The notes under the pieces are model-generated. The model worked only from the letters and a program-made list of their open reading frames with translations, was not told where the DNA came from and made no database searches. DNA of 64,000 bases from a virus, in the IMG/VR virus record IMGVR_UViG_3300027906_000002, positions 64,001 through 128,000 of that record. One strand, written 5' to 3'. Numbering within the stretch: position 1 is the stretch's first letter; each line of letters starts with the position of its first letter. This document shows positions 1 to 64,000 of the stretch, piece after piece. Made by a program: the position numbers and the translations under genes.

Positions 1-68
1 TTCCATTACTTAGTGACCAAGAATTACACGATTTAACTGTTGCTAAGTTTGAAGATATGTCCCACTAA
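1..68 (+). CDS. 3' end of a hypothetical protein (truncated by window edge)
   Basis: Open frame ...PLLSDQELHDLTVAKFEDMSH ends in TAA at 66-68, directly abutting the next ATG at 69. Confidence 0.55.
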   Translation, partial: PLLSDQELHDLTVAKFEDMSH

Positions 69-332
69 ATGTGGATCAAACGCCCGATTTTTTGCCCTCT
101 CGCTATTAACCAAATGACACAACTTGAAAAGGACATTGCATTTTGCATTGATGAATGTGAGATGTCAAATGAACAAATAGGTGACATATTACGTTGTTGT
201 GAGAATTTAGGAGGCATACCTGTGGAATACTTTGCAGAGGAATTTGTCTTCCTAAGTGATAACGACACTAAGGTACATGATGATGATTACTTAAACATTG
301 CTGAGTTTAATTCTATGTACTGGGAGGCATAA
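69..332 (+). CDS. Hypothetical acidic phage protein (start may be ATG at 114)
   Basis: 87-aa ORF in a co-oriented, tightly packed run; no recognisable family. Confidence 0.7.
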   Translation: MWIKRPIFCPLAINQMTQLEKDIAFCIDECEMSNEQIGDILRCCENLGGIPVEYFAEEFVFLSDNDTKVHDDDYLNIAEFNSMYWEA

Positions 333-334
333 AT

Positions 335-652
335 ATGGACGTAATCATCACTCCTGATTATCAACAACGACACCCTAATCCCCCTATGCCAGTATATCGA
401 GATTACGAAATCACTATTAATTTGAATGAATTAGTAGAACATTCTATCCCACTATGTGATGTCAGACATCCTGACCATTGTTTAACATCAGACCAGATAG
501 ATGAACTCGCTCATTGTTTGCGAGGAGAGTTAGATTTCACCCCTATCTTTAATCAAGCATACGCAATTATTAAGGAGTATGTTACTAAGAGTGGCACAGA
601 ATTGCCGAGTGAAAATAACAATCAACTAGACAAACATTTGCACTATAAGTAA
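335..652 (+). CDS. Hypothetical phage protein
   Basis: 105-aa ORF starting 2 nt after the previous stop. Confidence 0.7.
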   Translation: MDVIITPDYQQRHPNPPMPVYRDYEITINLNELVEHSIPLCDVRHPDHCLTSDQIDELAHCLRGELDFTPIFNQAYAIIKEYVTKSGTELPSENNNQLDKHLHYK

Positions 653-673
653 TAACAACAGTATCTTACTATT

Positions 674-907
674 ATGCAACCAATTATCCTAATTCAGTGG
701 AATACATTAACAACTGGTTGGGATAGTTATGTAAATACATTCTCATCTAATGAACAAATGACCTACCTTGACTTGTTAACAACTCTGGAAAACTTGCCAG
801 AGGAAGAGTTACTTAAACCAGTAACATTGTATGACGAAGATGTAAATGACTATTTGAAAGTTAGACGAGTTGAACAGAAAGAATTCGACACATATTTAAT
901 CATCTGA
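674..907 (+). CDS. Hypothetical phage protein
   Basis: 77-aa ORF, co-oriented with neighbours. Confidence 0.6.
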   Translation: MQPIILIQWNTLTTGWDSYVNTFSSNEQMTYLDLLTTLENLPEEELLKPVTLYDEDVNDYLKVRRVEQKEFDTYLII

Positions 908-995
908 TTATGACTTATGATGATATGATTAACATCAACTCACATATAATAATGTTGATGATTATGCTCTCTAGTTAACACTCACTTCTAAACAA

Positions 996-1181
996 ATGCA
1001 GTATAAAGTATATGATTCTAAAGACAAATTACATGGCACGTTTGAATCAGTTTTAGATCTCGAATTGTACATGGATGCTGTTAGAAACTCTAGGGGAGAA
1101 AGGTATAAAGATTTACCTAAACATTCGTGCTTTGATTATATCAAATCTATCGGATGGTTTATGGACATTGTTGACAATTAG
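996..1181 (+). CDS. Small hypothetical cyanophage protein
   Basis: 61-aa ORF (MQYKVYD...FDYIKSIGW) with protein-like composition. Confidence 0.7.
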   Translation: MQYKVYDSKDKLHGTFESVLDLELYMDAVRNSRGERYKDLPKHSCFDYIKSIGWFMDIVDN

Positions 1182-1194
1182 TGGGGTTAATCAT

Positions 1195-1473
1195 ATGCGA
1201 TTCAATGACTTTAAGAAAGGACAAATTGTCCGTTTTAAAGATGAAGTAGGAGAGGTTAATTTCATTGACAAAATGTACATAACTCTTACACTGCATAGGT
1301 GGAAGAAACCCCCAGAATTAGCAGAAGGTAGTTGTTACCCATATGGAGAAGTTAACCTGCTATGTAACAATAAATACTGGGATGATTTGGAGTTGTTAAA
1401 TGATACGGAAGACACACAAGATAGTGCCGCTATGTATAAATCACAAGAGGGAAGATATGGAGACGTACAATGA
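1195..1473 (+). CDS. Hypothetical protein, possible SH3/KOW-like beta-barrel
   Basis: ATG at 1195 avoids overlap with 996..1181 (track start 1075 is too long); FKKGQIVRFKDEVGEVNFID resembles a KOW/SH3-type start. Confidence 0.7.
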   Translation: MRFNDFKKGQIVRFKDEVGEVNFIDKMYITLTLHRWKKPPELAEGSCYPYGEVNLLCNNKYWDDLELLNDTEDTQDSAAMYKSQEGRYGDVQ

Positions 1474-1634
1474 TAGATAACGAGAACAAAGAGTATGACT
1501 TGAATGTTACTCACGGAGAACAGATTAACTATGTGTTTATAACACTTAAGGAGTTAATCGTTATGCAATGGGAACACATCAGAGAACACAGATTATGGAC
1601 ACTATTTAACACCCCTGTGGAAAAGATTGACTAA
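1470..1634 (+). CDS. 54-aa hypothetical protein (not in ORF track)
   Basis: ATGA overlap with the upstream stop; MIDNENKEYD...FNTPVEKID, TAA at 1632-1634. Confidence 0.6.
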   Translation: MIDNENKEYDLNVTHGEQINYVFITLKELIVMQWEHIREHRLWTLFNTPVEKID

Positions 1635-1703
1635 ATTGTGTAAAACAATTAAATGGTTAATTAAACTAGGTTGAGTGTTACTTACCTGTGGAAATGTGGA
1701 AAA
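1616..1703 (-). promoter_or_regulatory. Cluster of DnaA-box-like 9-mers (TTTTCCACA on the minus strand)
   Basis: TGTGGAAAA at 1616-1624 and 1695-1703, plus 1-mismatch TGTGTAAAA 1637-1645 and TGTGGAAAT 1687-1695; all in the same orientation around an AT-rich stretch. Confidence 0.5.
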
Positions 1704-1711
1704 CTAATACA

Positions 1712-1740
1712 CTCTTAGCATACAATCTACCGACTGTCAA
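1712..1740 (-). promoter_or_regulatory. Putative leftward sigma70-type promoter
   Basis: Minus strand TTGACA (1740-1735), 17-nt spacer ending TGC, then TAAGAG; the -35 is perfect but the -10 is imperfect. Confidence 0.4.
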
Positions 1741-1765
1741 GTATAACGAGGATATCACAATATTC

Positions 1766-1794
1766 TTGCTAATTATCACAAATTATGGTATAAT
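1766..1794 (+). promoter_or_regulatory. Sigma70-type early promoter with extended -10
   Basis: TTGCTA (1766-1771), 17-nt spacer ending TGG, TATAAT (1789-1794). Confidence 0.7.
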
Positions 1795-1854
1795 TACCTT
1801 GTGAGAGGTTCAGAAACCCTTGGAGTATTTGCCCCCTATTGTTAACACATAGTA

Positions 1855-1878
1855 TGTGACAGTAGAGAAAGTGGCACA
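1855..1878. promoter_or_regulatory. Imperfect inverted repeat (operator-like) upstream of promoter
   Basis: TGTGACA-N10-TGGCACA; 6 of 7 bp in the arms are complementary; lies 7 nt upstream of the -35 at 1886. Confidence 0.45.
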
Positions 1879-1885
1879 CAGGTTG

Positions 1886-1913
1886 TTGTAAGTTGCCTCT
1901 GAGGGGTTATAAT
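1886..1913 (+). promoter_or_regulatory. Sigma70-type early promoter for the 1945 ORF
   Basis: TTGTAA (1886-1891), 16-nt spacer, TATAAT (1908-1913); AAGGA RBS-like motif before ATG 1945. Confidence 0.65.
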
Positions 1914-1944
1914 TAAAGAGTAACAAACAAAGGATCAATCCTAA

Positions 1945-2175
1945 ATGAAACTTACACCCATTGCTGCTAATCAGAACGAAGTTACTATCAACGACGGAAC
2001 ACAAATCTTCTTCAGTTATAGAACACCAGTTGCAGCATATTTGCCAGAGAAAGGTTATGTTAGAACTGAAAAGTTCTGGTCAGTAACAACATCTAGGCAC
2101 ATCAATAAGTGGTTAGGAGGTGTTAACAATGTCTCTGAAATCAGTCAAGAGATTCTTGACAATCTAGCAGCATAA
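1945..2175 (+). CDS. Small early hypothetical protein
   Basis: 76-aa ORF with own promoter, RBS and terminator; FSYRTPVAA and SVTTSRHINKW motifs. Confidence 0.85.
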   Translation: MKLTPIAANQNEVTINDGTQIFFSYRTPVAAYLPEKGYVRTEKFWSVTTSRHINKWLGGVNNVSEISQEILDNLAA

Positions 2176-2184
2176 TGTTATACT

Positions 2185-2212
2185 GGGAGTAACAACAATT
2201 ACTCCCTTTTTT
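2185..2212 (+). terminator. Rho-independent terminator
   Basis: GGGAGTAA-caacaa-TTACTCCC perfect 8-bp stem followed by TTTTTT, 10 nt after the stop. Confidence 0.9.
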
Positions 2213-2260
2213 ATGCTCTAATGTAACACACAGACAGTTAAATTGATCTACTAAATGTAA

Positions 2261-2360
2261 AGAACTCGCCCCAAAAGGCAGTCGTGATGGGGGTTCTCGG
2301 TCTTCATGGGGGCCGTTAATATAAAAAGGATAGAGACCCTAACCTACAAAGGTTCCCAAG
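2261..2360. ncRNA. Candidate structured non-coding element
   Basis: GC-rich, ORF-free segment with pairings 2261-2273/2288-2297, 2299-2303/2334-2338 and 2341-2345/2350-2354. Confidence 0.3.
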
Positions 2361-2408
2361 AGCAAGTGATATATAAAAATATTTAAAAAAAATTTCCCAG
2401 TAAAAAAC

Positions 2409-2621
2409 ATGACTCCACAGTTTTCACAAGATTTTCAAGATACTCGCACATGGTTGCTTGAGACCCTTATAAGGTATGAGGGATGTCTGGATACACGAAT
2501 GTATGGCTGTGCTGATCTTTGTGTAAATGCAGATTGTATAAATGATGTTAAAGATGTAGTTAAGACTTGGGAAGATTTTAAGAAAAGAACACCATCCACT
2601 TCATCAGTTAACCGTTTATGA
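2409..2621 (+). CDS. Hypothetical protein
   Basis: 70-aa ORF, first of the co-oriented operon; EGCLDTRMYGCAD motif. Confidence 0.7.
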   Translation: MTPQFSQDFQDTRTWLLETLIRYEGCLDTRMYGCADLCVNADCINDVKDVVKTWEDFKKRTPSTSSVNRL

Positions 2622-2630
2622 AAACTGAAT

Positions 2631-2792
2631 ATGTCAAAAAGATTCACACTTACCCTACAAGAGGATGATTTCGGTGATAATTACATATCAATTCCAGAAG
2701 AAGTTGCCGAGGCACTGGACTGGAATATAGATGATGTGCTAGAATATCATTTAGAAGAACCTAAACTAACATTTAAAAAGATTGATGAGTGA
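2631..2792 (+). CDS. AbrB/MazE/SpoVT-like swapped-hairpin DNA-binding protein (53 aa, not in ORF track)
   Basis: MSKRFTLTLQEDDFGDNYISIPEEVAEALDWNIDDVLEY fits the AbrB-like pattern IxIPxxxxxxLxWxxGDxLE; fills the gap between neighbours. Confidence 0.65.
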   Translation: MSKRFTLTLQEDDFGDNYISIPEEVAEALDWNIDDVLEYHLEEPKLTFKKIDE

Positions 2793-3099
2793 CCCTAATC
2801 AGAACATTACTGAAATTGATCCTTGGCAAGATAATGCTGAGGCACATGAAGTACTGAATACGTGCGTACATGAATTAGCAGCGAGACTAGGAGAGGTTAC
2901 AAAGTATGTTAGTGACCTAACTACCCCTGAGAAGATATTATATAAACCAAAAGGAGCAAAGGAGTATCTAAATATTAAGGAGAACTATGATGAGATATAT
3001 CGTAGGTTAACAGAATTAGAAGCAATGGCACATAAAGCACCTACAACTGATCATGGAAAGAGACTTACTGCTTTAGAGGAAAAGGTAAATGGGTTGTAA
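2785..3099 (+). CDS. Hypothetical, probable coiled-coil protein
   Basis: ATG 2785 overlaps the upstream stop; helical heptad-like composition. Confidence 0.75.
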   Translation: MSDPNQNITEIDPWQDNAEAHEVLNTCVHELAARLGEVTKYVSDLTTPEKILYKPKGAKEYLNIKENYDEIYRRLTELEAMAHKAPTTDHGKRLTALEEKVNGL

Positions 3100-5503
3100 A
3101 CCTGTTGGAGAAAGATATACAGATTCCTGTGTGAGGCAACATCCAGGTACTGCTGATGGTGTCAGCATAGAATTTTTAGAATATCCTGGTGCAACTATCA
3201 GACAAGGCAATTTACCTTACAACGTACCTGCGAGAGATGGCACAACTGTTCAGTATCAATCTGATCTAGTATGCTCGTCAGGCAATCCAGCAGATATGTT
3301 AACTGATGGTATGTGTGGTAAGGCAAATCGCTTAAACGTTGAGTACTTACAAGAAGGAGAGAGTAGTGGAGATTGTTTATTTGTATATGACTACTACCCT
3401 ACAGGTCTTTCCTTTGACTTTGGATACTCTGATACATGGTTTTCATACTTATTTGATACTACCGATAAGGCAGGTATATTAGGAACACCTTGCTATCATA
3501 TAGAAACAGAAGAAACTAATATACCTGAGTCATCTCCTGGTGCAGGTGATGGTAGTTATTCTTCATCATCTTCTTGTTTTCCTTGTAGTGCCTTTGACTG
3601 TACCCCCGCTTCGACCACAATATCGTATACTGTCCCAAATGAAGGAAGAGATTCCGACGACCCCGACTGCCCACATTCTACCTTATTTGCAGTAGATACC
3701 CAAAGTCCTAAACTAACGTTCAGTTATGACTCGCTTTCAACCACGTTACCTGATGGATGTCTAGACTTTGAGTTGTCATATGATGGTGTAACCTATACTG
3801 ATAGTTGGAATGAGAATGAAACGACTGGTACTGAATATATTACGGCACAGAACCCCTACCAGGGTGGCGACGAGGCATTCAGTGACTTCAAGATATTTGA
3901 GTTAGATTCTGGTCTTGCACAAGGTCTTAGAATCAAATGTGAGATTAAACCTGTGTTTGACGATACTAACGACCCAACAGTCTTTTCAGGCACATCCTGG
4001 CGTATTACAGAGGTCTTATCACCTGGTACTGGATACTCAGTAGGAACCACATTCTCTTTGAGTTATACTCATACCCTTCCAGACAATAGTACAGTTGTTC
4101 TTACTAATAATATAAAGATCAAAACAATAGGTCCAGTACAAGCAACAGAAGGTCAAGAGGGGTTTGATGTACTAAGAGCAGGTGATACAGTTAATGGTCA
4201 TATAGTAACTCGTGTATTTCACACCGATATAGATAATTTTCCATACCATATAGCATATCTTGATGCTTGTGGTAGTAATTTTGCAAAGGATACACAGTAT
4301 ACATCCGACAGGAACCACGTAATTACAGCAAAAGCAGGTTGGGGTATTCCAGACCGAGCACATCTTGTAGGTTTCTATGAGTTTATGAATAAGTCTATAC
4401 AGTATGTTACTGCTGATGTAGATCAAGAATCACCAAATAGGTTCCATGACCTAAGAGTGCCACAGGTTACTATGTCTATTGTTAATGGTGTAGTTGATAA
4501 TATCAGTATAGTTGATGGTGGAGCTGGTTGGCAAACACTAGATGCTGTGCCAGATGTGTATATTACCGCCCCCCTAACCACCACAGGTAAGAGAGCAACA
4601 GTAAGGGCTACGTTTGTAGGCGGTGCAATGACTGGTATTACAGTAGTTGATGGAGGATCTGGGTATTCTTCTACAAAACCTCCGAACTTACAGATAAGAA
4701 ATGTACATAAGGTAGTGGATCGTACTATAGATAACGGTACATATAGAGCAACATATGCAGATGATATAAGAACATTGTTACTTTCCTTACCAGAAGGCGA
4801 CTCTGAATCTAGTGCTGCTACATTAAGAGCACTAGAAAACCTACCTCAGAACTTTTTTGATCAATATAAGGTAGCAGATTTCAGTGTTAAAGGTGATCCT
4901 AATACGCAACGTGTAAGACAAAAGGCTCAAAGGATGTATAGTGACACTGCTACAAACCCATTAAAGGAATCTAATAGAATTGATGACTTAGATATGAGTG
5001 TAGTAGAGAATAGTACTGTAATAGATACGGAATTAAAGGATATTCTTAAGCAATATCTCCGTGATGAGAGTCATAGAAGTAGAATGCAACACATAGAGGA
5101 TATAACACAAAAGGTTATTCCTGAATATAGTAACCATGATGAGCGTTATGTTACTACTATACAGGGTAGAATTAGTGAATTACCTCAAGCATCAGAGTAT
5201 ACTAAGTACATGATGAAGCAATATAGACCCGATCCCCAAGATAGTATAGATATTAATATAACATTATCATGTAGTACCGTGGAAAGTGGGTGTGGACATA
5301 TCACATGTCCTGCACCTCCATCCTCATCTCCTGGTCCATATCAGTCATTTTCTATGTCTGGAATACTTGGAGATGGATGCAAACCGTGGACTGCGTCGGG
5401 AACGATGAAAGTGTGGAATGATTTGACCAGAGCTAATGCAGCATGGTCAGCTGCAATAGCAGCATACGGAAACCCTTACGATACAGGAATGTATTTACCC
5501 TAA
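3089..5503 (+). CDS. Probable virion structural protein, Cys-rich termini
   Basis: 804 aa; contains IVDGGAGW/VVDGGSGY repeats like those in the downstream baseplate proteins; overlaps both neighbours. Confidence 0.75.
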   Translation: MGCKPVGERYTDSCVRQHPGTADGVSIEFLEYPGATIRQGNLPYNVPARDGTTVQYQSDLVCSSGNPADMLTDGMCGKANRLNVEYLQEGESSGDCLFVYDYYPTGLSFDFGYSDTWFSYLFDTTDKAGILGTPCYHIETEETNIPESSPGAGDGSYSSSSSCFPCSAFDCTPASTTISYTVPNEGRDSDDPDCPHSTLFAVDTQSPKLTFSYDSLSTTLPDGCLDFELSYDGVTYTDSWNENETTGTEYITAQNPYQGGDEAFSDFKIFELDSGLAQGLRIKCEIKPVFDDTNDPTVFSGTSWRITEVLSPGTGYSVGTTFSLSYTHTLPDNSTVVLTNNIKIKTIGPVQATEGQEGFDVLRAGDTVNGHIVTRVFHTDIDNFPYHIAYLDACGSNFAKDTQYTSDRNHVITAKAGWGIPDRAHLVGFYEFMNKSIQYVTADVDQESPNRFHDLRVPQVTMSIVNGVVDNISIVDGGAGWQTLDAVPDVYITAPLTTTGKRATVRATFVGGAMTGITVVDGGSGYSSTKPPNLQIRNVHKVVDRTIDNGTYRATYADDIRTLLLSLPEGDSESSAATLRALENLPQNFFDQYKVADFSVKGDPNTQRVRQKAQRMYSDTATNPLKESNRIDDLDMSVVENSTVIDTELKDILKQYLRDESHRSRMQHIEDITQKVIPEYSNHDERYVTTIQGRISELPQASEYTKYMMKQYRPDPQDSIDINITLSCSTVESGCGHITCPAPPSSSPGPYQSFSMSGILGDGCKPWTASGTMKVWNDLTRANAAWSAAIAAYGNPYDTGMYLP

Positions 5504-6042
5504 TGGCAATAGGAGCAGCGTTATTTAAAGGCAATTGTAGCGGTCATGGCACTGGTAGTGGATCTATGCACCATCCAGGACTAGGTGGAGGAACACTTGG
5601 TGGATGCCCTCACTCACCAACAGCAGGGCAAATTATCGCAAAACCCGTAGCACAGATGGATGCTGTTACAACTTGGAAGCCTACTGAGCAAAAACCCAAG
5701 ACAAAATTGGAAAGAAGTGTTATAATAAACAATAAGATCCCTATTATAGATAGAGATGAGCTTGTTCTACACCCTACTAAGACAAAACACAAAACCACTT
5801 CCGTTGGTTCAAGGTGTTATACCGTCAGATCAAGTCCTGCGTGGCATTGCACGGAGGGTATATCAGGTGGTAGAGAGTCTTCAGATGGACATCAGCGTAG
5901 ATGTTACTCCAGTACCAAAACAGTTTGGATTACAGGAGAACTTGCTGGTAGAATAGGTGATGATCTAGGTGAGGACACAACTGAGTGGCCTTGTCTATCA
6001 ACTATCTCAGGTGGGAGTAAAGACGTTTTTATTGGAGACTAA
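5503..6042 (+). CDS. gp5.4: PAAR-family baseplate spike tip protein (gp5.4-like), extended
   Basis: N-terminal CSGHG and C-terminal LAGRIGDDL...CLSTISGGSKDVFIG PAAR signatures; ATG 5503 overlaps upstream TAA (179 aa). Confidence 0.8.
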   Translation: MAIGAALFKGNCSGHGTGSGSMHHPGLGGGTLGGCPHSPTAGQIIAKPVAQMDAVTTWKPTEQKPKTKLERSVIINNKIPIIDRDELVLHPTKTKHKTTSVGSRCYTVRSSPAWHCTEGISGGRESSDGHQRRCYSSTKTVWITGELAGRIGDDLGEDTTEWPCLSTISGGSKDVFIGD

Positions 6043-6045
6043 ATT

Positions 6046-6198
6046 ATGCCAAAGTTTAAAAATGGTGGTTCATGGGGAAGTACTGACTACATTCTCCCAG
6101 TACCAAAGAAGACCCGTCAAGGACGGAGTACTTTTACTAAATTAAGTGCTACTTCACGCAACAAAAAGAAGAAAGCGTACAGGGGCCAAGGTAACTGA
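6046..6198 (+). CDS. 50-aa highly basic peptide (not in ORF track)
   Basis: MPKFKNGG...PKKTRQGRSTFTKLSATSRNKKKKAYRGQGN; TGA overlaps the next ATG (TGATG). Confidence 0.75.
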   Translation: MPKFKNGGSWGSTDYILPVPKKTRQGRSTFTKLSATSRNKKKKAYRGQGN

Positions 6199-7646
6199 TG
6201 GGTATCATTAATAAGAGAGAACCTGAATCCTCTGTTATACAGAGAGAGGGTAATTCTGGTATTGTTACCCCTGATTATAGAATCCCTGCAGGTGTTCCAC
6301 CTGTACCAAGAAATAATCAAGGGAAGAATGATGTATACCTAGAACCCGAAGCAAAAAAAGAAGAAAATCATTACAATAGTAAAGAAGAGTCTTCTAGACC
6401 TGTCGTACCTTTTACTGGTGGGTGGATGGAGAAGAAACTAAGTGATGAGCAAATGAAGTACCTTTGGGATACGATTGACAAGAAGAAGGAAAGTTGCGCT
6501 TATAGACTTGCTGGACATGTAATGGATAGTTACGATCTTGAAGATGAGGAGCAATTCTTCTACCTAAACGTCTTGGATCCATTGATGCAAGAGTATATGC
6601 ATAACTTTGGTAATCCAGGAGATGATATTCCAGTTAATAATTTACATCCGTATTGTTTACACCATTGGTGGGTAAATTATCAGCGTCAAACTGAATACAA
6701 TCCAGTTCATGATCATAGTGGAGCATTTTCATTTGTTATATGGATGAAAATTCCGTATACTAATGAGGAACAAAACGAAACAGGGGGAGAGAAAGCTGAA
6801 ATTGCTAAAAGAGCAGGTTTGAGTAGAGGACATGCTTCAAATGGAGCATTTGAATTTTCGTATAGTGACATTCTTGGAAAGTCTAATACATTTTATTATG
6901 ATATGGGAAAACCATTAGAAGGTACTATGCTTCTATTCCCTTCTAGTTTAAAGCATCAGGTATATCCATTTTTTAATAATGACGAATATAGAATTTCTAT
7001 ATCTGGTAATATAGTTCTTAATACTAATACAAGAATACCTGTAGAAATGAATACGGATCTGCCTGACTTTATAGAACCAGGTAAATTAGAAAAAAATCAT
7101 CAGAGTACTGCAACTACTATAGTAGCTTTACCAGAACATACAGATAAGAAGATCGGTGAATATCATTATCCACCATTTAATGATATTAATGAGAAATTAT
7201 TTCATATCATACAAGATTTGGGATCTGGTAGTACAGGAGTAAATCCCAAAGAAGCACATTGTACGATGACTGATTGGGATTTGTATACAAGTCAAGAACA
7301 TGTTAAAACTATGGTAGATTGGGTTCAACGAATTATTGATGACCAGTTTAATCCTCCAGAACATGATTTTAAGACAGTAGAGACATGGGCAGTTACATAT
7401 AAGGAAGGTGAAGATATAGACTGGCATTCTCACGGAATTAGTTGTTATTCCTTTGTTTATTATGTTAATGTTCCTGAAGGATCATCACCATTGCTATTTC
7501 AGAATCCAGAAGGTATAATAGATCCAAAACCAGGTAAGGTAGTTATTTTTGAAAGTAGATTAAAACACAAGGTTCCACCTAATAACTGTAACGGTAGATG
7601 TGCTGTATCAGGCAACATTTTTCTAAAAAAACATAGAGAATTATGA
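6198..7646 (+). CDS. Tandem two-domain 2OG-Fe(II) oxygenase (TIGR02466-like)
   Basis: Domain 1: WVNYQ..NPVHDH...LFPSSLKHQVYP..RISISGN. Domain 2: WAVTY..IDWHSH...IFESRLKHKVPP..RCAVSGN. Confidence 0.85.
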   Translation: MGIINKREPESSVIQREGNSGIVTPDYRIPAGVPPVPRNNQGKNDVYLEPEAKKEENHYNSKEESSRPVVPFTGGWMEKKLSDEQMKYLWDTIDKKKESCAYRLAGHVMDSYDLEDEEQFFYLNVLDPLMQEYMHNFGNPGDDIPVNNLHPYCLHHWWVNYQRQTEYNPVHDHSGAFSFVIWMKIPYTNEEQNETGGEKAEIAKRAGLSRGHASNGAFEFSYSDILGKSNTFYYDMGKPLEGTMLLFPSSLKHQVYPFFNNDEYRISISGNIVLNTNTRIPVEMNTDLPDFIEPGKLEKNHQSTATTIVALPEHTDKKIGEYHYPPFNDINEKLFHIIQDLGSGSTGVNPKEAHCTMTDWDLYTSQEHVKTMVDWVQRIIDDQFNPPEHDFKTVETWAVTYKEGEDIDWHSHGISCYSFVYYVNVPEGSSPLLFQNPEGIIDPKPGKVVIFESRLKHKVPPNNCNGRCAVSGNIFLKKHREL

Positions 7647-8320
7647 CTTTATCAACTCAATTAAAAGAAGGTACTAAAAAATCACATAATGCGGCAGAGA
7701 ATACTAAATTTGTTGCTGGTTTCCTCAAAGGAGTACTAAACCCAGAAGAGTACCGTAAACTAATTACGGACTTTTATTATGTCTATGAGACAATGGAGGA
7801 AAGGATACAGGAAACTAAGGATCCTTTAGCAAATACGTTGCAACAATGGAATGCAAAATTATTTCGTACCGCATTTCTCAATAGAGATCTTAGGTATTAT
7901 TATGGTCCTATGTACAGGAGTATGCTGACACCATCAGAATCTTGTAATAATTATTGTTATAGGATTAATGAAATAGCAGAGAAAGATCCATATCTTCTTA
8001 TAGCACATCATTATACTAGGTACATTGGTGATCTGTCAGGTGGTCAAATCCTTAAGGGTATTGCTCAGAAGGCGTTAAATCCTCCTGAAGGAGAGGGATT
8101 ACACTTTTACGAGTTTCCCATGATAGAAGATGCAAAGGCGTTTAAAACCGATTACAAAGCAGTTCTAGACGGTCTGGAAATTAATCAAAATCAGATTGAT
8201 GCATTAATTGATGAAGCAAATTACGCATTTAAACTTAACATGCATATGTTTGATGAACTTCAAGGAGATGCGAAAAAAGGACTACTTAAAGTACTATGGG
8301 GAGTAGTTACTGGAAGATGA
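7643..8320 (+). CDS. ho1: Heme oxygenase (biliverdin IXa-producing), auxiliary metabolic gene
   Basis: LKEGTKKSHNAAEN (proximal His), HHYTRYIGDLSGGQIL distal-helix motif, EANYAFKLN. Confidence 0.95.
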   Translation: MTLSTQLKEGTKKSHNAAENTKFVAGFLKGVLNPEEYRKLITDFYYVYETMEERIQETKDPLANTLQQWNAKLFRTAFLNRDLRYYYGPMYRSMLTPSESCNNYCYRINEIAEKDPYLLIAHHYTRYIGDLSGGQILKGIAQKALNPPEGEGLHFYEFPMIEDAKAFKTDYKAVLDGLEINQNQIDALIDEANYAFKLNMHMFDELQGDAKKGLLKVLWGVVTGR

Positions 8321-8913
8321 AAGGAACTATAGCTAATTTGTATCCAACTCCAATATATTGGGTGGAGAAGTTGGATAATTTTGATCAAATTCAGAATGAA
8401 ATTGATGAAGCCGTAAAAAGCGTTAACTTTGAAATGAAAGGAGATTGGGGTGCAACTCATTATCTTTCAGATCCTACTTTCAAAGAGAATTTTATCGTTT
8501 CAAACAATTTAGATCATTTGAAAGATCAAATTGTATACCATTTAAATGATTATATGAAAGGTATTCAATTTCCTCATACTAATGGATATATTGGAAGTTC
8601 ATGGATTTCCTTATTTAAAAAGGGAAACTATGGGCATTGCCATCATCATGGTACTACTGATGTGTCTGGAGTATACTATTATAAAACTGATGGATCTGAT
8701 GGCAGTATATATTTTGAAAATCCTACTCCTGCTATGACCTCATCATTTTGTTATAAAGCTTTGTGTGAAAGAGAGCAAATAGTTCCTAGTGAAGGTATGC
8801 TTGCTTTATTTCCTGGTTGGTTGATGCATGGTATAACGACAAATCAGACAAATCATGATAGAATGAGTCTATCATTTAACATAGTGTTTAATAGAGACGA
8901 GAGTAATTATTGA
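8317..8913 (+). CDS. 2OG-Fe(II) oxygenase (TIGR02466-like)
   Basis: ATGA overlap with ho1 stop (start 8317); LYPTPIY, HCHHHGTTDVSGVYY, LFPGWLMHG, RMSLSFN. Confidence 0.85.
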   Translation: MKGTIANLYPTPIYWVEKLDNFDQIQNEIDEAVKSVNFEMKGDWGATHYLSDPTFKENFIVSNNLDHLKDQIVYHLNDYMKGIQFPHTNGYIGSSWISLFKKGNYGHCHHHGTTDVSGVYYYKTDGSDGSIYFENPTPAMTSSFCYKALCEREQIVPSEGMLALFPGWLMHGITTNQTNHDRMSLSFNIVFNRDESNY

Positions 8914-8915
8914 TT

Positions 8916-9626
8916 ATGAAATTCCAACCATATGATCACGGGTTCCCATTCATCATTATAGATGACTATTTTGATGAGGATGAGTTGAAATTATTATGGA
9001 ATGAGGTCGATACTCTGTATAAAGAGGACGTTTTCTTGGATCCAGTCGACTCTTATAGTGCTTATGATGTGAATGGATTCCTAAAAAACAATAAATGCAT
9101 CCATTTAGACGAATATTTTGCTAAAAAACGACAAAAAAGCGATATTTTACAAATAAATCGCAAAATTTTCCTTCAAGACCTCTTAGTAAGGTCAGAAAAT
9201 TGGTTTTTTAAGAATTTTATCAAAACTTGTGACTATGATTCCACATTATTATCATATTACGAGGGTGACAATTATTATAGAGCACATACAGATGCATCGA
9301 TGATTACTGGACTATATTGGTTCTATAAAGAGCCTAAACAGTTTACTGGAGGGGAGTTTATATTCCCTGAGTATAAGATTGATATTGAAGTAGTTAACAA
9401 TAGAATGTTATTGTTTCCATCATTTATTAAACATCAGGTTATGGAAGTTTATTTAGATCCAAAATTTGCAGATCAAAATATGGGTAGATGGTGTATGACA
9501 CAATTTTTAGATTCTAAGTCAATGTGCGACATAGAATCAACAAAAGAGAGAACTGATATAGAAAAAATGCGAGTGAGAAGGGAGAAAATGGATAAAGATG
9601 TAAAAAGTGTTCTCTTTAATAGATAA
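8916..9626 (+). CDS. 2OG-Fe(II) oxygenase (prolyl 4-hydroxylase-like)
   Basis: YYRAHTD (HxD), FTGGEFIF, NRMLLFPSFIKHQV, RWCMTQF; ATG at 8916. Confidence 0.85.
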   Translation: MKFQPYDHGFPFIIIDDYFDEDELKLLWNEVDTLYKEDVFLDPVDSYSAYDVNGFLKNNKCIHLDEYFAKKRQKSDILQINRKIFLQDLLVRSENWFFKNFIKTCDYDSTLLSYYEGDNYYRAHTDASMITGLYWFYKEPKQFTGGEFIFPEYKIDIEVVNNRMLLFPSFIKHQVMEVYLDPKFADQNMGRWCMTQFLDSKSMCDIESTKERTDIEKMRVRREKMDKDVKSVLFNR

Positions 9627-9629
9627 ATA
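9623..9629 (+). promoter_or_regulatory. T4-like late promoter (NATAAATA)
   Basis: ATAAATA about 25 nt upstream of the ORF that precedes gp25; overlaps the upstream stop codon. Confidence 0.55.
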
Positions 9630-9653
9630 ATAAAGACGTATAAGTCTTTATTG

Positions 9654-9884
9654 ATGAGTGAATCTATTATATTCAAAAGTATTGTACCAAGAGGCAGCTC
9701 TGTAGGTCCTACTGCGGAGCAAATGGATGCAGCTTATAATAAAAAAGATGAACGACATGAAGGTGTAGCGAATAGACCTGTTGATATGTCTGATGAATTC
9801 CGAAACAATGGCTGGGAATACTGTAAATATTTAATTACAGATCCAAGGAGTGACAGTTATCTTAAAAATAGGGAAGGTGAATAG
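9654..9884 (+). CDS. Hypothetical protein upstream of gp25
   Basis: 76 aa from ATG 9654; stop overlaps the gp25 GTG start. Confidence 0.75.
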   Translation: MSESIIFKSIVPRGSSVGPTAEQMDAAYNKKDERHEGVANRPVDMSDEFRNNGWEYCKYLITDPRSDSYLKNREGE

Positions 9885-10309
9885 TGGCATTAAAACCAAT
9901 AACAGGTGCAGAATTAACTAAAAATAAATCGAGACATTTTGCTGATGTTAATATTGCATTTTCTAAAAATAGGTTTACTGATGATGCATCAAAGGTAACA
10001 AATGCAAATTCAATCAAACAATCTATCAAAAATCTAGTTTTAACTAGACCAGGGGAAAAATTATTTCAAAGTAATGTTGGTAGTGGAGTATATCAAAGAC
10101 TCTTTGAACAGTTAGATCCCTTTACGATTGATACAATACAAGGTGACATAATAAATACCATTAACCAATATGAATCTAGAGTGCAACTTCTGAGTTGCAA
10201 ATTAACTCCATTTTACACTGCAGGTAAAGTTTCCGTAGCCGTTAGGTATAAGGTTGTTGGATTACCTATTACAGAATCTATATCATTCGTATTACAGAGA
10301 CCTAGTTAA
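9884..10309 (+). CDS. gp25: Baseplate wedge subunit gp25
   Basis: SIKQSIKNLVLTRPGEKLFQSNVGS...INQYESRV, the GPW/gp25 signature; precedes gp6. Confidence 0.92.
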   Translation: MALKPITGAELTKNKSRHFADVNIAFSKNRFTDDASKVTNANSIKQSIKNLVLTRPGEKLFQSNVGSGVYQRLFEQLDPFTIDTIQGDIINTINQYESRVQLLSCKLTPFYTAGKVSVAVRYKVVGLPITESISFVLQRPS

Positions 10310-12334
10310 ATGCAACCGAATAAGCTAACAGCATTAGACTTTGAAGATATCAAAGCTTCTATAAATTCATATCTGAGAACGAGAGATGAGTTTACAGATT
10401 ATGATTTTAATGGATCTACATTATCATATCTTGTCGATGTTTTATCATATAACAGTTATTATTCAGCATTCTTGTCCAATATGGCAATGAATGAGGTATT
10501 CTTACCTTCATCTACAATTAGAGATAATGTTGTTAATATTGCTAAACTATTAAATTATGTTCCTAGATCAACGACATGTTCTAAAGCATGTGTAAAACTG
10601 GAAGTTCAGACACCTAAGACTAATTTAGCATATCCTAGTTCTGTTACTTTGAAGAGGGGTCCTGTTGCAAGAGGTAGTAATTATATTTGGAATATTCTAG
10701 AAGATGTTACTGTAGAAGTTGATACTGTAACTGGTAAAGCGTTATTTGAGGCTGTTACTATTAATGAAGGGTCTATAATCAATTTTTCATACACTGTTAA
10801 CACTTTCCAGTCTCAAGAGTATAAAATTCCTTCTGAGGATGCTGATATAGAGACTTTGAGGGTTACAGTTAAAGCAAACGAGTCTTCTACTACTTCAGAC
10901 CTCTATAACAAGGTAGAAACTGTTACCAACCTAACTGGTAATACACGTAGTTATTTCCTCTCTGAAGGCGAGGATATGCGGTATCAGGTAAGATTTGGTG
11001 ATGATAGTATTGGTAGAAAGTTAAAGGATGGTGAGATTATCAATTTTGAGTACTTAACTTGTTCTGGAAAAGAAGCAAATGAAGTAACTAGTTTTGGTTA
11101 TATTGGAACTATGGAAGATAGTAATAATATAGTAGTTTCTAATGCTGATATTATTCTTACTGCAAAACAACGTTCTCAAATGGGTGATGACCCAGAGACA
11201 ATAGAATCTATTAAGTATATGGCTCCAAGATTCTATGCTTCTCAATATAGAGCAGTAACAGCACAGGATTATGCTGTTATTACCAAAAATCTTTATTCTA
11301 ATGCTGAGTCCGTTGTTGCTTATGGTGGAGATTCTTTAACACCTCCAATATACGGTAAAGTATACGTTGCTGTTAAGACTAAGACTGGATCTCTTTTAAA
11401 TGATCAGTCTAAGAAGGATTTACAGACTAAATTGAGAGCATATTCAATGGCATCTATAGATCCTGTTGTTATTGATCCAGATGAGCTTTATATCTATCCT
11501 AAAGTCTTTGTTCTTTATGATACTGGTGTAACTAGCAATACTTCTGATATTAAAACAAATATTCAGAATTCTATTAATGATTGGGCTACTCAAACACAAA
11601 TTAACAATTTCAACTCTACATTTAGAAACCAACAGTTCCAAAAAGCAATTGCTTTATCAGATAAAGCAGTTAGTGACGTTTCCGTTCAAACCTCTCTTTT
11701 AAAATATATTAGAGCTGATGCTGACCAGACAAATACTTATTGTATTTCTACTGGTGGTGCTCTTTATAATAGTGCTCCTAGTAATACAGACGGTGCATGT
11801 ACAAAGGAACCAGTTATACTTTCTGGAAACTTTAGGACTGCTGATAGACCAGGTATTGATCAATTATTTGAAGATGATGGATTTGGTAAACTAAAAACAT
11901 TCTATAATACTGGAAATAAGAAGGTTTATACTAATAATTCTGCTGGTAGTATCAATTATGATACTGGAGAAATATGTCTTGGTCCTATTAATATCGTTGG
12001 TGCAGGTGATGATGTCCCTGAATCTACAAATATGGATTTAACTGATCCTGTAACAGGTATTGGTACTGTTATAGATCCTACTAAATTGAATCCGAATTTA
12101 AACCTCCCAGTACTCTTTATACCAGGCAATAATACGACAATTCCAGCGTCAACACCTGGTACTATTATCAATGTAGTCAATCCTGAAGTAACGGTAGCAC
12201 CAATTGGAACTATTCCACCTACCACTATCCCTCTAAATAGTTTGACACCACAAACATTTAACCAAACACCAACTTTGGTTGAGGTAACTCAGATTACTAA
12301 TACAGGTGATCCAAACAGCTCGACTTGTTTCTAA
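10310..12334 (+). CDS. gp6: Baseplate wedge subunit gp6
   Basis: LDFEDIK...FTDYDFNGS, AKLLNYVPRS, ESIKYMAPRFYASQYRAVTAQDY motifs. Confidence 0.93.
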   Translation: MQPNKLTALDFEDIKASINSYLRTRDEFTDYDFNGSTLSYLVDVLSYNSYYSAFLSNMAMNEVFLPSSTIRDNVVNIAKLLNYVPRSTTCSKACVKLEVQTPKTNLAYPSSVTLKRGPVARGSNYIWNILEDVTVEVDTVTGKALFEAVTINEGSIINFSYTVNTFQSQEYKIPSEDADIETLRVTVKANESSTTSDLYNKVETVTNLTGNTRSYFLSEGEDMRYQVRFGDDSIGRKLKDGEIINFEYLTCSGKEANEVTSFGYIGTMEDSNNIVVSNADIILTAKQRSQMGDDPETIESIKYMAPRFYASQYRAVTAQDYAVITKNLYSNAESVVAYGGDSLTPPIYGKVYVAVKTKTGSLLNDQSKKDLQTKLRAYSMASIDPVVIDPDELYIYPKVFVLYDTGVTSNTSDIKTNIQNSINDWATQTQINNFNSTFRNQQFQKAIALSDKAVSDVSVQTSLLKYIRADADQTNTYCISTGGALYNSAPSNTDGACTKEPVILSGNFRTADRPGIDQLFEDDGFGKLKTFYNTGNKKVYTNNSAGSINYDTGEICLGPINIVGAGDDVPESTNMDLTDPVTGIGTVIDPTKLNPNLNLPVLFIPGNNTTIPASTPGTIINVVNPEVTVAPIGTIPPTTIPLNSLTPQTFNQTPTLVEVTQITNTGDPNSSTCF

Positions 12335-12340
12335 AATTAG

Positions 12341-15300
12341 ATGGCAAATACGAATAAGGTCTCTCAGTCAGTTAAATCATTAACTCCTGATTTTATTGAA
12401 CAGGATTATCCCCTGTTTAATAAGTTTATTGAGTACTATTATAGATCTCAAGAAAAGACTGGTCTAGGACAGAATATAGTTAATAATTTCCTACAATATC
12501 TGGATATTGATAAACTGGATGTTGGGATTCTTGATGGTGCGACAAAGATTGTAGAAGCAATTAATGAGACTGATGATAAGATAATTGTAGAGTCTGTTGA
12601 TACCTTTTTAGAGAAAAATGGGTCATTATTAATTGGCGACGAAGTAATATATTACGAGAAAACGACATCTTCACCTAACATTGCGTTAAGTCCAGGTATT
12701 TCATACGAGCAGGTTCAGTTAAAATGGACTGGTCTTGCAAGTCCATTAGCACTTTTTGATGGTTCAAAACAGAGATTTCCGTTAACATCACAAGATAATC
12801 CTATTGCTCCACCATCTGCACAGCATTTAATTGTTAAAGTATATGGTGAATTACAAATACCTCTTTTAGATTTTACTGTAGATGGTACTGATATTGTCTT
12901 TACTGAGGCTCCTAGAGCTAAATTGGATGCTGATGATACATCTTCCACTACTGTAACATACATGAGTGGTTTTGTTGAGAGTCCTATAGTACAAATTGAT
13001 AATATATCCAATAGTTTTGGTGATGATAAGAGACAATTCACTATTACTAGGAATAATGAGAGATACGAACCAGTTATTGATGAATATGTCTATGCAATAT
13101 ATGATAATCAACTTTTAATACCAAAAGAAGAATTTTATATTGATCATGATCAATTTATATTTAAAAATGCACCTTTAAATGGTAGATATTTGGAATTATT
13201 TGCTGTTGAAGCACCAATTCCTTCTTTTGGTGCTGATGCTGTAGGATATGCTCGTATTGATAATGATGGAAGCCTTACAGGCATTTCTACAAATATTAAT
13301 GGTAGTAATTATCGATATGAATATCCACCAAAAGTATCTGTTAATAGTTTAACTGGTAGTGGTGCTTCTGCAACAGCACTTGTTAACGGTGTTAAAGAAG
13401 TACAATTATTAAGTGGTGGTAAAGGATATAGTGATACAAACCCACCTACTGTTGTTGTTCAAGATCCAACAAAACCTGGTGCAAAAACTTCACAAATTAA
13501 GGCAACAGTTACTAATGGAGAAGTTAGTAGTCTAGAGGTACTTAATTCTGGTAATGGTTATACCTTTACACCTAGATTGACTTTCCAACAGCCTGGTGGT
13601 GCAAAAATTGGAGTTCCATACATTGTTGGTGGTTCTATTAGTGGGACTGTTGAAGTTTTAGAGAAGGGATTTGGATATACAACAGTTCCTGAAATTTATG
13701 TTGATGAACCAACAGGTGAAGATGGTATCAAGGCTTCATTACAAGCAGTATTAGTAGATGGTCAAATCCAAAGTATTAATATTTTAAATGCTGGTCAGGG
13801 ATATGAAACTGTCCCTAGAATGATGATTAAGGATCCTGTAGGTGCTCAGGTATTAGAAACAAGGGTTGATGGTGACGGAAGAGTTGTTTCTATCGAACTT
13901 TTAAGTGGTGGTAGTGGATATGATGACGTTCCTTCTGTATACATTTTAGATGATAGAACAGATGGAACTGGAGCATATGCTGGTGGTACTGGAGCTACTG
14001 CAGTAGCATCAATATTCAATGGTAGAATAATTGATATTAATATCGTTAATTTTGGTAGAGACTATAGTGCTGCTAATCCTCCAACAATATTCATTCAAGA
14101 TCCACCATCTGCAGAAGCATCTGCAAATGTAGGATTAAACCAAGTTACTGGATTTATTGTAAATCAGGCTGGTTCTGGATATACTAAAGCACAATTTGAA
14201 GGATGTGCTAGAGCAGCAAGTGGTATTACTGCATATACTGAAGATGGTAACGCAGTTTTCACAAATGATACTGCTGCAACTTCTGCAGCAATTGATACCC
14301 CAGTAAAATGTTTGGATCAACTTTTTGTTAAGAGACTTCTTGACAAATATACAGAACAGTTCCTTCCAGATGTTCCAAGTCTTGATTATACAAAGATTGA
14401 TGTAAGAAATGCTATAAAATCAATTAAAGATTTCTATGCATCTAAAGGTACATCTTTTAGTATTGCATATCTATTTAAATTACTATATGGTGAAACGGTA
14501 AGTATATCTTATCCTAAAGATCAAATTATTAAGCCATCTAATGCTACTTGGTCTATTGATACTATTCTTCGTGCATCTTTAGAGAGTGGTGATCCTGTTA
14601 ATATTAAGGATGGTCTTATAACTCAAGAAGCTGATATTGCTGATTCTAATGTTCAAGCAGCAAGTGCACTTGTAGAAAACTTTATATCAATTAAAACCTC
14701 TGAATTAGAGATTTTTGAACTTGTATTATCAGAAGAAACTATTAATGGTACTTTTACTGTACCTTATAAGACAAGATTGGGTGAGCCTTTAACTGTAGAT
14801 GACAGTATTATTACAGTTGACTCCACTATTGGTTGGCCAGAAAGAAACGGTGAATTTGTTATTGGTGGTACTGAAGTTGTACAATATAAGGAGAAATCAT
14901 TAAACCAGTTTATTGAATGTACTCGTTCTGTTAATGGTGTAGTTGAAGATTGGGATTCTGCTACTGAAGTAAAGTCTAATTTTAGAATTTATATCAATAA
15001 GGGTACTCTTCAAGAAGTTGTAATGAATATTGTTGGTATCGTTGATGCTCAACAAACAACTTTAACAGATACTGGATCTTACTATCTTCCTGGTGATAAA
15101 TTAACAGTTTCTAAGTTAGGTGGTACTGGTATTAATCCAGATTTAACAACTTGGTTATATAACGTCAAAAAACTAATTGAAGTTACAAGTATCACTTACG
15201 GTGGTGTTAACGATCAATCTGCTACTGTAACTTGTGCTAACCCTCATGGACTATTGGTTGGGGATCAGGTTACAATATATGGTGCTAACCCAATCATCTA

Positions 15301-18300
15301 TAACGGATCTTCTCTTGTAACATCTAGAGATGGTGAGTATATTTTCCAATATAATTTACCACAACCTGCTACAGTTGAACCACAAGGTAATATTTTAGTA
15401 TCTATTGACCTTAATAAAGGTAAGTCACTTAACACTGCTATCTTTAATGCTATTAGCCCCTATACTACAAACGTACAAAACTCATTCTTTAATGATCAAT
15501 ACGTTTATGTTGCTGCTACAGGTATTCCAAACTATGAAATTGGTCCTTTCCCAGGATCTGCACTTCTTCCAGGCAACCAGCGTAAATTAAACAGGTTCCC
15601 TAAAGTTGCACAAACAATTTCAACTAAAGACATTATTAATCCTGGTCCTATTGGTACATGGGTTAATGGTGTTTCTATATGGTCTTATAAGTCAGATTTA
15701 AGCAAAACATTTGGTGCTGTAACAGGTATTGATATATTAAATGTAGGTAAAGACTATGATGCTGCTTCTCCTCCAGCAATTACCATATCTGGTGGTGGAG
15801 GTGCTAATGCAACAGCAGAAGTAACTGTTGATGGTTCTATTAGTGAAATTACAGTTACCGATGGTGGTTCTGGTTATACAACCTCACCATTGGTCTCTAT
15901 AGTCGGTGGTGATGGGTCTGGAGCTGCTGCTACAGCAATTATTACTAAAGGTGAAGTTTCACGTATTCTAATCAATACTGGAGGTACTGGATATACTTCA
16001 CAACCTTCTATTACTATTGTTGGTGGTGAAGGTACTGGAGCACAAGGTACAGCTTCTGTACGTGGTCCTATTAAATCAATTGATGTTACTAATGGTGGTA
16101 ATTCTTATACTTCAAAACCTACCATATCATTAAGTTCTGGTAGTGGTGCTGTTGCACAGGCTATCGTTAATAATGGAAGAATTATATCTATTGCTATAAT
16201 TTCTGCTGGTCAAGGTTATACTACTGCACCCGAAGTTACCATTCAAGGTGATGGTTTTGGTGCTATTGCAAGAGCAACAATTGATGTTGATGGTGAAAAT
16301 GCTGGTAGGGTAACTGGAATTGAGATTGTTAACAGAGGTATTAACTATCTTCAAGGTACTACAGTTATTAATCTAACTTCTGTTGGTCAAGATGCTTTAT
16401 TTGAGTCAAATGTATTTGAATGGACTTATAATTTAGAATCTACTTCTATATTTGATGACGCAAGAGGTGGTGTATTTACTGGTTATAATAATGAGTATGG
16501 TGGTGAATATGCTCATTTATCCAATCCTCAGAGAATGAGGTATATTTTAGGTGATAACCTCTATAAAGATGCTTATGGTAAAACTTTAGAAAAAGAAGAT
16601 CAGTTAGGACACTCTCCTATTATTGGTTGGGCATTTGATGGTAATCCAATTTATGGTCCTTATGGTTATACTGATCCAACTGACCAAGGATCTGCTGTAA
16701 TTAGACTTAGCACTTCATTTAGATTACAAGAGAGTCTTGTATTTGATGCAACAACCAATCCATATCCTATTAGAAATGATGGACCTCTTCTTACAGATGT
16801 AGATACAGATGGTGATTATCTATATCCTGCAGGTAAATTTGTTGAAGATTATGAATATGTCTTTGGATTAGGTGATCTAGACCAATATAATGGTCGTTTT
16901 TGTAAGACTCCAGATTATCCAGAGGGTAGATATTGTTATTTTGTAACTATTGATGCTACAGAAGATGGTAATGCATTATTCCCATATGTTATTGGACCAA
17001 GTTACAACTCAGTTGTTGATACTTGGAACCTTTCAACTAGTGCGGTACAACAAAATATCCCTTCTGGTGTTGTAAGATATAGAGATCCTTACGAAAATGT
17101 TGATATTGATGTATCAAGAACACCAAATGCTTCTACTGCTGCATTAACCACTGAAGATGGTGATGTGTTGATGTTTGAAGTTGAGGATGTTAACCGTGAT
17201 GGTGTTATTACTGCTGATGAGACTGAAAATCCTGCTGAGATGTTTGAAGAGTCTCCTCTACAGTTATTTGATTATTTCCCTAAAGTTAAGTTTGACTCTA
17301 AAGTTGATATTGAAGTTGAGACTATAACTAAATTTGAAGATGCTTCTGTAACTGGATTTACTATTGAAAACCCAGGAAAGAACTATCAGGTTGATGATAT
17401 ACTTACATTTGATAATTCAGGTACTGACGGAGCTGGTGTTTCTGCTCGTATTTCTAGGATTAAGGGTGAAGCTATAGATTCTTATAGTTTTGAGAACGTT
17501 AATGGATTGAATTACGGTGTCTTAGACACTAATGTCCCACATAATTTGGTTACTGGTGATGAAGTATATGTTGATTATACTCCTATAATGAATAATACGA
17601 ACAAATCTTTTGTTGTTCGTCAAATTAAGGGTATAGAATCTATTGTAATTGATCAGGCTGGTTCTGGATATGATGAGGAGATTCCACCAACAATTATTAT
17701 TGATGGTGATGGTACTGCTGGTAAATTAGAAGCAGTAGTTACTTCTGTTGGATCTATTGATACCGTTAATATTATCAATTCTGGATCAAATTATACTACA
17801 AGTCCTCGTGTTATATTAAGTCATCCACAAATTTTCAAGAAGGCAGATTATTATGTAACAACGATATCAAATAACAATTATGTTTGTGTTAATGATGTCT
17901 ATGTTAATGATGAAAAAGAGACATTCTATTGTGGTAAAACAAAAGATGCTACTGGAAATACCGTTGCATTTATATCTAAGTATTCTGCTCTAGGTGTTAA
18001 AGAGTGGGAAAGAACTCTAGAAAGTACAGTTGGACAATATTATACAGAGTATCAAAAAATATATGTTAATAAGAATGCATATACAAATGATGAAATTTGG
18101 GTTGTAGGTAATAATAGACCAAATGCAAACCTTTTGGATGTTTATAATCCAGATATTATCTTATGTAAGTATACTCAATCTGTAGATGGATTGGATGCTA
18201 CTTTAGATTTCCAAAAAGGATATGCTGGTATATCTGGTGCTAATCGTGCAGATTATGTTACTTGTATTGAGAAATATTCAGATATTCGTTATGTTATTGG

Positions 18301-21300
18301 TGGATATACAAATACAAACTCATTAAATCCTGATGATGCCTTTATAGCATCTATTGATACTACAGGTAATTTTGCTGTTAAGAGAAAGATTGCATCTGGA
18401 ACTTTATCTGAAAGATTAACAGATATGTTAATCATTGGTGATAATGTATATTTCACTATGGAGACTGCTTCTGGTCCCGACTCTAAAGATATTAACTTAG
18501 CTTTTGGTAAGGCTACTATTGGTATCAATGCAATAACAATAGATTGGATAAAGGAATTAAGTAATACGGTTTATTCTTTCTTAAACACTAGCTTAACTAT
18601 AGACGAATTTAATGAGTTTTATGTTACTGCAACTTGCAGACTTAAGTCTGATGATACTACTAAAGATAGTTTCTGGGTAGGTAAATTAAATGCAGAAGGT
18701 AATGTAATTTGGAATTATCGTTATCTTGCTACTGGTAGAGAATTAACCTTAGTTGATAAGGCTGTTATTGATATATTTGGTGATCTTAACGTTGCATATA
18801 CAAAAGATGATCAAGTTACTAGAAAAACAACTGTAGGAACTGTTAAGATTGGTTATGACGGTACTATGAAGAAGCATAGTACAAGTGAATTTAATAAGAA
18901 GCAAATTGAAGGTATTACTGCAAATGCAATGGATGTGGATGTATCTGGTGATGTATACGTTTACGGTCAAACTCAATGGAATAGGAATGAGTTTATTTTA
19001 GATTTTGCTGATGGTGGAGCTCCTCTTACTGATCTCTCTGCTCATTATACTATTACAGATCAAAGTGCTAATAATTCTATACGTTATCTGAATGGTGTAG
19101 CAAAGATTGATGGATGTAATGTACCAGCTAATACTCAAACTACTTGGGAAAATGGTCATATTAAAGCATCTTCTTCTGAGTTAGGTACTACATTGGATGG
19201 TGACTTTACCATTCAGATGATGGTATACATTGATGGAGATTCTGGTCTTCCATTTAGTTTAAGTCAGAACCTTATGACCCTATGTCAGATTGGTAGTTCT
19301 CAGGATGCTACTGGTGGTCTTTGGTTAGGATTTGGTACAGGTCGTGGTTTAGATTTAACAATTGCTAATAGTTCAACTCAAATTGTTAATGCTACTGCTA
19401 TTTCAAGTGCTTCTTCTGTAATGCTTAATAATACTTGGATTTCAGTTGCAATAACTAAGTCTGGAAATCTATTCTCATCATATGTTAATGGTGTTCTAGT
19501 AGCTAGTGGAACTATATCAAATACATCATTTGCTGGTAAGGATCTATACTTTGGTGTTGGACCTGGATTTGGTGCTGGTGTTAACGATTTTGATAAAGAT
19601 ACACAAGGACAATTCTTCCTTGATGATATTAAATTAAAGAATAGGGCAGTAACTCCAACTTCACCATCTGATATTAATGGACTCCCACAAGCATCTCAAT
19701 TTGGTTTTGGATATTCTTGGACAGATACTGCTTGGTTTGCTGCTCAAACAAGAAGATATGAGTATGATGATTATATTGGTTTTGGTTTAAAGATTGATAA
19801 GAATGCTGATTCAGAACGGTTAGGTGATCAAGGATTACAAACAAATACTCAGATTGGATTTGCAAGAACTAATATTGATGTTGTTCCAGGATCACCTTTA
19901 ACTATTGGTAGTACTGGTTTTGAATTAGCAGAAGCAGGTTTCCAATCATTAGACTTTGATGATGCTACAACAACCATGTCTCAGGACACAGAGACACTAA
20001 CTTATGCTGCTGATGTTTGGAGTGCTAGAACTTCAACTGTTCCTTCTCCAGGATCTCAAAAGTTAAGGGTATCTGCTGTTGTTAAAGATAGGTACTACAT
20101 TAAACCTACATCAACAACTGTCATTAATAATATACAAGAACTTACGTTAAATCAGGCATTTGATTTTACAGTTGGTGCTAAATTAGTTCTTCAAAATCCT
20201 AACGGTACGTTTATTAATAGTGGTTATATTATTAAAAAGGATAATTCTGTTAATAAAATATATCTTGCTATTATTCACAATGCTTGGACTGATGATTTAG
20301 ATAATGGGGAATTAGTCACTCAACAATTCAGTGAGCAAGATAGTTATGGTATTATTGGTCCTCTTCCAAATGATATTAATGAAATTAAGAATTATGTGTT
20401 TACTGAGATTAATAACACAACTCCAGGAACATTTGATATAGATCTTGCTACTTTCGATGCACCTTCGGATATTGGTGGAACTAATAATTTAGATGATTTT
20501 GCAAAATTAAAGGAATTTGATGTAAATGATTATTCAATTAGAATAGATGAGGTTTCAGGTGGATCGACATATATTCCTGGATCTGTTGTTGATATTACAT
20601 CTAGTGATATAACATTTAATACTGCTTATAGTACTTGTCAAATTACTAATTTAGCTGGTGTTCTTAAGATTACTTTAACAGCAAATCTAACAAAGATTAT
20701 TCAAGTAAGTTCTGTTGCCAATACTGACGAAGTATATTGTATCACCTCTACAAGTCATTACTTACATACTGGTGAGATGATTTATATTGATGGTAACCCA
20801 TCACAAGAATCTGGTGGTACTACTTACGATGAATATGATGGTGCTTTCCCAGTTGATAGTGTTATCAGTCCATTAGAATTTACATATAAGTTAAATCAAG
20901 CTGCTGTAACTTCACCTTCTGCATCAGCAGCTGCTGTTAGTGTATATGTTAAGTCTCCTGTTTTAAAAATGTATTATGGTCATCAGTATCTGTTTGACCT
21001 AAGCCATTCTTCAATGGTTGGTGGAAACTTATCCTTTGCTAAGGATAATCTTTATAAGTTGGAATATTCATTCAACTCTATTGAGAGAATTGGTATTCCT
21101 GGTGTAACTGGTCAAGGACAACCTACACCTACAGTTAAGTTGAAGATTGACGAGGATATTGTTACTAATATCTCATATTATTTCGATCCATCTAGAACTG
21201 GAGCAGATTCTCCTGTAATTGAAGGTAGTTATCTAGATGTTACAGATTCTCCTTATAAGGGTATCTTTACTATTTCAAGTACTGCTGGTGCAACTATTAC

Positions 21301-24300
21301 TGAAGGTGCAGATATATTCAAGTTCCTTCTTGCTAATGAACCAGAAGGAAATGCAAATGTTAATCAAACAACTTATAGTACAAGTTCTCTGAAAGCAGTT
21401 GGTTCTATTGCGGATGTTCGTATAGTTAATGCTGGTGGATTCTACACTAAATTACCTATTGTTACAGATATTCAATCAACAAGAAATATTGAAAGAGTTC
21501 AAATTAATGAACCAGGTACTGAATATGCTATTGGTGTTTATAACTCTGTTCCTATTCAAGGTGATGGAGAAGGTGGTTTAGTTAGTATTCTAGTTAATGA
21601 TGGGGCAGATGAAGATGGTATTACAATTCCTGGTCAAATACAAGAGGTAGTTGTTACTTCTCCAGGTAAGGCATATACTACTGCTTATGTTGATATTGAA
21701 GGAATTCCAGGTATTCTTGGACCAGGATTACAAGGATCTGGTGCAGAATTGACTGTTGTTATTCCTCCTTTTGGTACTGAGGCATCTATCTTCACCAGAG
21801 GTGATAAGGTTGGTAAGATTAAGAAACTTAAAAACAATAACTTCGGTTATGATTATCCTCATGACTATACTTTACGTCCTGAGATTACATTCCCAATAAA
21901 TGCTCAGTTAACTTCTACAAGTATTCTTGAAAGTATTACTGTTACAAATCCAGGTTCTGGATATTCATTAGCACCTGCTGTAATAATTCAAGGTGGTGGT
22001 GGATATGGTGCTCAAGCTGAAGCATCTATTAAGAACGGTAGATTAGATAACATTGTTGTTAAAGATCCTGGTGCTGGATATTCTTCTACACCACAAGTTA
22101 GTTTAAGATCTTCTTTCAACTATGTTGTTAACTTAGACTTAGGTTTATTACAATTTGCTTATCCTCATGGAATACCCAATGGTGCTGAACTTTCATTAGC
22201 AGTAACTGATACTGGAGATGGTGCTGATTTCCCACTATCTGCTGGTGCTACTGGTCGTCTTAATGGAAATACTACTTATTATGCTATTTCTGGTTCAGCA
22301 AATTCACTAGAGGATGATCAATTAAAAATTGCTATCACTGAGGCTAACGCAGAACTTGGTGATGGTCTTACATTTGTCAATGCTGGTGATGGTCGTCAAA
22401 GTGTATTAACTGAGTCATTTGGTGGTGCTGCTGAAGCTAATGTTATCACATCTACTTTCTTGGAAGGTGAATTAGTTTATCAGGGGGAAACATTAGAAGT
22501 TGCTACTGCAACTGGATATGTTTCTACAAACTCTGGTTGGCAAGTTGGACCTAGAATTCTTAAGATTGTTAATCATGATGGTTTATTTGCAGAGAATGAA
22601 AGAATAACTGGTGTTATTTCTAAGTCTTCTGGTATTATTAGTGATCTTAAAGTTGCTCGTGGTGTGTTAGATATTGGATCTATCACTAAAACTACTGGTC
22701 AATTCATTGATGATGTTGGTAAGCCATCTGAAATTATTCAGAAGATTCAAGACTCTTACTATTATCAGGACTTCTCTTATGCTGTTAAGTCTGCTGTTTC
22801 TATTAGTGAGTGGAAAGAGATTCTAATCAGGAACGTTCACCCTGCATCATTTAAGGTGTTTGGTGAGTTGAACTTAAATGAATATGGTCAAATTCCTAAT
22901 AAGGAGACATTCTTCCAGTTAACTAAATCAGTCGAACTTGCTCAAGAAGCAGTTGTTCCTAATATCCAAAGTTTTGCTCTAGTTGAGCCAATTTATTCAG
23001 AGTTTAATAATACTGAAGTTTTATTCCGTCAAAAGAGATTGACATCTTCTGAGAATATTCTAACTTCTGTTGTTCAACGTGTTGATAATATCGATCACTT
23101 ATTTGATGGTGAGAGAATAGCATTCCCATTAACAGTTGAGGGAGGAACTGTTGTTGCTAACGCAAACCAGTTGATGATCGTTCTTAATGGTATTGTACAG
23201 AACCCAAATACAGCATTCCAAATACAAGGTGATTCTATAGTATTCTCTGAGCCACCTTCACCACCTGCTAGTGTTAAATATGCTAATCTTACTATTAGTC
23301 AGATCCAAACCTATGATTTAACATGGAATAACCAGAGTGGTATCTATCCTCTTATTGGTAATAGTCTTGTTGGTACTAGCTCACAAGCTAGATTAATTGT
23401 AACTTCAGTTACTGGAGATATTATCAGTGGATATATGGATGAAGGTACATTCATTCTTGGTGAATTATGTACAGTCTCTGCAACAGGATTCTCTGGTAAT
23501 TTAGTTGATATTACAGCTGTTTCTAATATTGGATTGTATACTTATGGAGAAACAGTTACTAACCTTCAAGGTGATACTGCTAAAGTCGAACAAATTAACT
23601 TAGAAACTGGTGCAGAAACTCCAGTTTGTGATTTACGTTATGCTATTGGACCTTCTACTACTGAATTTGAAGTAGTTCCTGTCGATGGTACTGGACCACT
23701 TCCTGTTGGAACCATAGATGTAGCCGAGAATGATGGATTCAGAATCGGTGCTGAAATTATGGAAGTACTCACAGTTGTTGATGGAGCTGAATCTACAACA
23801 ATAACCGTAGTTAGGGGTGTATTAGGAACTCAGGCAACTGCCCAACAAGAGGGTTCTCCAATGTATAGTACTGATATTAATGTTACTGAGGCTCTTACAT
23901 TAAGTAAGACTGCTGGTACATATCAGTCTACACCAGGTCTTTATAATATTCAATTGAATGATGTTATTATTGGTGCTAAATCTGGCACTGTATCTAGAGT
24001 TACAACTGCTAGTGTGTATCAAGATCCTGTTACGGGAGAGTTTATTGGTCAGGTTGATATTTCTCCTGGATCTTCATTCTTTGGACTACTATTCAACAGA
24101 ATTACATCTACATCTTATCCAAACGTAGTTATAGATGACATTTCCAAGTCTCAAATTAGTGTTGTCGATTTTGATGATAACGCAACTGCATACAACACAA
24201 ACTTCCCATCAAATGAGATAGTTAGTAACTATGTTATTCCTTACAGTAATGCAGTAGGAACATTGCAGATTGGAGAAGATATTCGTAACTATAAGATAGA

Positions 24301-27300
24301 GTATGGTAATAATACTGGAGAATTTACTGCTGGTGAAGATGGTAGAGTTAGAAAGATATCAATGTATGATAAAGAGGGTGAAGGATTCTTCAATGCAGGT
24401 CAAATAATTAGAACTCGTGATACTAAAGCTGAAGTTATTGGATATAACCAAGCACGTGGAATTGTATACTTAGGTAAGATTGGTAGAAGTCTACCTGATG
24501 GTCAAGATTATTTTGAGTTTGATTTTGCTAATGATGCTGCAATTTCTAATACACAGAAGAAATTTGGAAGTACTTCATTACAATTAGATGGTACTGGAGA
24601 TTATATTGGTGTTGCATCAACAAGTGAAATTGCTTTTGGTACAGGTGAGTATACTATTGAGTTCTGGTGCAGACCAGATACTGCTGCACTAGCAGGTTTA
24701 GCTGAAATTTATGATACTAGAACAGCTGATCCTGAAATTTCTGGAAGGATCTACTTAAATGGTGCTCAGATTCGTTATAATGTTAATGGTTCTGATATTG
24801 TAACTTCTGGTGCTACTGTTATTCCAACCAACAATACTTGGTATCATATCGCTGTAAGTAGATCTGGATCAACGGTTAAGTTATTCCTTGATGGAGTTGA
24901 AGTAGGATCTGCTACAGATAATAGTACATATGTTGCTAGACCAATTAGAATCGGAGCTACTTATTCAGCAACTAATGCATTTGCTGGATATATTGATGAG
25001 TTTAGAATTTCTAGTGTAGCAAGATATACTGGAGCATTTAATCCTCCTGCAGGTATCCATCAAGGTGATGTTGATACTAAGGTATTATTACATTTTGATA
25101 GTACTAATGGAGATAAATTTGTTGATGATTGGTCTGGTGGAGAATCATTTAGTAATGCAGAATACTTTAATAATGATCCTATTGTGGCTTCTAGACGTTA
25201 TATTGGGGATCATAATTATGTTGGTGGTACTGTATCTGGTGCTGTTATTATCCAGCAAGGTATAATATCAAAGGATGTAACTGATGCTACCTATAATGGT
25301 TCGACTGGAGACTTGGTATTAACCATAGGATCTCATAGTTATACAACATCAAATACAATTAAGATTGCTCATAATTCATTAACATTCACTTGTGATATGG
25401 ATAACAATGCTACTCAGCATACTTATCCACGTATAACTGACCCTGTATATGATACTGCAATTGCAATTACTGCAGTAACTGCTACTACAATTACAGTTAA
25501 TGTTGGTGTAGCAATTCAACAAGGATTTGCTAAGAATAGCCACAGATACAATAATGCTGGTCAATTAATTCTTAAGAACTTAGAATTTATTGCGAAAGAA
25601 GTTGTATACATGATTAATCATAGATTCCCTAACTTTACTGTTATTGGAGGAGATGCTAATTGTGAAGATGATGTTAAAGATATCTGTAGATCAATTGTAG
25701 CAGATATGCGTAATGGTGGTAATGATAAGACTTGGCTTGCTACTTCATACTATATCGATAGAGCTGACACAGCAAATGTAAAACTACTTAATATTGAGAC
25801 AGAGGTTAGAGAAACTATCTGGGCTTATAATAAACTTGATCAAATGTTAGAGTTTATTGTTACTAACAGTGAGTGGAAACCAGTTGGTGATCATGGATTA
25901 AAACAATACACTGACACATCTATTACTGATTCTTCCACAACTTCATTCACTTATAAGACACCTACTGGTGCAACTTATGATGCAGACACTGGAGATCTAA
26001 CACTTACTGACGTTGGTCATGGATTAGTTGGTAGAAGAGCAGTAACAGTAGAGGCTGGTACATCATATAATGCTGAAACTGGAATTCTTTCAGTAACATC
26101 TGCAAGTCATCTATTCCAAAATGGTGACAAGGTAATGCTTGAGAAAGAGTCATTGACCTTTACTTGTGATATGGATGGTCATAAGACTGAGCATAAGTAT
26201 CCAAGAGCATCAGATCCAGCACTTGCTGGTTGGTTAACTGTTAGCAATTCACAAACAAATACTTTTGATCTTGATGTTGGTAAGTCACCTCTATTAGTCT
26301 TCAATCCTACTGGTGGATCTTATGATGCATCGACTGGTCATATGAAGTTGCAAATAGGTGATAATATATTAACTCCAGGAACTAATATTAAGGTTGCACC
26401 CAATTCAATTTACTTTAAATGTACAAGTGATGGATTGCAGGCTGTTAAGAAATATCCTAGAACTACAGACCCAATTGCAGGTAAGCCAACCCCAATTGCA
26501 TATGATGGTGAGCAATTAAGTGCATCATTTGCTAACTATACACCTACAACAGGTGTAATGAGGATTACTGCTGGTAAGACATTCACTCCTCTTGATGCAA
26601 CATATAATGCTGTTAATGGAATGATGAATTTAACCATCCCTGATCATGGAATGGTTGCTGGTGATACTGTGAGATTGGAAGATGGTGCTATAACATTCAC
26701 ATGTGGTATGGATGATCATTATAGTACTCATGCATATCCTAGAACTACTGATCCTAAGAGAGGACTTCAGTTATCTATTACTAATGTTCAGACTCATTCA
26801 TTCTCAGTTAATGTTGGTATCTCACCTAAAGTTCAGTTAACACCTAATAATGGTTCTTATGATCCATCTACAGGTTTAATGACTTTAGAATTTAATACTG
26901 CTCATGGATTAACTGCTGGTACAAGTATTAAGATTGCAAAAGAATCATTAACATTTAGTTGTGGATTTGGTGGTGCTTCTGGCGATGCTGCTAAGAAGTC
27001 TTATCCAAGATCTACTGACCCATTCTATGATACTGCAGTCAAGATTGAATCAGCAACTACTAATGCTATTACTGTTAAAATTCTAGAGAACGTTCCTTCA
27101 ACTAACACTGATACTCATACTTGGGTTGGTGCTACAACTGGATGTATACACACTGGTGGTGATTATGAGCATATCTTCCATAGTGCTCTTACTAATGGTG
27201 TTGTTTGGAATAAGCATGGTCTTGTTAATGGAGATAGAATTAAGATTGCTACCAATTCATTAACATTTACATGTCAGTTAGATAATCAAATAACTGAACA

Positions 27301-30300
27301 TTCATATCCTAGAGCAACTGATCCTTATAATGGAAGATGGTTGGCAGTATCTAATGTAGGTGCTAATACATTTGATGTTAATGTTGGAATTTCTCCTGAT
27401 ACTTCATCACATATATTCAAATCAGCTTATTTAAATGGAATTACTAAGAGAGATGGAAGTATAACTCTTGATGTTGGTAAGTCACCTAGAGTTGGATATG
27501 ATGTTGCTGGTGCGACATATGATCCTCTTACTGGTGATATGGTTCTTAATGTTGGAATTCATAATCTTCTAGAGAATCAAACGATACAAATTGCTGATAA
27601 TGGATTATCATTTACATGTGCTATGGATGGTAATGCAACCACACATAGTTATCCTAGATTAACTGATCCATCTCGTAAGCATGCACTTAATATTACTGAT
27701 GTTGGTGAGACAAGTAAGACTGTAAGTGGAGCAAGTTATACACCAGCTTCAGGACAAATGAGTCTTACTGTTACTGGACATAATCTTACTCCTGCTACAA
27801 CACATACACCAACTAATGCAGTTTATAACCCTGCTACTGGTGAATTAGAGTTAACGATTGTTGGTCATAGTTTTGATAATGGTGATAGGATTCTACTTGA
27901 TGATGACTGCTTAACATTTACATGTGCTAAGGATAATCATCAATCACAACACACATATCCTAGAGCGAGTGATCCATCTAGTATGAAGTGGTTGTCTGTA
28001 CAGAATGTACATGTAGATAGATTCACAGTTAATATTAGTAAGTCAACGGATATATCTGAGCATAGATTTATTTCTGCTACTTCAACTTGTTTGAAGAGAG
28101 CAAAAGATTCAGTTAAGTTTGATGATGATTCAATTACATTTAGATGTGATTTGGACTCTCAAGCAACTGATCACACATACCCAAGAGTAAGTGACCCTGT
28201 TCATCAACAATGGATTCCTATTACATCTTCACCAGATGCTAATACTATTGTTCTTAATGTTGGTAAGTCTTCTGATACATCAACACATGTATATCAAACT
28301 GCAACTTCTGGCGGTCTAAAAGCACAAACTGGATATATTACAGTTAATGTTGGTAAGTCACCTACTGTTTCACATAACCCATCATCAGTAACATATACAC
28401 CTGGTAATGGTTCTATGGCAATGAGTATTGGAAATCATTACCTTCGTGGTGGATCTCAGCATACAGCAACTACTGCATCCTATGAGGCATCAACAGGTAT
28501 TATGACCCTTAGTGTTGCTAATCATGGATTCTCTGTTGGTGATTATATTAAGATTGCAGAGAACAGCATTACATTTACATGTACTATGAATGGTAATGCA
28601 ACTAATAAGCAATATCCAAGATCTACAGACCCATCATTCAATAAGTGGTTGGCAATTGTAGGAATAACAACAGATACATTCCAAGTTAATGTTGGTGCTT
28701 CACCTCTTGTAAAACATAATGTAACTACTGCAACATATGATCCTGCTACTGGTCTTATTGAAGCAACTATTGGATCTCACACTCTCGAAGTTGGTGAGCC
28801 AGTAATGCTTAAGGATTATGGATTCTCATTTACTTGTGGTCTTGATGGAGATACAATTTCTAAGTTATATCCTAGAGAAACAGGATTTATACAGAATGCT
28901 GGTGTTGCTGACCCTGCATGGAGAACTCCTGTAGTAATTACTGCTAAGAGTGCTACAACAATTACATTTAATGTTGGTACTTCATCTGATGTAACTGCTC
29001 ATAACTGGACTGGTGGTACATCTTCAGAAGCAATAGTTTCTGGTGGTGATTATGACCATACATTCGTAACTGCTTCTACTAATGGAGTATACAGAACTAA
29101 TGAAACCGTGATGATTGGTGAAGAGTCTATGACCTTCACATGCGACTTTAATGGTGATGGTAATACTACTGAGAAGAAATACCCTAGAGCATCAGGTTCT
29201 AACGCTCCTGGTGGTGCTGATTATGCATATAACAAACCTGTTCCTATTACATCTGTAGGAACTAATACACATACACCAACTTTAGCAACTTATGTTCCTG
29301 CTACTGGTGTTATGAACATCCAGTTGGTAAATCATGGATTCGCATTATCAACTAATCATACAGTAACTGATGCAACATTTACAGCAACAACTGGTGTAAT
29401 GAAACTCACTGTTGCTGGTCATGGATTCCAAGAGGGAGATAGAATTAAACTTGGTGATGGATCTTTAAGATTTACATGTGCTAAGGATGGTAATGCAAGC
29501 AATCATGACTATCCTAGAGCATCTGATTTTGCAAGTAATAGATGGTTACCAATATTCAATGTAAGTACTAATTTCTTTGAAGTTAATATTGGTAATATGT
29601 TTGGACCAGCAGCGATTTCACATACGACTGCACATGCATTTGTATCTGCTGTTGCTAATGGATTAACCAAGGCAAATTCTTGCATCAAACTTGCAGAAAA
29701 TGCATTAACATTCACATGCGGTAAGGATAGTGGTGCTAGTGAGCATTCATATCCAAGAAGAACTGACCCATCATTCGATGAGTGGTTACCACTAAGTAAT
29801 GTTCTAGTAGATTCATTTGATGTTTATATTGGTAAAGCTAGTGATACATCAACTCATACATTTGTATCTGCTGTTGCTGGTAGTCTTCATAGTCAAACTG
29901 GTGTTATTAATTTGAATGTTGGTATATCAACTGACACAACTACTCATAATTATGTTGCTGCAACTAAGTTAACACCCACTAATGCTGCTTACAACCCAAC
30001 TACAGGTGTCATGACTATCACTGTCAATGATCACAATATGGCAAATGGTGAGCAAGTTATGATTGATGATGGTGCTATTAAGTTAAGTTGTGCATTTGGT
30101 GGTGCATCTGGTGGTGCTGCAGAGAAGGATTATCCTAGAGCATCTGACCCTGCTAGTGGTAGATGGTTAACTGTTTCTAATGTTTCTACCAATTCATTTG
30201 ATGTACAAGTATTAGATGTAGTACCTTCTACAAACACTGATGCACATTCATTCGTATCTGCTGTTTCTAATAGTATTACTAGAGGTATCTTAAGAACTGG

Positions 30301-33300
30301 TGGTAATCACAGTCATACATTTGCTAAGGCAAGAAAGAATGCTGTAATCGCTGGTGGTATCTATAGACATGAGTTTGTTTCTCCTAGTGCATATACAGTA
30401 ACTGATGGTGCTTACAACCCAACTACAGGTGTGATGACCCTTACAATTCCTAATCATGGATTTGAATCTGGTGATTATATTATGATGGATGATGATTCCA
30501 TAGTCTTTAATTGTAGTTTTGGTGGTAGTGCAACAGATAAGTCATATCCAAGATCATCTGACCCAATTAGCGGTAAGTATGTACCTATAGGTAATGTAAC
30601 TACTGATACATTTACTATTCAGGTATTAGATTCTACACCTTCCACTAATACTGATGCCCATACATTTGTATCTGCATCTACTGGTGGTGTTCATAGAGCA
30701 GTACTTCATACAGGTGGTGTTTATAATCATACATTCAAATCTGCTACTATTAATGGAATATACAATCAGGGTCAGGCAATAGAAATTCTACCTGATGCAC
30801 TTAAGTTTACTTGTGATATGGATGGTGCAGAAACTAATCACCCATACCCTCGTAAGACAGATCCAGCATACAAGTCTTCATTACCTATTACTCATTACAC
30901 TGCTGATACATTTACTGTAAATGTAGGTAGTACTACTTTTGGTGATAATAGAAATTATACTTCATATACACCTTCCTTTGCTACATACGATCCTTCTACT
31001 GGTATATTAATATTAACTATTGAGGGACATCCATTAACTTCAGATGATTATATCACCTTAGATGATAATGCATTGAAATTTACATGTTTAATGGATAATA
31101 ATCAGACTACTAAGTCTTATCCACGTCCAGGACATGATGTTCGTGCAGCAAGAAGGAAACTTAAGGTTCTTGGAACCACGGTCAATACAATAAGTCTTAA
31201 TGTAGGTGCTGCACAAGCAAACCAAACATTTACACCTTCTGATGCATCTTATGATGCTGAGACTGGTGAGATGACCTTAACAATTGGTCAGCATGGTATG
31301 AGAGTTGGAGCAAACGTTACTATTGCAAATGGTAGTTTAAGATTCACATGTGGAATGGATGGCAACACTGCTAATAAGGATTATCCTCGTGCAACAGATC
31401 CATATGGAGATCTTAAGTCTATTCCAATTACTCATGTAGGTCATACACACGGAACAGTAACAAATGCTGTGTATACTCCTGCATCTGGTTTGATGGTTCT
31501 AACCGTACCTGCACATGGATACTCTAATGGAGATTATATTCAGATTGCTGATGAATCATTAACACTAAGATGTTTGCTTGATGGTAATAGTACTGATCAC
31601 TCATATCCAAGATCTACTGATTATCCTTCAGGAAGATGGTTACCAATCTCAAATAAGACAAATGATACATTCGAGGTTAATGTTGGAGTTTCACCTGATA
31701 CTACAACACATGTATTCCAGAAAGCTGCTACTAAGGGTATTAGAAGACAGAGTGGTGTAATAACAGTTAATGTTGGTAAATCACCTGTTAAGGGATATGA
31801 TGTAACTGATGCATCCTTTGTTCCTGGAACTGGAGCTCTAACTGTTACCATAGGTAACCATAGTTTAACTACAGGTACAGCAGTTAGAATTGCTAATAAT
31901 TCACTTGTATTCCGTTGCGATCAAGATGGTCAAGGTTCTGATCACTCATATCCTCGTGCAAATGGTCAGGGTGGTGCATCTGGTAATGACCCTGCATGGA
32001 ATACAGCAGTCAATATTACTGCTGTAACTCCAACATCAATTACTCTTGATGTAGGAACCTCAAGTAATACAACAACTCATGTATTCCAGAATGCGAATAA
32101 TACATATTCACCTACTAATGCTTCTTACAATCCAAGTACAGGTGTTATGACATTAACCCTTGCTAACCACGGATTTGTTAATGGTGAGCATGTTAAGATT
32201 TCTGATGGTGGATTGAAGTTTACTTGTGCTCATGACGATTATGCAACAACTCATGCATATCCACGTTCTACTGACCCTGTAAGTAATAAGTGGATCCCAA
32301 TTTCTAATGTACAGACTAATACATTTGATATACAGGTATTGGATGTAGTTCCTTCTACTAATATAACCGCACATACTTTCCATTCTGTAGTTGCTAATTG
32401 TCTTACTAGATCAGTTATTACTACTGGTGGTGATTATACACATACATTTGTAGGTAACCAAGGTTCTAATACTGTTTCATATACTCCACAAGCATCACAT
32501 ACATTCGTATCTTGTGATGCTGGAGCAGTTAAGCACCAATTAACAATACACGATTTTGCACAAACAACTGCAAATGGAATTAAGGTTCTTAATTATAATA
32601 CATCCGATTGTACTGATGTACAAACAACTATAGAGAACTTAATTAGTATTGTTACAGATACTTTAGATGCTGCACTACAAAATCCACCTCTTGATTATCT
32701 TGGTAGTCTTGTTAGATATTCACCTCCACATGAATTCCTTGGTGGTAGAATATACTCTTACTATGAAGAAGAGTTCCCAATTAATTGGCATGATGGTACA
32801 GAAGATATCATGTTTACTAATCAGATTGGTCCTGCAGGTAAGTACAGATTTGTAGATGCTGCCAATTTAGTTCAGTTAAATGCTGGTCCTATTGTAGATA
32901 AAGCATCAAACGATATGCTTACTTTATATCCAGATCTTGCTTTGGATATGCCTAGAAACTTTGATGGAAGTGGTGCTGGTACATTACAATGTAAGACTGA
33001 CTTAGCGTTAATTCTTCAAGAATTCATTAAGGATCTTAGGGATGGTGGTAATTTCAATACTGTGAATGTTGCTAAGAGATATCTTGGTAGTAATGATATT
33101 CTATTACACATTCGCTTACAGGCATTCCAATCTGCATATGCTCATGAGCGTCTTGCATATTACATGAAGCAAGCAGTTAATGGTGATTTAACAACAGGTA
33201 ATACTGATAAGATCGTTGTTGGTGCTTGGGGTATTACTCAATCTAATTCAGCATCATTCACTCCAACTGGAGCAACTTATGAGCCAACAACAGGTGACTT

Positions 33301-36300
33301 AGTGTTAACTATTGGTTCTCATACCTTAGTTAAAGGTAGAATGATAAGAATCGCAACTGATGGATTAACATTCACTTGTGCTCTTGCTGGTGGTAACCAC
33401 ACATATCCTAGAATTACAGACCCTGTATATCTACAGAATATTGAGATTACTGATGTAACAGCTACCACAATTACTGTTAATGTTGGAATTTCTTCTAACA
33501 CTTCATTACATACATTCGTATCTTCTGTTACTGATTCAGTAACTGCTCCTGGAGATTGTACAAACGTTACTACTGCTATTGATAACTTAGTAACTATTGC
33601 AAACGATATCATTGCTCCTACAAATGCTGATTTTGCAATTGCTGCTGATAGACTTTACTTTAATAGAGATGGTATTGCGGATGAGATTACTGCTCTAACA
33701 CGAGTAGAGTTTACTTACATGTTAGATACCTCTCAACAGTTTGCATTCTCTTATCCAGAACCAGGTGGAGAAACTACATGTGCTAGAGACTTGAAACTCA
33801 TTATATTGGGTATTATTTCTGACTTGCAGACTGGTGGTAATAATAGTACTGTTGCTGCAATGGAATACTACTTATCTTCTGCGATGCAAGTCATTAACGT
33901 TGAAGATGAACTTCTAGCAACAGTTTATGCTATAGAGCAATTAGGATGGTTATGTGAGCATGCTGCTAAAGGTGAGTTAAGAGTTAAAGGTGGATCATCA
34001 GTTCCTCCTCTTTATGCTTACCTACATTCAGCTGATACTCCATATAGTGATAGTGAAACACCTACTGATATGTCAGTAGTTGGAACTAGAATTAAAGAAT
34101 TGGTTAATACCGCAATTAATATTCTCGTTCCAGGTAAGAGACCTATGAGAGGTGCTGCTAAGAACTTAATTTTCAATAGAGGATACTATAAAGAAGAAAT
34201 TACAACTCTAGTTAATGCACAGTTTGGTACTAATACTTGGTTATACAATGATTGGGTTGATAGTATTATTACTAACATGAGTCACGATTTGTTAACTACA
34301 GATATTAGTGATTCTATTATTGCTCATGATATATCAATTGAAAGTGTTATTGGAAGATTTGAAGTTGGTGAATTAATCACTTCAGATAAAGGAACTGCTA
34401 AAGTTTTAGAATATAATTCAGAAACTAACTTATTAATTGTTGGTGAATTTGTGGGAACTCCTTGGGGATCTAATACTTCATTAACTGGAACAAAATCTAG
34501 TGCATTAGCAACTGTTTCTGTCAATGGTGTTGGTAGTAGTTACACTTGGTTTAATTCACCAGGTAATGTAAGGACAATAAATTTTGCTAAAAATATTACA
34601 TCAAATATTTCTGGTCAAGTTTCTGGTATTAACTTATTCACAAATCCAGAATTGTTTGTACCTAATTGGACAGGTACTGGAGTTGGATTTAGTGATAACT
34701 TTACAGTTGCACCAGACAATACCAGTACTGCAACTAAATTAATTTCTAGTAATACTGGTGGTGAGCATACTGTTGATAGATTATATAACTTAACTGCATT
34801 TGATACATGGGATGATGGTGGTATTACGTTTGACGATACTACAAATAGTTTTGATGAAGGTGGTTCTGGTACTGGTGATGATCAGCAATATACATTCTCA
34901 TGCTTCTTTAAGAAGGCAGAATATGAGCAAGTAAGATTCCATATCATACTTGATGATGGAACTGCTGGAGAACAAAGTATATTCTTTGATCTTAATATGA
35001 ATACTGGTAACACAGGTACTTTGTTTATACCTCAAGGTGGTATATCAGGTGATGCTTATGGTGCTGTTCCTTATGGTGGCGGTTGGTATAGAGCATATGT
35101 TACAACAACATTCTCATTTGGATTTACTGAACTTAAGGCTAGAATTAACGTAGCAAATGAAAATAATCAGATATCATATACTGGTGATGGGAGTAAGGGT
35201 GTTTATGCTTGGGGTTCAAAACTTTCTAAGGGTACGTTAGATCCATATACTTCTGCTTCTGATGGAATATTCTATGCTGATGGTGAGTTTAATATTAAGA
35301 GATACGCATTAGATAGATTGGAAGAATATATCATTGCTGCAATGACTGATGGTCTTACAAGTCCATCTCCTGAAGCAGGATATTTAAAATTCTTCTCTGC
35401 TGATGCTGCTGGATATTATGATATTAGATCTGTAAGTAGAGTTGTACGTGATAATCTTAAATTACTCAGTGAGCAATTAGCAGTTGATACTTATTATACT
35501 ACTGTTACAGTTAACAATGGAATTACAATTCCTACTTACACATATGGTACTAGAGAATTGCCAGTTGGATTAGGTGGTGGATTAAAACCTTCGGATTACT
35601 TATATGGTACTGCTAGTGATAGTTACGCTGAATTAGAAACTATTGTTCCTAACAAAGGTGAGATTGTTAAGATCTATCAGAGATTCCGTTTTGATGGTGA
35701 TGTGGTTGATGGTCCTTGGGTCATGAACGAGACAGTTGCTAAGAATGGTGACGCAACCGTTACTGGTGTTATATACGCAATTCATGAGGATGAGAACTTT
35801 AGTTACATGGATATTGAAGTTACTGGTAATCCTTGGGCTATCACTGATTATGTTGTTGGTTCTACAAATAACACAACAGCACAGATTAGTTTGATAGAGG
35901 ATCGTATACAAATTATCGATCTTGATGGTGAGTTTGATGCAACAGTACCATTTAAAGGATATACCAGTGGCGGTACTGCTACTCCTACTAGCTTCCTTAG
36001 AAATGAGGCTGCTATACTTAATAATACTGGTGGTACTTTAACGGTTGATACTGAGACTCTTGTTGGTTCATTTGAAAAAACTTCTGTTGTTTATCCAGAA
36101 ACTTCCAGACAATTTGTTACTGTAAGTAAATATAATGGTTTAGATGTTGGTGTTGGTGACAGAATCGCATCAAATGGATATGTCAGAATTGGTATTTCTA
36201 TTATTAGTGATCTAAATCAATTTAGTGTTGGTAACAGACTTTATAAAGTTGTTGGTGGTGTTGCTGATCAAAATAATTATGCAATTATTACTGAGGTTGA

Positions 36301-37525
36301 TATAGATAACAACTTCCTTTATATCGCTGATTACCAAGGAGATAATCTTACAAATGGTGATCTCGTAGGTGACTATGGTCTTGGTGGTAACTTCCCTGTA
36401 GGTTACGCATCAGTAATTACTAGAGTTGAAACTCCTGGTGCTGGTGCTGCATTAGTACAAGACATACGTCCAGATGGTCAGTACAAGAGATTGTATTTAA
36501 GTGATATTATAGGATCATTTGATCTTAAGGATTCTGTTATTGGACCTGGAGATTATAAGGCAGCAGTTCAAGCTAAAGTTGATCTTAATGCACGTGTTAA
36601 GAGAGCATTCAAAGGATTTGATGGAGTACAAGATACATTCAATCTAACGATTGATAATGGTGTTAATTACCTCCCAGATCCTGAAGGACATCTTCTTGTA
36701 TACGTCAATGGTATTCTACAACCTCCAGGTGGTACTAACGCATATACAGCGTTCTCTAACCAGATTCAATTCACTGAAGCACCAGAGATAGGTGCATCAT
36801 TCACAGGATTCTACGTTGGTAAGTTAAGACAGTTAGATGATATCTCCTTCGAGTTTGACTCTTTACGTCAGTCATTCAACCTTAAGCGTAATGATGTATT
36901 CTACTCACTAACGCTAACAGAAGGTGTCCAGTCTTCTACAATACGTCCAGAAAATAATATTATTGTTTCACTTAACGGTGTTGTACAGGAGCCAGGCGTA
37001 GGTTTCGAGATCGTTGGTTCTAGAATAATCTTCTCTGAGATTCCTCGTGTGGGATCAACATTCGTTGCCTTCTCCTACGTTGGTTCTGAGGCAGACGTTG
37101 ATGCTGCTGAGGTCGTACCACCTATCGAACCAGGTGACTTTATTGACATCCAAGGTGAGACCGCAGACAGAGAAGTTGCTGTTATTGAGTCTTCCAACTC
37201 TCTAATTACTTTCGACTATCTTGGTTCTGTATTCGGACAAAATGCTAAGGCATCTGCAAATCTAACTGCAGGGTTTATTAATGATGTTCAGGTAACATCT
37301 GGTGGTTCTGGATATACAGCTAGACCGAATGTTAGAATCGATTCTATATCTGGATTTGATGGAAACATCAGAGCATTGATCGGGGTTGCAGGTGTTGAAA
37401 TGAATAATGCTGGATCTGGATATAAGGATCCAAAAATTGAAGTTGAAACAACTGTTCCTCTTGATTGGAATGCACCTAATCTTGCAGATTATGGTGAAGA
37501 AGAGGTAGACCCCGAAACACCATAA
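12341..37525 (+). CDS. gp7: Giant baseplate wedge initiator gp7-like protein (8394 aa)
   Basis: Follows gp6; N-terminal PDFIEQDYPLFNKFIEYYY and IKDFYASKGT..LFKLLYGE gp7-like motifs; also carries YHYH, propeller-like, LamG-like and repeat domains in one uninterrupted 25,185-nt ORF. Confidence 0.85.
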   Translation: MANTNKVSQSVKSLTPDFIEQDYPLFNKFIEYYYRSQEKTGLGQNIVNNFLQYLDIDKLDVGILDGATKIVEAINETDDKIIVESVDTFLEKNGSLLIGDEVIYYEKTTSSPNIALSPGISYEQVQLKWTGLASPLALFDGSKQRFPLTSQDNPIAPPSAQHLIVKVYGELQIPLLDFTVDGTDIVFTEAPRAKLDADDTSSTTVTYMSGFVESPIVQIDNISNSFGDDKRQFTITRNNERYEPVIDEYVYAIYDNQLLIPKEEFYIDHDQFIFKNAPLNGRYLELFAVEAPIPSFGADAVGYARIDNDGSLTGISTNINGSNYRYEYPPKVSVNSLTGSGASATALVNGVKEVQLLSGGKGYSDTNPPTVVVQDPTKPGAKTSQIKATVTNGEVSSLEVLNSGNGYTFTPRLTFQQPGGAKIGVPYIVGGSISGTVEVLEKGFGYTTVPEIYVDEPTGEDGIKASLQAVLVDGQIQSINILNAGQGYETVPRMMIKDPVGAQVLETRVDGDGRVVSIELLSGGSGYDDVPSVYILDDRTDGTGAYAGGTGATAVASIFNGRIIDINIVNFGRDYSAANPPTIFIQDPPSAEASANVGLNQVTGFIVNQAGSGYTKAQFEGCARAASGITAYTEDGNAVFTNDTAATSAAIDTPVKCLDQLFVKRLLDKYTEQFLPDVPSLDYTKIDVRNAIKSIKDFYASKGTSFSIAYLFKLLYGETVSISYPKDQIIKPSNATWSIDTILRASLESGDPVNIKDGLITQEADIADSNVQAASALVENFISIKTSELEIFELVLSEETINGTFTVPYKTRLGEPLTVDDSIITVDSTIGWPERNGEFVIGGTEVVQYKEKSLNQFIECTRSVNGVVEDWDSATEVKSNFRIYINKGTLQEVVMNIVGIVDAQQTTLTDTGSYYLPGDKLTVSKLGGTGINPDLTTWLYNVKKLIEVTSITYGGVNDQSATVTCANPHGLLVGDQVTIYGANPIIYNGSSLVTSRDGEYIFQYNLPQPATVEPQGNILVSIDLNKGKSLNTAIFNAISPYTTNVQNSFFNDQYVYVAATGIPNYEIGPFPGSALLPGNQRKLNRFPKVAQTISTKDIINPGPIGTWVNGVSIWSYKSDLSKTFGAVTGIDILNVGKDYDAASPPAITISGGGGANATAEVTVDGSISEITVTDGGSGYTTSPLVSIVGGDGSGAAATAIITKGEVSRILINTGGTGYTSQPSITIVGGEGTGAQGTASVRGPIKSIDVTNGGNSYTSKPTISLSSGSGAVAQAIVNNGRIISIAIISAGQGYTTAPEVTIQGDGFGAIARATIDVDGENAGRVTGIEIVNRGINYLQGTTVINLTSVGQDALFESNVFEWTYNLESTSIFDDARGGVFTGYNNEYGGEYAHLSNPQRMRYILGDNLYKDAYGKTLEKEDQLGHSPIIGWAFDGNPIYGPYGYTDPTDQGSAVIRLSTSFRLQESLVFDATTNPYPIRNDGPLLTDVDTDGDYLYPAGKFVEDYEYVFGLGDLDQYNGRFCKTPDYPEGRYCYFVTIDATEDGNALFPYVIGPSYNSVVDTWNLSTSAVQQNIPSGVVRYRDPYENVDIDVSRTPNASTAALTTEDGDVLMFEVEDVNRDGVITADETENPAEMFEESPLQLFDYFPKVKFDSKVDIEVETITKFEDASVTGFTIENPGKNYQVDDILTFDNSGTDGAGVSARISRIKGEAIDSYSFENVNGLNYGVLDTNVPHNLVTGDEVYVDYTPIMNNTNKSFVVRQIKGIESIVIDQAGSGYDEEIPPTIIIDGDGTAGKLEAVVTSVGSIDTVNIINSGSNYTTSPRVILSHPQIFKKADYYVTTISNNNYVCVNDVYVNDEKETFYCGKTKDATGNTVAFISKYSALGVKEWERTLESTVGQYYTEYQKIYVNKNAYTNDEIWVVGNNRPNANLLDVYNPDIILCKYTQSVDGLDATLDFQKGYAGISGANRADYVTCIEKYSDIRYVIGGYTNTNSLNPDDAFIASIDTTGNFAVKRKIASGTLSERLTDMLIIGDNVYFTMETASGPDSKDINLAFGKATIGINAITIDWIKELSNTVYSFLNTSLTIDEFNEFYVTATCRLKSDDTTKDSFWVGKLNAEGNVIWNYRYLATGRELTLVDKAVIDIFGDLNVAYTKDDQVTRKTTVGTVKIGYDGTMKKHSTSEFNKKQIEGITANAMDVDVSGDVYVYGQTQWNRNEFILDFADGGAPLTDLSAHYTITDQSANNSIRYLNGVAKIDGCNVPANTQTTWENGHIKASSSELGTTLDGDFTIQMMVYIDGDSGLPFSLSQNLMTLCQIGSSQDATGGLWLGFGTGRGLDLTIANSSTQIVNATAISSASSVMLNNTWISVAITKSGNLFSSYVNGVLVASGTISNTSFAGKDLYFGVGPGFGAGVNDFDKDTQGQFFLDDIKLKNRAVTPTSPSDINGLPQASQFGFGYSWTDTAWFAAQTRRYEYDDYIGFGLKIDKNADSERLGDQGLQTNTQIGFARTNIDVVPGSPLTIGSTGFELAEAGFQSLDFDDATTTMSQDTETLTYAADVWSARTSTVPSPGSQKLRVSAVVKDRYYIKPTSTTVINNIQELTLNQAFDFTVGAKLVLQNPNGTFINSGYIIKKDNSVNKIYLAIIHNAWTDDLDNGELVTQQFSEQDSYGIIGPLPNDINEIKNYVFTEINNTTPGTFDIDLATFDAPSDIGGTNNLDDFAKLKEFDVNDYSIRIDEVSGGSTYIPGSVVDITSSDITFNTAYSTCQITNLAGVLKITLTANLTKIIQVSSVANTDEVYCITSTSHYLHTGEMIYIDGNPSQESGGTTYDEYDGAFPVDSVISPLEFTYKLNQAAVTSPSASAAAVSVYVKSPVLKMYYGHQYLFDLSHSSMVGGNLSFAKDNLYKLEYSFNSIERIGIPGVTGQGQPTPTVKLKIDEDIVTNISYYFDPSRTGADSPVIEGSYLDVTDSPYKGIFTISSTAGATITEGADIFKFLLANEPEGNANVNQTTYSTSSLKAVGSIADVRIVNAGGFYTKLPIVTDIQSTRNIERVQINEPGTEYAIGVYNSVPIQGDGEGGLVSILVNDGADEDGITIPGQIQEVVVTSPGKAYTTAYVDIEGIPGILGPGLQGSGAELTVVIPPFGTEASIFTRGDKVGKIKKLKNNNFGYDYPHDYTLRPEITFPINAQLTSTSILESITVTNPGSGYSLAPAVIIQGGGGYGAQAEASIKNGRLDNIVVKDPGAGYSSTPQVSLRSSFNYVVNLDLGLLQFAYPHGIPNGAELSLAVTDTGDGADFPLSAGATGRLNGNTTYYAISGSANSLEDDQLKIAITEANAELGDGLTFVNAGDGRQSVLTESFGGAAEANVITSTFLEGELVYQGETLEVATATGYVSTNSGWQVGPRILKIVNHDGLFAENERITGVISKSSGIISDLKVARGVLDIGSITKTTGQFIDDVGKPSEIIQKIQDSYYYQDFSYAVKSAVSISEWKEILIRNVHPASFKVFGELNLNEYGQIPNKETFFQLTKSVELAQEAVVPNIQSFALVEPIYSEFNNTEVLFRQKRLTSSENILTSVVQRVDNIDHLFDGERIAFPLTVEGGTVVANANQLMIVLNGIVQNPNTAFQIQGDSIVFSEPPSPPASVKYANLTISQIQTYDLTWNNQSGIYPLIGNSLVGTSSQARLIVTSVTGDIISGYMDEGTFILGELCTVSATGFSGNLVDITAVSNIGLYTYGETVTNLQGDTAKVEQINLETGAETPVCDLRYAIGPSTTEFEVVPVDGTGPLPVGTIDVAENDGFRIGAEIMEVLTVVDGAESTTITVVRGVLGTQATAQQEGSPMYSTDINVTEALTLSKTAGTYQSTPGLYNIQLNDVIIGAKSGTVSRVTTASVYQDPVTGEFIGQVDISPGSSFFGLLFNRITSTSYPNVVIDDISKSQISVVDFDDNATAYNTNFPSNEIVSNYVIPYSNAVGTLQIGEDIRNYKIEYGNNTGEFTAGEDGRVRKISMYDKEGEGFFNAGQIIRTRDTKAEVIGYNQARGIVYLGKIGRSLPDGQDYFEFDFANDAAISNTQKKFGSTSLQLDGTGDYIGVASTSEIAFGTGEYTIEFWCRPDTAALAGLAEIYDTRTADPEISGRIYLNGAQIRYNVNGSDIVTSGATVIPTNNTWYHIAVSRSGSTVKLFLDGVEVGSATDNSTYVARPIRIGATYSATNAFAGYIDEFRISSVARYTGAFNPPAGIHQGDVDTKVLLHFDSTNGDKFVDDWSGGESFSNAEYFNNDPIVASRRYIGDHNYVGGTVSGAVIIQQGIISKDVTDATYNGSTGDLVLTIGSHSYTTSNTIKIAHNSLTFTCDMDNNATQHTYPRITDPVYDTAIAITAVTATTITVNVGVAIQQGFAKNSHRYNNAGQLILKNLEFIAKEVVYMINHRFPNFTVIGGDANCEDDVKDICRSIVADMRNGGNDKTWLATSYYIDRADTANVKLLNIETEVRETIWAYNKLDQMLEFIVTNSEWKPVGDHGLKQYTDTSITDSSTTSFTYKTPTGATYDADTGDLTLTDVGHGLVGRRAVTVEAGTSYNAETGILSVTSASHLFQNGDKVMLEKESLTFTCDMDGHKTEHKYPRASDPALAGWLTVSNSQTNTFDLDVGKSPLLVFNPTGGSYDASTGHMKLQIGDNILTPGTNIKVAPNSIYFKCTSDGLQAVKKYPRTTDPIAGKPTPIAYDGEQLSASFANYTPTTGVMRITAGKTFTPLDATYNAVNGMMNLTIPDHGMVAGDTVRLEDGAITFTCGMDDHYSTHAYPRTTDPKRGLQLSITNVQTHSFSVNVGISPKVQLTPNNGSYDPSTGLMTLEFNTAHGLTAGTSIKIAKESLTFSCGFGGASGDAAKKSYPRSTDPFYDTAVKIESATTNAITVKILENVPSTNTDTHTWVGATTGCIHTGGDYEHIFHSALTNGVVWNKHGLVNGDRIKIATNSLTFTCQLDNQITEHSYPRATDPYNGRWLAVSNVGANTFDVNVGISPDTSSHIFKSAYLNGITKRDGSITLDVGKSPRVGYDVAGATYDPLTGDMVLNVGIHNLLENQTIQIADNGLSFTCAMDGNATTHSYPRLTDPSRKHALNITDVGETSKTVSGASYTPASGQMSLTVTGHNLTPATTHTPTNAVYNPATGELELTIVGHSFDNGDRILLDDDCLTFTCAKDNHQSQHTYPRASDPSSMKWLSVQNVHVDRFTVNISKSTDISEHRFISATSTCLKRAKDSVKFDDDSITFRCDLDSQATDHTYPRVSDPVHQQWIPITSSPDANTIVLNVGKSSDTSTHVYQTATSGGLKAQTGYITVNVGKSPTVSHNPSSVTYTPGNGSMAMSIGNHYLRGGSQHTATTASYEASTGIMTLSVANHGFSVGDYIKIAENSITFTCTMNGNATNKQYPRSTDPSFNKWLAIVGITTDTFQVNVGASPLVKHNVTTATYDPATGLIEATIGSHTLEVGEPVMLKDYGFSFTCGLDGDTISKLYPRETGFIQNAGVADPAWRTPVVITAKSATTITFNVGTSSDVTAHNWTGGTSSEAIVSGGDYDHTFVTASTNGVYRTNETVMIGEESMTFTCDFNGDGNTTEKKYPRASGSNAPGGADYAYNKPVPITSVGTNTHTPTLATYVPATGVMNIQLVNHGFALSTNHTVTDATFTATTGVMKLTVAGHGFQEGDRIKLGDGSLRFTCAKDGNASNHDYPRASDFASNRWLPIFNVSTNFFEVNIGNMFGPAAISHTTAHAFVSAVANGLTKANSCIKLAENALTFTCGKDSGASEHSYPRRTDPSFDEWLPLSNVLVDSFDVYIGKASDTSTHTFVSAVAGSLHSQTGVINLNVGISTDTTTHNYVAATKLTPTNAAYNPTTGVMTITVNDHNMANGEQVMIDDGAIKLSCAFGGASGGAAEKDYPRASDPASGRWLTVSNVSTNSFDVQVLDVVPSTNTDAHSFVSAVSNSITRGILRTGGNHSHTFAKARKNAVIAGGIYRHEFVSPSAYTVTDGAYNPTTGVMTLTIPNHGFESGDYIMMDDDSIVFNCSFGGSATDKSYPRSSDPISGKYVPIGNVTTDTFTIQVLDSTPSTNTDAHTFVSASTGGVHRAVLHTGGVYNHTFKSATINGIYNQGQAIEILPDALKFTCDMDGAETNHPYPRKTDPAYKSSLPITHYTADTFTVNVGSTTFGDNRNYTSYTPSFATYDPSTGILILTIEGHPLTSDDYITLDDNALKFTCLMDNNQTTKSYPRPGHDVRAARRKLKVLGTTVNTISLNVGAAQANQTFTPSDASYDAETGEMTLTIGQHGMRVGANVTIANGSLRFTCGMDGNTANKDYPRATDPYGDLKSIPITHVGHTHGTVTNAVYTPASGLMVLTVPAHGYSNGDYIQIADESLTLRCLLDGNSTDHSYPRSTDYPSGRWLPISNKTNDTFEVNVGVSPDTTTHVFQKAATKGIRRQSGVITVNVGKSPVKGYDVTDASFVPGTGALTVTIGNHSLTTGTAVRIANNSLVFRCDQDGQGSDHSYPRANGQGGASGNDPAWNTAVNITAVTPTSITLDVGTSSNTTTHVFQNANNTYSPTNASYNPSTGVMTLTLANHGFVNGEHVKISDGGLKFTCAHDDYATTHAYPRSTDPVSNKWIPISNVQTNTFDIQVLDVVPSTNITAHTFHSVVANCLTRSVITTGGDYTHTFVGNQGSNTVSYTPQASHTFVSCDAGAVKHQLTIHDFAQTTANGIKVLNYNTSDCTDVQTTIENLISIVTDTLDAALQNPPLDYLGSLVRYSPPHEFLGGRIYSYYEEEFPINWHDGTEDIMFTNQIGPAGKYRFVDAANLVQLNAGPIVDKASNDMLTLYPDLALDMPRNFDGSGAGTLQCKTDLALILQEFIKDLRDGGNFNTVNVAKRYLGSNDILLHIRLQAFQSAYAHERLAYYMKQAVNGDLTTGNTDKIVVGAWGITQSNSASFTPTGATYEPTTGDLVLTIGSHTLVKGRMIRIATDGLTFTCALAGGNHTYPRITDPVYLQNIEITDVTATTITVNVGISSNTSLHTFVSSVTDSVTAPGDCTNVTTAIDNLVTIANDIIAPTNADFAIAADRLYFNRDGIADEITALTRVEFTYMLDTSQQFAFSYPEPGGETTCARDLKLIILGIISDLQTGGNNSTVAAMEYYLSSAMQVINVEDELLATVYAIEQLGWLCEHAAKGELRVKGGSSVPPLYAYLHSADTPYSDSETPTDMSVVGTRIKELVNTAINILVPGKRPMRGAAKNLIFNRGYYKEEITTLVNAQFGTNTWLYNDWVDSIITNMSHDLLTTDISDSIIAHDISIESVIGRFEVGELITSDKGTAKVLEYNSETNLLIVGEFVGTPWGSNTSLTGTKSSALATVSVNGVGSSYTWFNSPGNVRTINFAKNITSNISGQVSGINLFTNPELFVPNWTGTGVGFSDNFTVAPDNTSTATKLISSNTGGEHTVDRLYNLTAFDTWDDGGITFDDTTNSFDEGGSGTGDDQQYTFSCFFKKAEYEQVRFHIILDDGTAGEQSIFFDLNMNTGNTGTLFIPQGGISGDAYGAVPYGGGWYRAYVTTTFSFGFTELKARINVANENNQISYTGDGSKGVYAWGSKLSKGTLDPYTSASDGIFYADGEFNIKRYALDRLEEYIIAAMTDGLTSPSPEAGYLKFFSADAAGYYDIRSVSRVVRDNLKLLSEQLAVDTYYTTVTVNNGITIPTYTYGTRELPVGLGGGLKPSDYLYGTASDSYAELETIVPNKGEIVKIYQRFRFDGDVVDGPWVMNETVAKNGDATVTGVIYAIHEDENFSYMDIEVTGNPWAITDYVVGSTNNTTAQISLIEDRIQIIDLDGEFDATVPFKGYTSGGTATPTSFLRNEAAILNNTGGTLTVDTETLVGSFEKTSVVYPETSRQFVTVSKYNGLDVGVGDRIASNGYVRIGISIISDLNQFSVGNRLYKVVGGVADQNNYAIITEVDIDNNFLYIADYQGDNLTNGDLVGDYGLGGNFPVGYASVITRVETPGAGAALVQDIRPDGQYKRLYLSDIIGSFDLKDSVIGPGDYKAAVQAKVDLNARVKRAFKGFDGVQDTFNLTIDNGVNYLPDPEGHLLVYVNGILQPPGGTNAYTAFSNQIQFTEAPEIGASFTGFYVGKLRQLDDISFEFDSLRQSFNLKRNDVFYSLTLTEGVQSSTIRPENNIIVSLNGVVQEPGVGFEIVGSRIIFSEIPRVGSTFVAFSYVGSEADVDAAEVVPPIEPGDFIDIQGETADREVAVIESSNSLITFDYLGSVFGQNAKASANLTAGFINDVQVTSGGSGYTARPNVRIDSISGFDGNIRALIGVAGVEMNNAGSGYKDPKIEVETTVPLDWNAPNLADYGEEEVDPETP
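25261..33540 (+). repeat. 23 copies of a ~70-110-aa module (YxxxTG..L.IxxHxxxxGDxIxIxxxxLTFTCxxDxxxxxHxYPRxxDP)
   Basis: Counted by the C...YPR core: one copy near 25.3-25.5 kb, 21 between about 25.95 and 32.56 kb, one near 33.3-33.5 kb; DNA mostly diverged. Confidence 0.9.
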
Positions 37526-37528
37526 ATA
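37522..37528 (+). promoter_or_regulatory. T4-like late promoter
   Basis: ATAAATA 20 nt upstream of ATG 37548; overlaps the gp7 stop. Confidence 0.6.
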
Positions 37529-37547
37529 ACTAAAAATGTAGCGAGTA

Positions 37548-38774
37548 ATGGCCAAACAATCACTAAATCTTGGTACGGTAGCTAATGATAACACAGGGGA
37601 TACCCTGCGTGGTGGAGGCGACAAGATAAACGATAATTTTAATGAAGTATATTCTGCTATTGGTAATGGTACTAATATAACTGTTGATGTTACTAACCCT
37701 GCAGTGGGGCAGGTATTGAGGTACAATGGATCTCTATTCGCTCCATCTGATTATGCTAATTTAACATCATCAATGGATGTTAATGGAAACTCTATAGTTT
37801 CTTCTAGTGGTGGAGATATTAATATTGCATGCAATGGTACTGGTAACCTGACACTTGGTGTAGGTGGTATTAATAATACTTTTAATGGTACTGATGGCGT
37901 TATTGATATGCCAACAAAGGTTAAGTATAAGAATGAATTTTCCGCATTAGGAAATGCTCCTTCTGCTGCATCTTACGGAGGTTATTTTTTCACTGTTGAT
38001 GGTGATGATAATCCTTATGTGAATATTAATATTACTACTGGTGGTGTTGGAGATGTTAGAGCAAAGATAGCAACTGAATATTCTAGTATTGATTTATTAG
38101 GGGATGTAGATACTACAACTGCAGCTCCTACAAACTTACAAGTTTTAAAGTGGAGTGCATCTGCAAGTAAATGGACTCCTCAAGATGATGAATCTGGTCT
38201 TTCATCATTGAACACATGGGCAGTTATTGATGGTGATACTGGATCTACAACAGCAAATGCACAAGCAGATACGTTAACTATTGCTGGTGGAACTAATATA
38301 ACAACGACAGTTGTTGGTGATACCTTAACAGTAGATTTTAGTGGTACTTTAACTACTACTTTAGCAGCATTATCTGATACTGATTTATCTACAGTAGTTC
38401 AAGGGGATTCATTATTCTATAATGGTACTAATTGGATTCCTACTAGGAGTCCAATTACCTGGTGGGAATTGAATGCTAATGGTGCATCAGACTACACATT
38501 TAATGGACCTGGATTTGCATCTGCTACTGCTGACGCAACTCTTTATGTTATGAGGGGTCAAACATATGCTTTTGACAATACTGTTCAAGCAACTGCACAC
38601 CCATTTAGAATTCAAAGTACTCAAGGTTTGACAGGAACTCCTTATACTACAGGACAGACTGGTAGTGGAACAGGTGTTCTTTATTGGACAGTTCCTATGG
38701 GTTCACCTAGTACTCTTTATTATCAATGTACACTCCATGCAGCGATGCAAGGAACTATTAACGTAGTTGGTTAG
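37548..38774 (+). CDS. Baseplate/tail-fibre connector (gp9/gp10-like N-terminus) with C-terminal cupredoxin-like domain
   Basis: MAKQSLNLGTVANDNTGDTLRGGGDKINDNFNEVY is the T4 gp9/gp10 N-terminal motif; C-terminus has AHPF...YQCTLHAAM. Confidence 0.8.
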   Translation: MAKQSLNLGTVANDNTGDTLRGGGDKINDNFNEVYSAIGNGTNITVDVTNPAVGQVLRYNGSLFAPSDYANLTSSMDVNGNSIVSSSGGDINIACNGTGNLTLGVGGINNTFNGTDGVIDMPTKVKYKNEFSALGNAPSAASYGGYFFTVDGDDNPYVNINITTGGVGDVRAKIATEYSSIDLLGDVDTTTAAPTNLQVLKWSASASKWTPQDDESGLSSLNTWAVIDGDTGSTTANAQADTLTIAGGTNITTTVVGDTLTVDFSGTLTTTLAALSDTDLSTVVQGDSLFYNGTNWIPTRSPITWWELNANGASDYTFNGPGFASATADATLYVMRGQTYAFDNTVQATAHPFRIQSTQGLTGTPYTTGQTGSGTGVLYWTVPMGSPSTLYYQCTLHAAMQGTINVVG

Positions 38775-38780
38775 TAAGAT

Positions 38781-41777
38781 ATGGCAAGAACTGTTCCTGG
38801 ATCTGGTGCTGTAATTGAACCTATATTTGACGAAAAATTTGGTGTTCGTGCAATACAAGTAGTTGATGGTGGTATAGGTTATGATGTAACCAATCCTCCA
38901 CGATTGACTGTTACTGGATGTGGTACTCCGACTCAGGAAGCACTTCTATATCCAATTATTGATGAGTTATCTGGAAGGATAGTTCATGTTAGAGTTTTAG
39001 AAAGAGGTCTTGGATACGACCCTCTTAGATTGCAGATAATACCTACACAAGACACACCAACTGTCGTTCGTTCTTTTGATATCAATAGGATATGGCAGTC
39101 ACATCCCAATTCACCCACATCTGGTTTATTCACTTCCGATAGTGACAGACTGAGAATACAAAGTGATAATCATCCAAAACCAACACCACTATTAGCAGAG
39201 AGAGCTCCTGGTGGTGGATCTGGTGGTACTCTTGCTCAGTATACACCTTCAGCAATTAACTACAATCCTACTACTGGTTTAATGGAAATGACCATTGGTA
39301 GTCATAGTTATACTACAGGTGATAGCATTAAAATTGGAACTGATTCATTAACATTTACTTGTGCGTTAGATGATCATGGAACCGATCATACATATCCTCG
39401 TGCAACTGATCCAGTAGCAGGTGTTGCTATACCAATTCTTTCTACAACATCTACAACTATTACAGTACAAGTACTGGGTGTTGCTCCTGCAACTAATACC
39501 AGTGCTCATACCTTTAAGTCTGCTACTTTTGGTGCAGTTAGTAGTGGTGGATCATTAGTAGATCGTTCATTTGATCAAACTTACATTTATAGGGGTGGTA
39601 AAGATGCTCCGAATCCTGATGCTAGAGAAGAGCAACTTAATAAGGCATTAGGTCTATTGGCAAATGGAGTTCAACTTCATACTCCAGAATGGGGTCAAGC
39701 TGGCAATCCTACTCCTGGATTTTCAATTGATTCAGTTAAACATTCGCATATTAAAAGTAATACTTCTTCTGATGCAGTAATAGATGGTAACACTTATTAC
39801 TATCAATCATCTAGATTGATTTCTGAGTTTGCTGAACATAATGGTGTGTTTGATTGGGGTAAGATTAGACCTTTTACTTGGAATATAAAAACAGAATTTG
39901 ACAACTTGATGTTTGAGGTTGGTAGTGTTGATGAAACTTTAGGTGTAGTTGAGATTGGTAGGACTATAGATGCTATAGCTACCACTGCTAAAGCAGAAAT
40001 TGCGAAGATTGTAAGAAATAATTTAGGAAGTATAACCCACATTTATGTTAGAAATATAAGAGGGTCTGATGAATTTGCTGAGAATAATGTTGTTTTGGGA
40101 TCTACTGGATTTAGTTTTAAAATATTAGAACCACCAACAGAGTTAACTAACGGTATTTTTTATATTGATTTTGGTCCAGATGCTACAGAGTTTGGTCCTT
40201 TTGTTGATGGTCAATATTACTTTGCACCAGAAAATATTAAGGTGCAAAGAAATTATTTAATTATTTGGAATCAGACCGATTCAACTAATCAACCTTCTGG
40301 GAATCATCCTCATGGACATCCTATGCAGTTTAGTACCACACAGGATGGGTTGTTAAATGGTGGTAGTTTATATTATAAGAGTACGGGAGTAACAGAAGCA
40401 CCATCTACAGATTATGAAAATGAGTTTAAACCTCTATTCATAATGAATGGTGATGAGAATAGTAGAATTTATTATTACTGTAAGTATCACAGATATATGT
40501 CTGGGTATGAAGGTCATGAAGGATATATGACTTTGGATCTAGAAATAGATGATGATCCTTTACCTAATGATTATTATATTACAGACTATTATCAGAGTGA
40601 TGATAGTGATCCTAATACGATAAATTATTCACGGCATGCTGATGGTCATTCTAAAATATTAGGAATGGCATTTGATGGATATCCAATTTATGGACCTTAT
40701 GGATATGATTTAAGTGGTACTAGTGTTTTAGATACTATCCCAGTTTTATCTGAATATGCTGGTCTTTTCTTCCAGGTTGGTAATGGTTACCCAACTTCAA
40801 ATAACGATCCTGCACAAACTGGTACTGGTTGTATTGTTGATGTAGTTACAATTGGTACTTATCAGCCTGGTGGTATTCTTACAATTAGGATAGCTGAAGG
40901 TGGAAGTGGATATGCTATTGGTGATAAAATTAGAATCCTTCATAAGTATGATGGAGCATTGGTATCTGGATATTCGCATAGTTCTTGGAATGCTAATCCA
41001 GATAGAACTGAAGGAGTATATGGTGAAGTTGGTACTGCGTCTGAATTCACAATTCCAGCTTCATGGACTTCTGCTAATGGTGTTGGTGGTAAACCTAAAG
41101 TTACTGTTGCTGCTGATGGTTCTATAAGTGGTTTTACTATGGGTGGCAATGGACCTGAGGCAATACCTGGACCAGATGGTAATATGGGATATAATTATGT
41201 CGAAGATGAGGAGTTTACTATTCCTGGTAATTACATTGGTGGATCTACTCCTGCAGGTGATATACTAGTCAGAGTTGCTTGGGCTACTGATGATGATAGT
41301 GGAGTTGCTGAAATTACTTCTGTAGGTACTGGTCTTAAAAGAGAAGTTACTGGATTTAGATACAGAGTAGGTGATGAATTAGCTGGTGCTAGACCTGATG
41401 TAGTTACTCCAGAAACTATAACTTATGTTGTAACAGTTGCTAATGGTGAGTTTAATATTGGTGGTAGTACTGTTCCTTTCTTAAGTTTATGGAGAGGAAA
41501 GACATATGTATTCCAACAGAATGATTCTAGTAATGATAATGAACAGTTATTAATATCTACTACTGATGATGGATGGCATGCTGGCACTCCACCAGATACA
41601 ACATATCTTTTTGAAGGACCAGGTATTACCTATTGGTTAGAAGGATCTGAAGTAACTTATAGTGCTTATATTAGTGGGTTTAATGCTGCTACTGCAAGAG
41701 AGATAAGATTTGAAGTACCTGTAAATCTCCTCTTGCTTTGTATACCTTTGGTTATACAACTTCTGGTATTGGTATAA
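38781..41777 (+). CDS. Virion structural protein, YHYH-domain; 5' part of a frameshifted gene
   Basis: HSKILGMAFDGYPIYGPYG is the first half of a YHYH domain; in-frame sequence degenerates after EVPVN at about 41726. Confidence 0.75.
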   Translation: MARTVPGSGAVIEPIFDEKFGVRAIQVVDGGIGYDVTNPPRLTVTGCGTPTQEALLYPIIDELSGRIVHVRVLERGLGYDPLRLQIIPTQDTPTVVRSFDINRIWQSHPNSPTSGLFTSDSDRLRIQSDNHPKPTPLLAERAPGGGSGGTLAQYTPSAINYNPTTGLMEMTIGSHSYTTGDSIKIGTDSLTFTCALDDHGTDHTYPRATDPVAGVAIPILSTTSTTITVQVLGVAPATNTSAHTFKSATFGAVSSGGSLVDRSFDQTYIYRGGKDAPNPDAREEQLNKALGLLANGVQLHTPEWGQAGNPTPGFSIDSVKHSHIKSNTSSDAVIDGNTYYYQSSRLISEFAEHNGVFDWGKIRPFTWNIKTEFDNLMFEVGSVDETLGVVEIGRTIDAIATTAKAEIAKIVRNNLGSITHIYVRNIRGSDEFAENNVVLGSTGFSFKILEPPTELTNGIFYIDFGPDATEFGPFVDGQYYFAPENIKVQRNYLIIWNQTDSTNQPSGNHPHGHPMQFSTTQDGLLNGGSLYYKSTGVTEAPSTDYENEFKPLFIMNGDENSRIYYYCKYHRYMSGYEGHEGYMTLDLEIDDDPLPNDYYITDYYQSDDSDPNTINYSRHADGHSKILGMAFDGYPIYGPYGYDLSGTSVLDTIPVLSEYAGLFFQVGNGYPTSNNDPAQTGTGCIVDVVTIGTYQPGGILTIRIAEGGSGYAIGDKIRILHKYDGALVSGYSHSSWNANPDRTEGVYGEVGTASEFTIPASWTSANGVGGKPKVTVAADGSISGFTMGGNGPEAIPGPDGNMGYNYVEDEEFTIPGNYIGGSTPAGDILVRVAWATDDDSGVAEITSVGTGLKREVTGFRYRVGDELAGARPDVVTPETITYVVTVANGEFNIGGSTVPFLSLWRGKTYVFQQNDSSNDNEQLLISTTDDGWHAGTPPDTTYLFEGPGITYWLEGSEVTYSAYISGFNAATAREIRFEVPVNLLLLCIPLVIQLLVLV

Positions 41778-43891
41778 GAACAGTTCAAGATGGATATGTA
41801 ATTGGAGATTTGGTTCAGGATTATATTTGGGATACTACTGTTGGTACTTTGGATGAGCATAATGGTAAATTCGCTGTTACTCCTGAATATCCAAATGGAA
41901 CCTATGCATACTTCTTAACAGAGAATGCTAGTGGGGTTCCAACTTACCCTTATGCAATTGGACCAACAATGTATGGTACTCCTTTGTTTGAGGGTGATAT
42001 TGTTCCTACTCAACCAGATACATTCCCAGCTGGTGCAGCAGGAGATATTGTATTGAATACTGATGGTACTGTCAGTTATGTTAAGATGACCAAAAAAGGT
42101 GATAACTATTTTGGTTCAGCAACAGCAAGAATATTAGGTGGAGAAGGTGCTGGTGCTACAGGAACACCTACTGTACAGACAATTACGGGTTTATCACTAT
42201 TACAAGGTGGAAGAGATTATGCCACACCTCCAACACTTATCTTTGAAGGTGGTGGAGGTCAAGGTGCTCAAGGTGCTGCTGAGATTGATACACTTGGTAA
42301 AGTTACTAATATTAGTATTGTAGATGAGGGTGAGTATTATCAAGAACCTCCTTATATTCTTATTAATGGTGGTGGTGGAATTGGTGCTAAAGCTATAGCA
42401 AAAGTTACTCAAGGTGTTGTTACTGATATTGAAATTACAGATCCAGGTAGCGGATATATTGATCAACCGAAAGTAATATTTACAAAATTAGTTAACTTAA
42501 AACGTAAATCTAGATCTAGACAGGCATACAATTCTATTGCTGGTTTCCTTACTGGTCTTGTTAAGAATGTACAAAAGTCTGATACTGAATTGTATGTTGA
42601 TTCTACTGATGCTTTCCCTGGTTCTGGTGAGTTAATCCTCAATAAAGAAACTATTGCATATACAGCTAAATCTAAAGGTAAATTCTCTGGTCTAACTAGA
42701 GGAGTTAATTTCAATTTTGATCAGAGAATTATTCTTGATTCTGGACAAATTGATGGTGATGGTAATTCAACTTATAAGTTTAATGTTAATGATAGAGTTA
42801 TTAGAAAAATTGAAAGTGAAGCTAATAAAGTTGCGAAGGTATATGACTGGGATCCAACAACTAGAGAATTGTTAGTAACATTTGAAGTTGATGAATTGGC
42901 ATTTATTGATGCTGGAATACCATCAACTGAAGATGCTATTGTTCAATTTGATGCTGGTCTTGCAGGATCTGCCCCAGGTGGGTTTAATCCTCATGTTCTC
43001 TTAGATGTAGATTCTACTGAAGGTGTATATATTGTAGCTTTGACAGAACCAATATCTCAAGTAATAGATAAAGAATTTGAAGATAATGATGAATTGGATG
43101 GTGCTGGAGATGGAATTATAGATCTTGTTAACTCAGGAACTGATTATGAAAATCAAATAAATCTTGATGGTGGTATTCATACTTCATTATATGGTATTGA
43201 AGAAACTCAAGGTGGTCAGAATACAACTTTATTCCAAGTTGGTGATCAGGTTAAAGATGGTAGTTTGCCATTTAAGTATGCTACAGTTAGTGATGCAGGT
43301 ACTTTAACTGATGGTGTTCCACATGCTGCACTCATAAATTTATATCTAGATCCTAATCTTTCTAATGGATTGAGTTTCGGTGTTAACGAAATTGTTACTG
43401 GATCTGTTTCTGGTGTTAGAGCAAATGTAGTTTCTTGGGATCCAGTTAATACCATACTTACAGTTCAGGATATAACTCCATTTAATACTGGTGATGTTAA
43501 TGTAGGTATAGGTGGATATTTGTATGAGTTTTCACATGATAGTACTGTAGTTGATTTTGTAATTCAAAGTCCAGGTACTAACTATACAGCAGTTCCAACA
43601 GTAACAGTTGAGAATATTGGTGATATACAATGTCAAGCAACTGTTAATTTAACATCTGCTCAAGACCAAGTTGCTTCATGCACCATTACTAATGGTGGTT
43701 ATGGAATCGTTGCATCGGTTGATAATACATATAACACACACCCAACAGTAACTTTTGTTAATGCTGTAGGAGATTCTACTGGAAATGGAGCAGCTGCTGC
43801 AGTAATTTTGGGTGGAGAAGACATCATGGGTAATAGCGGTGCTACTTACAGACTCAAGAGAATTGAGTATTCTGCACAACTCCGTTCGTAA
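41726..43891 (+). CDS. 3' part of the same structural protein (-1 frame)
   Basis: LDEHNGKFAVTPEYPNGTYAYF...YPYAIG completes the YHYH domain; the -1 frame is open only from 41714 and has no good start of its own. Confidence 0.7.
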   Translation, partial: SPLALYTFGYTTSGIGIRTVQDGYVIGDLVQDYIWDTTVGTLDEHNGKFAVTPEYPNGTYAYFLTENASGVPTYPYAIGPTMYGTPLFEGDIVPTQPDTFPAGAAGDIVLNTDGTVSYVKMTKKGDNYFGSATARILGGEGAGATGTPTVQTITGLSLLQGGRDYATPPTLIFEGGGGQGAQGAAEIDTLGKVTNISIVDEGEYYQEPPYILINGGGGIGAKAIAKVTQGVVTDIEITDPGSGYIDQPKVIFTKLVNLKRKSRSRQAYNSIAGFLTGLVKNVQKSDTELYVDSTDAFPGSGELILNKETIAYTAKSKGKFSGLTRGVNFNFDQRIILDSGQIDGDGNSTYKFNVNDRVIRKIESEANKVAKVYDWDPTTRELLVTFEVDELAFIDAGIPSTEDAIVQFDAGLAGSAPGGFNPHVLLDVDSTEGVYIVALTEPISQVIDKEFEDNDELDGAGDGIIDLVNSGTDYENQINLDGGIHTSLYGIEETQGGQNTTLFQVGDQVKDGSLPFKYATVSDAGTLTDGVPHAALINLYLDPNLSNGLSFGVNEIVTGSVSGVRANVVSWDPVNTILTVQDITPFNTGDVNVGIGGYLYEFSHDSTVVDFVIQSPGTNYTAVPTVTVENIGDIQCQATVNLTSAQDQVASCTITNGGYGIVASVDNTYNTHPTVTFVNAVGDSTGNGAAAAVILGGEDIMGNSGATYRLKRIEYSAQLRS

Positions 43892-43896
43892 TACAC

Positions 43897-43903
43897 ATAA
43901 ATA
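43897..43903 (+). promoter_or_regulatory. T4-like late promoter
   Basis: ATAAATA in the 38-nt intergenic gap, 27 nt before the gp8 ATG. Confidence 0.7.
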
Positions 43904-43929
43904 AACAAGAGGACAATAGTCACTAGGAA

Positions 43930-45462
43930 ATGGCAGCTCTATTAACTGATCAATTTAGAATATTTTCGGCACAGAAATTCATAAAAGCTCTTGAAGGTCC
44001 AGATGCGACTCAAAGTGATGATGCTGCTGGAACTTCTCGTGATCGCATATACTTATTCATTGGAAGACCGCAAAGTTGGGACAATGAAAACTCACCACCG
44101 CAAGCAGTAGATTCTTTCGCAGAATTTTCTGGATCATATGATGATATGATATCCCTTAAAAGGGTTCTTGCTGCGGATACGGTTCAGGTTGCTCGTAGGA
44201 TTGACTGGGTTTCACCAGAACAAACTACTGGTGGATTAGGTTTTACCTATGACATGTACAGACATGACTATTCTCCTAGTAGAACTGCTGCCTCTGGTGC
44301 TACTAAACTATATGATTCTGATTTTTACGTTGTAAATTCCCAGTATCAAGTTTATAAGTGCATCTATAACGGAACTTCCCCTAGTGATCCTAACGGAAAA
44401 CCCTCTACAGTTGAACCTACTGGTACTAGTACCTCTATTGTTACAACTGGTGATGGATATCGTTGGAAGTATATGTATACTATTCCAGTTGCATCTGTTC
44501 TTAAGTTCTTTAGTAATGACTATATGCCAGTCTTTACTAATGACGCAGTGAAAACTAACGCAGTTGAGGGTGAAATTGACACTATTGTTATTACTGCTGC
44601 TGGTGCTGGTTACAACAACGGCACTTACGATAACGTCGCCATTAATGGTGATGGAACTGGTGGTAGGGTTAGTATTGTTGTTGATGGTGGTAAGATCATT
44701 TCTGCTACCGTTACTTCTGGTGGTACTGGATATACCTTTGGTAAAATTTCTGTTGATAATATTACTGGTATTGGTACTGGTCAAGGCGGTCAAGTCGATG
44801 TAATTATTCCACCTCCAGGTGGTCATGGACATGATACTATTGTTGAACTTGGTGCATTCCGAGTTATGATCAACGCCAAACTCTCTTATGATGAGGGTGC
44901 TGGTGACTTCCCTATTGATAATGACTATCGTCGTATTGGTTTAATCACCAATCCACTTAAGTTTGGTACAACTGAGTTGATTGCTGATTTAACGGTTTCT
45001 GCTACTAAAGCAGTTATCTTTGCACCAACATTCCAGGGTAACTACGTTCCTGATGAAATCATTACTCAGACACGTGTTGTTGGTGGTACAAACGTTACCT
45101 CTCGTGCAAGAGTTATTTCATGGAATGCTACAACAAAAGTTCTGAAATATTATCAGAATGCTGTTGATGGTATTTTCCCTGAAGTTACAGGTACTCAAAA
45201 CGAATTTGATGGATCTAATGTTATTAGTGGATCAACTTCGGGTGCTGCTGGACAACCAGACGTTAACTTCCCTGCTGTACCAAATACTTCTTCTAGAACT
45301 ATTAACAATACTGAATATGATCTTGGTATGAAATTTAACTCTGGATATGCTAAACCAGAGATTAAGTCAAATAGCGGTCAGGTTGTTTACATAGATAATA
45401 GAAGATCAATCAGTCGTGCAAACGACCAAGTAGAAGACATTAAAATCGTAATCGAGTTCTAA
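43930..45462 (+). CDS. gp8: Baseplate wedge subunit gp8
   Basis: YLFIGRPQSW, RRIDW..YDMYRHDY, VYKCIYNG, DGYRWKYMYTI, YIDNRRSISRANDQVEDIKIVIEF. Confidence 0.93.
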   Translation: MAALLTDQFRIFSAQKFIKALEGPDATQSDDAAGTSRDRIYLFIGRPQSWDNENSPPQAVDSFAEFSGSYDDMISLKRVLAADTVQVARRIDWVSPEQTTGGLGFTYDMYRHDYSPSRTAASGATKLYDSDFYVVNSQYQVYKCIYNGTSPSDPNGKPSTVEPTGTSTSIVTTGDGYRWKYMYTIPVASVLKFFSNDYMPVFTNDAVKTNAVEGEIDTIVITAAGAGYNNGTYDNVAINGDGTGGRVSIVVDGGKIISATVTSGGTGYTFGKISVDNITGIGTGQGGQVDVIIPPPGGHGHDTIVELGAFRVMINAKLSYDEGAGDFPIDNDYRRIGLITNPLKFGTTELIADLTVSATKAVIFAPTFQGNYVPDEIITQTRVVGGTNVTSRARVISWNATTKVLKYYQNAVDGIFPEVTGTQNEFDGSNVISGSTSGAAGQPDVNFPAVPNTSSRTINNTEYDLGMKFNSGYAKPEIKSNSGQVVYIDNRRSISRANDQVEDIKIVIEF

Positions 45463-45467
45463 CCCGA

Positions 45468-48400
45468 ATGGCACAAAATACTAACCTAAACGTAACACCG
45501 TATTACGACGACTTTGATAAAGATAAGAATTTTTATCGAGTGCTGTTCCGTCCTGGATTTCCTATACAGGCAAGGGCACTTACGACAATGCAGAGTATTC
45601 TGCAGAATCAGATTGAGTCTATGGGAACTGCAACCTTCAAAGAAGGTGCAATGGTTATTCCAGGACAGGTTGGTTATGACTTAAATGTACAAGCAATATT
45701 GATCCAAGAGTCATTCCTTGGTAGTGAAGTTGAAACGTATAGAGAACAGTTAGACGGAACTATTATTGAAGGTTTGACAACAGGTGTTAGAGCAAAAGTA
45801 CTTTATAGTATTTCTGCAACTGAGTCAGAGAAAGGTTATATCACGTTATATGTTAAGTATATTGATTCTGGTGATACTACATCATCAACATCATCTAAGA
45901 CTTTCCAAATTAATGAGCAGTTGATTGCTGATAAAGAGATTACATTTGGATCAACTCTTATTGAAATTGGTACTCCATTCGCACAGTTACTTCCAGTAAA
46001 TGCTACTGAGGTTGGATCTGCTGCTTATATTAGTGAAGGTGTTTATTATATTAGAGGGCATTTTATAAATGTTCCAACTGCATATTTACTATTAGATCAG
46101 TATGGTAATAATCCATCTTATAGGGTTGGTTTAGAAGTTTTAGAATCTATTATAACTCCAGAAGATGATGAGAGTTTGAATGATAATGCTGCTGGTACTT
46201 CAAACTATTCCGCACCAGGTGGTCATAGATTTAGAATTAAGACACAATTTGTTAAGAGATTAATCAGTGATGATGCTGATAAAGATTTCATAGAACTATT
46301 AAGAATTAATAAGAGTAGAGTAGAGAATTTTGTTAACAGAACTGCATATAGTGAATTAGAAAGATCAATGGCTCGTCGTACATACGAGGAGTCTGGAGAC
46401 TATGTAATTGATACTTTTGATGTAAAGGTTAGGGAACATCTTAATGATGGATTTAATAATGGTGTGTATGCTTTAAATGATACTTCTGCTGATGGTAATT
46501 TAGCTAATGAAGGAAAACTTGCTATTGAAGTTTCTCCAGGTAAAGCATATGTTAAAGGATATCGTACAGAATTTATTTCACCACAGTATGTTGATGTAGA
46601 TAAGCCTAGAGATTTTGACATGAGTAATAACTCAATTGTCAATTTCAACTTAGGTAACTTTGTAAAAGTCTATGATGTCTTTGGATGGCCAGAGATTTCT
46701 GGTGACGGTGTTACTGATGGGTATCAGACAATAGATCTATATGATACTTGGACTTTAAACGCTACTAATGATGAACCTAGTGGTGGTAATAAGATTGGTA
46801 GATGTAGATGTATTCAGTTACAGGCTGCCTCTACAGCAGCATCAAACTCTTCTCAATCAGGTACTGCAGCTAGTGCTGGAGTATATGATATGTGGTTTTT
46901 TGATGCTCAAATGTTTACTGCTGTTAATATTAACAATGCAGTTCATTCTGCTGTAGCATCAACTCCAGGTATTGCTGCTGGACGTAGAATTGTAGGTAAG
47001 ACATCTGGTGCTACTGGTTATGTTGCAGATACTGGTAACCAAACTCATTATATTCAGTTAGAACATGTATCAGGTAAATTCACTATTGGTGAAATCCTAG
47101 AGCATGATGGTCTTAATGTTGGTACTTTAGAAGCAGCACATACTTATCAGTTAACTGATACAAGATCATCCTTTGGATATACTGGTGGTGGTGCAGTAAG
47201 ATTTGGTTGTAACTGGGTACTTAATGATGTTTGGCCAATTGAATGTACTACTGTCGCTGTTGATCAAGGAAGTAATCAAGAGATTACTGGTTTCCGTACA
47301 AGATTTGAAAATGATCTAAGACCAGGTGATGTAATTACCACAACTGTTTCTGACTTTGAAGGTAAGAATACTCTTCGTATTGAAAGAGTAGATCAGACAG
47401 CTATTGGTGTAACTACATCAAATAAGAAAGCAACGGTTGCCGATGCTGATGTTATCTTTGATTATGCTGCACAGGTAGCAGAACTAGAAGTAGCATCATC
47501 GATGAATGCAGGTGCTATTACCGATGGTGATTATAGTGATGTCGTAAGGTTACGTCCTTTCGTATTCCAAAAGGATTATCAGAATGGAGAACTATCTTTT
47601 GATTTACCAGAAGATACAATGAGATCTATTACTGATGAATCATTCTTTGTATACAGAAACTTTGCATCTAAAACAGTAACCACTGGTTCTATTACATTTA
47701 CAGTTCCTGAGAATGAAGCATTTGGTGCTATGTCTTCAGAGAACTTTACTCTTACTGTTGTAGCTAATGGTGGTAGTGGAACATGGTCTAATGGTCAGAA
47801 TATAGATCTTGATGCTGAGGTTACTGGTGGAAACTTGACAGCAACATATGGTGCTAATAACCAGTCAATCTCTATTGGTGGATTGGGTTCAGTTTCATCT
47901 GTTACATTAACTGCTTTAGTATCTAAGAATACTGTTACTAAGAAGTTGAAGACTGCATCCAAGATGCAAGCATTAAAGGTATTTAAAACTGATCAAAAAT
48001 TAGACACACAACCAACAGGACTAGAGTATAGTTCTTTATATGGTACTAGATGTCAGGATGAGGCAATCTCATTTGGTATTAATGATGTATATAATATTCA
48101 TGCAATATATGAGTCTTATGATAATAATGACGCATCTTCACCATTTGTTATATTAACTGAATCTGTATTCTTTTCTGCAGGTACTCTAATAGAAGGTAAA
48201 ACATCTGGAGCAAGAGGTAGAGTTATTAGTTTTGAGAACTCTGCATTAAAACTTTATTTTGTTGCATTGAATGAAAAACCATTTATTATAGGTGAAACTA
48301 TTAATGGATTTGATGCTGCTGGTGGTGCACTTGCTGGTATCGTTGATGATGGTGCTGGATCAATATTCCTTGGTAGTAAAGTTATTACAGATCAGTATAC

Positions 48401-51400
48401 TTTAGAAGCTGGTCAAAGAACTAATTATTATGATGCTTCTAGACTTACTAGATTACCATCTACTATTGCACCATCAAGAAGACTATTAATTATATTTGAT
48501 TACCTATCACACGAATCTTCAGGTGATTACTTCTCTAATGAATCTTATACTGGTATAAGTTATAAAGAGATTCCTAATTATAAACTTGATGGTTCTATTA
48601 AGTATATTAGAGATCAAATTGACTTCCGTCCAGGCGTAAAAGAATTGCGTAATGGTCAAGGTACTATGGGTTCTCCATATTATGTTAACTGTACTACTTT
48701 TGACTTTGTATCTAGAGTATTCTCTACAGTCAGTGGATCTGGTGCAGCGACTGTCTTTGATATCATGCAGATCAATTCATCATTCAGAGCAGACTATACA
48801 TGGTATCTACCAAGAATTGATTACCTCTATCTTTCACATGATAGTAAATTAAGAGTACAAAAAGGTGTCTCTGGTAAGTTCCTTATTCCACCAGAAAGAG
48901 TTGAGAACTCTATGCTGTTGGCTACTATAGAATATAAGCCATACGTCTTTGATCCAGAAAGAGATTGTCTTATAACTGCAGAAGTTATTCGTCGTTATAC
49001 GATGAAAGATATTGGTGATTTGGAGAATCGTTTAACTAACGTTGAATACTATACATCATTATCAATGCTTGAATCTCAGGCAGATAATACTAAGACATAT
49101 GATGAGAATGGATTTGATAGATTAAAGAATGGATATGTTGTTGATGACTTTACCGATCATACTATTGGGGATGTTTTAAATGCAGATTATAAGTGTTCTC
49201 TAGACTTTAGAGAAGGTCAATTACGACCTCAGCATTACACAACTAACGTTGGGCTTGTATTTAACGAATCAGATTCAACTGATGTAGTTAAGACTGAAGG
49301 TAATGTACTCATGTTACCTTTTGAAGATGAGGCTATTATTACACAGCCATATGCTTCAAGAACTGAGAACATCAACCCATTCAACGTATTCACATTCATT
49401 GGACGTATTGATCTTACTCCAGCATCTGATGACTGGGTTGATATTGAGCGTCTTCCTGCTCGTGTTGAAAACATCGAAGGAGACTTCTCATCCGTATCTA
49501 AGGATATGCAGGTTGATCAAAATGGTTTTGCTCCTATTCAGTGGGGATCTTGGCAGACTAACTGGACTGGTGAAACATTACAATCTTCATCACAACAAAG
49601 AGGTACGTCTGGTACATATGGTATTGGTCGTCAGTTAGGTCGTGCAGGTCACGGTCAGCGTCGTCAAGGTCTATTCTATCTACATGAGCGTCGTACTTAT
49701 CGTGTTGTTAATAATCAGGCACGTCAAGGTGTTCGTTCTAGGGTTGTTCCTAAGATTGAGAGAAGATCATTAGGTGATACAGTTCTTTCTAGAAGTACTA
49801 TTCCTTGGATTAGATCTCGTAATATAGGATTCAACGTTGATCGTATGAAGCCACGTACAAGATTCTATGCATTCTTTGATGGTGTTAACGTTACAAATAA
49901 TCTTACACCTAAAGTAATTGAGATAATTAAAAACTCTACAACTGATGCTCGTACTAATGAGACTCCATTTGTTGTTGGTGAAACAGTTATAGGAGAAACC
50001 TCAAGACTGCAAATAAAGGTTGCTGCACCTGATGATGGATATAAAACTAACCCTTATGGTAAGGGTACTGAAGTTCTTCCAACATCATACTCATCACAAA
50101 CAATATATTTAAATCATGATATAACTGCTATATCAGAAACTGTATCTCCAGATTACTTTGGTAATATGCAGGTTGGTGAGGTTCTAGTTGGACAAACTTC
50201 TGGTGCTAGAGCAGTTGTTAGAGATCGTCGTTTGTTAACAGATAACGTTGGTAACATCCAAGGATGTTTCTTCATACCTTCTCCTAAGAATGATGCTAAC
50301 CCTCGTTGGGCTACAGGTACTAGATCCTTTAGATTTACAACTTCTGAAGAGAATAGTAAGGCATTAGGAGCAGTTGATTCATCTGCAGATACCACATACT
50401 CAGCATCTGGTACTTTACAAACTGTTCAGGAAAATGTCTTGGCAGTTAGAAACGCAGAGATTGTTAGAGATACAGTTAGTGAAGATAGAGTTGTTAGTAC
50501 TACTAGAACAGAATCTAGACAGATTGGTTGGTATGACCCTCTTGCTCAATCATTTATTGTTGAGGAAGAAGGTGGTGTATTCCTTTCAAGTGTTGATCTA
50601 TTCTTCAATACTAAGGATACTAACATTCCAGTTTCTATGCAAATTAGAACAATGGAAAATGGTTATCCAACAAAGACTATTCTACCATTCTCTGACATAA
50701 CAGTTACACCAGATAATATTGAAATATCTGAAACTGCATCTGTTAAGACTAACTTCAAGTTTAAAGCACCTGTATATATTAAGTCATCTACGGAATATTG
50801 TTTCGTTCTTCTTTCAGACTCTAATGAATATAAGATCTGGATTTCTAGAATGGGTGATGTTGATGTAACAGGAACTAGAACTATATCAGAACAGCCTTAT
50901 GCTGGTGTCTTATTTAAGTCACAGAACGCATCTACATGGACTGCTGATCAGTATGAAGACCTTAAGTTTACAATATATCGTGCTAACTTTACAAAGGATC
51001 AAGGTACTGTAGTTCTTAATAACACACCACAAGGTAAGGGTAACGGTGGTGTTCATAGATTAATTAACAACCCAATTCAAACTATTAAACCTAAACAGGT
51101 ATTATCATTAGACCCACAAACAACTCAGTATTCATTTACTGATGGTGCTAGGGTAACTCAAACAGGAACTAATGCACAGGCAACTGTTGTTTCATCTACA
51201 ACGTCTGGATCTGTTGCAGATACTGTTACAGTAACAGATATAACTGGTAACTGGTTAGATGGTTCCACATACATATTAACTTCATATCAAGCAGAAGCAA
51301 CGATAACTGTTGGTTCTGGAACAGGTTCCCTAAGTGTTGGTGAAACTGTAACTGGTGGTTCGTCAGGTATTACTGGACTTGTTAAGAGTTATGTTGGTGC

Positions 51401-52820
51401 TACTCTAATTCTTACCAATGTAACTGGTAGCTTTACTGCCTCAGAAACTATTAGTGAGTCTGGTGGATTCACTGGTAGTGTAAGTAATGTAACTTACTCT
51501 GGAGATGCTCGTGGTGCTTATCTAGCAAGTGTTCCTACATTCGCAGCAGATGATAAAGAGGTATTGATATACCATAGAAACCATTGTATGCACAACAGAA
51601 CAAATAATGTTACTGTTGAAGGTGCTGTATCAGAGATTGCTAATACAACATTAACAAGTGCGTTATCAATAGGAACTACTACCATTAACGTTGAAGATGG
51701 AACTAATTTCCATACTGTTGTTAATGGTGCAGCAATTAGTGCTAGTAATCCTGGATATCTTAAGATCGGTGATGAGATTGTTCAGTACGCTGCAGTTGCA
51801 TCTGATGGTAAATCTATTACAGTAGCTACTGGTGGTAGAGGTGCTAATAGTACTACTGAAGTTGCACACTCTTCAGGTGATATCGTAGAGTGTTATAACC
51901 TAGATGGTATTCCACTTATTGATATTAATAAGACCCATACAAGTATATCTTGTCCTTGGTTAGATACTTATATGCTTCACATAACTGGTGTAGCAACAAA
52001 TGGTATACGTGGTGGTGGTGATCTAATTTGGGCTAGTCAGAATACACAATTTGAAACTATGACACCAAATGTTTCAGTAATGGATTTACCAGAAACTGAC
52101 ATTACTACTACTGTGAATACCACAAGTGCAACTTCTATTGGTAATGGAAGTACTAGTGTTGATCAAGCTTCATTTGTTAATGATGGAACATATGTTCCTA
52201 TCACTCTTAATAATATGAACTTCTTTGATAACCCAAGAATGATTTGTTCTGAAGTTAATGAACTTGCTAAGTTGAGTGGTACTAAGTCACTGACAATGAG
52301 GATTCAATTATCCACAGAGAAGGCTTCATTATCTCCTGTTGTTGACCTTGACAGATGTTCAATGATTACTACAATGAACAGAATCAATAAGTGGCCAGGT
52401 GGTCCTGAAGCATATGGTCAGCAAAACAATATAGATACATCACAGGATGTTTCCGTATTACCATTCGGTGATCAGAATGACGCTGTTTATATAACTCGTC
52501 TTGCAAGATTAGCAAGAGAATCGAGATCTATAAGAGTTGATTTCCAAATGTCACGTCCTCCACAATCTGAAATTAGAGTATACTATAGAGTATTCATGAC
52601 AGGAAGTGGTGATGATGTTGATTCAGTTGGTTGGACTTTAATGCCACCACCACTACAATATGATGATGCACCATCAGAAGAAATTCTGTGGAAGGATTAT
52701 TACTATGAAACTAGCGGATTGAACTTCAATGCATTCCAACTTAAGATTGTAATGAGATCTTCAAATCAAGCTAAAGTACCTTTAATCGCAGACTTACGTG
52801 CTATTTGCCTTGCAACATAA
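45468..52820 (+). CDS. VrlC/DUF4815-like large virion structural protein (2450 aa)
   Basis: LNVTPYYDDFDKDKNFYRVLFRPG, LKNGYVVDDFTDH, YDPLAQSF, EDLKFTIYRA motifs. Confidence 0.85.
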   Translation: MAQNTNLNVTPYYDDFDKDKNFYRVLFRPGFPIQARALTTMQSILQNQIESMGTATFKEGAMVIPGQVGYDLNVQAILIQESFLGSEVETYREQLDGTIIEGLTTGVRAKVLYSISATESEKGYITLYVKYIDSGDTTSSTSSKTFQINEQLIADKEITFGSTLIEIGTPFAQLLPVNATEVGSAAYISEGVYYIRGHFINVPTAYLLLDQYGNNPSYRVGLEVLESIITPEDDESLNDNAAGTSNYSAPGGHRFRIKTQFVKRLISDDADKDFIELLRINKSRVENFVNRTAYSELERSMARRTYEESGDYVIDTFDVKVREHLNDGFNNGVYALNDTSADGNLANEGKLAIEVSPGKAYVKGYRTEFISPQYVDVDKPRDFDMSNNSIVNFNLGNFVKVYDVFGWPEISGDGVTDGYQTIDLYDTWTLNATNDEPSGGNKIGRCRCIQLQAASTAASNSSQSGTAASAGVYDMWFFDAQMFTAVNINNAVHSAVASTPGIAAGRRIVGKTSGATGYVADTGNQTHYIQLEHVSGKFTIGEILEHDGLNVGTLEAAHTYQLTDTRSSFGYTGGGAVRFGCNWVLNDVWPIECTTVAVDQGSNQEITGFRTRFENDLRPGDVITTTVSDFEGKNTLRIERVDQTAIGVTTSNKKATVADADVIFDYAAQVAELEVASSMNAGAITDGDYSDVVRLRPFVFQKDYQNGELSFDLPEDTMRSITDESFFVYRNFASKTVTTGSITFTVPENEAFGAMSSENFTLTVVANGGSGTWSNGQNIDLDAEVTGGNLTATYGANNQSISIGGLGSVSSVTLTALVSKNTVTKKLKTASKMQALKVFKTDQKLDTQPTGLEYSSLYGTRCQDEAISFGINDVYNIHAIYESYDNNDASSPFVILTESVFFSAGTLIEGKTSGARGRVISFENSALKLYFVALNEKPFIIGETINGFDAAGGALAGIVDDGAGSIFLGSKVITDQYTLEAGQRTNYYDASRLTRLPSTIAPSRRLLIIFDYLSHESSGDYFSNESYTGISYKEIPNYKLDGSIKYIRDQIDFRPGVKELRNGQGTMGSPYYVNCTTFDFVSRVFSTVSGSGAATVFDIMQINSSFRADYTWYLPRIDYLYLSHDSKLRVQKGVSGKFLIPPERVENSMLLATIEYKPYVFDPERDCLITAEVIRRYTMKDIGDLENRLTNVEYYTSLSMLESQADNTKTYDENGFDRLKNGYVVDDFTDHTIGDVLNADYKCSLDFREGQLRPQHYTTNVGLVFNESDSTDVVKTEGNVLMLPFEDEAIITQPYASRTENINPFNVFTFIGRIDLTPASDDWVDIERLPARVENIEGDFSSVSKDMQVDQNGFAPIQWGSWQTNWTGETLQSSSQQRGTSGTYGIGRQLGRAGHGQRRQGLFYLHERRTYRVVNNQARQGVRSRVVPKIERRSLGDTVLSRSTIPWIRSRNIGFNVDRMKPRTRFYAFFDGVNVTNNLTPKVIEIIKNSTTDARTNETPFVVGETVIGETSRLQIKVAAPDDGYKTNPYGKGTEVLPTSYSSQTIYLNHDITAISETVSPDYFGNMQVGEVLVGQTSGARAVVRDRRLLTDNVGNIQGCFFIPSPKNDANPRWATGTRSFRFTTSEENSKALGAVDSSADTTYSASGTLQTVQENVLAVRNAEIVRDTVSEDRVVSTTRTESRQIGWYDPLAQSFIVEEEGGVFLSSVDLFFNTKDTNIPVSMQIRTMENGYPTKTILPFSDITVTPDNIEISETASVKTNFKFKAPVYIKSSTEYCFVLLSDSNEYKIWISRMGDVDVTGTRTISEQPYAGVLFKSQNASTWTADQYEDLKFTIYRANFTKDQGTVVLNNTPQGKGNGGVHRLINNPIQTIKPKQVLSLDPQTTQYSFTDGARVTQTGTNAQATVVSSTTSGSVADTVTVTDITGNWLDGSTYILTSYQAEATITVGSGTGSLSVGETVTGGSSGITGLVKSYVGATLILTNVTGSFTASETISESGGFTGSVSNVTYSGDARGAYLASVPTFAADDKEVLIYHRNHCMHNRTNNVTVEGAVSEIANTTLTSALSIGTTTINVEDGTNFHTVVNGAAISASNPGYLKIGDEIVQYAAVASDGKSITVATGGRGANSTTEVAHSSGDIVECYNLDGIPLIDINKTHTSISCPWLDTYMLHITGVATNGIRGGGDLIWASQNTQFETMTPNVSVMDLPETDITTTVNTTSATSIGNGSTSVDQASFVNDGTYVPITLNNMNFFDNPRMICSEVNELAKLSGTKSLTMRIQLSTEKASLSPVVDLDRCSMITTMNRINKWPGGPEAYGQQNNIDTSQDVSVLPFGDQNDAVYITRLARLARESRSIRVDFQMSRPPQSEIRVYYRVFMTGSGDDVDSVGWTLMPPPLQYDDAPSEEILWKDYYYETSGLNFNAFQLKIVMRSSNQAKVPLIADLRAICLAT

Positions 52821-53059
52821 TGAATCCAGACGACTTAATACCTGTTGATGGGAAAGAGGGTTGGTATCGGGATCCGAATACCAACGCTATAATCAATGCC
52901 AATCAATCAGAATATGATAAATACATGGCGACTTACAATAAGCGTCAGAAAGAAATTTCGGAAAAGAAGGCTTTACAAAATGATGTTTCTGAGTTAAAAT
53001 CAGAGATAAGTGAGATAAAGTCACTCTTGAAAACGTTAGCTAACAAAACCGTATCATGA
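52820..53059 (+). CDS. Small coiled-coil hypothetical protein
   Basis: TAATG overlap gives a start at 52820 (79 aa); YRDPNTNAIIN followed by heptad LQNDVSELKSEISEIKSLL. Confidence 0.8.
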   Translation: MNPDDLIPVDGKEGWYRDPNTNAIINANQSEYDKYMATYNKRQKEISEKKALQNDVSELKSEISEIKSLLKTLANKTVS

Positions 53060-53292
53060 CAGACCCAGTAGAAAAGGTATCGCAAGAAACGATGCTTGCT
53101 CAATTTAAAGAGCGTTTGCAAAATTTGGTGAATGAAAACCAAGAAGCAGCAAAGAAGATTAAAGATAATGAAGTAGTTGCTTTGAAACTACAAGGTGCTA
53201 TTGAGGCACTGGAATATTATCAAGAAAATCCACCAACACCCGAAGTGGATAACGTAGATATACCTGGTGATGATATCACCGACCAAGAATAA
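53056..53292 (+). CDS. Small coiled-coil hypothetical protein
   Basis: ATGA overlap; 78 aa; followed by a terminator. Confidence 0.8.
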   Translation: MTDPVEKVSQETMLAQFKERLQNLVNENQEAAKKIKDNEVVALKLQGAIEALEYYQENPPTPEVDNVDIPGDDITDQE

Positions 53293-53294
53293 TT

Positions 53295-53320
53295 AAAGGG
53301 GGATTAAGTTCCCCCTTTTT
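53295..53320 (+). terminator. Rho-independent terminator
   Basis: AAAGGGGGA-ttaagt-TCCCCCTTTTT hairpin with U-tract immediately after the stop. Confidence 0.88.
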
Positions 53321-53326
53321 AATGAC

Positions 53327-53333
53327 ATAAATA
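53327..53333 (+). promoter_or_regulatory. T4-like late promoter
   Basis: ATAAATA between the terminator and ATG 53370. Confidence 0.75.
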
Positions 53334-53369
53334 ACTTGGAAGCATGTTTTATAGAGTTGTTCCAATAAA

Positions 53370-56300
53370 ATGGCAAATAGAATACAGTTAAGACGAGGTG
53401 GTGCTCAGGAATGGGCAAACTCAAACCCTACATTGGCACAAGGTGAATTAGGGATAGAATTAGACACTGGTCGATTTAAAATTGGAGATGGCGTTACAGC
53501 GTGGAACTCTTTGAGGTACGAGAGACCCGTTGAATCAACATCTAATACCGCAAATACTTTAGTACAAAGAGACGCAGACGGTAATTTCGCTGCAGGTACT
53601 ATAACATCAACTCTAATTGGTAATGCTTCAACTTCAACAAGACTTGCTTCAACTCGTCAGATTCAACTCTCCGACGACATTCAAGCTTCTGGTGTATTTG
53701 ATGGTTCTACAAACTTAAACTTATCAACATCTTTAGAGCTGATTTCAACCTTACCACATTATGATGGTACTGGTACTGCAGAAGGAACGTATACTAAAGT
53801 TACTGTAGATGCTAAAGGAAGAATTAAAACAGCAACCAATCCAACTACTCTTGCCGCATATGGTTTAGATACAAGTATAGAAGGGTCTGGTGCTCAACCA
53901 TATGATAATGATCTTAATGCGATAGCAAGTCTTACTACAACTGGATTTATTTCTAGAACTAGTTCTGGTGCTACGAGTACTAGAACAATTACTGGTACTG
54001 CTACAAGGATAGCTATTACTGAAGGTGCTGGTATTAATGATAACCCATCAATTGATCTTATCACGACTGCTGTTACTGCTGCTGAATATAATGCAGCATC
54101 ACTAACATCAATTGCAGGTTCAGAAACTGTTAACACTAATAACTATATTGTTGATTCTTATGGTAGATTAACATCATCTGTAACTCTACCAATTGCAACG
54201 GCAACTCAGGGAACTACTGCAGCTGCATATAATAATGGATCAACATATTCTAGAAATGATCAGATAACAAATGCATCTAATCTCTATCAAGCTATTGCAG
54301 ATGTAACTGCTGGAGCTGGAGCACCTACACATACAGATGCTACTGATGCTGGATCATGGAGATGGTTAGGTGCTAGTGCATCACCTCAGAAAGGACTTGC
54401 TTCATTTGACCAAGAAGATTTTGATGTATCTGCAGCAGGTCATGTTACATTCGCTGCTGGTGCTATTGATAATGATCAATTACAAAATAGTAGAATTTCC
54501 TTTGCTGACGGTAACTCTAAAGAGGACTTCGACCTAGATCAAGAACTAACTGCTACTACAGGATACCGTGGATTCAACTATCTCAACTATCTCAAGGTTA
54601 ATGATACAAGTGGTAATCTACTGTTTGGGGCAAATAATACGGGTGATGGTGGTGCTGGAGAAGTTGATATTAACGCAAGACTTTATTTTAGTGATGCAGA
54701 CATTACCCTCGATGGGGCGGTTGCACAAACTTTAGACAAGACTGGAGATGGTAATCTAACATTCCAGACTACACAGAACTCAACATCTGCTAGATCTTTA
54801 AGTATACTTGCAACTAACTCTGGTTCTGGTACAAGTACAGTAACTATTTCTGCAGAAGATGTAGTTGATATAGATGCATCAGATGCTGCTGGTAAAGTTC
54901 ATGTAGAGAACTTAAGGTTCCAAGGTAACTACATGGGTGGTACTGGTGATATTTTAATTGACCCTAATGATGATAGGGATATCACTGGATTGGTAACTAT
55001 ACGAGGTAATTTACAAGTAGATGGAACAACGACAACCGTTAATTCAACAGTTACAACGTTGGATGATCCTATTATTACTCTTGGTGGCGATAGTGCTCCA
55101 GGTAGTGATGACAATAAGGATCGTGGAGTTGAGTTCCGTTACTATGACAGCTCAGCAAAAGTTGGATTCTTTGGCTACGATGATTCGTATTCAGATCTTG
55201 CAGGACATTCAGGGGGATTTAGATTCCTCTACGATGCCACAAATACCTCAGAAGTATTTGCTGGAACAGATGCAGGGGTCATCGGTGGAAACTTAAAACT
55301 TACAACTGGTACAGCATCTACTACTAATACTACTGGTGACTTAGTGGTCGCAGGTGGTGCTGGAATCGGTGGTAGTGTCAATATTGGTGGTTCAGTAGAT
55401 ATTGATACTAATCTCACTGTTCATGGTACAACTCTCCATGATGACAATATTGTTATCCAAGGTGCTTCTAAGGTTCTACAACTTAATAATGGTAGTGGAA
55501 CTACTAGAGTAGAACTACAATCAACAACTGGTAATGCATCATTCTATGGTGTTGTTGATATAACTAACAACCTTAATATTAATGCAACCAAGTTTAATGT
55601 TGTAGCAGCATCTGGTAATACTGCTATTGCTGGTACTCTAACAGTATCTGATGAAACTATAGTTAAAGCAGACAATAAGACCTTCAAAGTTCAGACTGCT
55701 GCTGGAGTAGATAAGTTTGTTGTTGATACCGATAATGGTGATACTAATACTGAAGGTAAATTAAATGTTGCTGACCTAGTTCATTTTGAATCAACAGACA
55801 ATCCTAATATTGTATCTGGTGCTCCACATACAATTGGGTCTGCTGACTACGGTGCATTAAGAGTAGATGGTGGTGGATACTTTGATAAGGACGTTCTGTT
55901 TAATGGTGACTTATATCTAAACGGTGACTTTAACCAGCAAGAAGACGCAACTGAGAACTATGGTTTAAGGAACTACCTATCTGTAAGATACAAACTCCGT
56001 ACTGGTTCTGTTGCTGCATACACACCAAGTTATTCAAACCACAACACTTCTAACTTAAGAGTCTTTGGTGGTGCTGGTGTTAACACTTCATTACATGTTG
56101 GTGGTACTGGTTCTGGAGAAGGTTTCTTTGTAGGTAAGAAGAACTCTGGAGATTCAGTTAAGTTCCAAGTTCTAGGTGCTTCAGGAGATATCACATCTGA
56201 AGGTGATCTAGTACAAAATGGTAATTCGGAATTTAATGGTACTGTTGATGTTGATGCAGACTTTGCTGTTCGTTCTGGTACAACAGATAAATTCTTTGTT

Positions 56301-59300
56301 GATAATGCTACTGGTGATACGAATATAGAAGGTACATTAACTGCTGATGGACATGTAGAATTTAATACAACACTTAATGTTGATGGTGCTACTACATTAC
56401 AAGATAACGTAACTATCAATGCTGACAATAAGGCGTTTAAGATACAGAACAATAGTAATGTAGATAAGTTTGTTGTTGATACAGATAATGGTAATACAGA
56501 AACACAAGGTACATTAACTGTACAAGGTCAAACAAATATTATTGATTCACTTGTAATTAATGCTGCTAACGAAAGTTTTGATGTTCAAAATGGATCTGCT
56601 GTATCTAAGTTCTCAATTGATACTGATAATGGTAACACAAATATCATTGGTACATTAACCGTTGGTGATGCTACACAGATTAATGATACATTCCAAACAT
56701 CTGGTGTTAATACATTTACTGCTAACACGCAACAAACATTAACAGGATCATACGCTGCTGATGGTGCTATTAGATTAACTGGTGGTGCTGCTATTGGTAA
56801 GAATCTTGCGATTGGTGAAGGTTTAAGAGTATATGGTAATACAGAACTTAGTAGTGCATTAGATCTTAATGCTAGTGCTGATGTTTCAGGTAATTTTGTA
56901 ATTAGTAATACTGATGAAGCAACATCTCTTGCAGATAATTCAGTTGCTCTTCAAGTTTCTGGTGGTGCAACGATTGATAAGAACACCTATATTGGTGGAA
57001 ACTTTGTAGTTTATGATGGGACTAATACACGTTCAGCATTCACTGTAACTAATAGTTCAGGTGATGGTGAATTCCATAATGACCTTACAGTTGGAGGTAA
57101 CTTAATAGTTAATGGATCAACAACTACTGTCAATAGTACGGTCACAACTCTCGATGACCCTATTATTACTCTGGGTGGTGACACAGCACCATCGTCTAAC
57201 GATGCTAAGGATAGGGGTGTTGAGTTCCGTTACTACGACGGCTCTGCTAAAATTGGGTTCTTCGGATACGACAGATCAGCAAACCAATTCGCATTCCTAA
57301 CAACTGTTACTAATACTGCTGAAGTAATGGCAGGAACAGATGGTGCTCTAAGAATTGGATCACTTAATGTAACTGGTGCTGGTACATCAGTTGATATTGA
57401 CAACAACTTAAATGTTGATGGCACTGCAACAGTAGATGGTCAGATTATATCTAATCTTACTACTGGTACTGCTCCATTCTCTATTGCTTCTACTACTAAG
57501 GTTAACAACTTAAACGTTGATTACCTTGATAACATGACAACTGCAAGTGCTAATACAGCATCTACTGTTGTTAATCGTGATGGATCTGGAGACTTTGCTG
57601 CTAATCAAATCACTGCTGCGAGTGCTGCAGGTGCAGGTGCAGGTTTCTTAGGTAATGCATCTTCTGCTGATATATGGAAGACTGCTAGAGTATTAACAAT
57701 TGATGGTGTTGTAAATGGTAATGTATCCATTGATGGTAGTGCTGCTGTTACTCTTACAACTACTTACGATGATGCTGATATAACTGCACTTGCTGCACAG
57801 TCTGGTACTGGGTACATGGTCAGGACTGCTGCAAACACTTATGCTCATAGAACATTTGGTGTAACAGCATCTTCTGGTATTACACTTACCAATGCTGATG
57901 GTATATCAGGTAACACAACAATTAACGTTGCTTCTGCATCATCCAACGCTGCAAATAACTTAGTCATACGTGACGCATCTGGTGACTTTGCTGCTAATGA
58001 GATTACTTCAGATTTAGTTGGTAACCTTACAGGTGCTACTTCTACTACTAAGGATCTTAATCCTGCTGCTGATAGCACATACGATCTTGGAACTAATACA
58101 GTTAGATGGCAAGGAATCTTTGCAGATGCTGCAAACATAACTGCTATTACTGGTGCGTTAACTGGTAACGTAACTGGTCAAGTTTCAGATATTTCTAATC
58201 ATAATACTGGTGCTTTAACAGAAGGATCTAATCTTTACTACACTAATGAGCGTGTAGATGATAGAGTCAATGCTCTTATAGTTGCTGGTACAGGTATAAC
58301 TAAGGTTTATGATGATGCTGCTGGAACGTATACTCTTACAGTTACACAGGCAGATGTTAATACCGATAATGTAACAGAAGGTTCTACTAACCTCTTTACT
58401 ACTGCTGCAAGAACCAGAACACACTTCACATATGGTACTGGTATCACACATGATGGTTCAGGTGCTCTTTCTGTAACACAGGCAGACATTAACACAGATA
58501 ATGTAACTGAAGGTTCAACCAATCTCTTTACAACTGCTGCTAGAACTAGAACTCACTTCACATATGGTACAGGTATTAAACTTGCTACTGCTGACATAGC
58601 AATAGACTTTACTGAGTTTAATACTGATAGCATAACTGAAGGATCATCTAATCTTTATTACACTGATGCTAGGGCAGACGCACGTATTGCTGCTGCTGAT
58701 ACTGGAGATCTTACTGAGGGTAGTAACCTTTACTACACAGACGCTAGAGCAGATGCACGTATTGCTGCTGCTGATACTGATGATTTATCTGAAGGTTCAA
58801 CAAATCTTTATTATACAGACGCAAGAGCAAATGTAAGAGTTGCAGCTGCTACTGGAGCAAACTTAGATCTATCAAGTAAATCTACAACTAACCTTTCTGA
58901 AGGAACTAATCAATATTATACAGAAGCAAGAGTACAAGCAAAACTTGATAATGCATTTGAGCAATTGAGTGCAATGCTTAATAACCTTGCAACTTCAACT
59001 ACATTGGTACTAAATCTATCTGGAGATCCTACTCCTGGATCTGTTGTAACACTTGGATCAATTGTTACTAATGGTGTTGGTGGATTTACTAATGCAACTG
59101 GAGTTGCTACGAGTGGAGGTACTGGTTCTGGGTTAACTGTTGATACTACTACAGTAGGTGGAGTGGTTAGTGCAATCGCTCTGAATGCTGCTGGTTCTGG
59201 ATATGAAGTTGGTGATACTTTAACACTTACTAACCCCAACCTTGGTGGTGTTTCTACACTTAACCTTGGTACTTTGGTAGGTGGTACTGGATACGTCACA

Positions 59301-60182
59301 GCAACTGGAGTTGCTACATCATCCTCTGGATCAGGAACAGGTGCTACTGTTAACATTACTGCTACAAACGGTGTTCTTACCAACGTCTCAGTTAATGCTG
59401 CTGGATCTGGATATGCAAACGGTGAGACATTAACTATTGCTAACGCTAATTCATCTGGTGTCAAGACTCTTGGATCAATTGCTACTGCTGGTACTGGATA
59501 CTCTGCAGGAACTGTTGCTACAGGAGCAAGTGGATCTGGTGCTGGACTAACAGTTTCTATTAGTGTTGATGGTTCGGGTGCTGTAACTGGTGCGACTATC
59601 GTTAACGATGGTTTGAACTATGCTGCTTCTGAAGTTATTACACTAACAAATGCTAATGCATCTGGTGTTAAAACTCTTGGAACTATCTCTGCTGCTGGTA
59701 CTGGATATACTGAAGGAACTACAACTGGAGTTGCTACATCATCCTCTGGATCAGGAACAGGATTGACAGTTGATGTAACTGCTAATGCTAGTGGAAATGT
59801 TACTGCTGTTGCTATCAATGTTGATGGATTGAATTATGCAGCATCCGAAGTTATAACTATTACAGGTGGTGGTGGGGATGCTACTATCCCAGTTTCTGCT
59901 ATACATGGTAATGGAGCAACAATCCCTGTTTCTGCTATACATGGCACAGGAGCTTCACTTAATACTTCAACTACCTTTACCAATGCTACATTCGCTCTAT
60001 CTGACATCACAACGATGGAAGTTGGTGCAACTGTAACTGGTGGTACTTCAGGTTCAACAGGAGTTATCACTGCTCTAGGTGCTACTTCAGTTACCGTTGA
60101 TAATGTTGATGGATTCTTCAAGAAAGGAGAAACCGTTGGTGCTAATGATGTTACTAACTTGACTATCCAATCATTCGCTTAA
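53370..60182 (+). CDS. Tail-fibre-like structural protein with Mtd_N-type N-terminal domain (2270 aa)
   Basis: RIQLRRG..EW..NPTLAQGELGIELDTGRFKIGDGVTAWNSLRY; Gly/Thr-rich fibre repeats; TEGSxNLYYT repeats. Confidence 0.8.
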   Translation: MANRIQLRRGGAQEWANSNPTLAQGELGIELDTGRFKIGDGVTAWNSLRYERPVESTSNTANTLVQRDADGNFAAGTITSTLIGNASTSTRLASTRQIQLSDDIQASGVFDGSTNLNLSTSLELISTLPHYDGTGTAEGTYTKVTVDAKGRIKTATNPTTLAAYGLDTSIEGSGAQPYDNDLNAIASLTTTGFISRTSSGATSTRTITGTATRIAITEGAGINDNPSIDLITTAVTAAEYNAASLTSIAGSETVNTNNYIVDSYGRLTSSVTLPIATATQGTTAAAYNNGSTYSRNDQITNASNLYQAIADVTAGAGAPTHTDATDAGSWRWLGASASPQKGLASFDQEDFDVSAAGHVTFAAGAIDNDQLQNSRISFADGNSKEDFDLDQELTATTGYRGFNYLNYLKVNDTSGNLLFGANNTGDGGAGEVDINARLYFSDADITLDGAVAQTLDKTGDGNLTFQTTQNSTSARSLSILATNSGSGTSTVTISAEDVVDIDASDAAGKVHVENLRFQGNYMGGTGDILIDPNDDRDITGLVTIRGNLQVDGTTTTVNSTVTTLDDPIITLGGDSAPGSDDNKDRGVEFRYYDSSAKVGFFGYDDSYSDLAGHSGGFRFLYDATNTSEVFAGTDAGVIGGNLKLTTGTASTTNTTGDLVVAGGAGIGGSVNIGGSVDIDTNLTVHGTTLHDDNIVIQGASKVLQLNNGSGTTRVELQSTTGNASFYGVVDITNNLNINATKFNVVAASGNTAIAGTLTVSDETIVKADNKTFKVQTAAGVDKFVVDTDNGDTNTEGKLNVADLVHFESTDNPNIVSGAPHTIGSADYGALRVDGGGYFDKDVLFNGDLYLNGDFNQQEDATENYGLRNYLSVRYKLRTGSVAAYTPSYSNHNTSNLRVFGGAGVNTSLHVGGTGSGEGFFVGKKNSGDSVKFQVLGASGDITSEGDLVQNGNSEFNGTVDVDADFAVRSGTTDKFFVDNATGDTNIEGTLTADGHVEFNTTLNVDGATTLQDNVTINADNKAFKIQNNSNVDKFVVDTDNGNTETQGTLTVQGQTNIIDSLVINAANESFDVQNGSAVSKFSIDTDNGNTNIIGTLTVGDATQINDTFQTSGVNTFTANTQQTLTGSYAADGAIRLTGGAAIGKNLAIGEGLRVYGNTELSSALDLNASADVSGNFVISNTDEATSLADNSVALQVSGGATIDKNTYIGGNFVVYDGTNTRSAFTVTNSSGDGEFHNDLTVGGNLIVNGSTTTVNSTVTTLDDPIITLGGDTAPSSNDAKDRGVEFRYYDGSAKIGFFGYDRSANQFAFLTTVTNTAEVMAGTDGALRIGSLNVTGAGTSVDIDNNLNVDGTATVDGQIISNLTTGTAPFSIASTTKVNNLNVDYLDNMTTASANTASTVVNRDGSGDFAANQITAASAAGAGAGFLGNASSADIWKTARVLTIDGVVNGNVSIDGSAAVTLTTTYDDADITALAAQSGTGYMVRTAANTYAHRTFGVTASSGITLTNADGISGNTTINVASASSNAANNLVIRDASGDFAANEITSDLVGNLTGATSTTKDLNPAADSTYDLGTNTVRWQGIFADAANITAITGALTGNVTGQVSDISNHNTGALTEGSNLYYTNERVDDRVNALIVAGTGITKVYDDAAGTYTLTVTQADVNTDNVTEGSTNLFTTAARTRTHFTYGTGITHDGSGALSVTQADINTDNVTEGSTNLFTTAARTRTHFTYGTGIKLATADIAIDFTEFNTDSITEGSSNLYYTDARADARIAAADTGDLTEGSNLYYTDARADARIAAADTDDLSEGSTNLYYTDARANVRVAAATGANLDLSSKSTTNLSEGTNQYYTEARVQAKLDNAFEQLSAMLNNLATSTTLVLNLSGDPTPGSVVTLGSIVTNGVGGFTNATGVATSGGTGSGLTVDTTTVGGVVSAIALNAAGSGYEVGDTLTLTNPNLGGVSTLNLGTLVGGTGYVTATGVATSSSGSGTGATVNITATNGVLTNVSVNAAGSGYANGETLTIANANSSGVKTLGSIATAGTGYSAGTVATGASGSGAGLTVSISVDGSGAVTGATIVNDGLNYAASEVITLTNANASGVKTLGTISAAGTGYTEGTTTGVATSSSGSGTGLTVDVTANASGNVTAVAINVDGLNYAASEVITITGGGGDATIPVSAIHGNGATIPVSAIHGTGASLNTSTTFTNATFALSDITTMEVGATVTGGTSGSTGVITALGATSVTVDNVDGFFKKGETVGANDVTNLTIQSFA
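55029..57272 (+). repeat. Two copies of a 51-aa segment (55029-55181 and 57120-57272)
   Basis: 45 of 51 residues identical (TTTVNSTVTTLDDPIITLGGD...GFFGYD). Confidence 0.9.
58200..58935 (+). repeat. Seven TxxxxEGSxNLY/F repeats
   Basis: LTEGSNLYYT, VTEGSTNLFTT x2, ITEGSSNLYYT, LTEGSNLYYT, LSEGSTNLYYT, LSEGTNQYYT. Confidence 0.85.
59302..59761 (+). repeat. Exact 40-bp direct repeat (59302-59341 and 59722-59761)
   Basis: CAACTGGAGTTGCTACATCATCCTCTGGATCAGGAACAGG occurs twice, 420 bp apart, in frame. Confidence 0.9.
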
Positions 60183-60187
60183 GATAA

Positions 60188-60994
60188 ATGTCAGCTACAA
60201 GACCAGCAACTAAAACTGAGATAAAAGATTATGCTCTTCGTAGGTTAGGATATCCTACGATAGACATCAACGTTGCTACTGAGCAACTAGATGATCTTAT
60301 TGAAGAAGCAATCGATTACTATCAGGAATATCATTATAATGGAAGTTATAAAACTTTCATGAGAGTTGAAGTTACACAGGCTATGTTGGATCAGGCAGAG
60401 GGATTTACTCAGGAAGGTTCAACTTCGTGGTATGGTGCAGACAATTATATTGATACACCTCCAGGAATGTTAGGTATCAATCATGTGTATACCAATATTG
60501 GTATGTCGAAAATGTCTGGTGGTAATATATTCAATATTAAATATCAACTCTTCTTGAATGATATGTACAATATGACGCATGGTCGTATTTTACATTACTT
60601 TATGACTTCTCAATATCTTGAGACTTTAGATTGGGTGACCAACTCTCAAGCAAATCGTAGAATTAAATGGAACGAGCAACAAGGTCGACTTTATATGGAC
60701 TTTGATTGGAAAGATATATCACCAGGTGATTATATTATGGTTGATTGTAACATGCGTCAAGACCCAGAAACTTATACTTCTATGTACAATGATAACTGGT
60801 TGAAGGATTATGTGGAAGCACTTTTCCAACAACAGTGGGGTCGTAACTTAAGTAAGTATGATGGCATTCAAATGCTAGGTGGTGTTACACTTAATGGTCG
60901 TCAGATTCTTGAGGATGCATCAACCTTTAAAGTGGATCTTGAAAAAGAACTGCGTGATCGTTATGAGTTACCACCATTAGATCTAGTAGGTTAA
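60188..60994 (+). CDS. gp13: Neck protein gp13
   Basis: KDYALRRLGYPTIDINV...WLKDYVEALFQQQWGRNLSKYDGIQMLGGVTLNG. Confidence 0.93.
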   Translation: MSATRPATKTEIKDYALRRLGYPTIDINVATEQLDDLIEEAIDYYQEYHYNGSYKTFMRVEVTQAMLDQAEGFTQEGSTSWYGADNYIDTPPGMLGINHVYTNIGMSKMSGGNIFNIKYQLFLNDMYNMTHGRILHYFMTSQYLETLDWVTNSQANRRIKWNEQQGRLYMDFDWKDISPGDYIMVDCNMRQDPETYTSMYNDNWLKDYVEALFQQQWGRNLSKYDGIQMLGGVTLNGRQILEDASTFKVDLEKELRDRYELPPLDLVG

Positions 60995-60997
60995 TGT

Positions 60998-61924
60998 ATG
61001 GCATATTCAAATACACCAGCACAGGATTACGTTCAGTCAGACTATACTAATTCTGCAAGATTGAACATTAATGGTTCTGCTCAAGAGCAGAAGTTCATGG
61101 AAAACTTAGTTGTAGAGAGCATTGAAATTTACGGGCAAGATATTTACTACGTGCCGAGAACTATTGTCAACCGTGATACAGTCTTCGGAGAGGACTCTGA
61201 TGGCAAATTTGAAAGTGCCAAAGCTATTCGTGCCTATGTCAATAATGTTGAAGGATGGGAAGGCCAAGGCGAGCTTCTTACGAAGTTTGGAATCCGCATC
61301 GAGGATAAGACAACGTTTATATTCTCCCGTGAAAAGTTTAAAGAAAAGGTTGATGACTCGACTGTACTCAATGTCGAAGGAAGACCCAACGAAGGGGATT
61401 TAATTTGGTTCCCACTAACAAAACATTTATTTGAAATTAAGTTTGTAGAAGTCGAACGTCCTTTCTATCAGTTAGGTAAAGGGTATGTTTGGGAATGTCA
61501 GTGCGAACTCTTCGAGTATAGTGACGAAGAGATTGATACTGGTCTCGCTGCTCTTGATGCTATAGAGACTAACTTTGCTAATGCTATTACAGTTGGTCTT
61601 GTTGCTGGTGGGTCAGGAGACTTTACTGTTGGTGAGACTGTAACTGGTGGAACATCTAATGTTACTGCTGAAGTTAAGTCTTGGGATTCTGGTACAAGGA
61701 CACTTATTGTTATTAATCGCTCTGGTACGTTTACTATACCAGAGACAATTACAGGAGGTACATCCAGTGCATCTTGGACAACGGCTACATATAATACAGT
61801 AGATAATAAGAATATTACCTACGATCAAAACTACGAGTTTGAAACAGCTGACAACGATATTATCGACTTTAGCGAATCTAATCCATTTGGTACAGTTGCA
61901 TCATCCACTGACTTGACAATCTAA
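60998..61924 (+). CDS. gp14: Neck protein gp14
   Basis: ESIEIYGQDIYYVPR, RPNEGDLIWFP, PFYQLGKGYVWECQCELFEYSDEEIDTG. Confidence 0.93.
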   Translation: MAYSNTPAQDYVQSDYTNSARLNINGSAQEQKFMENLVVESIEIYGQDIYYVPRTIVNRDTVFGEDSDGKFESAKAIRAYVNNVEGWEGQGELLTKFGIRIEDKTTFIFSREKFKEKVDDSTVLNVEGRPNEGDLIWFPLTKHLFEIKFVEVERPFYQLGKGYVWECQCELFEYSDEEIDTGLAALDAIETNFANAITVGLVAGGSGDFTVGETVTGGTSNVTAEVKSWDSGTRTLIVINRSGTFTIPETITGGTSSASWTTATYNTVDNKNITYDQNYEFETADNDIIDFSESNPFGTVASSTDLTI

Positions 61925-62955
61925 TGCTAGGAACCTATTCATATCACGAGATATTTAGAAAGACTATTGTAGCTTTCGGAACAATGTTTAACAACATTGA
62001 AATACGTCGCCAAGATGAGGTGATGAAAGTTCCATTGGCATATGGTCCTAAGCAGAAATTTTTAGCTCGTTTGGATCAGAACCCAGATCCTACAAACAAA
62101 AGGGTTCAAATTACTTTACCTAGATTATCATTTGAAATATCAGGTGTGTCTTATGATCCAGGTAGAAAGGTTTCACCTACACAAAAGATTAAATTTAAAA
62201 AGGATGTAAATGAAAACAAGAATGCTTTCATGCCCGTTCCATATAATATTAATTTTGAGTTAGCAATTATATCTAAAAATCAAGATGACGGATTACAAAT
62301 CATTGAGCAAATTCTTCCGTACTTTCAACCTCATTATAATCTCTCAGTTAAACTCGCAACGACAATCGGGGAGACCAAGGATGTCCCAGTAGTTTTACAG
62401 GATATATCTTATGAGGATGACTATGAGGGAGACTTTGCAAATCGTAGAGCAATAATATATACACTTCAGTTTACTGCGAAAACTTATCTATACGGTCCTA
62501 TTACGGATGCGAAGACTATCAAGAAGTCTATTACAGATTACTATACCAGTACAGATACAACCAAAGCACCAAGAGAGAAACGTTACACCGTTACTCCTAC
62601 TGCGTTAACAGATCAGGATGGAGTGGGACTTACTACTCTTACTGCTGCAATGGATATAAATGATGGTATAATATCTGTAGCTAGTGTATCATCTCTAGAA
62701 CAAGGAGTTGATATTCAGATTGGTACTGAGGTTATGCATATCAACAGAGTTGTTGGTAGCACCCTTCATGTCAGTCGAGGATGGAATAACACAACCATTG
62801 CAGGGCATCAGAACGGTGCAGCTATTCTCAAGATAGATGAGGATGATGCAGCACTACTTGATTCTGATGATGACTTTGGGTTTGGTGAGTTATTCTCAGA
62901 CTATACTGATAATAAGAAACGCAATCCTGTTAGCGGTCAAGACGAAACAATTTAA
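61924..62955 (+). CDS. gp15: Tail sheath stabilizer/completion protein gp15
   Basis: FRKTIVAFGTMFNNI, VPLAYGPKQKFLARL, LEQ-like IEQILPYFQP, IIYTLQFTAKTYLYGP. Confidence 0.93.
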   Translation: MLGTYSYHEIFRKTIVAFGTMFNNIEIRRQDEVMKVPLAYGPKQKFLARLDQNPDPTNKRVQITLPRLSFEISGVSYDPGRKVSPTQKIKFKKDVNENKNAFMPVPYNINFELAIISKNQDDGLQIIEQILPYFQPHYNLSVKLATTIGETKDVPVVLQDISYEDDYEGDFANRRAIIYTLQFTAKTYLYGPITDAKTIKKSITDYYTSTDTTKAPREKRYTVTPTALTDQDGVGLTTLTAAMDINDGIISVASVSSLEQGVDIQIGTEVMHINRVVGSTLHVSRGWNNTTIAGHQNGAAILKIDEDDAALLDSDDDFGFGELFSDYTDNKKRNPVSGQDETI

Positions 62956-62957
62956 TT

Positions 62958-63539
62958 ATGGCAAAAATTGAAACTCTTTATCCCACAGCCATGTATGTGG
63001 AAGATAGGATAGAGAACTTTGATGATGTTCAAAAAGAAATGGAAGAATGTCTAAAGGATGTTGAATATTCATTTCATGAAAGTTGGGGAACTCACTGGCT
63101 TTCTAATTTAGAATTTACTGAGAATAAACTATTACAATCTATGCCTTTATTTGCTGCAGAGTTATCTAAGCATATAGAGGCATATTGTAATACAATGAAG
63201 TTTTTTGATAAGACTTATGTTGAAATAATATCTTCATGGTTCTCTAAATTTGAAAAAGGTAACCATGCTCACATACACAATCATAAGGGTTCTGATATAA
63301 GTGGTGTGTATTATTTTAAAACTACTGGTGATGATGGTCATATATTCTTTACTACACCCAATCAGTATACTGAGATGAGTGATGTGTGGTCATCTGATAG
63401 GTTTAGTCATTCATCTGATGAAGGTAAATTACTTATATTTCCTTCATATTTAAAACATGGGGTTACTACTAACCTAACTAGTAGTACAAGAATAAGTTTT
63501 TCTTTTAATCTCAAAGTACATGAGTGGGTAAATGAATAA
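62958..63539 (+). CDS. 2OG-Fe(II) oxygenase (TIGR02466-like)
   Basis: LYPTAMY, HAHIHNHKGSDISGVYY, LIFPSYLKHGV, RISFSFN. Confidence 0.85.
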   Translation: MAKIETLYPTAMYVEDRIENFDDVQKEMEECLKDVEYSFHESWGTHWLSNLEFTENKLLQSMPLFAAELSKHIEAYCNTMKFFDKTYVEIISSWFSKFEKGNHAHIHNHKGSDISGVYYFKTTGDDGHIFFTTPNQYTEMSDVWSSDRFSHSSDEGKLLIFPSYLKHGVTTNLTSSTRISFSFNLKVHEWVNE

Positions 63540-63951
63540 AGATTTCTCTGGATTAGACCAGGTATTTGGGGATGAACCAACCGATCTAGAACAACATGTA
63601 GAAAAAACAAAAGTTCTAAGAAAGAGTCAAACACCTGATGTGCAACAGGATTATGAAATTTCTCGTGCTCAGTTGCACAATCTAGTAATGAAAGGACAGG
63701 AGGCAGTAGATGGTATACTTGATGTGGCACGAGCAAGTGATCATCCTCGTGCTTATGAAGTTGCTGCAACGACAATCAAAGCAGTGGGAGATGTAGCAGA
63801 TAAGTTGATAGACCTTCAAGGTAAGATGAAAGAGTTGGATAAGGAAGATAAGAAAGGTCCAACTAATGTAACCAATGCAATGTTTGTTGGGAGTACATCC
63901 GACTTACAGAAGATGTTAAAAAACATAAATAAGACAGAAGAAACAACATAG
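63532..63951 (+). CDS. gp16: Terminase small subunit gp16
   Basis: DYEISRAQLHNLV..GQEAVDGILDVARASDHPRAYEV, TNAMFVGSTSDLQKML. Confidence 0.93.
   Translation: MNKDFSGLDQVFGDEPTDLEQHVEKTKVLRKSQTPDVQQDYEISRAQLHNLVMKGQEAVDGILDVARASDHPRAYEVAATTIKAVGDVADKLIDLQGKMKELDKEDKKGPTNVTNAMFVGSTSDLQKMLKNINKTEETT
63925..63931 (+). promoter_or_regulatory. Possible T4-like late promoter
   Basis: ATAAATA 28 nt upstream of ATG 63959, within the gp16 3' end. Confidence 0.45.
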
Positions 63952-63958
63952 ACACGAC

Positions 63959-64000
63959 ATGACAGTTCTCAACGTATTAAGTACCAACAGTGTGGCTGCT
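63959..64000 (+). CDS. 5' end of a hypothetical protein (truncated)
   Basis: ATG 63959 opens MTVLNVLSTNSVAA to the window edge. Confidence 0.55.
   Translation, partial: MTVLNVLSTNSVAA

Follow-up and report, generated by a model that had tools for sequence, protein, structure and literature searches.

Our results strongly favor a model in which residues 4539-6746 of a giant phage virion protein form a tree of 21 homologous beta-barrels of about 100 residues each, built by recursive insertion of barrels into barrels, and we consider this reading very probably correct. The sequence follows a nesting grammar; the folding of the units, and the assembly of the outer barrels from discontinuous stretches of chain, are predicted by AlphaFold2. 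A first-pass annotation of this DNA had proposed that copies of one module were inserted recursively into each other's loops, producing a branched rather than a linear array, and this proposal is upheld by the grammar, by shuffled controls, by two AlphaFold2 models and by the gp7 proteins of other phages.

The array lies in an 8,394-aa ORF within the 64,000-nt stretch that we analyzed (positions 64,001-128,000 of IMGVR_UViG_3300027906_000002, hereafter the window, in whose numbering all nucleotide positions are given). This ORF is a gp7-like baseplate wedge protein of a T4-like marine cyanophage. As in T4-type gp7, it carries a wedge domain and is located between gp6 and other wedge genes: it matches PF23786 Baseplate_wedge (30.6 bits against a cut-off of 27) and PHROG baseplate wedge families, and the gene order around it is gp25-gp6-giant-gp9-like...gp8, the same layout as in P-SSM4. 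In T4, gp7 is present in one copy per wedge and six per baseplate.

The module consists of four pieces in order: N (hairpins), C (a core with the motif FTC...YPR..DP), V (the strand FxVNVG) and H (the closing strand HxFxSA). Profile HMMs and a PSSM scan of the giant ORF identified 23 copies of each piece, 92 in all. The N and C profiles were built from intact units, and the 23 halves of each kind that they found lie in aa 4310-7069. For the closing strand a short HMM lacked sensitivity, and a PSSM scan with the remainder of the protein as control took its place. N and C are adjacent in 18 of the 23 units, leaving five orphan N-halves (aa 4539, 4727, 5125, 5344 and 5643; nt 25955, 26519, 27713, 28370 and 29267) and five orphan C-halves (aa 4964, 5256, 5587, 5780 and 6144; nt 27230, 28106, 29099, 29678 and 30770), in the order in which they had first been reported and within about 20 nt of the positions then given. 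The closing strands that had appeared to be stacked are indeed so, three together (His at aa 5969, 5992 and 6010; nt 30245-30397) and then four (His at aa 6678, 6701, 6720 and 6737; nt 32372-32578), and four V strands stand free (aa 5040, 5332, 5855 and 6473), the one at aa 5040, assigned to u4, scoring 18.5. Among the 23 closing strands, four (His 5554, 6010, 6701 and 6737) are weak when scored with a PSSM trained only on the 14 strong ones and were accepted by their flanking motifs (GG.Y.H.F, or G.S.D...H). Strands are predicted at His 6701 and at His 6720, which is not among the weak ones, in the second AlphaFold2 model described below.

If a unit is defined as N, C, V and H in that order, with whole units permitted between its pieces, the 92-piece string parses without error. 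The bracket string drawn in the first-pass annotation, A( 2 3 B( 4 5 )6 7 C( 8 )9 D( 10 11 )12 E( 13 )14 15 16 )17, is correct, and it is the addition of the V strand that brings all pieces into the parse. Not one of 100,000 shuffled strings parses under any of three null models (full permutation, fragment shuffling, and shuffling of incomplete fragments only). The resulting tree of 21 units spans aa 4539-6746, is seven levels deep and is flanked by two single units, u1 and u23 (Table 1). A second insertion point had been suspected from the stacked strands; it is real, and this protein uses three sites in total, with five insertions at N|C, four at C|V and eleven at V|H, and up to three siblings sharing one loop. 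Of the tree's 21 units only 9 are contiguous, and the order of pieces begins N NCV NC N NCV NCVH H CVH ..., unlike an ordinary tandem-repeat fiber of complete units placed head to tail at regular spacing.

Table 1. The giant ORF and the units of its array, with window positions; numbers and letters in parentheses after a unit name are those of the bracket string, and X|Y denotes the loop between pieces X and Y.
Feature	Position (nt)	Strand	Pieces or basis
Giant gp7-like baseplate wedge / virion structural protein, 8,394-aa ORF, holds array	12341..37525	+	phrog_701 full length; PF23786
u1: contiguous single barrel (N C V H), then helical domain A (about aa 4413-4538)	25268..25570	+	grammar parse
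u2 (A...17), outermost; u3 in N|C, u18 in V|H	25955..32578	+	N 25955-26026, C 30770-30895, V 30908-30934, H 32549-32578 (His 6737 weak)
u3 (2); u4 and u17 in V|H	26063..30757	+	N 26063-26110, C 26123-26248, V 26261-26287, H 30728-30757
u4 (3); u5 in C|V, u8 in V|H	26300..30397	+	N 26300-26362, C 26378-26500, V 27458-27484, H 30368-30397 (His 6010 weak)
u5 (B...6); u6 in N|C	26519..27439	+	N 26519-26575, C 27230-27358, V 27368-27394, H 27410-27439
u6 (4); u7 in V|H	26579..27199	+	N, C, V 26579-26824, H 27170-27199
u7 (5), contiguous, within u6	26837-27145	+	grammar parse
u8 (7); u9 in C|V, u11 and u16 in V|H	27494..30343	+	N 27494-27568, C 27575-27703, V 28334-28360, H 30314-30343
u9 (C...9); u10 in N|C	27713..28315	+	N 27713-27787; C, V, H 28106-28315
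u10 (8), contiguous, within u9	27800-28090	+	AlphaFold2 model, u9[u10]
u11 (D...12); u12 in N|C, u14 in C|V	28370..29974	+	N 28370-28438, C 29099-29257, V 29903-29929, H 29945-29974
u12 (10); u13 in V|H	28457..29086	+	N, C, V 28457-28702, H 29057-29086
u13 (11), depth 7, within u12	28712-29029	+	H (His 5554) weak
u14 (E...14); u15 in N|C	29267..29884	+	N 29267-29341; C, V, H 29678-29884
u15 (13), depth 7, within u14	29354-29662	+	grammar parse
u16 (15), contiguous, third child of u8	29969..30274	+	grammar parse
u17 (16), contiguous, second child of u3	30392..30688	+	grammar parse
u18; u19 in V|H	30962..32527	+	N, C, V 30962-31213, H 32498-32527
u19; u20 in C|V, u21 and u22 in V|H	31226..32470	+	N, C 31226-31438, V 31757-31783, H 32441-32470
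u20, within u19 C|V	31454-31738	+	grammar parse
u21, within u19 V|H	31793-32107	+	grammar parse
u22, within u19 V|H	32102-32401	+	grammar parse
u23: contiguous, between helical domains B (about aa 6745-6970) and C (about aa 7070-7330)	33254..33538	+	grammar parse

When spliced as the grammar dictates, the 23 units can all be aligned colinearly, with identities of 40-54%, and the spliced outermost unit u2 most resembles u23 (49%) and u1 (45%), the contiguous units of the top level. A His in the N piece, Cys-x2-Asp in the C piece and a His in the closing strand are nearly invariant. The u14/u15 pair is a paralogue of u9/u10 (41% identical).

AlphaFold2 was applied to two unaltered stretches of the array, and discontinuous barrels were judged by where the alignments began and ended when the predicted models were used in structure searches. 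The model of u9[u10] (window nt 27698-28342; pLDDT 94.1, pTM 0.85) has the same strand pattern in its outer and inner units, and single-barrel PDB domains of 74-124 residues, among them Gar1 3hay_B, 4pgo_A, 7anu_B and the P22 I-domain 2m5s, match it either at residues 33..135, corresponding to u10, or over the whole of 1..212, corresponding to u9. The matches to the outer unit start at residues 1-5 and end at 211-214, with 65-85 residues aligned. The model of u18[u19[u20]V[u21][u22]] (window nt 30935-32539) reached a pLDDT of 80.1 and a pTM of 0.55, a value that places the relative arrangement of the barrels, and hence the three-dimensional shape of the "bush", beyond its prediction. Its barrel matches cover 169..274, 94..518 and 4..535, the spans that the grammar predicts for u20, u19 and u18: three single-barrel PDB domains span 94..518 with 80-83 aligned residues, and others span 4..535 and 6..535 with 74-84. 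The separated pieces are predicted to join in one compact barrel.

The best structural matches to one unit, 4p22_B and 4hiz_A, have VIA Z scores of 8.0-8.8 (rmsd 2.5-2.6, 76-82 residues), followed by FNR-type six-stranded beta-barrels at 5-6.7 and the I-domain 2m5s at 5.6; this range is common for unrelated models and a Z near 8 is typical of models without relatives in a structure search, so that such a match is not proof of homology. Foldseek against the PDB returned nothing at E<=0.001, and sequence searches found neither a PDB relative of the module nor a Pfam or NCBIfam family for it: single units matched no Pfam profile, PF16190 (E1_FCCH) included, even at E<=10, and the PF16190 profile had no match anywhere in the full-length ORF at E<=0.01. 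Among ESM Atlas clusters, one with a match to the model carries PF16190, and the double unit is already present among the predictions in BFVD (TM 0.88).

The same grammar is found in other phages. Seven independent IMG/VR contigs from different metagenomes carry the same string, some of them differing by a weak V or H token or two, either missed or added, and are 90-94% identical across the 538-aa u11 stretch; further contigs carry other nested strings. Among cultured cyanomyoviruses, gp7 proteins annotated as "baseplate wedge initiator" or giant structural proteins occupy the corresponding gene position, are of giant size (6,603-8,573 aa; S-SSM7 gp7 is divided between two genes of about 3,000 aa each), contain the module and obey the nesting grammar; they differ in having trees of 6 to 18 units versus 23 units here and less than 60% identity in the array region. 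Comparison of nesting strings across these gp7s, as had been suggested, shows one grammar and mostly different trees: P-SSM4, P-SSM3, P-RSM6, S-TIM4, S-SSM7 and P-SSM7 all obey it, and only P-SSM3 and P-SSM4 have the same tree. N and C counts are equal and balanced in the complete proteins of P-SSM4 and P-SSM3 (11/11), P-RSM6 (18/18) and S-TIM4 (6/6), and S-SSM7 and P-SSM7 balance once weak hits are added. Because the PSSM derived from this protein misses V and H pieces of distant phages (it also produced two false hits beyond the array, at aa 1021 and aa 4291), these phages were judged by the N/C profiles and by one hand parse, that of P-SSM4, in which all 11 units parse. Two further insertion sites, within the C piece, occur in P-SSM7 and P-SSM4, and homologues with a single insert align to the u19 closing strand across a 210-aa gap that is u21 plus u22. 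We found no annotation or paper on nesting in these cyanophage gp7 or giant proteins.

Could the modules instead form a linear chain, without nesting in three dimensions, in which orphan halves are complemented by neighbors or by other chains through domain swapping or are simply degenerate remnants? Counts alone cannot separate a last-in-first-out pairing from other pairings of equal halves, and the co-ancestry of N and C halves in the interrupted units (correlation 0.215 versus 0.00 +/- 0.11 for random pairs) ranks the grammar pairing only 20th of 120. However, every C, V and H position fits the state of the stack exactly, which swapping would not demand, the barrel matches to both AlphaFold2 models run exactly between the limits predicted for the outer units, and conservation is as high in orphan pieces as in the pieces of intact units; we regard a linear chain as very improbable.

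The recursive tree is also to be weighed against a continuous, possibly trimeric, beta fiber in which the pieces would be strand types and the grammar would reflect fiber register. Many phage fiber proteins are repetitive and rich in beta structure, and relatives of the module are annotated as tail fiber proteins, yet the confident monomeric models are compact barrels like the solved single-domain ones (with the Z scores and aligned lengths given above), a contiguous unit is a complete 100-aa domain that also occurs alone in the gene after the giant ORF, and T4 gp7 is a single-copy wedge protein that forms no trimeric fiber. Such a fiber is, in our view, highly unlikely. That the order of modules is an artifact of assembling a repetitive region is scarcely credible: short-read metagenome assemblies may mis-order repeats, but here the DNA copies share just 60-86% identity, in stretches no longer than 110 nt, the frame stays open for 25 kb, the same string recurs in the seven contigs, and sequenced isolates follow the grammar.

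Domain insertion is usually one level deep. The E1 FCCH domain (4p22, 2v31), the barrel inserted in the phi92 endosialidase (4hiz) and the I-domain of the P22 coat protein (2m5s), which provide the best structural matches to one unit, are guests inside other domains; in contrast to the phage units, they are not known to serve as hosts of their own copies. The closest known case, and the one in which this architecture has otherwise mainly been described, is Si3 in the trigger loop of the cyanobacterial RNA polymerase beta' subunit (RpoC2), where SBHM-2 to -5 are discontinuous (PMC10895346); a 2026 survey of 2.7 million domains presents its six-level nest as a complex, extreme example (PMC13114784). 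In both systems copies of one small beta domain are not in tandem, several being made of distant stretches with others between, and the phage array likewise has discontinuous domains enclosing complete copies at all three of its sites and a strict last-opened-first-closed order that the shuffles do not reproduce and other phages share. Whereas Si3 is a sandwich-barrel hybrid motif in a cellular enzyme with about 8 copies, the phage tree has another fold label, belongs to a virion protein and has 21 copies; it also branches, with up to three siblings per loop and three sites per barrel, and reaches seven barrel levels, in a structure that is predicted rather than solved. The first-pass annotation knew of no such architecture in phage baseplates, and we found no paper describing same-fold recursive nesting in a phage, baseplates included; for the principle itself Si3 is a precedent.

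How might such a protein be built? In the favored model the chain opens a barrel, leaves it for whole child barrels and returns, the last barrel opened being the first closed; the outermost barrel opens at aa 4539 and closes about 2,200 residues later, with a child or several siblings occupying the N|C, C|V or V|H loops. We infer that the ends of each barrel adjoin and its insertion loops are exposed, which would allow every barrel to be both host and guest. The array would have grown by in-frame duplication of units or subtrees into permissive loops, and the tree may have been retained because folding succeeds only when the order is well nested. If the analogy to T4 gp7 holds, six such "bushes" per virion would stand at the baseplate periphery. 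We conjecture that their most likely role would be to provide a compact, branched, multivalent surface or scaffold for contact with the host envelope, and a receptor-binding role of the array is putative. A more specific picture strikes us as unlikely, namely that each wedge carries a dendritic monomeric bush whose topology is the evolvable variable setting contact with Prochlorococcus or Synechococcus, and that a putative clamp of His, Cys-x2-Asp and His (through metal or hydrogen bonds) at the insertion points holds the three pieces of an interrupted barrel together while up to 2,200 child residues are made.

Marine cyanophages are among the ocean's most abundant viruses. The array described here would represent a second, independent natural system of recursive same-fold insertion, with a different barrel, in a virus particle, and with 21 units, branching and seven barrel levels. 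Many related phages with different trees make several questions testable: how a barrel folds co-translationally when minutes separate the synthesis of its first hairpins from that of its last strand, which loops of a small barrel can accept an entire domain as a guest (of use in protein design), how trees grow and are pruned in evolution, and what purpose the oversized baseplate arrays of marine cyanophages serve. Annotation is affected as well, since these proteins will be wrongly segmented by any repeat finder or domain caller built on an assumption of tandem order.

The flanks of the tree carry a repeat of their own, u1 with its helices being 33% identical over 248 aa to u23 with its helices. 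An arrangement in which the whole array is seated in a loop of a helical domain was considered and set aside; the alignments fit a simpler reading, of three super-repeats of barrel plus helical domain, in which the middle barrel would be the host.

Sequence analysis shows that the giant gp7-like baseplate protein encoded in this window obeys a nesting grammar, in which whole units, predicted to be beta-barrels, sit in the loops of other units of the same kind. The array lies inside one ORF (12341..37525, + strand, 8,394 aa), and each unit (u1 to u23) consists of four pieces: N (hairpins), C (the core, FTC...YPR..DP), V (the strand FxVNVG) and H (the closing strand HxFxSA). Profiles for the N- and C-halves, seeded with nine intact units and iterated on the giant protein itself, found 23 of each, all within aa 4310 to 7069. 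Eighteen N-C pairs are adjacent. Five N-halves are orphans, followed by another N-half and not by a C-half (aa 4539, 4727, 5125, 5344, 5643), and five C-halves have no preceding N-half (aa 4964, 5256, 5587, 5780, 6144), in agreement with the coordinates and order that the first-pass annotation had read from the sequence. Every orphan N-half breaks directly after the conserved 'H-G-aromatic/aliphatic' turn and every orphan C-half restarts at the 'G-D-x-I-x-I' strand, so that the joined halves regain normal spacing. The V strand is absent from the C-halves of units 4, 8, 11 and 19, and exactly four V strands stand free (aa 5040, 5332, 5855, 6473; PSSM 11-18 bits, best match outside the array 14). 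For the closing strand, a PSSM trained on only 14 obvious copies, with 5,600 residues outside the array as control, found five additional copies (11.7-20.9 versus 9.7 for the best match outside); four more closing strands (His 5554, 6010, 6701, 6737) are weak by PSSM and have the family's flanking motifs. The totals are thus 23 for each of the four pieces.

We parsed these 92 pieces with a stack: each N starts a new unit, and every C, V or H has to be assigned, in order, to the latest-opened unfinished unit. The string is accepted in full. The resulting tree has seven levels of barrels (u2>u3>u4>u8>u11>u12>u13) and up to three siblings per loop, with five insertion events between N and C, four between C and V and eleven between V and H; the bracket string proposed earlier is its N/C projection. 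None of 100,000 random strings was accepted under any of three nulls (full permutation, shuffling of the 38 natural fragments, and shuffling of the 29 incomplete fragments among slots). When spliced by the grammar, 23 of 23 units align end to end, almost gapless, at 40-54% identity. The pieces of the outermost unit, u2, are up to 2,200 residues apart, and spliced u2 is closest to u23 and u1, which are contiguous and occupy the same position as u2, beside an adjoining helical domain.

Structure prediction with AlphaFold2 was applied to unaltered natural nests, not to spliced halves, and the models were compared with PDB chains in a search that outputs the first and last aligned residue only. 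Model 1 (aa 5120-5334, u9 with u10 in its N-C loop; alignment of 39 homologous nests from marine viral contigs) has a mean pLDDT of 94.1 and a pTM of 0.85, and its outer and inner units show the same strand pattern. In its exhaustive comparison with 48,161 PDB chains, small single-domain barrels match in two ways. The inner unit, residues 33..135, matches the E1 FCCH domain (4p22_B, Z 8.0, 76 aligned) and the phi92 endosialidase barrel (4hiz_A, Z 7.9, 81 aligned). For Gar1 (3hay_B), 4pgo_A, 7anu_B and the P22 I-domain (2m5s), the matched range begins within residues 1-5 and runs to 211-214; 65-85 residues are aligned, at 2.4-3.8 A. Since domains of 74-124 residues span the whole model, its first hairpins and its last 80 residues are predicted to form one compact barrel. 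Model 2 (aa 6199-6733, 24 sequences) comprises u18 holding u19, which in turn has u20 in its C-V loop and u21 and u22 in its V-H loop; its mean pLDDT is 80.1 and its pTM of 0.55 is low, so the mutual arrangement of its barrels is not given by the model. Barrel domains align to 169..274, to 94..518 (three entries, 80-83 aligned) and, in two entries with 74-84 residues aligned, to 4..535 or 6..535; the positions expected from the grammar are about 170-270 for u20, 98-513 for u19 and 10-532 for u18. The closing strands at His 6701 (weak) and His 6720 are both predicted strands. Together the two models sample all three insertion sites.

Could the order of the array have arisen in assembly? The DNA copies share just 60-86% identity, along stretches of no more than 110 nt, the reading frame is open across 25 kb, and the same architecture is present in independent assemblies and in isolates; the order is not an assembly artefact. 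The same string occurs in seven contigs from different metagenomes, give or take one or two weak V or H tokens in some of them, and about 70 more viral contigs carry many other nested strings; across the contigs, family-wide profiles find 1,002 N versus 1,003 C pieces. In the complete proteins from cultured phages, N and C pieces are equal in number and balance (P-SSM4 11/11, P-SSM3 11/11, P-RSM6 18/18, S-TIM4 6/6). By inspection, an apparent imbalance in S-SSM7 is one divergent N-half missed by the profile, and in P-SSM7 a guest splits the C piece of one unit between 'FSC' and 'YPR'. A hand parse of P-SSM4 gp7 gives 11 units, all of which close, five levels deep. Comparison of nesting strings across cyanophage gp7s, a check that had been suggested with the original reading, thus finds that the grammar holds in isolates and closes fully in P-SSM4. 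In homologues with a single guest in the u19-equivalent, the closing strand aligns across a 210-aa gap equal to u21 + u22, a signature of whole-unit insertion or loss. The grammar parse, the shuffles, the predicted nests and the other phages together support the nesting interpretation of the first-pass annotation.

The unit has about 100 residues, mostly beta, and the structures that match it best are small six-stranded barrels. Because Z scores of 8-9 are typical in this structural search for models without relatives, we call the predicted fold FCCH/FNR-like by shape only; profile searches gave no Pfam or NCBIfam match to the unit. The E1 FCCH domain, the endosialidase barrel and the P22 I-domain are themselves inserted domains. 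Conservation was calculated family-wide, on 635 N and 712 C pieces (table). His is the defining residue of the closing strand, and this His and that of the N piece are located right at two insertion points. It is tempting to imagine that a metal or hydrogen-bond clamp might tie the three separated pieces together.

Features of the giant ORF, the barrel family and further insertion sites
Feature	Location	Strand	Basis or detail
YHYH domain	giant ORF aa 1387-1539	+	domain match
Laminin_G_3 (concanavalin-like), first copy	giant ORF aa 2271-2440	+	domain match
Laminin_G_3 (concanavalin-like), second copy	giant ORF aa 4083-4228	+	domain match
u1, single unit		+	stack parse
21-unit tree, root u2	aa 4539-6746, nt 25955-32578	+	stack parse
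u23, single unit		+	stack parse
Barrel u1 and helical domain A	window 25268-25954
Helical stretch, B	window 32579-33253
Helical stretch, C	window 33539 to about 34330
Further insertion site in C piece	P-SSM7 giant ORF aa 5598-5800		guest between 'TFSC' and 'YPR'
Further insertion site in C piece	P-SSM4 gp7 aa 5154-5330		guest directly after 'YPR', before 'DP...I..V' strand
N piece, conserved residues			Tyr 91%, Gly 99%, His 93% (n=635)
C piece, conserved residues			Phe 90%, Cys 99%, Asp (Cys+3) 91%, Tyr-Pro-Arg 99-100%, Asp 96% (n=712)

The giant ORF matches PHROG 701 (virion structural protein) along its full length. There are also matches to several PHROGs for the 'baseplate wedge subunit' and, at 30.6 bits (cut-off 27), to Pfam PF23786 Baseplate_wedge. 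The N-terminal 4,280 aa (window 12341-25200) contain many short G-x-G-Y-x-x-x-P-x-V repeats as well as the YHYH and Laminin_G_3 domains, so the protein has several candidate carbohydrate-binding parts in addition to the barrels. Around the giant ORF lie gp25, gp6, a gp9-like connector, further wedge proteins, gp8 and a VrlC-like giant, the same layout as in P-SSM4, P-SSM7, S-TIM4 and P-RSM6, where the equivalent gene encodes 6,603-8,573 aa and is annotated gp7 or 'structural protein'. All 341 matching records are cyanophages or marine viruses, none of the phage records searched reaches 60% protein identity in the array region, and marine metagenome contigs are 90-94% identical to the 538-aa u11 stretch. 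On this gene layout, these matches and the identity below 60%, we assign the source to an uncultured T4-like cyanophage, Kyanoviridae-like.

Three cysteine-bearing helical domains frame the array, each after one barrel unit (u1+A, u2+B, u23+C). Across 248 aa, u1 with its helices is 33% identical to u23 with its helices; the segment aa 6880-6950 can also be aligned with both 7143-7213 and 4437-4504. This arrangement can be read as a series of three barrel-plus-helical super-repeats, with the tree apparently hosted by the middle barrel only.

From the AlphaFold2 models, the chain is predicted to open a barrel, make whole child barrels in its loops, and then return to complete the unfinished barrels, the last opened first. 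The ends of a barrel would be adjacent and three of its loops exposed, so that a unit could serve as both guest and host, and the tree may have grown by in-frame duplication of units or subtrees into exposed loops, as exemplified by the paralogous pairs u9 holding u10 and u14 holding u15, which are 41% identical. If each baseplate has six copies, as in T4, it would bear six compact, branched clusters, each made of 21 barrels. A putative role in host-envelope contact is plausible for a protein that would lie at the baseplate periphery and has lectin-like domains as well.

That same-fold domains can be nested in each other is already known from cyanobacterial RNA polymerase. Its Si3 insertion contains eight sandwich-barrel hybrid motifs that do not follow one another in tandem, four of them assembled from distant parts of the chain (PMC10895346), and this six-level nest is the complex case named in a 2026 survey (PMC13114784). 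The phage array differs in its barrel, in the kind of protein, in having more units and in branching, and has at least as many levels. A literature search found no published description of such nesting in a phage, and public predicted-structure sets already hold such nests, unremarked. The observation is thus confirmed and its reading as nesting supported, in a form that differs from Si3; a receptor-binding function is putative.

Two further observations concern barrel-like sequence outside the array. At nt about 25211 (giant ORF aa 4291), before u1 and after the second Laminin_G_3 domain, lies a closing-strand-like D-H-N-Y-V-G-G (PSSM 10.3) with no opening pieces upstream, which may be chance or the leftover of a lost unit. 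The only barrel copy in the window beyond the giant ORF is one contiguous unit at 39240-39550 (N 35.9 bits, C 63.7 bits), in the next-but-one baseplate gene (ORF 38781..41777).

Follow-up and report, generated by a model that had tools for sequence, protein, structure and literature searches.

The window, a stretch of 64,000 nucleotides from an IMG/VR virus record (IMGVR_UViG_3300027906_000002, positions 64,001 to 128,000), contains one giant open reading frame in the gp6-gp9 interval of a T4-like cyanomyovirus (Table 1). The gene order is gp25, gp6, giant ORF and gp9-like, and the same synteny was found in S-SM1, P-SSM7 and P-SSM3, where the gene is annotated as 'similar to gp7'. The encoded protein is colinear with phrog_701 ('virion structural protein') over its full length. 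Further matches were obtained to phrog_2885 ('baseplate wedge subunit', E 4.5e-203) and to the Pfam family Baseplate_wedge (PF23786; 29.1 bits, cut-off 27). Neighbourhood and wedge domain place the protein among the T4 gp7-like baseplate wedge proteins: the position between gp6 and gp9 or gp8 is shared with T4 gp7, and the weak Pfam match and the PHROG match lie in the N-terminal part of the giant protein. T4 gp7 has a length of approximately 1,030 aa and is far shorter; moreover, some annotators give the label gp7 to another, downstream gene, and the phycobiliprotein-like region and the modules described below were seen in cyanophages only. A megablast search of the region against the GenBank phages yielded zero matches. 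In the phage of the window, ho1 is located within the baseplate gene cluster.

Table 1. Features of the giant gene and its helical domains in the window (PBP, phycobiliprotein; aa, residue numbers of the giant protein)
Feature	Position	Strand	Basis
Giant virion/baseplate protein gene, 8,394 aa	12341..37525	+	ORF list and translation
Module m0, aa ~4312-4398, directly 5' of copy 1	25274..25534	+	module HMM and YPR anchor
Copy 1 body: helices A/B, E (Cys aa 4441, CEDD), F', G	25544..25939	+	family HMM, N-part HMM
21 YPR-bearing beta modules, 2,202 aa, G-H loop of copy 1	25940..32545	+	YPR anchors
Copy 1 helix H, aa 6753-6778, Cys aa 6757	32597..32674	+	H-helix HMM
Copy 2 body, Cys aa 6884, motif CKTD	32849..33190	+	N-part HMM (E 1e-39), AlphaFold helices
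Single module m22, G-H loop of copy 2	33257..33520	+	module HMM and all-beta model domain
Copy 2 helix H, aa 7069-7095, Cys aa 7073	33545..33625	+	structural alignment to PBP beta chains
Copy 3, complete, uninterrupted domain of probable PBP fold, Cys aa 7147 (CARD), helix H without Cys	33629..34141	+	family HMM
Putative degenerate start of a fourth copy, first helix only	34151..34231	+	weak HMM match

The C-terminal third of the giant protein holds three tandem helical domains. The initial annotation had described a helical unit with a C-x-x-D...GGN motif and a closing DCT helix, occurring three times with 21, 1 and 0 inserts, and in the translation of window 12341-37525 all its positions were recovered: the motif Cys codons at 25661, 32990 and 33779 encode aa 4441, 6884 and 7147, and the closing helices starting at 32606 and 33554 begin at aa 6756 and 7072. 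The equivalent of the closing helix in copy 3 comprises aa 7240-7266 and has no Cys. A family HMM matched copy 3 unbroken over positions 2-173 (E 1.7e-68). In copy 1 the match was split exactly at the insert, with positions 2-146 on aa 4402-4533 (E 1.8e-21) and positions 128-168 on aa 6736-6775; an HMM of the N-terminal part found the copy 1 body at E 1e-39. In copy 2, whose body was helical at residues 83-199 of the AlphaFold model, positions 1-142 and 135-173 lay on either side of the insert. With copy 3 as query, phmmer detected both other copies, with E-values of 1.7e-8 (copy 1) and 3.8e-8 (copy 2). Alignment after excision of the inserts, which had been proposed as a check, was achieved for the three copies at 25-29 % identity. 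Judged by sequence, the similarity of the three copies reflects true paralogy, not chance. Downstream of copy 3, a match to HMM positions 5-31 (E 0.24) and an FN(R)...EEIT motif recognized by eye may represent the degenerate start of a fourth copy.

Between domain body and last helix the three paralogues carry 21, 1 and 0 modules of about 90 aa each, as established by YPR anchors together with the split HMM matches. Modules with the YPR anchor total 23: one ahead of copy 1 (YPR at aa 4362), 21 at aa 4534-6735 and one at aa 6973-7060. The helical-domain HMM had 0 matches within the 21-module array. Median pairwise identity among the modules is 34 %, and m0 and the module inside copy 2 form the second-closest of all pairs (57 % identity). 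Seven close relatives, at 83-93 % identity, have loci that extend to copy 1, and all seven retain its 21 modules; the six of them that also span copies 2 and 3 show the full 21/1/0 pattern. The module in copy 2 was modelled as an all-beta domain (AlphaFold model residues 223-321), which the alignments to PBPs skipped. The small beta-barrel insertion domain of the phage phi92 endosialidase EndoN (4hiz) is a moderate match to it, with Z 7.8 over 81 aligned residues at 17 % identity, and other phage tail proteins are similar as well. In phi92 EndoN, a phage host-recognition protein, a small domain is likewise placed in a loop of a larger fold. Unlike the phi92 domain, the modules of the window bear their own conserved C...YPR..DP motif.

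The three helical domains very probably have the phycobiliprotein (globin-like) fold and are distant homologues of the host phycocyanin and phycoerythrin subunits, with the inserts in the G-H loop and with Cys that are equivalents of bilin sites rather than a disulfide pair. An AlphaFold model of aa 6749-7330 (582 residues, 64-sequence alignment, pLDDT 75) had PBPs as all 50 of the structural matches listed. The phycoerythrin beta chain 7ap5_B was aligned by VIA-align with Z 17.8 over 171 of 184 residues (rmsd 3.5). This alignment spans model residues 58-344, that is the body and helix H of copy 2 with the module skipped, and over the same residues copy 2 covers whole PBP beta chains (1-172 and 1-184), its helix H taking the place of the C-terminal helix. 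Copy 3 (model residues 346-515) aligned to PBP residues 33-177 with Z 16. A second model, of the three-copy array of S-SM1 (pLDDT 78), gave Z 18.4 over 169 of 184 residues. For each chain, the VIA-align rows give only the domain that matched best; in no case was this copy 1, and in the S-SM1 model it was copy 2. Values of Z 17.5-18.4 and rmsd 3.1-3.7 agree with a globin-like fold of helices A, B, E, F', F, G and H, helix F being a loop in the AlphaFold model. In a wide structural search without reliance on Foldseek, PBPs and ApcE took ranks 1-8 (Z 17.5 to 13.2), while sensor globins (12.3) and ordinary globins (7-9) ranked below the PBPs. All Foldseek matches with a probability of 1.00 were PBPs, at weak E-values of 0.03-0.1 for the 582-residue model against the PDB.

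Sequence comparisons pointed to the same family. A profile of 43 insert-free copies matched C-phycocyanin alpha in the PDB at E 6.4e-5, with the Cys on Cys84, and its top 28 matches were all PBP alpha chains. Comparison with 23 host PBPs by hhalign gave a probability of 78 % and E 1.8e-5 over 60 columns only; the register set C-x-R-D on C-L-R-D, with Gly at C+18. By phmmer, copy 3 matched phycocyanin alpha in the PDB at E 0.065, CARD lying on the CARD of the phycocyanin KCARD. A profile built from seven copy-3 sequences alone lost the phycocyanin match, which the mixed-paralogue profile recovered. Pfam PF00502 did not match any single copy even at E <= 10, and Pfam found nothing on the helical region; the curated cut-off of PF00502 was not reached and the link to PBPs is visible with the family profile only. 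With the PBP beta subunits (CpcB, CpeB; PF00502) the viral domains share the helix order A/B-E-F'-G-H over nearly the whole chain, the helix-E Cys with C-x-R-D in copy 3 and Gly at +18, and a second Cys at the start of helix H (beta-153/165 position). Differences are obvious as well. PBPs are free alpha and beta subunits that assemble into alpha/beta monomers and (alpha-beta)3 rings, whereas the viral domains lie fused one behind the other in a single 8,394-aa chain and have huge inserts in the G-H loop. Helix F is replaced by a loop. The N-terminal X/Y helical hairpin, which in PBPs serves alpha/beta pairing, has no clear counterpart: PBP residues 1-32 fall either on a linker modelled with low confidence (model residues 58-82, pLDDT 41-55) or on helices that belong to the copy before. 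Copies 1 and 2 have the motifs CEDD and CKTD and thus lack an equivalent of Arg86. The viral domains lie below the Pfam threshold.

Convergence on a globin-like bundle of independent origin, with the invariant Cys and Asp serving metal binding or helix capping, appears unlikely. The lack of a Pfam match, an identity to PBPs of 11-20 % only, the Z 12 reached by sensor globins and an ESM Atlas search empty of informative matches (best score 0.79) would all be compatible with such an analogy. However, PBPs exceed the best-scoring non-PBP fold by 5 Z units and cover the whole chain, two independent sequence tests (E ~1e-5) arrived at one register (C, R+2, D+3, G+18), and the family was found only in cyanobacterial viruses, all 331 of 331 GenBank phage records with the domain being cyanophages.

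Within the phycobiliprotein fold, the insert site is the G-H loop, adjoining the beta-153/155 bilin site; in PBP beta subunits the second bilin cysteine is located in this loop. The initial annotation had assigned body and closing helix to one fold, and this was corroborated by full-length PBP chains that align across the module and by the HMM split at the insert. Its proposal of a single permissive insertion site is supported for the G-H loop, which contains all 21 modules of copy 1 and at which the counts of relatives vary. Closure of copy 1 in the window would have to bridge 2,243 aa between body and helix H. The order of body first and helix H last was seen in the arrays of ten cultured phages and of about 80 IMG/VR loci. 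Since arrays always open with a body and close with the last helix, the topology proposed initially holds.

A shifted register, in which the closing helix is the first helix of the next copy and the modules are located between domains instead of in a loop, is very improbable. It would account for a distance of only 3 residues from helix H of copy 2 to copy 3, and for some VIA-align rows in which helices G/H of copy 2 are placed as X/Y of copy 3 (model residues 166-515 versus chain residues 4-177); these two observations suggest that helix H probably also contacts the next domain. Yet arrays begin with a body that lacks a preceding helix and end with a helix H that lacks a full body after it, and PBP chains aligned over their full length match a body together with its helix H, passing over the module and reaching the C-terminus of the chain. 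Helix H of copy 1, connected to copy 2 by a 59-aa low-confidence linker, also stayed at low confidence with copy 2 alone: its pLDDT was ~62 without the copy 1 body and ~86 in the S-SM1 model that includes the body.

A known parallel to the insertion into the G-H loop is the core-membrane linker ApcE, likewise a large multidomain protein with a loop-interrupted PBP-fold domain. ApcE chains were among the top structural matches (Z 13.2-14.2), and the Pfam match of host ApcE is likewise split (positions 2-54 and 67-155). In ApcE the insert is one unstructured loop (PB-loop) between helices B-E, whereas the window has folded beta modules, up to 21, and these are placed between G and H, not in the ApcE-type B-E position. 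The helical domains may serve as a compact hub that would present differing numbers of lectin-like modules to the host surface, and the chain could be led back to the loop by nested or hairpin-like modules.

The conserved cysteines very probably correspond to two separate bilin sites of PBPs and not to a disulfide pair, the helix-E Cys to Cys82/84 and the Cys at the start of helix H to Cys153/155/165. Counted back from the aligned chain end, the latter falls on residue 153 of the 172-residue phycocyanin beta and on residue 165 of the 184-residue phycoerythrin beta chain. The beta-82/84 and beta-153/155 sites are far apart in PBP structures and bind separate bilins. Equivalents of Cys84, Arg86 and Asp87 are all present in copy 3, copies 1 and 2 have Cys and Asp only. 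Across ~1,500 domains the C, R and D of the helix-E site are conserved to 98, 91 and 99 %, and the three residues were lost together in some lineages; the helix-H Cys is present in 55 %. The helix-H Cys of copy 1 is invariant among 64 relatives. The initial annotation saw in the helical region a generic unit in which a disulfide between the two Cys might clamp the base of the insert loop, and both Cys indeed occur in the insert-bearing copies 1 and 2, the second is absent from the insert-free copy 3, and both are at least 90 % conserved among the 64 closer relatives; the clamp is nevertheless hardly credible in view of the two distant bilin sites, the unequal conservation of the two Cys in the large set, the copy 2 of S-SM1 and many IMG/VR relatives with both Cys yet no insert, and the copy 2 of P-RSM4 which keeps the first Cys without the second. 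What stands from that interpretation is the fold, the single loop and the natural variation; the clamp finds no support, and the phycobiliprotein identity, which had not been recognized, changes the meaning of the finding.

Insert counts vary across homologues, as had been anticipated. Among relatives, the G-H loop of copy 1 carries between 0 and 21 modules and that of copy 2 between 0 and 4, a natural series of 0, 1, 2-4, 11 and 21. One relative (L043) has a copy 1 without insert, and S-RIM14 possesses four copies with zero modules. A second insert site is the B-E loop, with 4-5 modules in copy 1 of P-SSM7, P-RSM4 and a further relative (L052). Module numbers were larger in three phages isolated on Prochlorococcus than in six isolated on Synechococcus, a small sample. 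The family of PBP-fold domains is widespread and comprises 915 cluster representatives, with up to ~25-30 domains per protein. A profile search over 1.84 billion proteins was blind to host PBPs because their E-values exceed the threshold at that library size. The domains have no annotation under Pfam, PHROGs or UniProt names, and literature searches yielded no description of a phycobiliprotein-like or globin-like domain in virions of cyanophages.

Whether the domains are pigmented touches two older questions: the reason why cyanomyoviruses have bilin-synthesis and CpeT genes was called a mystery (PMC3037559), and adsorption that depends on light without host photosynthesis is an open question (PMC6628666). 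We tentatively consider that the PBP-fold domains might still bind bilin at C-x-R-D and at the beta-153-like Cys, served by T-type lyases such as the phage's own CpeT, and that pigmented baseplates and fibres could act as light sensor. Leads for this reading are the conservation of C, R and D in the ~1,500 domains, their joint disappearance in some lineages and the position of ho1 inside the baseplate gene cluster. The phages P-HM2 and S-PM2, which require light for adsorption, have 6 and 10 PBP-fold domains, and the dark adsorbers P-SSM2 and P-SSP7 have zero; in these four phages the presence of the domain fits the light-dependence of adsorption. Against a pigment speak P-SSM7, which has the domains without cpeT, P-SSM3, which has cpeT with all three Cys lost, and P-SSM2, which is known to carry bilin-synthesis genes and is devoid of such a domain. 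A tight link between cpeT and the Cys of the domain was rejected after a test in five phages.

The phycobiliprotein identity means that a light-harvesting protein fold was taken into the infection machinery of viruses that attack its users. It also means that even folded inserts longer than 2,000 residues can be accommodated at the G-H and B-E loops of the globin-like PBP fold. The finding opens both older questions to testing, the purpose of the bilin-synthesis and CpeT genes in cyanomyoviruses and the way in which adsorption can depend on light without host photosynthesis. If the domains indeed bind bilin, this would explain the light-dependent adsorption of cyanomyoviruses and would provide a phage-encoded target for the long-unexplained phage genes ho1, pebS/pcyA and cpeT.

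The helical unit that occurs three times in the giant baseplate protein, each copy with a body (helices A/B, E, F' and G) and a closing helix H, is a distant, unannotated branch of the phycobiliprotein (PBP) family. A phmmer search of the PDB with copy 3 gave phycocyanin alpha as the sole helical-protein match (E 0.065), the motif CARD lying on the bilin-site KCARD. A profile built from all three paralogues (43 copies free of inserts) matched C-phycocyanin alpha with E 6.4e-5; 28 PBP alpha chains topped the list, with the Cys on Cys84. Alignment of this profile by hhalign to 23 phycobiliproteins from picocyanobacterial genomes (probability 78%, E 1.8e-5) reproduced the register. A template-free AlphaFold model of residues 6749-7330 (64 phage sequences, pLDDT 75) was submitted to Foldseek, and the matches with probability 1.00 were all phycobiliproteins. 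VIA-align superposed phycoerythrin beta with Z 17.8 over 171 of 184 residues; the aligned model residues 58-344 comprise the body of copy 2, pass over its module and end with helix H at the C-terminus. Copy 3 (model residues 346-515) was aligned to PBP residues 33-177 with Z 16. In a wide structure search without Foldseek, phycobiliproteins and the core-membrane linker ApcE occupied ranks 1-8 (Z 17.5-13.2), followed beyond this family by sensor globins (Z 12.3) and ordinary globins (Z 7-9). The Pfam search returned no match to the helical domain, which is therefore placed as a distant branch and not as a member by Pfam's threshold.

The giant gene lies in a complete virus record of 179,402 bp, and the closest cultured relatives are T4-like cyanomyoviruses, e.g., S-SM1, P-SSM7 and P-SSM3. 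The giant protein is colinear along its entire length with phrog_701, a 'virion structural protein', and has a weak match to Pfam Baseplate_wedge; syntenic genes in the cultured relatives encode 6,180-7,312 aa and are labelled 'virion structural protein' or 'similar to gp7'. Within this genome the PBP-fold domain is confined to the giant protein.

Features of the giant gene and its surroundings
Feature	Window position	Strand	Residues (aa)	Remark
ho1	7643-8320			amid three 2OG-Fe(II) oxygenase genes, same strand (6198-9626); ~4 kb upstream of giant gene
gp25	9884-10309			neighbour of giant ORF
gp6	10310-12334			neighbour of giant ORF
Giant ORF	12341-37525	+		8,394 codons; contains all three copies
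N-terminal part	12341-25540		1-4400
YHYH domain			~1385-1540	in N-terminal part
Two Laminin_G_3/concanavalin-like domains			~2270-2440, ~4083-4228	in N-terminal part
Module before copy 1	25274-25534
Helix-E Cys, copies 1-3			4441, 6884, 7147
Nested sub-elements	~27450-28450		~5040-5370	seen by eye
DCT helices			6756, 7072
Copy 2 module	33257-33520
gp9-like gene	37548-38774			neighbour of giant ORF

The motif positions of the initial annotation were confirmed, as was its count of 21, one and no inserts in copies 1, 2 and 3, each insert being a YPR-bearing module. In copy 1 the gap between body and closing helix amounts to 2,243 aa. By phmmer the copies are genuine paralogues (E 1.7e-8 and 3.8e-8), and they share 25-29% identity when aligned with the inserts excised; the match to the family HMM breaks exactly where the insert lies in copies 1 and 2 and is continuous in copy 3. 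The helix order in both models was A/B, E (with the Cys), F', G, insert and H, which thus places the insert of the predicted fold in the G-H loop. When residues were counted backwards from the C-terminal end of the alignment, the Cys of helix H corresponded in both models to residue 153 of the 172-residue phycocyanin beta and to residue 165 of the 184-residue phycoerythrin beta, bilin sites on which T-type lyases act (PMC10452541). The array opens with the body and closes with helix H in ten cultured phages and some 80 IMG/VR loci; S-RIM14 has four body-plus-helix units with zero modules, and an insert-free copy 1 from a further relative (L043) could be aligned over its full length with the remaining copies. 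The closing helix of copy 1 reached a pLDDT of ~62 when modelled without its body and ~86 in a model of S-SM1 with body and one module. In some VIA alignments helix H of copy 2 stood in for the PBP X/Y helices; in the model it seems also to lean on copy 3, which makes a tight stacking of the domains probable.

The number of inserts varies among the homologues. Given in the order copy 1 B-E loop, copy 1 G-H loop, copy 2 G-H loop and copy 3, the module counts were 0/21/1/0 in the window and close relatives, 0/11/0/0 in P-SSM3, 5/2/2/0 in P-SSM7, 4/1/0/0 in P-RSM4, 0/1/0/0 each in S-SM1, S-RIM50 and S-CAM22, and ?/1/1/0 in S-MbCM25; S-RIM14 and S-SZBM1 had no modules. Among further IMG/VR relatives, copy 1 carried 0, 3, 4 or at least 8 modules and copy 2 carried 0, 1, 2 or 4. 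More modules were counted in three Prochlorococcus-isolated than in six Synechococcus-isolated phages, a small sample with no phylogenetic control. Copy 1 of P-SSM7, P-RSM4 and a relative designated L052 is also divided, by 4-5 modules that lie between its first helices and helix E. This constitutes a second site of insertion and coincides with the PB-loop of ApcE, which sits in the B-E loop and gives a split match to Pfam in host genomes.

The modules are old and diverged, with a median pairwise identity of 34%. The modelled module resembles the small beta-barrel domain inserted in the endosialidase of phage phi92 and in other phage tail proteins (Z 7-8), and Pfam gave a match below threshold to a carbohydrate-binding family; a lectin-like function in display may reasonably be inferred, and no more. 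The module before copy 1 and that of copy 2 are 57% identical, the second-closest pair among 23 modules, a hint that a unit of module plus domain was duplicated long ago. One stretch of the array is nested: a hairpin A.Y.P..G...LT...H is followed by a whole second module and then by the C...YPR part of the first. With such an order, a long array would be able to come back to the loop where it began.

A disulfide clamp across the insert, as suggested by the initial annotation, found no support: the two Cys match two separate PBP beta chromophore sites, copy 3 carries only the first, and copy 2 of many relatives keeps both without an insert. In 174 representative proteins, which together gave 1,498 instances of the domain, conservation at the helix-E site amounted to 98% for Cys, 91% for Arg (+2) and 99% for Asp (+3). 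In helix H the Cys occurred in 55%. The helix-E Cys was lost in copy 3 of P-SSM7, S-CAM22 and P-RSM4 and in all copies of P-SSM3; wherever it was lost, the Arg was gone too, accompanied in copy 3 by the Asp. In P-SSM3 (giant ORF aa 4477-6132) the three Cys are replaced by Q, R and R, and the cpeT gene is retained.

The strict conservation of bilin-site residues suggests that the domains may still bind a bilin, which we regard as possible but rather doubtful. The points in favor of a pigment are circumstantial: the heme oxygenase gene ho1 (Pfam E 3.9e-68) stands in the baseplate cluster, and two bilin reductases and a cpeT-like gene are also present in the genome. In P-SSM7 and S-CAM22 the ho1 slot holds a 2OG oxygenase only. 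Bilin reductase and cpeT-type genes are carried by myocyanophages only (PMC10452541). P-HM2 and S-PM2 require light for adsorption (PMC6628666); these have 6 and 10 domains, and none were detectable in the dark-adsorbing P-SSM2 and P-SSP7, a comparison of four phages confounded by relatedness. Both light-dependent phages encode two giant PBP-fold proteins (P-HM2, NC_015284, 54712-57585 and 81209-83911; S-PM2, NC_006820, 55558-58083 and 166210-170373). Against a pigment, P-SSM7 keeps the Cys without cpeT; P-SSM3 has cpeT without the Cys; copies 1 and 2 of the window lack the Arg; and no such domain was detected in P-SSM2, a phage known to carry bilin-synthesis genes.

The family is widespread in cyanophages: a profile search yielded 915 cluster representatives (199 at E < 1e-30), and all 331 of 331 GenBank records matched by copy 3 are cyanophages. 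In GenBank, the relatives in cyanomyoviruses are named 'tail protein', 'short tail fiber' or 'baseplate wedge', and some family proteins contain 12 to ~25-30 tandem domains. Such giants include four metagenomic proteins (P0002, P0004, P0005 and P0008) and tail proteins of S-RIM44, S-CAM4 and ACG-2014h; nearly all of the domains read C-x-R-D, and the GenBank relatives are labelled tail or short tail fibre. A literature search found no paper in which a virion protein of a phage is described as having a domain of the phycobiliprotein fold. Added here are the placement of the insert sites on the PBP fold, a natural series of insert numbers and the dismissal of the disulfide clamp.
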